Positions 1 to 38,996 are shown, counted from the first letter of the stretch. The stretch is DNA of 38,996 nt from Pelotomaculum sp. UBA5255 (GCA_002408725.1 DHTR01000027.1:1-38996), one strand, 5' to 3'. Translations and numbers: made by a program. The notes: generated from the sequence alone by a model not told the origin.

Positions 1-590
1 AACAATCAAGAAAATGTACGGGCCATTGCCGGAGGATGGCAGTTTGCCGGAGCTTTGCTGGCCGATGGTTCAGTCATGGGCTGGGGTAGAACTCCCGCAG
101 GTACTAGTTGGGGTAATGGGAAACAACAGATAGCGTCAGACGAAAATATTAAAGCGTTTTCATCAGCTATAGAAGTTGATTCAGCACAGACTATATGTGC
201 TATGCGGGATGATGGAACGCTTGTAGTCAAGACAGCCACCGCTGATGCTCCACAAAGCCAGATACCGGACGGGCTCAATCTGTTAACTACGACGAGCAGC
301 AGTAATAATGCTGATTTAAGCAGCCTGACGGTGACTGGATATGACCTGGTCCCGGCATTTGACGCGGCTACAACCGCCTATACGGTGAACGTACCCAACG
401 GCGTAAGCAGCGTAGAGGTAACGGCTGCTATTGCTGACGCCAATGCAACATTGAAAATTAACGGAACAGCAGCAACTAGCGGCGCGGCCCAAACGATTGA
501 CAACCCTGTCGTGGGCGACAACCCGGTGGCTGTTGAGGTAACCGCGGAAGACGGTACCACGGTCAAGACCTATACCCTTACCATCAAGCG
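1..590 (+). repeat. Copy 1 (left-truncated by window edge) of a long intragenic direct repeat, period 1257 nt
   Basis: Nt 1-~590 align with 1258-~1850 with only scattered substitutions (for example aacaatcaagaaaatgtacgggc[c/a]attgccggaggatggcagtttgccggagctttgctggccgatggttcagtcatgggctggggtagaac). It covers the last RCC1 blades plus one cadherin-like module. Confidence 0.85.
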
Positions 591-3500
591 GGCAGCAGCC
601 GACCCTCTGCCGCAGACACCGGCAGCATACGCGGCCGGCGATTACGCCAAATATGCCGGTAGGATGGCGATTGGTGACCAGCATATAGCTGTAGTCAAGC
701 CGGACGGGACGGTAGCGGTATGGGGTGACGATACTTACGGACAACTGCAGGTACCAGCAGGGTTGGCAGGCGCCAAGGTCAAGACTGTGGCGGCGGGGAC
801 CAATCACACGCTGGCCTTGACCGAAGACGGCAGAGTCTTTGCCTGGGGTGGTGTTTATGACAAGAATTGGAATATGCAAACAGTTGCCATCCCGGACGAA
901 GTTAATAATTTACAGGGGAAAATAAGGTTAATAGCGGCCGGAAGTACTATGTCTGCCGTGGTCGCCAATGATGGCCGGATTGTCATCTGGGGTAATGCTG
1001 CCGATAAATTCTCCGAAATACCGGAAGGATTAGTATCAAATAACAATGTAGTAGCATTAAGAATAAGCGCTAACTATGCGGTAGCCCTCAATGACCAGGG
1101 TAAAATTACTGTTTGGGGGCAGCCATCTGATGTACCCGATGCTTTGACCGGGAAGACAGTAGTAGATGTAGCGGTAGGGATATATCACTGGCTGGCCTTG
1201 ACAAATGAGGGCAAAGTAGTGGCAGGTGGAAACCATGCTGATAATCTTTCAAATATCAACAATCAAGAAAATGTACGGGCAATTGCCGGAGGATGGCAGT
1301 TTGCCGGAGCTTTGCTGGCCGATGGTTCAGTCATGGGCTGGGGTAGAACCCCCACAGGTAATGCTTGGGGTAATGGGAAACAACAGATAGCGCCAGACGA
1401 AAATATTAAAGCGTTTTCATCAGTTATAGTGCCTGAAGGAAATAGCAGACAGACTATTTGTGCTATGCGGAATGATGGAACACTTATAGTCAAGACATCC
1501 ATCGCTGATGCCCCGCAAAGCCAAATACCGGACGGGCTCAATCTGTTAACTATGACGAGCAGCAGTAATAATGCTGATTTAAGCAGCCTGTCGGCGATTG
1601 GATATGAACTGGATCAGACTTTTGACGCCGGGACTACCGGATATACCGTAAATGTACCCAACAATGTAAGCATTGTAGATGTAACAGCGACAACTGTCGA
1701 CAGCGACGCTACTCTGAAAATTAACGGAACAGCAGCAACCAGCGGCGTGGCCCAAACGATTGACAACCTTGTCGTGGGTGACAACCCGGTACCCGTTGAG
1801 GTAACAGCGGCAGACGGGACCACGGTCAAGACCTATACCCTCACCATCAATCGAGCAGCGGCGGCACAGAGCAATAATGCCGATTTAAGCGGCCTGACGC
1901 TTGCCGGGCATACCCTGGACAAAACTTTTGACGCGGGAACTACTGAATATGTAGTCAATATACCCAACGCAGTCAGCAGTGTAAATATAACCGCGACCAC
2001 CGCCGATACCGCGGCAACCCTGAAGATCAACGGGGCGGCCGCTGCCAGCGGTACCGCTCAAGCAGTGGACAACCTGGTTGTAGGCGACAACCAGGTACCC
2101 CTGGAAGTAACCGCCGCGGACGGGATCACGGTCAAAACTTACACCCTTACAATTAAGCGGGCTTCGCTGGAAAATGCCGTATGGCAGACGCCGGCGGAAT
2201 ACGCCGCCAGCAGCTACGGGCAGTTGGTCGGACGGATAGCAGGTGGAAAATGCCATGCTGCCGCCATTCTGACTGATGGGACAGTGCAAGCCTGGGGAGA
2301 CAACAGCTACGGCCAGCTGGATCTGCCGGCAGAGCTGTTTGGGGTCAAGACGCTGGCTGCCGGTTCTAATCATACCCTGACTTTAAAAACGGACGGCTCC
2401 CTTATTGCCTGGGGGCAGAATAATTCGGGTCAGTGCAATATTCCGGTTGATTTGAACGCAGCTATAGTTAAAGCCATTGCTGCCGTAGATAACAATTCCG
2501 CTGCGCTCACCGCGGACAATAAAATCTATGTCTGGGGTCAGAACATATCAGACCCCAAAGTACTGGAAATTGGACAGGCCGTTAACTCGATCGCTATGGA
2601 TGCGAATCATGTACTGGCTCTCACTGAGAACGGCGCGGTAATAGCCTGGGATCGAAATAACAGCTACCAGCAATGCACAGTGCGGGATGGTTTCAGCAGC
2701 AATGTGGCGGCGATTACCGCCGGACATAGTACGGCCCTGGCCTTAAAAAACGATGGCAGCGTGGTCAGCTGGGGCTTCAATGATTATTGTGACAAAACTT
2801 ATCCGGTGCCGGCAGGACTCAGTAATGTGCGAGCTATTGCCGCCGGGAGCAGCTCTATTGCGGCCGCGCTGACGGCTGACGGCAAAATTACCGTCTGGGG
2901 ATATCCCTGTTACGGCTTATTTGATATCCCTGCCGGTTTAAACCAGGTGCAGGGAGTGGCAGCCGGAGAAAATGCCCTCTATGCAGTGCAAAATGACGGC
3001 GCCATAGTTGCCTGGGGAAATAATAATGAAGGGCAGTGCAATATACCCGCGGGACTCAACCTGTATAGTCAGGTCAGCAGCAACAACCTGCTGGGCAGCC
3101 TGAAGGTAGAGAAGGTGGTTGATGATAGCGGTACAGACGATGTTATAAGCTGCAGCATTTTCCCCGTGTTCAGTTGTAAGCAGACCGAAGGCACTGTAGA
3201 TGTAGCGGACGGAGTTAAGGAAGTGCGTATTACTGCCCGGCCTTTCAGCAGTGCCGCCACCCTGCAGGTCAACGGGGCTTCAGCCGTGTCCGGTGTGGCA
3301 ACGGTTATTAACGGCCAAAACCTGGTGGCAGGTGATAATCCTGTCCAGATTAAGGTGACGGCGCAAAACGGCAGCGAGTACACCTATACCCTCCATATCA
3401 AACTTGTCAACGCCGGGTATACTCTGCCACAAACTCCGCAGGCCTATCAGGCGAGCGATTACGCGTCCTACAAGCGCAAAATTGCAGCCGGATCAGAGCA

Positions 3501-5658
3501 TGCCCTGGCCTTGAAGAAGGATGGCGCCGTAACCTGCTGGGGTAGAGGGTCAGAAAACCAGTGCAATACCCCGCCCGGTCTGAAAGACGTCACCGCAGTG
3601 GCCGCAGGAATGAGACATAGCCTGGCGCTGAAGAAGGACGGCGTCATTGTCGGCTGGGGATACAATGAATATGGTCAATGCAATGCGCCGGCCGGTTTGA
3701 GTGAGGTCGTGGATATAGCGGCCGGCAGGAATTTTTCCGCTGCTGTCGATAAAAACGGCAGTGTGTACGTATGGGGCGAAAACACTAAAGGCGAGTGCAA
3801 TGTGCCGGCCGGCTTGAGCAACGTGGTGGATGTCGAGTGCGGCCATACCCATGTTCTGGCTTTAAAGGCAGACGGAACAGTTGTCGCCTGGGGGAGTAAT
3901 GCCAATGGGAAGTGTGACGTGCCTGCCGGCTTAGACCACGTGGTGTCCATTGCGGCCGGTTTCAATTTTAGTGTAGCCTTGAAGGCGGACGGCACCGTGG
4001 TTGCCTGGGGCGCGATAACTAATAACACAGAGCAGGGTGGAGCGTCTGCACTGCAGTATGTCAAGGCCATTGCCGCCGGTACAGATTTTATCGTGGCTCT
4101 TAAATGGGACGGCAGCCTGTGTGCCTTTGATAATGACCAGAAGGTCAGCGTGGATGTAGCTCCTTTCTCAACAAAAAAGGTAATTGCTATTAGCGCTTAT
4201 AGCACCGGTAAATCCCTGATGGCTTTAAACGAAGATGGCGCCGTTACAGGCGGCGGCGTAGCATCCTGGATAAACCTTCTTAATGATGATCCGCCGGCAT
4301 ACAGCGGACCGGCGCCGGCTATTCCGCAGACCCCGGCGGCCTATGCTGCCAGTGCATATAAGCAAGCGTCTGCGAAAATATGCTCTTTGGATTCGAATGG
4401 TATACTGGTGTTGAATACGGACGGCACCGTCAAAGCACTGTATTCAGGTGACGATAGTTTGTACGAGAGAACCCTGGTGCCTTCAGATTTAAACCATGTA
4501 AAAGCCCTGGGAGCAGGACGTACTTACGGCATGGCCTTAAAGGATGACGGTACTGTAGTTGTCTGGGGCAACAGCAAATATGCCGCTGAGCAGAAAAATA
4601 TACCGGAAAATCTGGGCAAGGTTACGGCTATTGCCGCCGGTACTTATGACTGTCTGGCCCTGCGGGAAGACGGCACGGTGGCAGCCTGGGGCGCCAATGA
4701 TTTTGGCCAGGGCAATGTGCCGGAGAATTTGAGCGGGGTCACGGCCATAGCGATTGGTTACCAGCATGGCCTGGCTTTGAAGAATGACGGCACCGTAGTG
4801 GCCTGGGGAAACAACGACTACGGCCAGTGCAATGTGCCGGACGGTTTAAATAATGTGGCCTGTATTTATGCCATCGGCTATAACTCCATTGCCTTGAAAA
4901 ATGACGGCGCCGTAGTGGTCTGGGGGAGAAACGACAAGGGCCAGTGCGACGTGCCCGAGGGCTTGACCGGAGTAGTAAATGTTTCTGATTATAACAAAAA
5001 CACCTTTGTTGCTTTAAAGAACAACGGCACGGTAGTGGCCTGGGGTGACAATTCATATGGCTGGCGCTACGTAGCTCCAGATCTCCATGATGTTACCTGT
5101 ATAGATGGGCGGACGGCTGTAAAAGCGGACGACAGCATAGTTGACTTGCATAATAATACGCTGGCCAGATTGAGCCATGTATTAGCCATAACAAATAATA
5201 TCGTGATTTTTCGGGACGGCAGTCTGAAATATTTATCCGACCTTTCCAATACGGCCCTGGATGGACTCAATGTATTATCCGGCTACTATTTTGCCATAAA
5301 TAAGGCCGAGCTGCTCAACCCGGCCGACGGCCGGCCTATCACCACTGTGGGCAGCCAGGGCGGCTACCGCGTTCAAGCCAGGGTAGCCAATAACAACGTC
5401 GGCGCTACCCCCGGCCTAGCCATCATTCAGGTGCGCGGCGGCAGTGGCGCGACCGGCAGCGGCGGCGGCCGGGTGCTGGGCTGTGTGGGTCTGTCCGGCC
5501 AGATCCCGGTTACCGGCTCCACCGTCAGCAGTGACTTCACCATGCCGGCGGGCATCAGCGGGCCGGCTTACGTGGACGTCTTCGTCTGGGACGGCTGGGA
5601 CACCATGGTGCCTCGGGCCAAAGCCAATCAGAACCTGAGTTTTAACGTGACGCAGTAA
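1..5658 (+). CDS. Giant cell-surface/secreted protein, 5' end outside window: RCC1-type beta-propeller repeats alternating with cadherin-like beta-sandwich modules
   Basis: The frame is open from nt 1. Nt 1-54 encode NQENVRAIAGGWQFAGAL, the same peptide seen again at 1258, so the listed Met at 55 is internal. There are dozens of RCC1-like blades (IAAG..H.LAL..DG.V.AWG.N.YGQC.VP.GL). Four modules have the cadherin-like beta-sandwich pattern (NADLSSL...G..L...FDA.TT.YTVNVPN.VS.V.VTA...D..ATLKING..A.SG.AQ.....VGDN.V.VEVTA.DG.T.KTYTLTI). TAA stop at 5656-5658 is followed by a hairpin. Confidence 0.85.
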   Translation, partial: NNQENVRAIAGGWQFAGALLADGSVMGWGRTPAGTSWGNGKQQIASDENIKAFSSAIEVDSAQTICAMRDDGTLVVKTATADAPQSQIPDGLNLLTTTSSSNNADLSSLTVTGYDLVPAFDAATTAYTVNVPNGVSSVEVTAAIADANATLKINGTAATSGAAQTIDNPVVGDNPVAVEVTAEDGTTVKTYTLTIKRAAADPLPQTPAAYAAGDYAKYAGRMAIGDQHIAVVKPDGTVAVWGDDTYGQLQVPAGLAGAKVKTVAAGTNHTLALTEDGRVFAWGGVYDKNWNMQTVAIPDEVNNLQGKIRLIAAGSTMSAVVANDGRIVIWGNAADKFSEIPEGLVSNNNVVALRISANYAVALNDQGKITVWGQPSDVPDALTGKTVVDVAVGIYHWLALTNEGKVVAGGNHADNLSNINNQENVRAIAGGWQFAGALLADGSVMGWGRTPTGNAWGNGKQQIAPDENIKAFSSVIVPEGNSRQTICAMRNDGTLIVKTSIADAPQSQIPDGLNLLTMTSSSNNADLSSLSAIGYELDQTFDAGTTGYTVNVPNNVSIVDVTATTVDSDATLKINGTAATSGVAQTIDNLVVGDNPVPVEVTAADGTTVKTYTLTINRAAAAQSNNADLSGLTLAGHTLDKTFDAGTTEYVVNIPNAVSSVNITATTADTAATLKINGAAAASGTAQAVDNLVVGDNQVPLEVTAADGITVKTYTLTIKRASLENAVWQTPAEYAASSYGQLVGRIAGGKCHAAAILTDGTVQAWGDNSYGQLDLPAELFGVKTLAAGSNHTLTLKTDGSLIAWGQNNSGQCNIPVDLNAAIVKAIAAVDNNSAALTADNKIYVWGQNISDPKVLEIGQAVNSIAMDANHVLALTENGAVIAWDRNNSYQQCTVRDGFSSNVAAITAGHSTALALKNDGSVVSWGFNDYCDKTYPVPAGLSNVRAIAAGSSSIAAALTADGKITVWGYPCYGLFDIPAGLNQVQGVAAGENALYAVQNDGAIVAWGNNNEGQCNIPAGLNLYSQVSSNNLLGSLKVEKVVDDSGTDDVISCSIFPVFSCKQTEGTVDVADGVKEVRITARPFSSAATLQVNGASAVSGVATVINGQNLVAGDNPVQIKVTAQNGSEYTYTLHIKLVNAGYTLPQTPQAYQASDYASYKRKIAAGSEHALALKKDGAVTCWGRGSENQCNTPPGLKDVTAVAAGMRHSLALKKDGVIVGWGYNEYGQCNAPAGLSEVVDIAAGRNFSAAVDKNGSVYVWGENTKGECNVPAGLSNVVDVECGHTHVLALKADGTVVAWGSNANGKCDVPAGLDHVVSIAAGFNFSVALKADGTVVAWGAITNNTEQGGASALQYVKAIAAGTDFIVALKWDGSLCAFDNDQKVSVDVAPFSTKKVIAISAYSTGKSLMALNEDGAVTGGGVASWINLLNDDPPAYSGPAPAIPQTPAAYAASAYKQASAKICSLDSNGILVLNTDGTVKALYSGDDSLYERTLVPSDLNHVKALGAGRTYGMALKDDGTVVVWGNSKYAAEQKNIPENLGKVTAIAAGTYDCLALREDGTVAAWGANDFGQGNVPENLSGVTAIAIGYQHGLALKNDGTVVAWGNNDYGQCNVPDGLNNVACIYAIGYNSIALKNDGAVVVWGRNDKGQCDVPEGLTGVVNVSDYNKNTFVALKNNGTVVAWGDNSYGWRYVAPDLHDVTCIDGRTAVKADDSIVDLHNNTLARLSHVLAITNNIVIFRDGSLKYLSDLSNTALDGLNVLSGYYFAINKAELLNPADGRPITTVGSQGGYRVQARVANNNVGATPGLAIIQVRGGSGATGSGGGRVLGCVGLSGQIPVTGSTVSSDFTMPAGISGPAYVDVFVWDGWDTMVPRAKANQNLSFNVTQ
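1258..1850 (+). repeat. Copy 2 of the intragenic direct repeat
   Basis: See copy 1. A third, more diverged cadherin-like module follows immediately (about 1865-2160), and a fourth lies at about 3090-3400. Confidence 0.85.
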
Positions 5659-5668
5659 TAAATAGTCA

Positions 5669-5705
5669 GGAGCCTGCGACGCCATTTTATGGCGCCTCAG
5701 GCTCC
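5669..5705 (+). terminator. Hairpin downstream of the RCC1 gene (terminator candidate, no clear U-tract)
   Basis: ggagcctgcgacgcc (5669-5683) / loop attttat / ggcgcctcaggctcc (5691-5705). This gives a 15-bp stem with 2 mismatches, 11 nt after the stop codon. It is not followed by a T-run. Confidence 0.4.
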
Positions 5706-5822
5706 CGACAGATAAACACTTATTATGGCAGAAAAGGTGCTTCCCGCACCAATCTCGGAAAGGGGGTTAAAAAGAGGCTGTGTAATTGTTTGTAGGAATT
5801 CATCAGGTTATCAAAAGAAAGG

Positions 5823-7214
5823 ATGGGAATTATGAGGAAATTGTTTGGAGTGTTATTAGCTCCAATTATTTGCTTGTGTTTAGTCGGAATTGCCTTTGCC
5901 GGAGGCAGCGGAGCAACAGTCAGCCTGGATGCTCCTGCTTCTTCCCAAAGCTATAAACCCGGCGATACCGTTGAGATTGTTGGAACAGCGCAAAATATTG
6001 AGCAGGTGACTATTTTAGTGCGCAATCCAGGGGATGGTTTAGCCTATGCGGCACAGCCCTCTGTAATAAACGGTGGTTTTTCCACGCAATTTGACCTCAA
6101 TGAAGATGCGGTAGAAGGCCAGTATTCAATCAGGATTGGGGCAAAAGAACTGGCAGCGCCGGTAGATTTTACTTTTAAGGTTAGTAAAAGCAGCAGCCAA
6201 CCCGGCGGTTCCGGTGGCGGCGGCGGTGGCGGCGCCGCAACGCCGGAAGCAGTTACCACCACCACCGGAGCGGCAGTAGTCACACCAAGTGCTGGCGGCA
6301 CCATCAGCCTGGGTAATGAAGCCGCCGTTGAAGTGCCGGCCGGTGCGCTGAAAGGAACCGGTGCAGTAGAAATTAAAATACAGAAAGCAACTACACCTCC
6401 CGCAGTGCCCGCAGGCTTCAAACTGGTTAGCAGTGTATATGAGTTCAGCGTGGGAGGTCAGAACAGCTACAGCTTTGACAGGAACGTAACCATAAAACTC
6501 AATTTTGATCCCAGCGAGATTGGCGCAGGCGAGACCCCGGCGATTCAATACTACGACGAAGCTTCGGGTCGGTGGTTAAGCCTTGGCGGTACCGTTTCCG
6601 GCAACACTGTGGCCGTGCAGGTAAACCACTTTACCAAGTTTGCCGTGCTGTCCACCGTTAAGGAAACGGAAACCGAGCCGGCCGGGACAACGGATACAAC
6701 ATTAAAAGACATCAGCGGCCACTGGGCCTCGGACAACATCAACAAGCTGGTGGCTCTGGGCGCCATCAACGGCTATCCCGACAGCAGCTTCAAGCCCAAC
6801 AATACCATTACCCGGGCCGAGTTTGCCACCGTGCTGGTGAAGGCGTTCAAACTTGAGAACAAGGGCGGCAACAAGGTATTTGCCGATACCGCGAAGCACT
6901 GGGCCAAAGATTACATTGCCACGGCCGCAGCCAACGGTATAGTCAGCGGCTATGATGCCGCCACCTTCGGACCGGACGACCTGATCACCCGCGAGCAGAT
7001 GGCCGTAATGATCGTCAAGGTCGCCAAGCCGGCGCCGGCGGCAGGAGAAATCCAGTTTGCCGACAGCGGCAGTATTTCCGAGTGGGCCAGTGAAGCCATA
7101 GCCACCGCGACAGAGAACGGGATCATCAAGGGGTACCCTGACAACACCGTTCGGCCCCTGGGCAGCGCCACCAGGGCGGAAGCCGTGACAGTTATTGTAA
7201 ATGCAATGAAATAG
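5823..7214 (+). CDS. S-layer-homology (SLH) domain surface protein with N-terminal beta-sandwich module
   Basis: Signal peptide MRKLFGVLLAPIICLCLVGIAFA; the start is more likely ATG 5832, downstream of AAAGGA. A Gly-run linker is present (SGGGGGGGAATP). Three C-terminal SLH repeats (ISGHWA..I..LV.LGAI.GY.D.SFKP...ITRAEFA, twice more) occupy about nt 6700-7211. The N-terminal module (YKPGDTVEIVGTAQ...AVEGQYSIRIG) recurs in the 10879 ORF. Confidence 0.8.
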   Translation: MGIMRKLFGVLLAPIICLCLVGIAFAGGSGATVSLDAPASSQSYKPGDTVEIVGTAQNIEQVTILVRNPGDGLAYAAQPSVINGGFSTQFDLNEDAVEGQYSIRIGAKELAAPVDFTFKVSKSSSQPGGSGGGGGGGAATPEAVTTTTGAAVVTPSAGGTISLGNEAAVEVPAGALKGTGAVEIKIQKATTPPAVPAGFKLVSSVYEFSVGGQNSYSFDRNVTIKLNFDPSEIGAGETPAIQYYDEASGRWLSLGGTVSGNTVAVQVNHFTKFAVLSTVKETETEPAGTTDTTLKDISGHWASDNINKLVALGAINGYPDSSFKPNNTITRAEFATVLVKAFKLENKGGNKVFADTAKHWAKDYIATAAANGIVSGYDAATFGPDDLITREQMAVMIVKVAKPAPAAGEIQFADSGSISEWASEAIATATENGIIKGYPDNTVRPLGSATRAEAVTVIVNAMK

Positions 7215-7240
7215 GCAACAAAAAACAATGACAAATTAAG

Positions 7241-7269
7241 TTCAAGCTGATGGTATGTTACCATAATAT
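7241..7269 (+). promoter_or_regulatory. Candidate sigma-70-type promoter for the 7425 gene
   Basis: TTCAAG (7241-7246), 17-nt spacer, TAATAT (7264-7269). The spacer contains the small palindrome atggta-tgt-taccat. Pattern match only. Confidence 0.3.
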
Positions 7270-7424
7270 TCAAGTAGATTGGATCGCAAGCTGCTGCGCC
7301 TAGAATTTCGTTAGATGTGATTTATTGGTGCTATTAAGTAAATCAATGTAAAGCATTAAAACTCTGGAGTATTATGCCAATGTGCAGTAAGCTCATATTA
7401 ATATTTTCTAAGGGGGGAGATATT

Positions 7425-9227
7425 TTGTTTATCATTAATAACAAGACATTGCGCATCCTACTCCCGGTAGTTTTTACAATTACGATACTGTTAAGCTATG
7501 GCCTTATGCTGCCGCTTAAGGTAGCGGGGGCCGCCGATAATCCGGTGTTGTCCGGGGGCGGGCTGAAAACTGCGCCCGTCCTGGCGGCGGATACCACGCA
7601 GAATGTTGTCAGGAAACCGGTGGAGTTAACCTTTACCGACGATGCGGCCTGGCGAGAAGCCATCAGCGAAGTGAGCGTTGATGGTGTTTCGTTGGACTCC
7701 GGGAAATATTCCAGAGACACCGCCGGCAAAATCACCATCGATAAAGCGGTGTTCCAGATATCCGGAGATTGCGCCATTGTGATCAAGGCTCACGGGTACA
7801 AAGACGCAAGTGTGACGCAGCAAATCGGCCTGTTCTATATTACCGGAGATGGGGTGGCCGGGGAAGTTGTCTTTACCCGTGCCCAATTGGAAGCCATGGG
7901 TCAGGAAAGAGTGGTTTTTTCAGCAACCAATGATTTTCCCTATGATTTAATCATGGCAGCCGAAGGGGTTTCGCTGCGGACCCTGCTGGAGCAGGCCGGA
8001 ATGAAAGCAGAAGCCCAGGTCATTATTTTCCGGGGCAGCGACGGGTACACGGGCGAATTTACGGTCAATGAATTATTGCATCAAAAACGTTATCATTTCC
8101 CCGATAAAACTGAGGTGGAGCCGATGATTGCCTTGAAACGGGCGGAGAGATCGGCTGATTTTGAAAATATGAAGGAAAGAGATACACCGGTTTTGTGTTT
8201 TGGCCAGCGGGCGCAAACAGAGCAAACCCTTCTGCAGTCGGTCAAGATCATCCAAAGTATCTCTGTGACGACTGTTCCTCCGGGCCGGTGGGCCAGGCCC
8301 ACTGCAAGAATCAGCGAACCCGGCGCTGAGCAAAAAGTTGCCACGCAAGGAGGTGTAGTAAAAAGCGGTTCTAAAATCTTCCTGGAGGGTGATCCTAAGA
8401 CCAAAATCTATTATACCACTGACGGCACTGAGCCCAACCTGAACAGCAAGATATTCAATGAATCCGGTTGTGGACCTCTGGCCGGCCAGCACCAGCCGGT
8501 TTTAGTGCAAACAGACACCACGATCAAAGCCAAAGCTGTCTGGGGAGGGAAACAGGATAGTGAAGTTGTCGCCTATAGGTTTACAGTTGCCGGGGAGACA
8601 GCGGATACCACAGTCGGAGTATCGGATGGCGCTCCGGTTTTGCAGCCAGGTAAGACCTTTACTGATATTCAAGGCAACTGGGCCCGGGAGGACATTGAAT
8701 TACTGGCGGCCAGGGGAATGATCTCGGGCAAAAGCGAAACTACTTATGAGCCGGGCAGCAACATTACCCGGGCCGAATTTGCCGCCCTTTTGGTGAGAGC
8801 TTTGGGTTTGGAACAAGGCGTTTTAGAGGAAGGGCAGTTTAAAGATGTGGCCGCTACAGCCTGGTATGCCGGCAGTGTTGCCGTCGGCACGGTTAAAAAG
8901 ATCATCGAGGGCTATGACGGCAGCCTCTTTAAGCCGGATAACAGGATCACCCGTGAGGAAATGGCGGCCATGCTTGCCCGGGCAGCGCGCGTTGCCGGGA
9001 AAGAGGATGAATTATCCGGCAGCGAGCAGGAACAGCAATTGGCACAGTTTAATGACAGGCCGGCGATTTCCCCCTGGGCGGTAAAGGATGTGGCCTGGGC
9101 TGTCAAGGCCGGGATGTTTAAAGGTATGCCCGGTGGAGAATTTGCGCCGCAAACCAATGCCGACCGGGCCCAAAGTGCGGCGCTCCTGAAACGGTTTATA
9201 ACCTATACCGGTGGTCCGGGAGACTAG
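7425..9227 (+). CDS. SLH-anchored surface protein: Shr-like HID (DUF1533-like) + SUOX-fold (Oxidored_molyb-like) module + CHB_HEX_C-like module + 3 SLH
   Basis: I prefer the TTG start at 7425, 4 nt after AGGGGGGAGA, which gives a normal signal peptide (..LLPVVFTITILLSYGLMLPLKVAGA/AD). The track start 7374 is the alternative. Motifs: ELTFTDDAAWREAISEVSVDGVSL..GKITIDKAVF (HID/DUF1533 pattern); FTRAQLEAMGQ..VFSATNDFP...EGVSLRTLLEQAGM...FRGSDGY...LCFGQR (sulfite-oxidase-family Mo-domain fold pattern, with Ser where the Cys ligand would be); KIYYTTDGTEPNLNSKIF (chitobiase/hexosaminidase C-terminal-like); three SLH repeats at the C-terminus. Confidence 0.75.
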   Translation: MFIINNKTLRILLPVVFTITILLSYGLMLPLKVAGAADNPVLSGGGLKTAPVLAADTTQNVVRKPVELTFTDDAAWREAISEVSVDGVSLDSGKYSRDTAGKITIDKAVFQISGDCAIVIKAHGYKDASVTQQIGLFYITGDGVAGEVVFTRAQLEAMGQERVVFSATNDFPYDLIMAAEGVSLRTLLEQAGMKAEAQVIIFRGSDGYTGEFTVNELLHQKRYHFPDKTEVEPMIALKRAERSADFENMKERDTPVLCFGQRAQTEQTLLQSVKIIQSISVTTVPPGRWARPTARISEPGAEQKVATQGGVVKSGSKIFLEGDPKTKIYYTTDGTEPNLNSKIFNESGCGPLAGQHQPVLVQTDTTIKAKAVWGGKQDSEVVAYRFTVAGETADTTVGVSDGAPVLQPGKTFTDIQGNWAREDIELLAARGMISGKSETTYEPGSNITRAEFAALLVRALGLEQGVLEEGQFKDVAATAWYAGSVAVGTVKKIIEGYDGSLFKPDNRITREEMAAMLARAARVAGKEDELSGSEQEQQLAQFNDRPAISPWAVKDVAWAVKAGMFKGMPGGEFAPQTNADRAQSAALLKRFITYTGGPGD

Positions 9228-9284
9228 CTTTGCCCGGACACACACTATGGATTCACTTAATAATGCTGAAAGGTGGGGATAAAG

Positions 9285-10853
9285 TTGTACTTCAAAAACT
9301 ACCGGACGAAAGGATTTCTGGTTGGTTTTGGTCTGGCGGTGTTGTGGATCATGGCCGGATTCCTGGTCATGGTTGTTCCGCAAGCAGCAATTGCGGCTGA
9401 GCCGGCAGCATTAACGGTGACAGGCGACGGGGTCGATAAAACGGTATCATTCACTATGGCAGAGTTAAATGCCTTGCCGCAAAAAACCTATACTTATTCC
9501 GGGTATAATCACTGGCCCTCGCTGCAGCTGTTCCAGAATATGACGGGACCGACGCTGCAATCTATTTTAGATGTCGCGGGTTTAAAAGATGAGGCCACCC
9601 TGATCAGGGCAAAATCAACCAGTGGCGCCTACAGTGATTTTATTAAAGAACAATTGTTGCAAGAGCCCCGGTATTATTTTCCTGATGGCGAGAAACCCGG
9701 CGATGTGACGGACTGGCCGCCCCAACGTAGTGAGAAAGGCAAAAAGTTGGTTGAAACAATCATTGCTTTAAACGAAACCAATGGAAAATTGATCTACGGT
9801 CAGCGGGCGCCGAATGAACCAACTTGTTGTATGAATCAGATGCTCGGAGGGGTGTGCAACGGAGGCACCATTGAAGTTTTAACAACGCCCCCGGAACAGT
9901 GGGCTGCGCCGCACGCTGATCCTGCGCCCGGCAAGGTTGCTCCGGGGACGAAAGTAACCCTGCAGCATGAGGATGGGATGCCTTATCACGCCATAGTATA
10001 TTATACCCTGGATGGAAGCGAACCTACCTATGGCAGCAGTATCTTAAATATCAGCTATCCAAACTTTCAACCGGAAATGAATAAACCTGTACCTATTAAT
10101 GACAATGCAACTATAAAAACTAGAACCATCGGCATGGGTAAATTGGACAGCGAGGTAGTGACCTATCAATATTATACCGGGTCGCCGGCTCCTGCTAACG
10201 AGGCTGCAGAAGAGATACCGGATGAAGAACCGGACGGAGAACCGGATGAAGATAAGGTGGCCGCCCCGGTAATACCGGATTATCCCAAACACTTCACTGA
10301 TGTGGAACAGCACTGGGCTAAAGATGATCTTAATTATCTGTTGCAAAAAGGAATCATAGCGGGGATGACCGATACCGAATTCAAACCTGAAGAAAAAATC
10401 ACCCGGGCTCAATTCGCTAAATTGTTGATTACGGCTTTAAACCTGGAAGTTAACAAGGGTGCTGTTCTTGCCTTTCAAGACGTGCCCGCCGGCGCCTGGT
10501 ACCACGATTCGGTAGCGACGGCGGTTAATGGGGGATTAATCAAGGGTTATAGCGACAGTGTTTTTGCTCCCGATGAAAACATAACCAGGGAACAACTGGC
10601 GGTGATCATTTCCCGGGTTTTGCAAATGAAATCATCTGAGCCGGCAGCCGACGGTAATAGCGAGCAAATTATTAACAAGTTTACAGATCAAGGGGACATA
10701 GCGCCGTGGGCCAGGCAGGGTATTGCTTTGGCCGTAAGCCACGGGATCGTGAGTGGGGTAAGCGAAGATACTTTTGCCCCCCGGGTTACTGCTTCCCGGG
10801 CTGAGGCAGCGGTCATGATTTTGCGTCTGTATCGTCAGTTGGACTTTTCATAA
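9285..10853 (+). CDS. SLH-anchored surface protein: SUOX-fold module + CHB_HEX_C-like + acidic linker + 3 SLH
   Basis: TTG at 9285 lies 6 nt after AGGTGGGG (9271-9278). The track GTG at 9273 lies inside that SD. Signal peptide ends ..VVPQAAIA/AEP. Motifs: FTMAELNALPQKTYTYSGYNHWPSLQLFQNMTGPTLQSILDVAGL...YGQRAPNEP; VYYTLDGSEPTYGSSI; PDEEPDGEPDED linker; SLH repeats. Paralog of the 13479 ORF. Confidence 0.8.
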   Translation: MYFKNYRTKGFLVGFGLAVLWIMAGFLVMVVPQAAIAAEPAALTVTGDGVDKTVSFTMAELNALPQKTYTYSGYNHWPSLQLFQNMTGPTLQSILDVAGLKDEATLIRAKSTSGAYSDFIKEQLLQEPRYYFPDGEKPGDVTDWPPQRSEKGKKLVETIIALNETNGKLIYGQRAPNEPTCCMNQMLGGVCNGGTIEVLTTPPEQWAAPHADPAPGKVAPGTKVTLQHEDGMPYHAIVYYTLDGSEPTYGSSILNISYPNFQPEMNKPVPINDNATIKTRTIGMGKLDSEVVTYQYYTGSPAPANEAAEEIPDEEPDGEPDEDKVAAPVIPDYPKHFTDVEQHWAKDDLNYLLQKGIIAGMTDTEFKPEEKITRAQFAKLLITALNLEVNKGAVLAFQDVPAGAWYHDSVATAVNGGLIKGYSDSVFAPDENITREQLAVIISRVLQMKSSEPAADGNSEQIINKFTDQGDIAPWARQGIALAVSHGIVSGVSEDTFAPRVTASRAEAAVMILRLYRQLDFS

Positions 10854-10878
10854 GTTTTATGAAAGGAGAAAAAATCCC

Positions 10879-12675
10879 ATGAAGCTACTACAAGCCCGGA
10901 AATATGTGGTGTGCCTTTTTACGCTGCTGGCGATGTCATTATTGATCGCCAGCCATGGTTATGCAAGTGCTGAAAATGTTGAGGTTAAGCTGACTTCTCA
11001 CCAGACCCATAAGGTGTATAAACCTGGTGACAAGGTTGAAATGATGGGAAAGGCGCAAGGGGTAACAGAGGTTTCCCTTGCTGTTGAGAGTGAACAGGGC
11101 CAATTGTTATTTTCAGCCCGGCCCCAGGTAGAAAATGGTGCCTTTACAATGGATTTTACCCTTGATCCCGAAGCAGTTGAAGGAAAATATACCATTATTC
11201 TCGGTGTTGCAGATCAGCCGGAGCTGAAAAGATACAAGTTCTCGGTAACTGTGGATGGAAGTCCCGCAGCAAATGCCCAAAAAGATGTTACTCTGACCAT
11301 TAATGGTAACGGAGTAGCAAAGGAAGTTGTTTTGACCCGGGCTGAACTGGAAGCAATGACCCGGGAAAGAGAGATATTTTCGGTGGTAAATGACTGGCCG
11401 GCCAAATTATTTGTGGCTGCAGAAGGTGTTCCGCTACAGACATTGCTCGATCTGGTCGGAATGAAACCGGAAGCCCAAATGATTACTTTTAAGGGTAGTG
11501 ACGGGTACCGGATTGATTTTACCGTAGATGAATTATTGCAGGACTCCCGGTATTATTTCCCCGGTTTGATGAATTCGTCAATAGCTGATAAAAAACCGGT
11601 AAAGCCGGTAATTGCCCTGCAACGGGTGGAACAGGACGATGATTTCAGCAAGATGAGTGAGCGGGATACACTAGTTTTGTGTTTCGGCCAGCGGGCATTG
11701 ACGGAACAAACTCTCTGCGAGTTTGTTAAAAGATTAAAAACTATTACCGTAACGGCGGACCCTCCAGGGCAATGGGACAAGCCAACGGCAAAAATCATCG
11801 ACCCTGATTCTGGTCAAAAGGTGGCAACGCCCGGCGGCCGAATCAAAAGCGGCTCCCGGATCATCTTGGAGAGCGATCCCAAAGTAAAGGTTTATTATAC
11901 CACCGACGGCAGCACACCGGACCTTGAAAGTGAGATCTACAATGTTAGCTTTCATGTTCCGACTTTAAATAAGCCGATTATAGTTGACAAAGATATCACG
12001 ATTAAAGCTAAAACGGTTGGGTTTGGTAAGCAGGATAGTGAGGTGGTTGCCTTTAAGTATACAATTGATGGATCACAGGGGTTGTCCCCTGATATCGGAG
12101 ATATCTTTTCCGATATCCAGAACAGTTGGGCCAGAGAGGATATTAAACTATTAGCGGCTAAGGGGCTGATCTCAGGTAAAACGAAAACCACTTATGAACC
12201 CGGCAGCAACATTACCCGGGCTGAATTTGCCGCCTTTCTTGTAAGGGCGTTGAGCCTGGAAGAAAGACCCTTAAAAGAAGGGCAATTTAAAGATGTAGCC
12301 GCTACGGCCTGGTATGCCGGCAGCGTTGCCGCTGCCACGGCTGAAAAGATCATCGAGGGCTATGACGGCAGCCTTTTTAAGCCGGATAACAGGATCACCC
12401 GTGAGGAAATGGCGGCTATGATTACCCGGGCAGCACGTGTTGCCGGGAAAGAGGAGACGTTATCCGACAGCGAGCAGGAACAGCAATTGGCCCAGTTTAC
12501 AGATAAGCAAATGATTTCCCCCTGGGCGGCAAAGGATCTAGCTCTGGCTGTAAAGGCCGGGATCATCAAAGGCATGCCCGGCGGAGACTTTGCACCGCAA
12601 ACAAATGCTGACCGGGCCCAAAGCGCTGCTATTTTAAAACGGTTCTTAACTCATGTCCATTTATTTATCAATTAG
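10879..12675 (+). CDS. SLH-anchored surface protein: N-terminal beta-sandwich module + SUOX-fold module + CHB_HEX_C-like + 3 SLH
   Basis: RBS GAAAGGAGAA lies upstream of ATG 10879, followed by a signal peptide. The N-terminal module is homologous to that of ORF 5823 (YKPGDKVEMMGKAQ...AVEGKYTIILG). The central and C-terminal parts are paralogous to ORF 7425. The SLH-coding 3' end is near-identical at the DNA level to 8680-9197. Confidence 0.8.
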   Translation: MKLLQARKYVVCLFTLLAMSLLIASHGYASAENVEVKLTSHQTHKVYKPGDKVEMMGKAQGVTEVSLAVESEQGQLLFSARPQVENGAFTMDFTLDPEAVEGKYTIILGVADQPELKRYKFSVTVDGSPAANAQKDVTLTINGNGVAKEVVLTRAELEAMTREREIFSVVNDWPAKLFVAAEGVPLQTLLDLVGMKPEAQMITFKGSDGYRIDFTVDELLQDSRYYFPGLMNSSIADKKPVKPVIALQRVEQDDDFSKMSERDTLVLCFGQRALTEQTLCEFVKRLKTITVTADPPGQWDKPTAKIIDPDSGQKVATPGGRIKSGSRIILESDPKVKVYYTTDGSTPDLESEIYNVSFHVPTLNKPIIVDKDITIKAKTVGFGKQDSEVVAFKYTIDGSQGLSPDIGDIFSDIQNSWAREDIKLLAAKGLISGKTKTTYEPGSNITRAEFAAFLVRALSLEERPLKEGQFKDVAATAWYAGSVAAATAEKIIEGYDGSLFKPDNRITREEMAAMITRAARVAGKEETLSDSEQEQQLAQFTDKQMISPWAAKDLALAVKAGIIKGMPGGDFAPQTNADRAQSAAILKRFLTHVHLFIN

Positions 12676-12719
12676 TTGATAAAATAGTAAATAGCAATAA
12701 TAATCCTGGGGGTAACAGG

Positions 12720-13289
12720 ATGGATAAAATTGGCGTTGATGAAAACTGCGGCATTAAGTCCAGGAAGTGGTTGGCCTGGGGAATTGTACTGCTAGTTGTA
12801 ATTGTTGCCGTTTCCTGGTATCTTAGCCGCGATAAAGGCGGGCTGAAAGAAGGAATGGTAGTAATTAAAGCCGGTGATGCCAGATTAGGCAGTTTTACTG
12901 TTGCCGACTTGCGGAAACTACCGGCCGTAGAGAAGAAAATGGTAATTACTTCGAATTGCGGTGGTGCTTGTAAAAGCAGCGAAGACGATGGTGATGACAG
13001 CAGCGAACACAATTATACCGGAACCTCGCTCCTAGAGGTGCTGAACAGCATTGATCCCGGTCTGCCCCAAAAGTACAAAAAAGTCATTACCAGGGGCATA
13101 GATTACTACAGCCAGGTGCTGGAAATGTCTGAAGTCCAACAACCGGATAATGTGTACATTGTCTACAGTGATTACGGTCAACCGTTAAGAACTAAAGCAG
13201 GGGGGGATGGAAGCCTATTGCTTGTTGTTTGCAGCGACCAGTCCGGGCAGCGCTTTACCAATTGGCTGGTGAGCCTGGAATTGCAGTGA
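12720..13289 (+). CDS. Small membrane-anchored stand-alone SUOX-fold (Oxidored_molyb-like) domain protein
   Basis: N-terminal TM anchor (WLAWGIVLLVVIVAVSWYL). Motifs: GSFTVADLRKLPAVEKKMVITSNCGGAC..(acidic SSEDDGDDSSE)..YTGTSLLEVLNSI...ITRGIDYY...IVYSDYGQPL...GSLLLVVCSDQSGQRFTNWLVSLEL. This follows the Mo-domain pattern (C.G..., W.G..L..vL, .DGY, nG.PL, G.P.RlvvP....g.r..kwl..i.l) and is the only paralog with a Cys at the ligand-like position. Confidence 0.65.
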   Translation: MDKIGVDENCGIKSRKWLAWGIVLLVVIVAVSWYLSRDKGGLKEGMVVIKAGDARLGSFTVADLRKLPAVEKKMVITSNCGGACKSSEDDGDDSSEHNYTGTSLLEVLNSIDPGLPQKYKKVITRGIDYYSQVLEMSEVQQPDNVYIVYSDYGQPLRTKAGGDGSLLLVVCSDQSGQRFTNWLVSLELQ

Positions 13290-13478
13290 GCCTGCAGAAT
13301 CACCTCAAAATACCATTAATCGTCAATATACAGCAGGCAATATGATATGTGGTAAGTATATGTTGTATCCATGTGTGACTTTGGCGGGATCCTGAGTAAG
13401 CTTAGAATGAACTTTTGTTCTTCCAATACTATGGCTGATTTGTAATAATCATTTAATAAGTCTGAAAGGTGGACAGTA

Positions 13479-14990
13479 ATGATCAATATCAGGGATTTCA
13501 GGTTTAATAAAATACTGGCCGGCATAGTGGGGTTAAGTATTATTGCCGCTTTTTTGGTCATGGTTATGCCTCAAAGGTCAAGCGCGGCCGATCCGGTTGC
13601 ATTAACGGTAATGGGCGAAGGGGTTGAAAGAGAAGTAGAGTTCACCATGGCCGATTTGCAGGCGCTGCCGCAAAAAACTTATACCTTTTCAGGCTATAAC
13701 CACTGGCCGTCGCTAAAAGTATTTAATGATATGACTGGACCGTCGTTAAAAAGCATTTTAGATGTAGCGGGCTTAAAAGATAATGCTACCTTGATCAGGG
13801 TCAGGCCGACCGGCGGTAAATTTCTGCGCGCTGATTTTACCAAAGAACAGTTGTTGGACGAACCGAGGTACTATTTTCCCGATGGTGAGAATCCTGGTGA
13901 TTTGGTGGATTGGCCGCCCATTCGCAGTGAAAAGGGGAAAGAGCTGGTTGAAACGATAATTGCTCTTAACGATTCTCAAGGTAGGATATGTTTTGGCCAG
14001 CGGGCGCCGAACGAACCAATCGGCGGTGATTGTGTCATGCTCCAAGAAATATGCAATAGCGGAGTAATTGAAGTGCTAACATCGCCCCCGCAGCAATGGA
14101 AGGCACCCTCCACCGATATTCCGTCAGGTACGGTTGCCCGGGGTACGAAAATAACCCTGAAGAAACCGGATGAGGCGGCGGATAATGTCATGGTGTACTA
14201 CACCCTTGACGGGAGTGAACCTACTTATGGGTGTTATATTTTTAACATTAGTTACCCCAGCTTCCGTCCGGAACTGAATAAGCCAATACCAGTTAACGGC
14301 AATTTGACAATTAAAGCAAAAACCATTGGTTTTGGCAAATTAGACAGCGAGGTGGCAGTTTTTCAATATAACATAGAGGAGCCTGCCAATAATGCAGAAG
14401 GAGAAATAACAGGAACTAATGTCAGCGATTTTGTAGACATTGAAGGGCACTGGGCCGGGGACGATATCAAAGCATTAGCGGATAAAGGAATAATTGACGG
14501 GGTAACTGCGACGGAATTCAAACCGGAAGAAAATATCACCCGCGCCCAATTTGCCAAGCTGCTGAGCGTGGCTTTAAATATCAAGGTTGATCAGAATGCG
14601 TATATTTCTTTTAATGACGTGACCCCCGGGTCTTGGTACCACGATTATGTGGCGGCGGCAGTTAAGGCGGGGTTAATCAAGGGCTATAGCGACAATATTT
14701 TTGCACCCGGTGAAAACATCACCCGGGAACAAATGGCGGTGATCATTTCCCGGGTTCTGAAAACAAATTCGACAACAGATCTGTCTCATAGTATTACCGA
14801 GCAAGTAATTGATAAGTTTAATGACAAGGGAGATATATCACCCTGGGCGGGGAATGAAATATACCTGGCAATATCTTGTGGAATAGTAAGTGGAATAAGC
14901 GAAGACACCTTCGCTCCGCAAATGACTGCTACCCGGGCTCAGGCGGCGGCCATGATTTTGCGGCTGTCACGATGGAGTGAAGAGCAATGA
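13479..14990 (+). CDS. SLH-anchored surface protein: SUOX-fold module + CHB_HEX_C-like + 3 SLH (paralog of 9285)
   Basis: RBS GAAAGGTGGA lies upstream of the ATG. Signal peptide ends ..MPQRSSA/ADP. Collinear high similarity to ORF 9285 (FTMADLQALPQKTYTFSGYNHWPSLKVFNDMTGPSLKSILDVAGL...FGQRAPNEP; VYYTLDGSEPTYG). SLH repeats at the C-terminus. Confidence 0.8.
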   Translation: MINIRDFRFNKILAGIVGLSIIAAFLVMVMPQRSSAADPVALTVMGEGVEREVEFTMADLQALPQKTYTFSGYNHWPSLKVFNDMTGPSLKSILDVAGLKDNATLIRVRPTGGKFLRADFTKEQLLDEPRYYFPDGENPGDLVDWPPIRSEKGKELVETIIALNDSQGRICFGQRAPNEPIGGDCVMLQEICNSGVIEVLTSPPQQWKAPSTDIPSGTVARGTKITLKKPDEAADNVMVYYTLDGSEPTYGCYIFNISYPSFRPELNKPIPVNGNLTIKAKTIGFGKLDSEVAVFQYNIEEPANNAEGEITGTNVSDFVDIEGHWAGDDIKALADKGIIDGVTATEFKPEENITRAQFAKLLSVALNIKVDQNAYISFNDVTPGSWYHDYVAAAVKAGLIKGYSDNIFAPGENITREQMAVIISRVLKTNSTTDLSHSITEQVIDKFNDKGDISPWAGNEIYLAISCGIVSGISEDTFAPQMTATRAQAAAMILRLSRWSEEQ

Positions 14991-16246
14991 AGTTGAATCT
15001 GGAGTTCAGGACCAGGCAGGGGAAAGCTGTAGTCCTGGTGCTGCTGCTGACTGTGCTGCTCAACCTGCTGTGGCTTGCCGGGCCGAGTATGGCAAGCACC
15101 GGCTGCGGCACCGGTATTACAGGTGTGGCGGCTGACACGCTGACGATTAAGGTTGGCTATTTCGGCGGACCCTATTACACGAAAAAGGTCTATACGCTCA
15201 ACGACCTGGACGCGCTGCCGCAGGTCAAGCAGGCCTACACATTCATCGACAGCATGCCGTCAGTGAGTATAGATTCGGCTGTAGGGGTCAAGTTGACCGA
15301 GCTACTGGCAGACGCCGGCATTGATGTTAACTCTGTCCAAAAAATTTATTTTTACGCCAGCGATATTAAAACGGGATGGTATCAATGCCTGGACAAGGCT
15401 TACCTGCTGGACACAACCCGTTACTATTATCCAAACCTGCCGTCAAATTGGGATTATGAAACACAAAAGTCCTTACCAGAGGCAGTATATGGAGCGATCC
15501 AAGTGCCGGCGCTCATAGCGTACAAGGATAACTGGCAACGGTATGCCGCCGCCCCCGATTTCAGTGTTTACGACACCTCGACCAGATTCAGGCTGCTGTT
15601 TGGCCAGAGTGATCCCATTGAAGTTACCGCGCCCCAGTCCGCCAAATGGGTGCATGCGATCGAAGTGATGCTGGGCGGCATGCCACCCGCCGAGGTCACC
15701 CTCGACCAGAACCTGGTCAACCTCAAAGTCGGCAGCACGGTCCGGTTGACGGCGACCGTAGGCCCGAATGAAGCCACAGACAAAAGCGTGACCTGGAGCT
15801 CCAGCGACACCAGTGTGGCCACAGTCGATAACAACGGCCTGGTGACAGTTGTTGGCCCGGGCACGGCCGCCATCACCGTGAGTACTGTAGTTGGCGAAAT
15901 GACGGCCACCTGCGTCATAAATGATCCAAACCAGGATCGGAGTAGTCAGGGCGCCGTGTCCACCGGCGACAATTCCCAAAACAACGGGCCGTCGGCGCCG
16001 GAAACCAGTCTGCAGCACCTGGTGGATAAAGAGGTTGCAGCCGCCAATCCGACAATCGCCGAGATTGTCCCGGAGGCGGGCAGGCAACCCTGGCGCGTAT
16101 TCGAGATGTCGGCCGATGCTGTACCCCTGCAGAAGCAAAAGGAGCAAAATAATTTAGACCTTTATACAGCTGCAATATTTCTGATTCTATTCCTATTAGG
16201 TGTAAAAATAAGGTACACAGAATATTCAAGGGAGGTAGCAATTTGA
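14987..16246 (+). CDS. Secreted protein with divergent SUOX-fold-like module, Big_2 (bacterial Ig-like group 2) domain and C-terminal TM anchor
   Basis: ATGA start/stop overlap with the upstream gene. Signal peptide is present. Motifs: YTLNDLDALPQVKQAYTFIDSMPS...GVKLTELLADAGI...RLLFGQSDP..SAKWVHAIEVML. Big_2 pattern: LKVGSTVRLTATVGPNEATDKSVTWSSSDTSVATVDNNGLVTVVGPGTAAITV. Hydrophobic C-terminus LYTAAIFLILFLLGV. Confidence 0.7.
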   Translation: MKLNLEFRTRQGKAVVLVLLLTVLLNLLWLAGPSMASTGCGTGITGVAADTLTIKVGYFGGPYYTKKVYTLNDLDALPQVKQAYTFIDSMPSVSIDSAVGVKLTELLADAGIDVNSVQKIYFYASDIKTGWYQCLDKAYLLDTTRYYYPNLPSNWDYETQKSLPEAVYGAIQVPALIAYKDNWQRYAAAPDFSVYDTSTRFRLLFGQSDPIEVTAPQSAKWVHAIEVMLGGMPPAEVTLDQNLVNLKVGSTVRLTATVGPNEATDKSVTWSSSDTSVATVDNNGLVTVVGPGTAAITVSTVVGEMTATCVINDPNQDRSSQGAVSTGDNSQNNGPSAPETSLQHLVDKEVAAANPTIAEIVPEAGRQPWRVFEMSADAVPLQKQKEQNNLDLYTAAIFLILFLLGVKIRYTEYSREVAI

Positions 16247-16896
16247 CACTTTCTTTATTGGCGCCGCTTAGAGATACGATGCACAACATTTCGGCTGGTT
16301 TAATGATGCCAACCATTATTATCCTACTGTTGTTTGTGGCTTTAATGGTGGTCGAGTTGGGCGGCCTGCTGACAGAAATTCTAACGGAGCGGCGCAGGAC
16401 GAAGGTCAATGTGTCGGAACTGGTTAACGCCTTTCAGGGGAAAGAGGCCGGGGAGATCATGGAAGTGATCGCAAGCAGTCGCCTGTTTCGGCGCCAGAAA
16501 GAGGCTCTTAGCGAGTTGAGCAAGCACAGCAATTTACCCGCCGCCTCCCTGCAGGCTCTGGCCCGCCGGTTGCTTGCCGGCGAAGAACTGCAATATGTCA
16601 AGAGAACCAATAGGACTGACCTGGTGGCGCGTCTGGGGCCCATGTTCGGATTGATGGCCACTTTGATTCCACTCGGGCCGGGACTGATCGCCCTTGGCCA
16701 GGGTGACACCAAGACACTGGCAGATTGTCTGCTCACAGCCTTTGACGCCACGGTGCTTGGCCTGGCTGCCGCCGGCGTAGCTTTTGCCATTTCCCGGCTG
16801 CGGAAAAGGTGGTATGAGGATTACTTGAGTTCTCTTGAGGCCTTGATGGAGAGCTTGCTGGAGGTGTTTGCCCTTGGACGGGGGATTGAGGAGTAG
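16243..16896 (+). CDS. MotA/TolQ/ExbB-family proton-channel protein
   Basis: TTG start in a TTGA overlap with the upstream stop; RBS AAGGGAGGTAG. N-terminal TM segment. The C-terminal pair of TMs carries the family pattern (LGPMFGLMATLIPLGPGLIALGQGD...LLTAFDATVLGLAAAGVAFAISRL). Confidence 0.75.
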   Translation: MTLSLLAPLRDTMHNISAGLMMPTIIILLLFVALMVVELGGLLTEILTERRRTKVNVSELVNAFQGKEAGEIMEVIASSRLFRRQKEALSELSKHSNLPAASLQALARRLLAGEELQYVKRTNRTDLVARLGPMFGLMATLIPLGPGLIALGQGDTKTLADCLLTAFDATVLGLAAAGVAFAISRLRKRWYEDYLSSLEALMESLLEVFALGRGIEE

Positions 16897-17191
16897 AAGA
16901 AGACTCAGGACAACTGAAGATGTTAATCCTCTCGAAGGCGCCGTCAATATCGTGGATGCCATGCTGGTGTTTGCCTGCGGGTTGATGCTCGCTCTGGTCA
17001 TTAACTGGAACGTCGACCTGGCCAATGTAGGGGAGCGAGTTAACTTGAATCGTGGCCAGGAAGTGTCGCAAGACGCGGATATAAGAAGTGATTTGATCGA
17101 AACCCAGGGACAGGGCGAGCTTTTTGAAAAGATGGGCACGGTCTACAAAGATCCCGTTTCAGGGAAGCTTTTCATGCTCACCAACCAGTAA
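16874..17191 (+). CDS. Small single-TM protein in the ExbD/TolR position (DUF2149-like)
   Basis: Overlaps the MotA/ExbB homolog 3' end. TTG at 16874 lies 7 nt after GGAGGTG; the track start is 16868. Basic N-terminus, then NPLEGAVNIVDAMLVFACGLMLALV (TM), and a C-terminal GTVYKDPVSGKLFML. From memory this pattern matches the DUF2149 partners of MotA/ExbB homologs. Not verified. Confidence 0.55.
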   Translation: MDGGLRSRRRLRTTEDVNPLEGAVNIVDAMLVFACGLMLALVINWNVDLANVGERVNLNRGQEVSQDADIRSDLIETQGQGELFEKMGTVYKDPVSGKLFMLTNQ

Positions 17192-17390
17192 TACTTAAAC
17201 TACAGCTTCAGTATATACTCCGGCAACACCTCAAAGTCCCGGGGCAACGCCACCGGGGCGGAAGCTGTTACGGCTATATTGAACGCGTTGAAGCAAGAAA
17301 GCTGATTTATCTATTGACTAACCGCATCTCTCAATCCCATGACTGGAAGGAAAACGGTGAGTCTTACTTTCAAAAAAAGGGTGAAAATTA

Positions 17391-17957
17391 GTGAGCGTTT
17401 GGCAAAAGTTTCTGGACAGATTTTCTCTCTATGATTTGATCATTATAGCCATGATGTCTGCCCTGGGGATTGCCATCAAACCAATAATTGTACCTCTGTC
17501 CCATATTATTTCCGGACCGCTCCTGATCCCCCCGGGCGCCGTGACAGGCGGCCTTTTTATGATGTGGCTGGTCTTGGGGTTTGGTATTACCGGTAAAAGG
17601 GGTACGATGACCCTGATTGGCTTTGTCCAGGCCATTTTAGTGATGGCCACCGGTATGGTTGGTTCGCAAGGGGCGATGAGCTTGCTGAGCTACACTATGC
17701 CGGGTATTCTGGCCGACCTGGGGTTGCTTCTGATCGGACACCGGGTTTGCTGCTTACCATGTGCCTTTCTGGCTGGGATGTTGTGTAATATTGCCGGTAC
17801 CGCTATGGTAAATTTTATTAATTATCGTCTTCCTGTATTCCCCCTGGTCTTAAGTTTAAGTGTCGCGGCCCTGTCCGGCGGGCTGGGCGGACTGATTGCT
17901 TTTAAAGTTGTACAGCAGATCAGGAAATTCCAAAAACGGGACATAACAGGGATCTAA
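17391..17957 (+). CDS. ECF-transporter substrate-specific (S) component, YkoE/ABC_cobalt-like membrane protein
   Basis: GTG start after AAGGGTGA. 188 aa, about 5-6 TM segments, Gly-rich helices. It sits immediately upstream of two EcfA-type ATPases and an EcfT. Substrate is not inferable. Confidence 0.6.
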   Translation: MSVWQKFLDRFSLYDLIIIAMMSALGIAIKPIIVPLSHIISGPLLIPPGAVTGGLFMMWLVLGFGITGKRGTMTLIGFVQAILVMATGMVGSQGAMSLLSYTMPGILADLGLLLIGHRVCCLPCAFLAGMLCNIAGTAMVNFINYRLPVFPLVLSLSVAALSGGLGGLIAFKVVQQIRKFQKRDITGI

Positions 17958-18229
17958 ACGCAGCGACAAACTTACTGTAATTCGCCAGTTAGCAACAAAT
18001 ACCGGAAGTTCTCCGGAAATTTACGCCTGCGGAGATCCCTCTGGTGGGGGCGGGAAACTGTCTAGCTATGGGTCGAAGGAGCAGGAATTTCGTCATAAGA
18101 ATGGCTGGGGACGGGAAAGTCCTGGGGAGCAAAAACAATTGGTGTGGCGCAGCTCTTTTGGTTCGTTTTTTGTGAAGTGTCATGTCGACCTGCCGGCCGG
18201 CAAACTTACTTAAGAAGGTGGAAATTATA

Positions 18230-18961
18230 ATGGAGGCTGTGGTGGTTCAGGGCCTGACTTATCAATACCAGCCGGGTGGGCCTTTCGTATTAAAGGGCCT
18301 CGACTTCCAGGTGGGCCGGGGAGAAATAGTAGTGGTGACAGGCTTGAGTGGCTGCGGCAAAAGCACCTTGTGTTTTTGTCTGAGCGGAGCTATTCGCCAC
18401 AACCGGGACGGGGTGATGGCGGGGGAAGTAGGGGTAAACGGCAAGAATATCCGGGAAATGAGAGGAGCCAGTTTGGCGCTTGAAGTAGGCATGGTCTTTC
18501 AGGATCCTGATACGCAGCTTTTTTCGCCTACGGTAGAAGATGAAATTGCTTTTGCCCCGGAAAACCTGTGCCTGCCGCCTGACCGCATCCGGGAGACGGT
18601 AGATCATGTACTTGATCTTCTCGGGGTTGCTGCTTTAAGAGAGGCAAATCCATACCAGCTTTCCGGCGGCGAGAAACAACTGGTGGCTCTGGCGGCGGTT
18701 TTGGCCCTTGACCCACCTGTACTGATCGTGGACGAAGTGATGTCCCAGCTTGATGCCGGCGGCAGAAAGAAAGTGGCAGCCGTTCTGGAAAGATTGCGTG
18801 GTATGGGTAAAACCATCATTGCTGTAGAGCACAATCTGGAAGCCGTTGCTTTTGCCGACCGGCTGATAGTGCTGGAGAATGGGGCATTGGTCCGTTTAGA
18901 CCGGGCGGAAACGCTTCTGGCCGACCGGAATTTTATGACTGCCAGGCGGTTGATATGTTGA
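18230..18961 (+). CDS. ecfA: ECF transporter ATPase component (EcfA-type ABC ATPase)
   Basis: I prefer ATG 18230 after AGAAGGTGGA; the track start is 18182. Walker A GLSGCGKST, Q-loop, signature LSGGEKQ, Walker B LIVDEV, H-loop VEH. Confidence 0.85.
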   Translation: MEAVVVQGLTYQYQPGGPFVLKGLDFQVGRGEIVVVTGLSGCGKSTLCFCLSGAIRHNRDGVMAGEVGVNGKNIREMRGASLALEVGMVFQDPDTQLFSPTVEDEIAFAPENLCLPPDRIRETVDHVLDLLGVAALREANPYQLSGGEKQLVALAAVLALDPPVLIVDEVMSQLDAGGRKKVAAVLERLRGMGKTIIAVEHNLEAVAFADRLIVLENGALVRLDRAETLLADRNFMTARRLIC

Positions 18962-18995
18962 ACATAAAAGCGTTTAAAAGCTGGGGGGGTTGCCG

Positions 18996-19688
18996 ATGTC
19001 ATTTTTAAAGCTGAGCCAGGTAACCTTCTTTTACCCTCGGAAATTGAAACCGGCGCTGACGGGGCTCAACTTAGGCTTGGAGAAAGATGAAATAACAGCT
19101 ATCGTCGGGCCTAACGGCAGCGGCAAGACCACCCTGACCAAGCTGATGATCGGGGTTCTGCAACCGGCCGAGGGGGAAATCCAGCTGGAGGGACGTCCCA
19201 TAGCGGGATATTCGCTGGCGGAAATCGGGCGCCGCATCGGCTACGTTTTCCAAAATCCCGACCTGCAGCTTTTTTGCAGCTCAGTGGCCGAAGAAGTTGG
19301 TTTCGGTTTGACCAACCAGGGTTGTGAGCCGGCAACAGTAGAGGAAAAGGTGGATTTCTACCTGGATTATTTTGAACTGGCCGCCTATCGGAACGCCTTT
19401 CCCCTGCATTTAAGCCAGGGAGAAAAACAGCGGCTGGCTATAGCTGCCGTACTGGCCAATGAACCTGAGTTTTTGATCCTGGATGAGCCCACTATTGGTC
19501 TGGATGCTTACCGTAAAAAGCTTTTAGAAGATTATTTAAAAAAAGTTGCCCGGTTGGGTAGGGGCATGCTCCTGATCAGCCATGATGCGCCTTTTGTTAA
19601 CAGGATGGCGGAACGTGTTGTTACCATAGAAAATGGCCGAATTCAATCGGATAGCGGGCGAAAGGGAAATGCCGTATATGAAGCTTGA
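18996..19688 (+). CDS. ecfA: ECF transporter ATPase component 2 (EcfA'-type ABC ATPase)
   Basis: ATG 18996 lies 6 nt after a GGGGGGG run. Walker A GPNGSGKTT, signature LSQGEKQR, Walker B LILDEP, H-loop ISHD. Confidence 0.85.
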   Translation: MSFLKLSQVTFFYPRKLKPALTGLNLGLEKDEITAIVGPNGSGKTTLTKLMIGVLQPAEGEIQLEGRPIAGYSLAEIGRRIGYVFQNPDLQLFCSSVAEEVGFGLTNQGCEPATVEEKVDFYLDYFELAAYRNAFPLHLSQGEKQRLAIAAVLANEPEFLILDEPTIGLDAYRKKLLEDYLKKVARLGRGMLLISHDAPFVNRMAERVVTIENGRIQSDSGRKGNAVYEA

Positions 19689-20406
19689 CCCCCGAACCAA
19701 AATGGTGATGGTTATTTGTCTCTCCAGCTTAGCCTTGATTTACAATACCCCCGATCGACTTCTCCTGGTTCTTGCGGCTACTGTGGGGCTATTGTTAATT
19801 TTCCGCTTTGATCCCAGTGCTATATGGGGTTACCTGAAGCCGTTTTTATCCTTGATGTTGATTCTCTTTGTGATCCAGTGCGTCTTTACACGAGGGGGCG
19901 AAGTATTGCTGGCGGTGGGTCCGGTACCTCTAATTACCAGCAAGGGCCTGTCAATAGGGGCCGGCGTCGTTTTGCGCATTGTGGTGATCACTGCCGCTGC
20001 TATGCTGTTCACTACGTTTAGTTCCAGGGACTTTATCCTGGGCCTGGTGCAGTGGAGAGTTCCTTACGAACTGGCCTTTATGGTTTCCATAGCCCTGCGT
20101 TTTTTGCCGGTTTTCCGGGATGAGTTCATTAATGTGATTACGGCAGTTCAATTGCGGGGAGTTGAACTGAAGAAGGTATCCTGGGGGCAAAAAATTTCGA
20201 TGTACCGCCGCTTGTTTTTCCCCGTTGTCTATGGGGCTATGCTCAAAGCCCAGCAACTGGCGGTGGCCATGGAAGCCCGGGGTTTTAGGGCTTATCCCAG
20301 GCGCACATACTTAAGGCGGCTGAACCTCAGCTCTGCTGATTATGTGCTGATGCTGTTTTTTACGGCTGCTACCCTCATGCTCATCGGCATTAATTTTACA
20401 ACATAA
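19678..20406 (+). CDS. ecfT: ECF transporter transmembrane (T) component
   Basis: MKLDPRTK N-terminus typical of EcfT/CbiQ. Start ATG 19678 overlaps the upstream stop by 11 nt; the track start is 19633. Polytopic, with the conserved ...ALRFLP....I..A...RG.. coupling-helix region. Confidence 0.8.
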   Translation: MKLDPRTKMVMVICLSSLALIYNTPDRLLLVLAATVGLLLIFRFDPSAIWGYLKPFLSLMLILFVIQCVFTRGGEVLLAVGPVPLITSKGLSIGAGVVLRIVVITAAAMLFTTFSSRDFILGLVQWRVPYELAFMVSIALRFLPVFRDEFINVITAVQLRGVELKKVSWGQKISMYRRLFFPVVYGAMLKAQQLAVAMEARGFRAYPRRTYLRRLNLSSADYVLMLFFTAATLMLIGINFTT

Positions 20407-20514
20407 ACTCTCATTTCGACAAATATCCCAAAGGAACCATCAAGTTGCTTGTCAAAGTAATGGCTCGACTTCGTAATTAATTCAACGTAAGCTTTCGCCA
20501 CCGGAGCAAGAGCC

Positions 20515-22953
20515 ATGAACAGACCCGTCGTTTTTTTTACGGCTTTCTATATTGCCGGCGTGCTGCTAGGCGAATTTACCCGGTTTAAGGCGCCGGCTGC
20601 CCTGGCCCTGGCGGCTTTTTGCTTTATAGCCGTCGTGGTCGGCCACATTCTGGACTGGCGGGAAAACCGCCGTGCCATCCTGGCGCTTTTTCTCCTGCTG
20701 GGTCTGGCTCTGTCCCGGCTCGGGATGGAAGAAAGCAGGACACCCCTGGTTCAATACGCAGGGCAGAGGATTGTCCTGGTTGGACAAATTTCTTCCGGTC
20801 CTGACGTAAGGGTGGATCAAGTCCTCTACCAGTTCAGAGCGCAAGAAATCGTCAGGAGTGGGGAGCGACTTCCCGTGTCCGGGTCAGTGCGTCTCCAGGT
20901 GAAGGAATGCAGCCGGTTTTTCAGTTATGGTGACCTCTTGAGTGTGTCGGGTTTGTTGATCAGGCCCGATCCGCCGGGCAACCCGGGAGGTTTTAATTAC
21001 CGGACCTACCTGGAGCGTGAGGGGAACCATGTTATCCTAATGGCCCGGGGAGAGGACTCCGTGGGTAAAGTCGCCTTCGGTAAAGTCAATCCAGTATTGA
21101 GTATGGCCCTGGCGCTAAAACAGAAGCTTTCAGCCGCCGCTACCGAGTCTCTGACACCTGCCCAGGCAGCGATTTTGAACGGTATTATTTTCGGCTCCCA
21201 GGGATTAATCGACCGGGAGACCCGCCAGGCCTTCAGCGAAACAGGAATTGTACATATCCTGAGCGTGTCGGGGCTGCACGTGGGACTGGTGCTGGGCGGT
21301 ATCGTGGGATTTCTGGGTCTGCTCAGGGCGCCGCCGGGACTGACCGCGCCCCTGGTCACCCTGGTGTTGCTTTTTTACGCCCTGATGACGGGTTTGAATC
21401 CTGCCGTGCTGCGGGCTACTTTCATGGCGCTTCTTTTTGTATGGGCTCATCACCTGGGCCGCGACCGGGACTGGCCCACCACCCTGGCCCTGGCCGCCCT
21501 GATTATGCTGATCTGGAAACCCCTGCAAATATTTAACCCCGGATTTCAGCTTTCCTATGCTGCCACATGGGGAATATTATACCTGGGGCCGCTTTTGACC
21601 ACAGCCCTGACGGGGCTTTTAAGAGGATTGCCCGAAAACGCCGGGCGGGCTGCGGCCCTGGGCCTGGCCGTTCCACTTGCGGCGCAGCTTGCCACTGTTC
21701 CCCTGGTCGCCTGGTATTATAATCTTGTTTCCCCCGTATCCATACCGGCGAACCTGCTAGCTGTCCCCCTGGTGGGACTGATCTTGCTTCTGGGTGTTCT
21801 GGCAGCCGCGCTTGGCCTGTTCTGGCTTCCTTTAGCCGGGCTTGTCAATGTTGGCACCGGGGTTATTTTGGATCTTTTTCTGGCCCTGGTCGGCTTGCTC
21901 CAGGGGCTGCCCGGCGCGGTCATTTACCTGGCCACGCCCCCCGTGCTATTAGCGGCGGCATGGTACGGCGGCCTCTTTGTTTTCGCCGGAATCTGTTCCG
22001 GGGTCTGGAGTCCCGCTGTCCACCGGAGGGTCAAAAACTGGACGACGGCGGGGGCGGCGCTGGCGGTTGTCCTGCTCCTGGTCTGGTGGCCCTGGAATGG
22101 CGAAGGTCAAAAGCTCACAGTCCATTTTATCGATGTGGGCCAGGGTGACAGCATCCTGGTGCAGACGCCGGGTGGGAAGAATCTGCTGATTGACACCGGC
22201 GGCTGGCGGGAGGAGTTTTTGACCGGCGCCGGGGCAGGCAACCAGGTGGTGGCCCCTTACCTTAGAAGGATCGGAGTACACCGACTTGACGTGCTTGTTT
22301 TGACGCACCCTCACGAGGATCACGCCGGGGGCGCAGCTTTTCTGGTCAAGAATTTTCCTGTCGGCCTGACGCTAGCGCCCCCGCCAGCCGTAACAGGCGG
22401 GAGCGGGAAGCCCCAAAAGGTTAAATCTGCCGAAGAAATCCCTGCGGCTTTTACAGCGCTTGTGAAAAATATGGAGGCAAGCGGTATTCCGGTGGAGGCC
22501 GCCAGGGCAGGGGATAGTCTGACGCTGGACAGCACGGTTCACATTGAAATTCTATCCCCCGGGGAAATGTCAGGTAGCAAATCCAACTTGAATAACATTT
22601 CACTGGTCTTGAAAATGACCTTCAAGGACCGGACTTTCATTTTTACCGGGGACGCAGAGGTGGAGGCACAGGGGGAATTGCTTAAGAGGGGGGAGGAGCT
22701 GAAGGCGGATGTCTTAAAGATGCCCCATCACGGTAGCCGCACTCTGCTGCCGGAACTAGTGGAACAGGTGAAGCCCGAAGTTGCCGTAATCCCGGTCGGG
22801 GCACACAACACCTTCGGACATCCCGCGCCTTCCACCCTGGATCTGCTTGACCGCACCGGAGCAACAGTTTACCGCACCGACCTGGACGGAGCGGTCATTG
22901 TGGAAACAGATGGGCACCGGCTGCAAGTAAGGACAGGGGCTCGCGGTTACTGA
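20515..22953 (+). CDS. comEC: DNA internalization-related competence protein ComEC/Rec2 (with C-terminal MBL-fold domain)
   Basis: 812 aa. N-terminal TM/OB region, a polytopic competence domain (GIVHILSVSGLHVG), and a C-terminal metallo-beta-lactamase motif (VLTHPHEDHAGG; KMPHHGS). Confidence 0.85.
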   Translation: MNRPVVFFTAFYIAGVLLGEFTRFKAPAALALAAFCFIAVVVGHILDWRENRRAILALFLLLGLALSRLGMEESRTPLVQYAGQRIVLVGQISSGPDVRVDQVLYQFRAQEIVRSGERLPVSGSVRLQVKECSRFFSYGDLLSVSGLLIRPDPPGNPGGFNYRTYLEREGNHVILMARGEDSVGKVAFGKVNPVLSMALALKQKLSAAATESLTPAQAAILNGIIFGSQGLIDRETRQAFSETGIVHILSVSGLHVGLVLGGIVGFLGLLRAPPGLTAPLVTLVLLFYALMTGLNPAVLRATFMALLFVWAHHLGRDRDWPTTLALAALIMLIWKPLQIFNPGFQLSYAATWGILYLGPLLTTALTGLLRGLPENAGRAAALGLAVPLAAQLATVPLVAWYYNLVSPVSIPANLLAVPLVGLILLLGVLAAALGLFWLPLAGLVNVGTGVILDLFLALVGLLQGLPGAVIYLATPPVLLAAAWYGGLFVFAGICSGVWSPAVHRRVKNWTTAGAALAVVLLLVWWPWNGEGQKLTVHFIDVGQGDSILVQTPGGKNLLIDTGGWREEFLTGAGAGNQVVAPYLRRIGVHRLDVLVLTHPHEDHAGGAAFLVKNFPVGLTLAPPPAVTGGSGKPQKVKSAEEIPAAFTALVKNMEASGIPVEAARAGDSLTLDSTVHIEILSPGEMSGSKSNLNNISLVLKMTFKDRTFIFTGDAEVEAQGELLKRGEELKADVLKMPHHGSRTLLPELVEQVKPEVAVIPVGAHNTFGHPAPSTLDLLDRTGATVYRTDLDGAVIVETDGHRLQVRTGARGY

Positions 22954-23030
22954 ACAAGCCTATTGCATTGTCTTAAATCAAAATATACCAACGGTGTCCC
23001 AATATTTAATTGTTGGAGCAAGGCTCCGGC

Positions 23031-24218
23031 CTAGTTATATAGATGCCGCAGGGTCAGGGCGAGATCATTGTTTAAGCCTTTGGAGAAAAGAATTTGGTGA
23101 ACACTCTGGCCGCTTACCCGGAAGGAGGCGGCACAGGAACGCAGGTACAGCCGCCACATGCGGACAAAGCGGTCGCCATACATCTCCTGAACTTTGTCTA
23201 CGTGTTTTTCGAAACCTTCCGCCCATCGCTCCAAGGTCATGGCGTAATGTAATCGCAAGCTCTCCACATGAATAACGTGGAAATCATAATCAGGTAGCAA
23301 CCAGATTACTTCGCGCAAGGACGGAATATAGCCACCGGGGAAAATATGATTTTCAATCCAGGAGTTGACCGGTGCTTCCTTGGTATGGGTTATGGTATGA
23401 AGTAAGGCCAAACCGCCTTCTTTTAAGAGCTTTTGTAGCGCCAGCATGAAATGAGGATAATTAGCCTGACCTACGTGCTCAAGCATCCCGACGCTGGAGA
23501 TTTTATCGAAGGTACGTCCGCTTTCGGTTAATACCCGGTAATCCATTAACTCTACTTCCACCCGATCTTCTAAACCCAGTTCCACAATCCTTCGCAGGGT
23601 TCCCCGATACTGTTCCTGACTCAGGGTAATCCCTGTGGCTTTAACACCATACTCCTGCGCAGCCCGGATTATCAACCACCCCCAACCACTGCCGATGTCC
23701 AAAAAGGTTTCCCCGGGGCTTAACTGTAATTTTTTCAGTACATGGTCAATCTTTTGGATCTGGGCTTGGGTCAAGGAATCCTCGGTCCTTTGGAAATAGG
23801 CACAAGAGTAACTCATGGTCTCATCCAGCCAGAGGGAGAAAAAATCATTGCCTAAATCGTAGTGATACTGAACGTCTTCCAGTTGTTTACGTAAAGGTGT
23901 GGGCAGCGGCCAGCGGGAAAAAACTTTGGACAAAAGGCGACTCTTCCGGTTTTGCCCAAAAACGTTCAGGTTTGAGTTGGCAAGCGCAATGATTTTATCC
24001 ATTTCACCGTAGAGATCAATAGCACCATCCATGTAAGCTTCGCCGAAAGTCAGGATCGGGTCCTTGACTATCTGCCCGTAAGGCACCTTTTCATGAAAAA
24101 TCAACTTAAATGAGGGCTCACCCTTCCCATATTGTTCAGTTGTGCCATCCCAGTAGGTAACTTCAAAGGCCCCGGAGTTGACCCGGTTAAAAGAATTCTG
24201 AAGCAAGCTCTTTTGCAT
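23031..24218 (-). CDS. cfa: Cyclopropane-fatty-acyl-phospholipid synthase (SAM-dependent methyltransferase)
   Basis: I prefer the start at Met-33 of the track ORF (ATG at 24218-24216), preceded by GAAGGAGGAGG. Motifs: YDLGNDFFSLWLDETMSYSCAYF, SAM motif LDIGSGWGW, and the YLRSCAASF C-terminal pattern of the CFA synthase family. Confidence 0.85.
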   Translation of the reverse strand: MQKSLLQNSFNRVNSGAFEVTYWDGTTEQYGKGEPSFKLIFHEKVPYGQIVKDPILTFGEAYMDGAIDLYGEMDKIIALANSNLNVFGQNRKSRLLSKVFSRWPLPTPLRKQLEDVQYHYDLGNDFFSLWLDETMSYSCAYFQRTEDSLTQAQIQKIDHVLKKLQLSPGETFLDIGSGWGWLIIRAAQEYGVKATGITLSQEQYRGTLRRIVELGLEDRVEVELMDYRVLTESGRTFDKISSVGMLEHVGQANYPHFMLALQKLLKEGGLALLHTITHTKEAPVNSWIENHIFPGGYIPSLREVIWLLPDYDFHVIHVESLRLHYAMTLERWAEGFEKHVDKVQEMYGDRFVRMWRLYLRSCAASFRVSGQSVHQILFSKGLNNDLALTLRHLYN

Positions 24219-24346
24219 AAGCCTCCTCCTTCTGTGAAAATCGCCAAAACTAGGTTCCCCAGGGATTAGTTCCGTTATGTATTTCCGTGAGAGAAATATA
24301 AGCTCATAGCGCATACCTTTATGTTGAGAAAGTAGTTGAAAAGCAT

Positions 24347-24377
24347 AAAAAAACGCACCCGGACACCGCCGGGCGCT
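24347..24377 (-). terminator. Rho-independent terminator of the decarboxylase operon
   Basis: The minus strand reads gcgcccggcggtgtccgggtgcg followed by TTTTTTT (plus-strand A-run 24347-24353). It lies about 45 nt downstream of the beta-subunit stop (24420). Confidence 0.6.
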
Positions 24378-24419
24378 GGTATGTGTTTTCTGTGAATTTT
24401 GATTCCAGGGTCATCATCT

Positions 24420-25463
24420 TTACTGCAGCAGGCTCAGCAGTACACCTGCCGCAACAGCTGAGCCAATTACACCGGCCACGTTTGGCCCCATGGCGTGCAT
24501 CAGCAGGTAGTTGGAGGGGTTATACTGCTGGCCGACTTTCTGGGAAACCCGGGCGGCCATGGGCACAGCCGATACCCCGGCCGAACCGATCAGCGGGTTC
24601 ACTTTGCCTCCGCTCCACCAGTACATCAGCTTTCCAAATAATACACCGCCCGCAGTACCCAAAGCAAAGGCCACGAGGCCCATCACAATAATCTCTATGG
24701 TCTGCAGCGTCAGAAAGGACTCACCCTTGGCGGTGGCGCCGACGGTCAGTGCGAGAAAAATTGTGATAATATTGATTAATTCATTTTGAGCAGTTTTGGA
24801 AAGGCGCTCAACGACGCCGCATTCCCGCATCAGATTTCCCAGCATCAGCATGCCGAGCAAGGACCCGGCCGCCGGTACAAATAGGACGGCTACAATCGTA
24901 ACGAGTACAGGAAAAATGATCTTTTCCGTTTTGCTCACGGTGCGGAGCTGTTCCATCACAACGACGCGCTCTTTCTGCGTGGTTAGTGCCTTCATAATCG
25001 GCGGTTGAATGATCGGGACCAGCGCCATGTAAGAATAGGCGGCAATGGCTATGGGACCCAGAAGATCCGGCGCCAGCTTGGATGTGAGGAAGATTGCCGT
25101 GGGGCCGTCCGCACCCCCGATGATGCCGATGGAAGCGGCCTGCGCCGGGGAAAATCCAAGAAACAGGGCTGCCGTCAGCGTCGCAAAAATGCCAAGCTGT
25201 GCGGCTGCGCCAAGCAGGATTGTTTTAGGGTTGGCCAGCAGCGGGCCGAAATCAGTCATGGCTCCGATGCCTAGAAAAATCAGGGGGGGATAAATCCCCA
25301 GTTTTACACCCTGGTAGAGCCAGTACAGTAACCCGCCCTCATCTGTAACGCCGGTCAAAGGTAGGTTTGCCAGAAGCACTCCGAAGGAGATCGGCAGGAG
25401 AAGCAGGGGCTCGTATTGTTTTATGATGGCCAGATAGAGAAGGAAGCAGGCAACGGCAATCAT
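24420..25463 (-). CDS. mmdB: Na+-translocating decarboxylase beta subunit (OadB/MmdB/GcdB family integral membrane protein); true start probably upstream of the first ATG
   Basis: Family-typical motifs: [49 protein letters not shown]. The frame stays open 69 nt upstream of ATG 25463 (stop at 25535-25533) and encodes [23 protein letters not shown]. That resembles the conserved N-terminus of the family. Confidence 0.8.
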
Positions 25464-25564
25464 GATTGCTTCTCTCCAGGACAGGTTGGCAAAGCCGGTG
25501 CTCTGCCAGATATCAACGATGAATTCCAGAACCCCTCAGCTCCTTTATTTAAGTCGGTATGATA

Positions 25565-25990
25565 TTAAGTAAGTGAGATCAGCAATTCTCCCGCCTGAAC
25601 GCTCTGCCCCTGTGTAACATGGATTTCCCGGACAGTTCCATCGCATTCGGCCAGCAGTTCATTTTCCATCTTCATCGCTTCCAGGATAATCAGTGCCTGG
25701 CCTCTTTTGATCGTTTCGCCGGACTTTACGTTTAAACTCAGAATGGTGCCGGGCATGGGAGATTTAAGAGATTTCCCCGAACTGTTAGCCGCACTGCTTC
25801 CCGAACTGCTTCTCGCGCTACTTTTCGGCGTGTTTACCTGGGCTTTGCCTCCGCTGATTGCCGTCAAGGGTTGAGCGGGAAAAACCTCAGTCTCTTGTTT
25901 GCTGTTGTGGTTGGTTTCATCCGTTTCCAGAACTTCTACCATCACGTCGTAACTGCGGCCGTTAACTGTAATCCTTAATTTTTCCATCAT
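25565..25990 (-). CDS. mmdC: Biotin carboxyl carrier subunit (decarboxylase gamma subunit)
   Basis: C-terminal biotinyl domain with LEAMKMENE (biotin-Lys in the AMKM motif), preceded by a Ser/Ala-rich linker. ATGA-type 4-nt overlap with the upstream gene. Confidence 0.8.
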   Translation of the reverse strand: MMEKLRITVNGRSYDVMVEVLETDETNHNSKQETEVFPAQPLTAISGGKAQVNTPKSSARSSSGSSAANSSGKSLKSPMPGTILSLNVKSGETIKRGQALIILEAMKMENELLAECDGTVREIHVTQGQSVQAGELLISLT

Positions 25991-26346
25991 TTTACACTCC
26001 TTAGGTCAAGGTTGGAACTGACCATTTCGCGCCTGCCGGCAGCCAGCCAGGTGGATGTTTGTCCCCCGTCCCACACAGGGGTTACAGCCTTAACTAACAC
26101 CGGCCGCTTATACCTCATCCGGGCGTAGTAGGAAGCTGCAGCGAAGACAGCCACCAGTTCTTCCCCGTTTTCTTCCCCAGTGGGAAGGTCTTCACGTAAA
26201 CCGGGTTCTGATTCGGCCCCGGCCTGGTTACTCTTGAAAAAGACAAGCTTAAAACAGTGCATCATCAGACCGAGTGCGCACAGGATCACAAAAACGGTTC
26301 CCATCCCAGTGACGGCCAGTTTAAAAGCCAGCATTCCAACTGACAT
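25987..26346 (-). CDS. Small membrane-anchor subunit of the decarboxylase (OadG/MmdD-like)
   Basis: 119 aa. A single N-terminal TM segment (LAVTGMGTVFVILCALGLMM) as in OadG-family subunits. It lies between the carboxyltransferase and biotin-carrier genes. Confidence 0.6.
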   Translation of the reverse strand: MSVGMLAFKLAVTGMGTVFVILCALGLMMHCFKLVFFKSNQAGAESEPGLREDLPTGEENGEELVAVFAAASYYARMRYKRPVLVKAVTPVWDGGQTSTWLAAGRREMVSSNLDLRSVK

Positions 26347-26361
26347 TTTTCTGATCTCTCC

Positions 26362-27915
26362 TTATAGCGGAATATTTCCGTTTTTCTTACCGGGTCTGCT
26401 TTCCCTTTTACCCGGCAGGGCCTCCAGTGCCTGAATCAGGGCCGGGCGGGTTTCCCTCGGGTCAATGACCCGGTCGATGTAGCCCCGCGCGGACGCTACA
26501 TAGGGGTGTGCGATTTTAGTGCAGTACTCTTCTACTTTAATGCTGCGCATGCTCTGTGGATCCGGGGATGAAGCCATTTGTTTCCGGAAGATAATGTCAA
26601 CAGCCCCTTCGGGCCCCATCACGGCTATCTCCGCGGTGGGCCAGGCCAGGGTTATATCTGCACCCAGCGAGCGGGAGCACATGGCAATATAGGCGCCTCC
26701 GTAAGCTTTGCGTAGGACAAGGGTAATTTTGGGCACGCTGGCCTCCGAGTAGGCAAAAAGCAGCTTTGCGCCGTGACGGATAATCCCATCGTGCTCCTGC
26801 CTGACACCGGGCAGATAACCCGGGGTGTCAACAAGGGTGAGCAGGGGGATGTTGAAGGCATTACAAAAACGGATGAACCGGGCGGCCTTATCCGAGGCGT
26901 TTATATCCAGGCATCCCGCCAGCACCTTGGGCTGGTTGGCGACAATACCCACTGCTCTTCCGTTCAGGCGACCGTAGCCGACAACAATATTGGTCGCGTA
27001 GTGCTCCTGTACCTCAAAGAACTTACCATGGTCAAGAATTAAACCAAGGATATCTCTGACCTCGTAGGGTTTGTTGGCTTTACAAGGAATGATTCCCGAC
27101 AGTTCATCGGAACAACGTCCGATTGGGTCGTTACAGGCCAGCCGGGGTGGATCCTCCAGGTTGTTTTGGGGGAGGTAATTGAACAGTTCCTTGAACTGCC
27201 CGAAACAGTCTGCTTCACTACCCGCATAAAAGTGGGCCACGCCGCTGAGCCGGCCGTGGGCTTCAGCACCTCCCAGAACCTCCTGGCTCACCTCTTCACC
27301 GGTAACCGACTTAATCACCTGGGGCCCGGTGATAAACATATTGGACGTGCCCTTGACCATGAAAACAAAATCCGTGAGCGCGGGAGAATAAACAGCCCCA
27401 CCTGCACACGGTCCTAAAATTAGCGAAAACTGGGGTATAACTCCGGATGAATGCGAATTGCGCCTGAATATTTCCCCATAGCCGTTTAAAGCATCCACGC
27501 CTTCCTGGATCCGGGCGCCGCCCGAATCATTCATACCGATCAGAGGAGCGCCGCTTTTCATGGCCAGATCCATCACTTTGCAGATCTTTTTGGCGTGCAT
27601 TTCCCCCAGGGTGCCTCCCACGGCTGTGAAGTCCTGGGAAAAAACATAGACAAGCCTTCCGCCAATGGTGCCGTAACCAGTTACAACACCTTCACCCGGA
27701 ATCTCTGACCTGTCCATGCCAAAATCTGAGCAACGGTGGGTTACAAACTGGTCGAGCTCGACAAAGCTCCCTTCATCCAGCAGTAGGTTCAACCGTTCCC
27801 TGGCGGTTAACTTGCCTGCCTTATGCTGTTTTTGAGTTTGCTTTTCTCCGCCTCCTAAAAGTACCCGCTCTCTTCTTGAGTTTAATAATTTTTGTTTTTC
27901 TTCAATGACTGTCAT
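26362..27915 (-). CDS. mmdA: Methylmalonyl-CoA decarboxylase alpha subunit / acyl-CoA carboxyltransferase (propionyl-CoA carboxylase beta-chain family)
   Basis: 517 aa. Motifs: GKLTARERLNLLLDEGSF.E, GVVTGYGTIGGR.VYVFSQDFT..GG.LGE.HA.KI, NDSGGARIQEG, GPCAGGAVYSPALTDF. All are typical of the carboxyltransferase 12S/MmdA family. Confidence 0.85.
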   Translation of the reverse strand: MTVIEEKQKLLNSRRERVLLGGGEKQTQKQHKAGKLTARERLNLLLDEGSFVELDQFVTHRCSDFGMDRSEIPGEGVVTGYGTIGGRLVYVFSQDFTAVGGTLGEMHAKKICKVMDLAMKSGAPLIGMNDSGGARIQEGVDALNGYGEIFRRNSHSSGVIPQFSLILGPCAGGAVYSPALTDFVFMVKGTSNMFITGPQVIKSVTGEEVSQEVLGGAEAHGRLSGVAHFYAGSEADCFGQFKELFNYLPQNNLEDPPRLACNDPIGRCSDELSGIIPCKANKPYEVRDILGLILDHGKFFEVQEHYATNIVVGYGRLNGRAVGIVANQPKVLAGCLDINASDKAARFIRFCNAFNIPLLTLVDTPGYLPGVRQEHDGIIRHGAKLLFAYSEASVPKITLVLRKAYGGAYIAMCSRSLGADITLAWPTAEIAVMGPEGAVDIIFRKQMASSPDPQSMRSIKVEEYCTKIAHPYVASARGYIDRVIDPRETRPALIQALEALPGKRESRPGKKNGNIPL

Positions 27916-28038
27916 ATGTTGTTCATCTCTCCCGCTTTTTTTCAGGAATGACTTTCTCGCAAAGCTTGAACAAGCCTTACTTTGGATTTCATCAAGCCCA
28001 TTAATTACAAGTCCATTAAAAAATGGATGTCATATTTT

Positions 28039-28067
28039 ATATTAAGAGCGTTGTATACAAAGTGCAA
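28039..28067 (-). promoter_or_regulatory. Candidate promoter of the decarboxylase operon with an embedded perfect palindrome
   Basis: Minus strand: TTGCAC (28067-28062), 17-nt spacer, TAATAT (28044-28039). The spacer contains the 10-bp perfect palindrome TTGTATACAA (28051-28060). The site is about 125 nt upstream of ATG 27915. Confidence 0.4.
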
Positions 28068-28130
28068 TTTATTTACGATATTGTTCTTTCTTTTGTTCTT
28101 AAAGATATGTGAAATAAATCATTTTGTCAG

Positions 28131-28166
28131 CAGTCACTTTACCTGTCGGTAGAGTGACTGTTTTTT
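28131..28166 (+). terminator. Orphan intrinsic-terminator-like hairpin (plus-strand sense)
   Basis: cagtcact (28131-28138) / 14-nt loop / agtgactg (28153-28160), then TTTTTT (28161-28166). No plus-strand gene lies upstream of it. Confidence 0.4.
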
Positions 28167-28269
28167 CTTGCCTTAAGTGACGGTTATCGAGGATAATGGT
28201 TGACATGTGCAGGTATGTGGAATATGCCAATCAGTGAGAAAGGATAAAAAAGAAGAAGAGAGAACCCCA

Positions 28270-28770
28270 ATGGCCCGACAGCCAGGTTCCCTCTTTTCTT
28301 TGGTTTCCAACAAGATGATTGTATTACAAGCAGTAATGGATGTCGAGACTTATCTTGAATTATTTAAAGACGGTTGCCCGGATTCCCTTCGCCCAATGGC
28401 GTGTTCCCACTGCCATGAGCAGTTAATGCTGCACCGGCATGGACATTACGAACGAACGGTATACTTTCTCGAAAATCAGTTTCTTATCGTAGTCTATCGA
28501 TTCAAGTGCCCGAACTGCAACCGTGTTGACGGCCTGCTCCCCTCCTTTGTAGGCAAAAACCAGCAGGCTGCCTGGGATATTCAGGAGACCGTCCTGCGTG
28601 AGCAGGCGGCGGGTGCTTCTTTAGCAAACGCAGCAGAAAATTTGGATGACATACCCGGCGGGCCGTATACCGAAAAAACCTTTTGGCGCTGGGTAAGCAG
28701 ATGGAACAAAGAATTGCCGCGGTGGACTCCCGCAGTTTGGGCGTTTGTACTGGAACGAACCTCGGTTTAA
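28270..28770 (+). CDS. Zinc-ribbon protein, DUF6431-like (a family often found next to or fused with transposases)
   Basis: I prefer ATG 28270 (MARQPGS...); the track start is 28207. Motifs: CSHCHEQLMLHRHGHYERTV....IVVYRFKCPNCNRVDGLLPSFV (CxxC...CxxC plus the hG.Y.R and LLPsF pattern I associate with DUF6431). No transposase catalytic domain follows. Confidence 0.5.
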   Translation: MARQPGSLFSLVSNKMIVLQAVMDVETYLELFKDGCPDSLRPMACSHCHEQLMLHRHGHYERTVYFLENQFLIVVYRFKCPNCNRVDGLLPSFVGKNQQAAWDIQETVLREQAAGASLANAAENLDDIPGGPYTEKTFWRWVSRWNKELPRWTPAVWAFVLERTSV

Positions 28771-29032
28771 CCCCCTAATTTTTGAGTCTGCTCCCCTTAT
28801 TCAGAATTCTGTCCTTGTTTCTTCGTTTAATGCTAAAAAGTAATTTGTCGTGGGTAGCATTGCAATGAATAGGGATTGTTTGCCTTATATGGTAATAAAT
28901 CAAAAAATAAAAATGGAAATACGCCCATAAATTTATGTAATTTGACAATTTTGGTCTGAGAAAGGAGGTTGTTTGCATCAATTGGAGAAATAACAGTTAT
29001 AACTTGCTGGTAGATCTCTCAAGATATATTGA

Positions 29033-30463
29033 ATGATCGATAGCAATAAGGAGGTGGTTTCAATAGATCTAAATGTTAAACTGCTTACTCCTGCCTGGAC
29101 AGGTGATGCAAACGAGAAGTGTAAACGCATCCACGAGACCGGGATCATCGGATCGTTGCGCTGGTGGTTTGAGGTTGTTGCACGTGGTTTAGGTGGATCT
29201 GCCTGTAGCCTTGATAATCACGAATGTTCCTTTGATGAGCAAAAATACAGGTCAATAATGAAAAACAGCTTAGATAAAATGAGAGCGTTATCGAAAGCCG
29301 GGCTCTGTCCGGCGTCCCAAGTTTTTGGTGCTACCGGGTGGAAAAAACGTTTTCAGCTGGATGCGGATAGTAACGAATTGAAAGAGATAATGGAGGAAAG
29401 TCGCTTTTTACCTAGCACGAGGCCTCATAATGGTAATCCCGGAGGGTGGTACATATTACCGGGTATGATTAGTGTCCGGGATAAAAGAAAAGATAAACAC
29501 GGCACTTCAAAGCTTTCTATTCGCTGGTCTGATAAGGACGAATTGAACAAAAACCTCTTGCTTGCGGTTTTCCGGCTCATGGAGAACTGGACAGGTGTCG
29601 GGGCAAAGACTACTAACGGATATGGTGTTTTTAAGGTAGAAAACGAACCTCAAGTAAATTTGCCGGGCTGGAATCCTTTTTTGGATTCCCAAAATACTAT
29701 CGAAAACAAAAACGGCATACTTCCTGAATTGAAAGACTTTTTTTTCAGTGTAATCAGATTTAAGCCCTACGATAACTGGTGGAAAAACTTTAAAGAGATA
29801 CAGGCTTGCTTAAGTAAAACTGTGAATATAGAAGGAGCAACAATAAATATAAGTAGAAGGAATCCCTTAACAAGTGATGACGCACACAAATGGTTGGAAC
29901 ATCAATGTTTTCCGAGCAGTTACATTATTCGCAACTGGTTGAGGTACAGTTGGTCCCACCACCTGGGGCAGGGAACGGAGAGTTTCATCTTTGGTACGGC
30001 GGCTAATGATGTTTGCCCACAATGTTATGAGAGATTGTTTTCAAAAAAAAGTCATTGTGGTGTCATTTTAACTAAAGAGAAAATTTTATCAAAAGTACGA
30101 TCTAAAATTGGGTTATCTCACGCTTATCAACAATCAGGTAACGCAAATGATATTTGGGAATTCAGGCTGTGGGGATATCTGCCTGGTCAAGGAAAACTGG
30201 AGCACCTGAAATTAAAATTAAAAAAGAATGCGGGTACGGGCAAAGGTGAGGATTTTCAAAGAGAAGAATTCTTGGAAAATTTGCAGGAAGCCGTACTGGA
30301 AAACGGCGCTTTATGGTCTTCTGCGGACGGTTTCAAAGCAGTAGGCCGGTGCCAAGGCGTTGTCTGGCGCGAATTCAATTCTTCGCGCGATACCGTTGGA
30401 TTGTCTAGTGATCCCTGGGAATTTTTCAAGAGCCTGGTTAAGGGGGAGGGTCTGTGTTGTTGA
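29033..30463 (+). CDS. cmr1: Type III CRISPR RAMP protein, Cmr1-like (two RAMP halves)
   Basis: N-terminus VKLLTPAWTGDA......ETGIIGSLRWWFEVVARGL (Cmr1-style TP...G...+...i+GsLRwWfR). Also QVFGATGWKKRF, G-rich loop GAKTTNGYGVFKV, and a second half with FIFGTA and a CPQC..HC cluster. The start is uncertain: ATG 29033 has no SD, and a strong AAGGAGGTG lies inside the ORF at 29048-29056. Confidence 0.65.
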   Translation: MIDSNKEVVSIDLNVKLLTPAWTGDANEKCKRIHETGIIGSLRWWFEVVARGLGGSACSLDNHECSFDEQKYRSIMKNSLDKMRALSKAGLCPASQVFGATGWKKRFQLDADSNELKEIMEESRFLPSTRPHNGNPGGWYILPGMISVRDKRKDKHGTSKLSIRWSDKDELNKNLLLAVFRLMENWTGVGAKTTNGYGVFKVENEPQVNLPGWNPFLDSQNTIENKNGILPELKDFFFSVIRFKPYDNWWKNFKEIQACLSKTVNIEGATINISRRNPLTSDDAHKWLEHQCFPSSYIIRNWLRYSWSHHLGQGTESFIFGTAANDVCPQCYERLFSKKSHCGVILTKEKILSKVRSKIGLSHAYQQSGNANDIWEFRLWGYLPGQGKLEHLKLKLKKNAGTGKGEDFQREEFLENLQEAVLENGALWSSADGFKAVGRCQGVVWREFNSSRDTVGLSSDPWEFFKSLVKGEGLCC

Positions 30464-31893
30464 GTGAATATTTCGCAGAAAAATATAAGAATGAGCTGGA
30501 GAATATCAATAAAAAAATTGAGGAATGCCCTTATGAAAAACCAAAGAAAATAACACAGTACTTGAGCAATAACCTTCCTGATATATTATCTGAAAAATCA
30601 TATGATTACGATATTTGGCCAAAGCTTGCCTTTTGGCAAACCTATTTTGAGGTGCAGGCTCAAAAGGACAAAAATAATGAAAAATACAGCAATGCTTTCA
30701 GAGAAATATTTAAATCCGCGCTTTCCCCTGCAAGGAATCAATTACGTACAAAAATAGAGTCCGACTTAGAAAACACATTTAAAAAATTTCAGGAACTACA
30801 CTTAACGGCTTCCCATCATGACCTGTCACTCATGCCACCGTACAGTTTCCTTATCTCCTTTAGTTTTAAATTGCGCAAACCTTATATATCCAGAGATGAT
30901 CAGGATTTCTATGTTATTGACAACCCGGTCAAAAAAGAGTGGGTTTTCAAGCTTCCCTTTGTTGCACCCAGTCAATGGAAGGGATGCCTGCATGCGGCGA
31001 TGGTTAGCCTGCTATGTAAGTGGTGGGATGCTGCCCCTGGCGATGGTGAAATGACTGATGAGTTTGTGGGCCGCCGTCTGGCTTTGGTGCGGCTTTTTGG
31101 TAATGAGTATGGAGTTGATGTAAGTGCAAGTGAATTTAACAATTACCTGGATCAATACGGCGGCCGGGCAGCGGCTGAAATATACCATGACCGCTTAAGA
31201 ACCATGCTAAGGGAAGGACGCAGACGCGGGCGGCTCCATTTTTATCCTACATACTTTAAAAAGATTGATCTTGAAGTGATCAACCGCCATGACCGCGTTA
31301 CCGGCGCTGGTACGGTTCCGGTTTTGTTTGAATGTGTCCCGGAGGGTGAGAAGGGGGAATTTACTATTCTTTATGTTCCCTATGATCTTGTCGGGGCAAA
31401 GGAAGTAAGTGCCCGCACGGAAGCGGCGGAAGACCTGTTGTTACTTGCTGATGGGATTGAATGTCTTTTTACTAATTTCGGGTTTGGCGCTAAGACAGGT
31501 TCGGCGTATGGCCTGGGGGAAGTGTCTAATGATACGAAAAAGGGAGAAATCTTTTTCAATAGCCCAACTGCCGGTACAAAAGAACAAGTTATTAATGTGC
31601 CAATAGAGTTTCAAAAATATCTTGACGAAAACCGGCAGATTCGCGGGGAGTTCCTGGATGAACAGGGTAGGTTTTTGAGCAACAACTCATATCGTAATAC
31701 TTCTCCGGCGGGCGGTGGTTCATTAAATGAGTATAAGAAGTTTAGAACTTGGTATGAGAAAAATAAACTCATATTAAGAAATGGCCAGGAAGAACCGAAG
31801 CCATTCACTTTCCGTACATTCCGGGAACTGAAAGAGGTGGCAGGAGAGTTAGCCGGTTTAATCAGAAGCAGCCAGGAGGGAGGAAAACTGTGA
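30454..31893 (+). CDS. cmr6: Type III CRISPR RAMP protein, Cas7-family (Cmr6 position) with N- and C-terminal extensions
   Basis: AAGGGGGAGGG SD, with GTG/TTG/TTG starts at 30454/30457/30460. Core: FSFKLRKPYISRDDQDFYVIDNPVKKEWVFKLPFVAPSQWKGCLHAAM (RAMP beta1, D.P..+, P.i..S.wKG.l+). Also RLFGNE, GRLHFYPTYF, and G-rich loop FGFGAKTGSAYGLGEV. Confidence 0.6.
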   Translation: MLLSEYFAEKYKNELENINKKIEECPYEKPKKITQYLSNNLPDILSEKSYDYDIWPKLAFWQTYFEVQAQKDKNNEKYSNAFREIFKSALSPARNQLRTKIESDLENTFKKFQELHLTASHHDLSLMPPYSFLISFSFKLRKPYISRDDQDFYVIDNPVKKEWVFKLPFVAPSQWKGCLHAAMVSLLCKWWDAAPGDGEMTDEFVGRRLALVRLFGNEYGVDVSASEFNNYLDQYGGRAAAEIYHDRLRTMLREGRRRGRLHFYPTYFKKIDLEVINRHDRVTGAGTVPVLFECVPEGEKGEFTILYVPYDLVGAKEVSARTEAAEDLLLLADGIECLFTNFGFGAKTGSAYGLGEVSNDTKKGEIFFNSPTAGTKEQVINVPIEFQKYLDENRQIRGEFLDEQGRFLSNNSYRNTSPAGGGSLNEYKKFRTWYEKNKLILRNGQEEPKPFTFRTFRELKEVAGELAGLIRSSQEGGKL

Positions 31894-34800
31894 GCCAGGA
31901 AGATAGCCGGGAAAAAGTACTGAATTTCATCGGAGATGTGAAAAAACACCGCCAGGGAGTACTCTTTGCTTCTGCCGGAGCGCTCCTCCACAATATGGGG
32001 AAGATAAACAGCAAGTTTATACGATACATGATAAATATTGATCCTGTGGGAGAGGATTATGAATACCAGCATATTTGCGGATTGTTTCTGGAAGACGTAA
32101 GGAACAAGAATCTCCGCGTTGACCGTAAAGTGCTGTTAAATAAGGGATACTTAGAACTATATGATCGGCTTGCTGGCTTTACGGTTAACATTGATGCCTT
32201 ATCAGAAGAAACGCGAAATGTAATGAAGCAGGAGATTTCCAGTTTGCCTGTTCCATTTAATGACCGTATTTATCGTATCGGCGATTTGCTTGAGTACCTT
32301 AGCTCCAATTGGTATAAGAAAAACAAAACAACAGAGAGATTAAACTTTAAAGAACTTGGTATTTTTGATTCAACACTGCTAACTCACCTGATGAACTGCT
32401 CTCACCACGGTGCTTCTGGCGGCGAAAAGCAAGATATTTGTACTTCACAACAGGCTTCCAGGCTGTTTATCGCGTCCCCCTTTGGATTTGAAATACCTCT
32501 TGTCGACATTTCAAAAGAATCTGAATGTGATTGCTATGATAAATTAAGGAACAGAGTTGAAGAGATTATTCAAAAGAACTTATCAGAACCGCTTAACCCC
32601 TTTCCAATAATCGGATTTGCACGTGAGTTGCGAGATTTGCTGCAACATGCACTGGGAGACACCCAGCGTCCGATAAACGACGTTACTGTTTGGGATATTG
32701 GTCATTCCGGTATGGCCTTCTTAAAGTCTGCTATTTGGAGTATATACATCAACGACAAGAATAAGAGTTTAACACACGATGATCTTTCTGATTGTAGAGA
32801 ATACCCACGTTGGCGTCTCTGGCGCTGTTCTTTTGACGGCCTTGATTTTTTGACGGGGGCGGTAAGCATTGCGGATCTCAATGTACGACAACGAAAATTT
32901 AAAGAGTACCTTGATGAAGTGCAGTGTTTTTTTGAATTCGCTTTCCCGCTCGGCACGGAAATTTACAGGGATGAGAACGGGAGTATGTTTATTTTCCCTG
33001 ATATAGAGCTTGATAGTATAGAATACAAAGCGGCAGCTGAATTATACAACAGGTCTCTTGTTGAGGCCAGGGGATATGGTATTGGCGAGCATTACTTGGA
33101 TACCGCTATTCAAGAGATTATAAAAAATTCCGGTGCAACACCCAGTACAGCTCTGCCTATGAACTCAATATACGGGATAGTCCCACAAGAAGAATTAGCA
33201 AAAGAGAATTATTATAATCACCCGGAATGTAAAGGTTATGGATGGAAAGTTGAGAAAAGAATCGATGTTAAGTACATTGGTGATCAGGTGAAAGAGTGGA
33301 TCGCAAACCCTGCTGCGGCAAAGCCTGTTGACAGGGTTTGGCAGGCTTATTTTGAAAATCACGCTGGCGTAAATATTCCGGATATTTGTCCTTATTGCGG
33401 TCTTCGCCCGGTTGGAAGCGGCGCTAATATTGTCAAAGATGATAAAAAAGAGTGTGAAAAATATTCTTTCATGGCAAAGCAGCGCAAGATTTGCTGTCCT
33501 TGCCTATTGAAAAGGGATGAAAGCAGTAAGACATGGTGGAATCATAAGAGGTTTAGCACGATTTGGATAGATGAAGTTGCGGACAACAATGGCCGTGTTG
33601 CCTTAGTTGTAGGGGAATTCAATATTGAAAAAATTTTGGACCGGCTTTTTTACCCGTATGACAAAGAAACAGAAAAAGAAATAAAATATAAGCCATACTG
33701 GTTAGATGGATTTCCCAAAGAAAACACGATCTTAAAAATTAAAGATAAGGATTATCATTATGACGGTACATATTTGAACGGTCCAGTTTTGTTTAAAGAG
33801 GACAACCGGAAGTATAAGAAAAATAATATTGATGTTTATAAACTTGATGGAAAAGAAGTAGAACCAACTTTAAAACTTTCATTTGATCATCTGGAAATCC
33901 CGCCTGAAAAACCTGATGAAGTCAGTATTTACCTTGCAGATGACAAACTGCTTGAAAAAGCAAGGGGTATGGATAAAGGGGATGACTGGCTTGTTCTTAT
34001 CAATAAAAAATGCATGTTTATGGGAAAAGAATGGAAAATTTCCGGCCAGCGGAAGCTTACTTATTATGACCCTGACAAAGAGATTATTCATGAATTTGTT
34101 TGTAAGCATTTTTATCTGGAAGCAGAAGAAGGGGCAGTAAAATATTATTTTGAACCAGTAGTAGAACCTATACGCATAAAACCTTCTAACTCCTTCGCCC
34201 GCTTTCGAAGAGTATGGGAAACTACGGCAAATTTCTGGAGGGATATACTACCACCGGAACATAATTATCCCGACATTCAATTATGGAAGAACGCCCTTAA
34301 AAATTCACTAGTTATCAAGAAATGGGATTCTACTTCCTTGCGACGTTTGAAACTGACTCTGCAAATGAATGGCGATAATTTCGCTTTCAGTAAATATCAG
34401 CCCTACGAGTTGGTAGGGAAAGGATTTAAATGCAGCCTTGTTTTTTTGAAAACAGATGGACAAAAGAAGCATGAATTTGTCACAATTGAAAATTTGGGTT
34501 ATATAGCCAGTCAGCTTGGGGTTAAAGAAAAAAATATTGCCGACCCGGCTGGTCTTGTAAAAAATATTTTGGAAAAACAGTCAAGGGACACCAAGTTCCA
34601 GATTGAAGAGACCACCGGCTACGGCAGCCCGAATAAAATCCGGGGAAATGCTGTTCTCGTAGAGGTTTCTTATGATAGCGAGAGTTTTTGGCCGTTCATC
34701 CCGATCCTGGCGGAACCACGGGTTTTTGCTGCCCTAGTGCCTGGAGAAAAAGCCTTAGATATTGTTAAGGAGATCAAAAAAAAGTATGAGAAGGAAATGG

Positions 34801-35627
34801 CTAAAACTAGGTGGCGGTTGCCCCTTAAGCTCGGCCTGGTCTTTTTCCCTCGCCACACGCCGCTTCGCTTCGCCCTGGACGCTGGCTGGCGAATGCTTAG
34901 ATCAGAAACAGGGGAATTTACTGCTAAAGTCGCGGAAGTTGAAAGAAAAGGTAACAATCCAAATAATGCAGCTAGCGATTGCTTAAAGGATTTACTGCTC
35001 GCCACGTCTGTAAAAATAAAGGTCAATGTTGAAAAGGATCCACCATTCCAAAGCCGTGATCGCCGGATAATATGGGATGTGCCGACAGTGATGGGTGACC
35101 AAAGGACATTTGACGTTTGGTACCCCTGGGTTGAATCTAAAAATAAAGGATATATCCATGTTACGGATTTAGAAGAAGAGGATGAGATCCTTTTTGCCCC
35201 ATCAACCTTTGACTTTCTTGATCTCGACCACCCAGGGAAGCGTTTTCAGCTTTATTACAACTATTCGTTGCACAGACCAGGTAGCAACTCTCCGTATCTA
35301 ATGGAAGAACTGGACTACTTTGATAAGATTTGGACGATAGTGTCCGGCAACAAGGGACTTACAAGCACCCAGATCTATAATGTCTGGTCGCTGCTGTTAG
35401 TAAAGAGGCAAGAGTGGCCTCATGGCAGTGAACGGAATAAGAAAGTCTGGCAGGAGTTCTGCAGACAGGTCATGCTTAATGCCGGGTGGAAGGACGGTTT
35501 ACCGGCTGATGAAGAGTTGGACATTGTGGTCCGTGCGGCAGCGGACGGTGTGCTGTTTGATGTATTAGAGCTTCATTTGACCATTTTAAAATTAAAAACC
35601 AAAAGGGATTTCAAAAGGGATCTATAG
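31890..35627 (+). CDS. cas10: Cas10-like type III large subunit (Cmr2-type), highly divergent; HD motif reads HN, cyclase GGDD/DxD motifs absent, large insertions
   Basis: GTGA overlap with the upstream gene; SD GGAGGGAGG. Collinear Cas10 landmarks: N-terminal GALLHNMGK (H34 N35, position of LLHDIGK); GDTQRPINDVTVWDIGHSGMAFLKSA (the dTR.P..vsLwdH...tsA motif); SFDGLDFLTG (D.sGIQ.FI position); zinc finger CPYC(500-503)...CCPC(535-538); VALVVGEFNIEKI (position of l..DvDnlG); SFARFRRVWETTANFW (SR...lS...FF position); ILAEPRVFAALVPGEKALDIV...LKLGLVFFPRHTPL (position of GGDDlf...SaGi....P). Confidence 0.7.
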   Translation: MSQEDSREKVLNFIGDVKKHRQGVLFASAGALLHNMGKINSKFIRYMINIDPVGEDYEYQHICGLFLEDVRNKNLRVDRKVLLNKGYLELYDRLAGFTVNIDALSEETRNVMKQEISSLPVPFNDRIYRIGDLLEYLSSNWYKKNKTTERLNFKELGIFDSTLLTHLMNCSHHGASGGEKQDICTSQQASRLFIASPFGFEIPLVDISKESECDCYDKLRNRVEEIIQKNLSEPLNPFPIIGFARELRDLLQHALGDTQRPINDVTVWDIGHSGMAFLKSAIWSIYINDKNKSLTHDDLSDCREYPRWRLWRCSFDGLDFLTGAVSIADLNVRQRKFKEYLDEVQCFFEFAFPLGTEIYRDENGSMFIFPDIELDSIEYKAAAELYNRSLVEARGYGIGEHYLDTAIQEIIKNSGATPSTALPMNSIYGIVPQEELAKENYYNHPECKGYGWKVEKRIDVKYIGDQVKEWIANPAAAKPVDRVWQAYFENHAGVNIPDICPYCGLRPVGSGANIVKDDKKECEKYSFMAKQRKICCPCLLKRDESSKTWWNHKRFSTIWIDEVADNNGRVALVVGEFNIEKILDRLFYPYDKETEKEIKYKPYWLDGFPKENTILKIKDKDYHYDGTYLNGPVLFKEDNRKYKKNNIDVYKLDGKEVEPTLKLSFDHLEIPPEKPDEVSIYLADDKLLEKARGMDKGDDWLVLINKKCMFMGKEWKISGQRKLTYYDPDKEIIHEFVCKHFYLEAEEGAVKYYFEPVVEPIRIKPSNSFARFRRVWETTANFWRDILPPEHNYPDIQLWKNALKNSLVIKKWDSTSLRRLKLTLQMNGDNFAFSKYQPYELVGKGFKCSLVFLKTDGQKKHEFVTIENLGYIASQLGVKEKNIADPAGLVKNILEKQSRDTKFQIEETTGYGSPNKIRGNAVLVEVSYDSESFWPFIPILAEPRVFAALVPGEKALDIVKEIKKKYEKEMAKTRWRLPLKLGLVFFPRHTPLRFALDAGWRMLRSETGEFTAKVAEVERKGNNPNNAASDCLKDLLLATSVKIKVNVEKDPPFQSRDRRIIWDVPTVMGDQRTFDVWYPWVESKNKGYIHVTDLEEEDEILFAPSTFDFLDLDHPGKRFQLYYNYSLHRPGSNSPYLMEELDYFDKIWTIVSGNKGLTSTQIYNVWSLLLVKRQEWPHGSERNKKVWQEFCRQVMLNAGWKDGLPADEELDIVVRAAADGVLFDVLELHLTILKLKTKRDFKRDL

Positions 35628-35648
35628 AACAGGAGGTGCTTTTAGAAC

Positions 35649-36686
35649 ATGGTTGATAAAAAAAAGTGCAATTCTTTACACCGTTTTATTCTTGAAACAC
35701 TTGACCCGGTTCATGTCGGCGCCGGTGGTTACCGCATCGGCAGGGTGGACCTATCAATTGTCCGTGAACCTGGGACGCGCCTGCCAAAACTCCCGGGGAC
35801 AGGAATCTCTGGAGCTGTAAGGCACTATGCAACGATCTTTTACGGAAAAACTATTTGTGCCGGTCAGGGTCGGCAGGATGAGGGGGGAAAGCAAGCAGGT
35901 CACTGTGGCCAAAATACCTGTCCGATTTGTTATACCTTTGGCAGTGTCAGTGGGGATAGGTCTTTTGCAGGTACTGTCCATATATTTGATGCCCGGTTGC
36001 TCTTTTTCCCTGTTTACAGTACCGCCGGTCCGGTTTGGGTTACCTGTCCCGATATCCTTCTGGGTTTAGAGCTGGCCGATGAATCCGCTCTTAATGAGGT
36101 TACTGATGATAAGGTGTTGGCGGGGCCGAAGCTTTGTGGTTATCAATACCTGAACCTGGGATGGCTGATGGTTGGAGTAAACAACTATCGTGAGCAAAAA
36201 AAAGAGCAATCGGGTAGTCGAGAGCTTTCGCTATTTAATAACCTTTCGTGTTTACCTGTACCGGTAAAGGAACGCTGTGTTGTGGTCAGTGACACTATTT
36301 TCCCCCATGTCGTTAATTCCAACCTGGAGGTGCGGACTTCCGTCAGTATCGATCCGGAAACCGGAGCTGCCAGGGAAGGCGCTCTTTTCACTTACGAAGC
36401 CATTCCCCGAGCGGCTTTCTTGTGGCTTGACGTATTGGAAAACGATTTCAGAAAAAATGAAAACCAAAAGACTTGGCCAGTAAAGAAAAAGGTGAAATAT
36501 GAGAACCAAAAGTGGCAGGATAATGCCGGAGATAGTTTACCCGAAGCAAATATCTGGGAGACCCCTATTGACGTGGTTAAGACAGGTCTGGAGATGATGG
36601 AATGCATGGGAGTGGGTGGTATGGCGACACGCGGCTTCGGGCGCATCAAGAATCTGGGGGAGGTTGGGATTAATGAAAAACCTTGA
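35649..36686 (+). CDS. cmr4: Type III Cas7 backbone subunit, Cmr4-like
   Basis: SD AGGAGGTG lies 9 nt upstream. Motifs: LETLDPVHVGAGG...GRVDLSIVREPGTRLPKLPGTGISGAVRH (Cmr4 pattern tP.HvG.G....vD.pi.Re..t..P.ipgs.i.Ga.R, Asp34 at the catalytic-Asp position); FGS....AGTVHIFDARLLFFPVYSTAGPVWVTCPDIL (DA.lL.FPVrS..G..wvT.P..L); C-terminal GVGGMATRGFGRI G-rich loop. Confidence 0.75.
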   Translation: MVDKKKCNSLHRFILETLDPVHVGAGGYRIGRVDLSIVREPGTRLPKLPGTGISGAVRHYATIFYGKTICAGQGRQDEGGKQAGHCGQNTCPICYTFGSVSGDRSFAGTVHIFDARLLFFPVYSTAGPVWVTCPDILLGLELADESALNEVTDDKVLAGPKLCGYQYLNLGWLMVGVNNYREQKKEQSGSRELSLFNNLSCLPVPVKERCVVVSDTIFPHVVNSNLEVRTSVSIDPETGAAREGALFTYEAIPRAAFLWLDVLENDFRKNENQKTWPVKKKVKYENQKWQDNAGDSLPEANIWETPIDVVKTGLEMMECMGVGGMATRGFGRIKNLGEVGINEKP

Positions 36687-37215
36687 TTTCTGGGCGGCTG
36701 AGGCCAGTATGAATTTAATCGGTAAAGTAGCCGGGGGGATCGGGCAGGCAAGTCAAGGTAGTAGTAAAAGTGAAGTCAAGGAGTATCAAAAACTGTATGT
36801 CTCTGTCGGAAAATGTATGGGGATATTGCTGGAAAACGGAGTTTACGCCCTCTTTGTTTACCTTTTGGCTAAGAAGACGGACTACAGCGAAATCATATAT
36901 AAAGAATTATATGCTGCCCTCAAGACTTTACAGCAGAATCTTAAAAATGAGCATAATATGGAAGATGATGAAGCCTGTCAACACAACGCCGGTGCCAGAA
37001 AACCAGTTGGACAACAAGAACTGCTATTTGATGCGGAAGATTGTCTTAACTGGCTGCAGAAGGAGGTAATGGAACTTCCAAGGCTTTTGCTGGTCAGGGA
37101 ATACCTGCAGCAGATCCTGGTTTACACACGCTACAGCGCGGCGGCGAAAAAGAAAGAGGCTGAAAGTAATAGAAAAAAAACGGCGGTTCCCGCCGGTGGT
37201 GGTGAGCTGGATTGA
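36673..37215 (+). CDS. cmr5: Type III small subunit, Cmr5/Cas11-like
   Basis: ATG 36673 follows GGGGAGGTTGGG and overlaps the cmr4-like stop by 14 nt; the track start 36616 lies inside cmr4. About 180 aa, predicted all-helical. YQKLYVSVGKCMGILLENGVYALFVYLLAKK resembles the Cmr5 core helix pattern. Position is between the Cmr4-like and Cas5-like genes. Confidence 0.55.
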   Translation: MKNLDFWAAEASMNLIGKVAGGIGQASQGSSKSEVKEYQKLYVSVGKCMGILLENGVYALFVYLLAKKTDYSEIIYKELYAALKTLQQNLKNEHNMEDDEACQHNAGARKPVGQQELLFDAEDCLNWLQKEVMELPRLLLVREYLQQILVYTRYSAAAKKKEAESNRKKTAVPAGGGELD

Positions 37216-38243
37216 CTTGGTCGGCTTTTAGGGTGATTTTCCGTCTTTGCACACCTCTTCACGCAGGATGGAGGAGAGTGGGCAATACCTGGCAGACACG
37301 CACTTACCTCCCCGCGGTAAACCTTTTTAAGGCAGTTGTAGCGCGGTGCACGGAAAAGCAGATATGGTTTGAGAGTGGGGATGAACCCAATCCCTATATC
37401 AGAAAACAGAATTGGTTGCAGCATCGCCTGTTGTTTACATATTTTTTTCCGGCAATTTACCACCAGGGGAAATACCAAGTCTATATTCCCGGTCCCTGTG
37501 ATCGGCGCCTTATTGAATATATGTTTCTTGACTGTTACGGTGGAACGTCTTTGAATCATGCTGCCAGTACAGCGCTGGACGGCAGCCTTCACTACGTGGA
37601 ATATATCAGACCGTTTGCGCGTTCCCTGAGCAAACACGTTCCCTCCCAAGAATCTATTGACTCGTACGGGAACCCGGGCATCCCGACTTTGCTTTACGGT
37701 TATTGCTTTTTTAAAGTCCAAGATAGTGCGAACGGGTGTTCAAAAGGTTCGAGTGATGTTGGCAATTTGCTAAGGCAGGTTTTAAAAAACATTCAGGTGG
37801 GAGGGGAACGTTCCAGCGGTTGGGGAAAGTTGACTCTTGCCGGGGATGGATTCAAAGAGCTTGGTGAAATACCTTCTGACACTAGCCCGGCTATGGATCT
37901 CTTTACTGTAGTAAATTTAGGTGGGCCGCTTGCACGGTTATATATGAAATCCGGTAGCCCCTGCATTAAAGTGGGGGGACAGGAAAAGAAAAAAGAAGGG
38001 TATATCCCGGCCCATCTTAAAGCTGAACCCGGTCTGGTTACAATAAGGGGAAGAAATGAAATGCTATATACTAGAGAGACAATTACTGTGAAAGGAAGGA
38101 CTCAGTTTGGCGGCCGGACTCGAGCAATTCCTTGTCTTGCACCGGGTGCAGTGGTGCAGGTGGAAGGTGATAAGCATGGGGGCTCATGTTTTAGAATTGA
38201 ACCTGTAAGTTGTATCTGGAAACATGATAGTATAAATTCCTGA
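37212..38243 (+). CDS. cmr3: Type III RAMP, Cas5-family (Cmr3 position)
   Basis: TTGA overlap with the upstream stop. RAMP beta1 FRVIFRLCTPLHAGW......TRTYLPAVNLFKAVVA. G-rich loop IQVGGERSSGWGKLTL mid-protein, followed by a second domain. The assignment to Cmr3 rather than another RAMP (for example Cas6-like) rests mainly on gene order. Confidence 0.5.
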   Translation: MTWSAFRVIFRLCTPLHAGWRRVGNTWQTRTYLPAVNLFKAVVARCTEKQIWFESGDEPNPYIRKQNWLQHRLLFTYFFPAIYHQGKYQVYIPGPCDRRLIEYMFLDCYGGTSLNHAASTALDGSLHYVEYIRPFARSLSKHVPSQESIDSYGNPGIPTLLYGYCFFKVQDSANGCSKGSSDVGNLLRQVLKNIQVGGERSSGWGKLTLAGDGFKELGEIPSDTSPAMDLFTVVNLGGPLARLYMKSGSPCIKVGGQEKKKEGYIPAHLKAEPGLVTIRGRNEMLYTRETITVKGRTQFGGRTRAIPCLAPGAVVQVEGDKHGGSCFRIEPVSCIWKHDSINS

Positions 38244-38490
38244 TGTTTTTAATACTAAGTCTTTTTTCCTTGTCAGACAATCACATTGATACTTCCGGTG
38301 CAGTATTTTGTTAACGAGGAGAGATCGATCTTGGGCGGTCGGTGCTTTGAAAACCACTTTGTTATCTAAATAAAAAGCATATCAGCGCATCACCTTATAT
38401 TTTACAGTACCGGGGGTGGAACAGATATAAGGTAACAAGAAATAATGTTGATAAGAGGGTTTTAAAATGAGTGGGAAATAGGATAAACAT

Positions 38491-38543
38491 AAAACCCCGT
38501 CGCCTACATGGATTAGCATATGCGAAGGGGTTTTCCTTTTTAT
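38491..38543 (+). other. Strong hairpin followed by T-run (terminator-like or small structured RNA) downstream of the cas operon
   Basis: aaaaccccgtcgc (38491-38503) / 18-nt loop / gcgaaggggtttt (38522-38534). That is 12 of 13 positions paired, then cctttttat. It lies about 250 nt after the cmr3-like stop. Confidence 0.35.
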
Positions 38544-38996
38544 CCGCACTTTCCCCATTGATTGACATGTGCCGTTCGTTTATCCACAATGAATGGCATG
38601 GACCATCTTTTACTGACGGCTGGCTTCTCGTTATATTGGCGGCTTGTCGTTACACTTCTACCGCCATTGTCGGAGAGAAAGGCGCCGTCAAATTAGGTGA
38701 GAAGCAACATTATTTGGCTAAAATGGGTTAAAGTTGTAAATACAGGTAGGATAATATGAGATTTCACCATGGGTGGGAACTGGAGCTTGATTTTACCGGC
38801 TTAATCGAACGTGAGACGGATATTTATTCCATATTGCACTCCACTGTGGAGAACCGTACACTTGAAAGCTGCCGCAGGTGCGGATTTTAGTTTTTTTGCA
38901 CGAAATATTCAACAAGTGCTTCACTCAATAACACAGGTGGTCATTGTAAGTGTATTTACAAGCTCTTGACAGGAAGCTTTATAGCCCCCTAAACAA

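What the first reader, a model, noticed from the sequence alone, without database searches (positions are those of the whole stretch)
29033..38243. Stand-alone six-gene type III (subtype III-C-like) effector operon with no array, cas6, adaptation module or cOA-dependent partner in view
Six co-directional ORFs are translationally coupled. Junctions are a 10-nt overlap at 30454-30463, GTGA at 31890-31893, a 21-nt gap at 35628-35648, a 14-nt overlap at 36673-36686, and TTGA at 37212-37215. By motif they read as Cmr1-like RAMP, Cmr6-position Cas7 RAMP, Cas10-like large subunit, Cmr4-like Cas7, Cmr5/Cas11-like small subunit, and Cas5/Cmr3-position RAMP. That order is the one given for subtype III-C in the Makarova/Koonin classification (Methanothermobacter MTH328-323 archetype). 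I read both flanks (27916-29032 and 38244-38996) for regularly spaced 25-40-nt direct repeats and saw none. No Cas6, Cas1/Cas2, CARF/SAVED, Csx1/Csm6 or Can-type ORF is in the window. Either the complex borrows crRNAs from a distant array (trans-supplied Cas6) or it has been repurposed. III-C systems are among the least characterised type III variants, and this one looks even more derived (see the Cas10 findings).
Basis: partly seen in the sequence, partly recalled or inferred. Interest (0 to 1): 0.7.

Follow-up and report, generated by a model that had tools for sequence, protein, structure and literature searches.

The report
Array-less type III-C CRISPR effector island
The six genes are an intact but ordinary subtype III-C CRISPR effector module, carried on a 10.6-kb insertion that some near-identical strains lack and that sits next to where those strains carry a second, signalling-competent type III-D CRISPR system, so it looks orphaned only because the contig breaks at a transposase gene.

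Summary
Six co-directional, overlapping or tightly spaced ORFs lie at 29033-38243, and the window contains no CRISPR array, cas6, adaptation gene or CARF gene.

The subtype call also holds. Subtype-specific profiles identify Cmr1, Cmr6, Cas10c/Csx11, Cmr4, Cmr5 and Cmr3, and this order recurs in every related genome locus that is complete enough to show it.

The Cas10 oddities are family-wide, not specific to this copy. The cyclase motif GGDD reads AEPR, and the N-terminal HD motif reads HN in 74 of 88 homologues.

Three things are new:
- The cassette lies on a 10,591-bp, low-GC, strain-variable insertion (28121-38711) bounded by a 4-nt ATTT repeat.
- A contig 99.9% identical in the flank lacks the insertion. 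It continues 0.64 kb further into a Can2/Card1-like CARF nuclease and a cyclase-competent Cas10d.
- The window ends inside a second insertion that leads to an IS3-type transposase gene.

The "orphan" look is therefore largely an assembly artefact. The likeliest mechanism is a crRNA-guided RNA-cutting complex that uses crRNAs made from arrays elsewhere in the genome. This is a new member of a known but biochemically uncharacterised subtype, of moderate interest.

The parts
28121..38711 (.). Strain-variable insertion of 10,591 bp that carries the whole cassette. Its GC is 0.435, against 0.516 for the rest of the window.
   Evidence: The joint 28120->38712 appears in one Logan contig each of three runs from two studies. 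A full empty-site contig, L036/L044, is 99.90% identical to the left flank.
28121..28124 (.). ATTT, the left copy of the 4-nt direct repeat at the insertion boundary. The right copy is at 38712-38715, and the empty site has a single ATTT.
   Evidence: The read laying joints report 4 letters that fit either side. The sequence was read directly.
38712..38715 (.). ATTT, the right copy of the boundary repeat. Positions 38712-38763 are core genome.
   Evidence: 51 of 52 nt identical to the empty-site contig.
28207..28770 (+). ORF with DUF6431 and an ISL3-type zinc ribbon. It is probably the truncated 5' part of a multi-copy IS-like element (about 28125-28759) and forms the left end of the insertion.
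   Evidence: Pfam DUF6431 1.7e-6 and Zn_ribbon_ISL3 2.2e-3. In other runs this piece has different flanks at 28124 and 28759 and higher depth than the cassette.
29033..30463 (+). g1, a Cmr1-like RAMP (Cas7 group). The start codon is uncertain.
   Evidence: Pfam RAMPs 2.5e-19. TIGR01894 Cmr1 1.5e-14. PADLOC Cmr1 'CAS-III-B,CAS-III-C' 1.6e-24.
30454..31893 (+). g2, a Cmr6-like Cas7 RAMP with the C-terminal glycine-rich loop GFGAKTGSAYG.
   Evidence: PADLOC Cmr6 4.3e-81. The orthologue profile hits Csm3 and Cmr6 chains in the PDB. Alignment A3.
31890..35627 (+). g3, Cas10c/Csx11 large subunit. Features: N-terminal HD-like domain reading H34-N35; zinc finger C500/C503/C535/C538; a beta-rich insertion at about aa 570-760; palm-2 hairpin reading AEPR in place of GGDD.
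   Evidence: TIGR02682 Csx11 312 bits against a cut-off of 249. PADLOC Cas10c 'CAS-III-C' 5.5e-131 over aa 16-1234. Alignment. The N-half model matches Csm1/Cas10 chains at E 4e-5. The C-half model shows the hairpin.
35649..36686 (+). g4, the Cmr4-like backbone Cas7. It has an invariant Asp34 in GRVD, the position of the Cmr4 catalytic Asp, and a conserved Cys-rich insert.
   Evidence: TIGR02580 Cmr4 107 bits against a cut-off of 87. PADLOC Cmr4 6.7e-45. Alignment A7.
36673..37215 (+). g5, the Cmr5/Cas11 small subunit.
   Evidence: PADLOC Cmr5 7.1e-22 and 'CAS-III-C effector_SS' 3.4e-20. Four of 24 orthologues hit Pfam Cas_Cmr5.
37212..38243 (+). g6, the Cmr3/Cas5 RAMP.
   Evidence: PADLOC Cmr3 2.2e-41. 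21 of 23 orthologues hit Pfam RAMPs. Weak Csm4 matches in the PDB.
38491..38541 (+). Terminator-like hairpin followed by a U run, about 250 nt after the last stop codon. It lies inside a ~157-nt segment (38437-38593) that also occurs elsewhere in the same metagenomes.
   Evidence: Fold energy -17.9 kcal/mol, z -2.46. Extra depth and loose ends at 38437, 38481, 38491 and 38593.
38764..38996 (.). Start of a second insertion that is absent from empty-site strains. About 55 nt past the window end it leads to an IS3-type transposase OrfA.
   Evidence: Loose ends at 38763 in X5 and X12. Empty-site sequence. Identical contigs L001/L002 extend into MTQKRYSDEFKEQIIHQ..., which hits HTH_Tnp_1 at 8e-11.

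Best explanation
The six genes encode a complete, apparently intact subtype III-C CRISPR interference complex, in the order Cmr1, Cmr6, Cas10c/Csx11, Cmr4, Cmr5, Cmr3. The module entered this Bacillota-like chromosome as part of a 10.6-kb low-GC insertion (28121-38711). That insertion brought no array, cas6, adaptation genes or ancillary effector.

Shown:
- the gene identities and their order;
- the insertion boundaries;
- that near-identical strains lacking the insertion carry a type III-D locus (Can2/Card1-like CARF nuclease, then a Cas10d with GGDD) starting 0.64 kb to the right of the insertion site.

Inferred:
- The complex loads Cas6-processed crRNAs made from arrays elsewhere in the genome, most likely those serving the neighbouring III-D system.
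- It binds complementary transcripts, and the Cmr4-like backbone cuts them using Asp34.
- Cas10c cannot make cyclic oligoadenylate, so the complex does not itself fire CARF effectors.
- Any further activity would come from the conserved N-terminal HD-like (His-Asn) domain, possibly a target-activated nuclease.
For: Identity: Csx11 equivalog above its cut-off and subtype-specific PADLOC hits for all six proteins. The order g1 to g6 is conserved in the related loci. The Cas10 fold of the N-half is supported by Foldseek.

Dead cyclase: AEPR sits at the palm hairpin and no homologue has GGDD there. The literature agrees (PMC11229360, PMC8730458).

RNA cleavage competence: Asp34 is invariant in GRVD.

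Insertion: the empty-site joint appears in three runs, and a full empty-site contig is 99.90% identical over 5,224 nt. GC is 0.435 against 0.516.

Neighbouring III-D: CARF plus PD-(D/E)xK nuclease at 3.2e-105 and Cas10d at 1.8e-133, with GGDD intact. A relative whose CARF nuclease is 82% identical has the full III-D operon flanked by two arrays.

crRNA sharing is plausible. Arrays next to III-C cassettes in relatives, and the III-D arrays, all have repeats ending in ...GAAAG or ...GAAAC. III-C cassettes without their own array are common.

There is a weak sign of transcription: a metatranscriptome has contigs over parts of g2, g3 and g6.
Against: No crRNA, array or cas6 has been linked to this strain. 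Whether the window's own strain still has the III-D locus beyond the second insertion (the one carrying the IS3-type transposase gene) is not shown, because all contigs that carry the insertion stop at about that point.

The second residue of the HD motif is Asn in place of the metal-binding Asp, so DNase activity is uncertain. No III-C complex has been characterised experimentally in the searched literature. The PDB holds no chain with detectable sequence similarity to Cas10c.

The metatranscriptome signal is thin (depth 2-4) and DNA carry-over is not excluded.

The closest relatives carry a CorA-like gene, cas6 and/or an array next to the cassette. This copy lacks them and could be an incomplete capture.
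Confidence: 0.6

Rival explanations
1. Inert cargo. The cassette was captured without an array, cas6 or ancillary gene, has no crRNA supply in this host, and is a neutral passenger on its way to decay.
For: There is no array or cas6 in the 10.6-kb insertion or the window. The insertion has a truncated IS-like piece at its left end and a second insertion 52 nt beyond its right end. Its closest relatives have CorA-like, cas6 and/or an array that this copy lacks.
Against: All six ORFs are full length and keep every family-invariant residue. The sequence is almost unchanged in runs dated 2014 to 2025. A type III-D locus lies beside the site in near-identical strains.
Confidence: 0.2
2. Repurposed complex. 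The module works without conventional spacers, for example on host transcripts or as a regulator, or through an unknown activity of the His-Asn domain.
For: The cyclase is dead and the HD motif altered across the whole family, yet the N-terminal domain keeps many invariant polar residues: H34, K38, H172, K180, D257 and D264. No experimental work on III-C was found.
Against: In relatives the cassette sits directly beside arrays, cas6 and cas4-cas1, the signature of ordinary crRNA-guided defence. Nothing here points to a host target.
Confidence: 0.1
3. The module has its own array and cas6 just beyond the window end, hidden by the assembly break, so it is a conventional self-contained locus.
For: In A. 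thiophilus and A. degensii the array begins within about 0.3-0.9 kb of the last gene. All contigs that carry the insertion stop within about 0.9 kb of g6.
Against: The empty-site contigs place the right end of the insertion at 38711. The next 52 nt are core genome, followed in the ancestral arrangement by a helicase fragment and the III-D locus, not an array. The 468 nt between g6 and the boundary hold no repeats.
Confidence: 0.05

Closest known systems
Subtype III-C CRISPR-Cas (MTH326-like; Cas10 analogue Csx11, TIGR02682), as defined by Vestergaard et al. 2014 (PMC3973734) and the Makarova/Koonin classification
   Same: The large subunit belongs to the same family and scores above the curated cut-off. 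The six-gene order is the same. The polymerase/cyclase is inactivated. There are no associated cOA effectors (PMC11229360). The interference module is often encoded apart from arrays.
   Different: Nothing essential differs. This copy is a divergent bacterial member: the best non-self Cas10c is 66% identical, the next 49%. It sits on a defined strain-variable insertion.
Ammonifex degensii KC4 Adeg_0805 locus and the Ammonifex thiophilus locus, the nearest named genomes (Cas10c 38-41% identical)
   Same: The same six genes in the same order, with the same HN and AEPR motifs.
   Different: Those loci have a CorA-like membrane protein gene directly upstream of cmr1. Downstream, A. degensii has a 27-repeat array and A. 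thiophilus has cas6 plus an array. The window has none of these.
Subtype III-B Cmr complexes (for example Pyrococcus furiosus and Archaeoglobus fulgidus)
   Same: The same subunit families (Cmr1, 3, 4, 5, 6). The backbone Cmr4 Asp lies in the same motif (own knowledge of Pf Cmr4 D26). Cmr modules often use crRNAs from arrays shared with other systems.
   Different: The gene order differs: here cmr6 precedes cas10. III-B Cas10 (Cmr2) has an active GGDD cyclase and signals to CARF effectors. Here the motif is AEPR, and Cas10c has no detectable sequence similarity to any solved Cas10.
Type III modules that borrow crRNAs from a co-resident CRISPR system (own knowledge: Marinomonas III-B using I-F arrays; Sulfolobus and Pyrococcus shared arrays)
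   Same: An effector-only module lying beside or near another complete CRISPR-Cas system.
   Different: Sharing is only inferred here. The partner would be a III-D system, and its presence in this exact strain is not shown.

Membership tests
Subtype III-C CRISPR-Cas | Large subunit of the Csx11/Cas10c family | tested here: met
   TIGR02682 7.7e-93, 312 bits against a cut-off of 249. PADLOC Cas10c 'CAS-III-C; effector_LS' 5.5e-131 over aa 16-1234.
Subtype III-C CRISPR-Cas | Cas10 fold: HD-like domain, palm 1, zinc finger, palm 2 | tested here: met
   The N-half model (pLDDT 81, pTM 0.87) has only Csm1/Cmr2 chains as top hits, at E 4e-5 and probability 1.0. The C-half gives only weak Cmr2 hits (6s8e_K, E 0.03, probability 0.9) because of a large beta-rich insertion.
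Subtype III-C CRISPR-Cas | Cyclase/polymerase catalytic motif (GGDD) inactivated | tested here: met
   The palm-2 hairpin reads IPILA-EPR-VFAALVP. Every homologue the pattern caught (45 of 88) has xEPR, xEPQ or similar, and none has GGDD.
Subtype III-C CRISPR-Cas | Gene order cmr1-cmr6-cas10-cmr4-cmr5-cmr3 | tested here: met
   PADLOC assignments for each gene. The same order is seen in the related loci.
Subtype III-C CRISPR-Cas | Backbone Cas7 with the catalytic Asp for target RNA cleavage | tested here: met
   Asp34 in GRVD is invariant in 25 sequences. Its equivalence to Pf Cmr4 D26 rests on my own knowledge and was not tested biochemically.
Subtype III-C CRISPR-Cas | Functional HD nuclease domain | tested here: inconclusive
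   The motif reads LLH34-N35-MGK, as in 74 of 88 homologues; only 2 have HD. Other His and Asp residues are conserved. There is no Pfam HD hit.
Subtype III-C CRISPR-Cas | Loaded with crRNA from a CRISPR array | not testable with these tools
   There is no array in the window. Arrays lie beside the cassette in about 10 of 26 relatives and beside the III-D locus of a relative.
Transposon or IS-borne cargo | Target-site duplication at both ends | tested here: inconclusive
   A 4-nt ATTT lies on both sides and appears once in the empty site. This could be a duplication or microhomology.
Transposon or IS-borne cargo | Terminal inverted repeats and an intact transposase | tested here: not met
   No terminal inverted repeat was found. 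The best local match is internal, with a score of 26 against shuffles of 16.9 +/- 2.1. The only transposase-like ORF is a 187-aa DUF6431/zinc-ribbon fragment.

The most novel reading that the evidence does not exclude
An array-less, cyclase-dead III-C effector cassette moves between strains as a discrete ~10.6-kb unit. It lands at the edge of a resident type III-D locus and plugs into that system's crRNA supply. The host then has a second, signalling-independent arm guided by the same spacers. That arm could, for example, resist phage ring nucleases or anti-cOA proteins.

A related reading concerns the conserved His-Asn domain of Cas10c. Together with the CorA-like genes that flank III-C in the nearest relatives, it may point to an output other than cOA.
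Probability: 0.25. Interest if true: 0.6.

Novelty: new member of a known kind. Interest (0 to 1): 0.38.

Why it matters
Subtype III-C has been defined bioinformatically since 2011-2014. I found no biochemical or structural study of it, so how a Cas10 without cyclase activity protects a cell is still open.

This locus adds nothing categorically new to that question. It does offer a clean natural comparison: near-identical strains with and without the III-C module, beside a signalling-competent III-D system. That pairing would let one test whether III-C shares crRNAs and what it adds to immunity.

It is also a caution for genome scans. "Orphan" effector modules on contigs that end in insertion sequences may have their partners just past the break.

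Tried and rejected
- Pfam and NCBIfam alone left g2, g5 and g6 unassigned. Profile searches against PDB sequences gave only weak Cmr5 and Csm4 hits. PADLOC's Cas profiles settled all three.
- The Cas10c profile found no PDB sequence at all.
A homologue search for g6 returned only 7 proteins, so I used the second fold on the Cas10c C-half. Its Foldseek result was dominated by spurious beta-sandwich hits.
- Repeats from relatives' arrays were searched for in the window, and none was found.
- I looked for remnants of the relatives' CorA-like and cas6 genes with tblastn. There were none.
- The organism could not be named, because cluster look-ups returned no source names.
- Two scans of JGI metagenome contigs, for the empty-site junction and for the core segment, found nothing. 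The empty site came instead from a look-up of the flanking carboxyltransferase.
I therefore could not test whether the sample that yielded the window also holds the III-D genes.
- I considered a composite transposon and an IS200/IS605-like mechanism for the insertion. Neither is supported by terminal structures.


Full report
**1. Observation**

The junctions are also as stated: a 10-nt overlap, GTGA, a 21-nt gap, a 14-nt overlap and TTGA. Purine-rich Shine-Dalgarno-like runs precede g2 to g6, but not the ATG at 29033, so the g1 start is uncertain. Gene calls on identical public contigs agree, including the 36673 start of the fifth gene.

No CRISPR array is present anywhere in the 38,996 bases. 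Tandem Repeats Finder, a direct-repeat search, a spaced k-mer scan and Rfam all found nothing.

I scanned the 20 gene-like ORFs upstream of the cassette with Pfam. They were chosen from the 58 ORFs of at least 100 aa; the remainder are nested or antisense. These genes encode:
- RCC1/cadherin-like and SLH-domain surface proteins;
- an ECF/cobalt-type ABC transporter;
- ComEC;
- a cyclopropane-fatty-acid synthase;
- a methylmalonyl-CoA/oxaloacetate decarboxylase operon.

That is a Bacillota-like chromosome with no Cas6, Cas1, Cas2, CARF or SAVED protein.

**2. Identity of the six genes**

General libraries gave a partial answer:
- g1 hits RAMPs and TIGR01894 (Cmr1).
- g4 hits TIGR02580 (Cmr4) above its cut-off.
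- g3 hits the Csx11 equivalog TIGR02682 at 312 bits, against a cut-off of 249.
- g2, g5 and g6 were left unassigned.

PADLOC, which carries the subtype-specific Cas profiles, resolved all six:

| Gene | PADLOC assignment | E-value |
|---|---|---|
| g1 | Cmr1 (III-B/III-C) | 1.6e-24 |
| g2 | Cmr6 | 4.3e-81 |
| g3 | Cas10c, "CAS-III-C effector_LS", aa 16-1234 | 5.5e-131 |
| g4 | Cmr4 | 6.7e-45 |
| g5 | Cmr5, "CAS-III-C effector_SS" | 7.1e-22 and 3.4e-20 |
| g6 | Cmr3 | 2.2e-41 |

A scan of one genome per species found 26 loci encoding a Cas10c relative. Every locus complete enough to show the order has the same g1 to g6 arrangement. The hosts span Bacillota, Chloroflexota, Armatimonadota, other bacterial phyla and methanogens.

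This matches the published definition of subtype III-C: Csx11 as the Cas10 analogue and a synteny close to III-B (PMC3973734).

**3. The Cas10c protein**

An AlphaFold model of residues 1-560 (mean pLDDT 81, pTM 0.87) has only Csm1/Cmr2 chains among its best PDB matches, at E 4e-5 and probability 1.0.

A model of residues 560-1245 (pLDDT 82) shows a large beta-rich insertion. Its matches to Cmr2 are weak.

By sequence, a family profile finds nothing in the PDB. No III-C large subunit therefore appears to have been solved.

Four features stand out in the alignment:
- The N-terminal motif reads LLH34-N35-MGK, where other Cas10 proteins read LLHDxGK (own knowledge).
- Other polar residues in this domain are invariant: H172, K180, D257 and D264.
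- A four-cysteine zinc finger is kept (C500, C503, C535, C538).
- The palm-2 hairpin that should carry GGDD reads IPILA-EPR-VFAALVP. The model shows it as strand, turn, strand, then helix.

Across 88 homologues, 74 have HN and 2 have HD. None that the pattern caught has GGDD. These traits therefore belong to the family, not to this copy.

The literature states the same. III-C lacks cyclase active sites and known ancillary effectors, and about half the loci have a recognisable HD domain (PMC11229360). The polymerase is inactivated (PMC8730458).

**4. The other subunits**

The Cmr4-like protein is the best-conserved subunit, at 45-59% identity across phyla. It keeps an invariant Asp34 in GRVD. 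From my knowledge of P. furiosus Cmr4 D26, that is the RNA-cleaving residue. It also carries a conserved cysteine-rich insert.

g2 has the RAMP core and the glycine-rich loop typical of Cmr6. All six ORFs are full length and retain the family-invariant positions. The module looks functional.

**5. How unusual is "stand-alone"?**

Of the related loci with several kb of flank, about ten have an array within 10 kb. It usually lies directly downstream of cmr3, sometimes after cas6 or cas4-cas1. Roughly as many have none.

One array-less example comes from a 175-kb contig in which the six genes sit between a group II intron reverse transcriptase and SLH and ECF-transporter genes.

A census of 143 neighbouring proteins found Cas1, Cas6, Cas4, type I-D genes and RecF-like ATPases. 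No CARF family appeared among the recurrent hits. An array-less III-C cassette is thus a common state for the subtype.

**6. The cassette is a strain-variable insertion**

GC content falls from 0.516 to 0.435 at the cassette.

I laid Logan contigs of public metagenomes on 27800-38996. A joint 28120->38712, skipping 10,591 nt, appears in one contig each of three runs from two studies. Four letters (ATTT) fit either side of the joint, and depth is higher on the flanks than inside.

A look-up of the flanking carboxyltransferase then recovered a full empty-site contig, L036/L044. It is 99.90% identical to window 22901-28124, with 5 mismatches in 5,224 nt. It reads ...GTGAAATAAATC-ATTT-GGCTAAAATGGG... 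across the site.

The insertion is therefore 28121-38711. Its leftmost ~640 nt hold a DUF6431/ISL3-zinc-ribbon ORF. In other runs that piece has different flanks and higher depth, so it is a truncated copy of a multi-copy IS-like element.

I found no terminal inverted repeats. The insertion mechanism is open: the ATTT could be a target duplication or microhomology.

**7. What lies beyond the window**

Only 52 nt of core sequence (38712-38763) follow the insertion. From 38764 the window diverges from the empty-site strains. Identical contigs that run about 180 nt further enter an ORF matching HTH_Tnp_1, an IS3-type OrfA, at 8e-11. That repeat is why every assembly of this region stops here.

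In the empty-site strain the chromosome continues with three features:
- a short helicase fragment;
- a 400-aa CARF plus PD-(D/E)xK nuclease of the Can2/Card1 kind (Pfam; PADLOC 3.2e-105);
- a 530-aa Cas10d (1.8e-133) with an intact GGDD.

Relatives whose CARF nuclease is 82% and 79% identical show the full III-D operon: Cas10d, Cas7, Csx10/Cas5, Cas7, Csx19, Cas7 and Csx1/Csm6. One of these operons is flanked by two arrays, and the other is preceded by Wadjet and a Cas3 gene.

The III-C module thus landed at the edge of a defence island that holds a signalling-competent type III-D system.

Whether the window's own strain still has that system beyond the second insertion is not shown. I could not lay reads on those loci.

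**8. Mechanism**

Most likely (confidence about 0.6), the complex assembles on Cas6-processed crRNAs from arrays elsewhere in the genome. The III-D arrays are the obvious candidates. Repeats beside III-C cassettes in relatives and the III-D repeats end alike, in ...GAAAG or ...GAAAC.

The complex would then bind complementary transcripts and cut them with Cmr4 Asp34. It cannot make cOA. Any second activity must come from the His-Asn domain.

A metatranscriptome holds low-depth contigs over parts of g2, g3 and g6. This is a weak hint of transcription.

The rivals are inert cargo (0.2), a repurposed non-canonical role (0.1) and a hidden private array just past the break (0.05). The mapped right boundary argues against the last.

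**9. Verdict**

The "more derived" claim is not supported. The "orphan" status is mostly a matter of where the contig ends.

This is a new, divergent member of a known but experimentally unexplored subtype. The nearest Cas10c is 66% identical and the next 49%. Its most useful aspect is the natural presence/absence polymorphism beside a III-D system.

Noticed in passing
L031:5964-7550 (A. degensii), L004:6025-7374, L010:1860-3392, L008:370-1281, L030:225-1878: In the nearest relatives a CorA-like membrane protein gene (PADLOC CorA 1.5e-97) lies directly upstream of cmr1 of the cyclase-dead III-C cassette. In L030 it is split in two. CorA is known as a SAM-AMP-activated effector of cyclase-active type III systems, so its activator here is unclear. 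Shah et al. 2018 list the CorA association as 'B,(C),D'. The window has no trace of this gene.
   Followed up: partly
L006:6650-8613, L009:1818-3963, L013:1677-3787, L015:3229-5318, L017:6662-8739, L025:819-2872: In six III-C loci (and probably L012) a gene pair is inserted between cmr1 and cmr6. One gene is a ~420-455-aa AAA_15/AAA_21 (RecF-like) ATPase and the other a ~240-290-aa protein with no family hit. It probably corresponds to the 'Cas_RecF' accessory module of the literature.
   Followed up: partly
L044:6975-8308, L045:427-3218 (empty-site strain); L046, L048 (relatives): Resident type III-D locus beside the insertion site. It comprises a Can2/Card1-like CARF nuclease, a Cas10d with GGDD, and in relatives Cas7/Csx10/Csx19 and a Csx1/Csm6 CARF-HEPN protein. 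In L046 two arrays flank it (37-nt repeat GTTTCACTGAYAATCCCGATGACAAGGGGACTGAAAG). In L048 Wadjet and a Cas3 gene lie upstream.
   Followed up: yes
window 38764-38996 and beyond (L001:11553-11964): A second insertion, absent from empty-site strains, starts 52 nt after the III-C insertion. It interrupts a small ORF just after its ATG and leads to an IS3-type OrfA (HTH_Tnp_1, 8e-11). This repeat is what breaks all assemblies here.
   Followed up: yes
window 38437-38593: A ~157-nt segment containing a terminator-like hairpin (-17.9 kcal/mol) has about 1.5-fold extra depth. It joins to other sequences in several metagenomes, so it is a short dispersed repeat, possibly MITE-like or an IS scar.
   Followed up: partly
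window 35649-36686 (aa ~70-95 of the Cmr4-like protein): A conserved cysteine/histidine cluster (CAGQG...HCG...CPICYTFG) is inserted in the Cmr4-like Cas7. It looks like a zinc ribbon and is kept in most of the 25 orthologues.
   Followed up: no
window 33600-34170 (Cas10c aa ~570-760): A beta-rich insertion between the zinc finger and the conserved SFARFRRVWETT segment. It varies greatly in length across the family and is absent in some members. In the fold search it attracts C2/beta-sandwich matches.
   Followed up: partly
window 55-16246: A run of large surface-protein genes: a 1,867-aa RCC1-repeat/cadherin-like protein, then five SLH-domain proteins with Fn3-associated, chitobiase-C and molybdopterin-oxidoreductase-like domains, and a Big_2 protein. 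One of them also has a Shr-like haem-binding domain.
   Followed up: no
window 28125-28759: The DUF6431/zinc-ribbon ORF is a truncated copy of an element found at higher depth and with other flanks in a landfill metagenome and a food-fermentation metatranscriptome. Its full-length form and family were not determined.
   Followed up: partly
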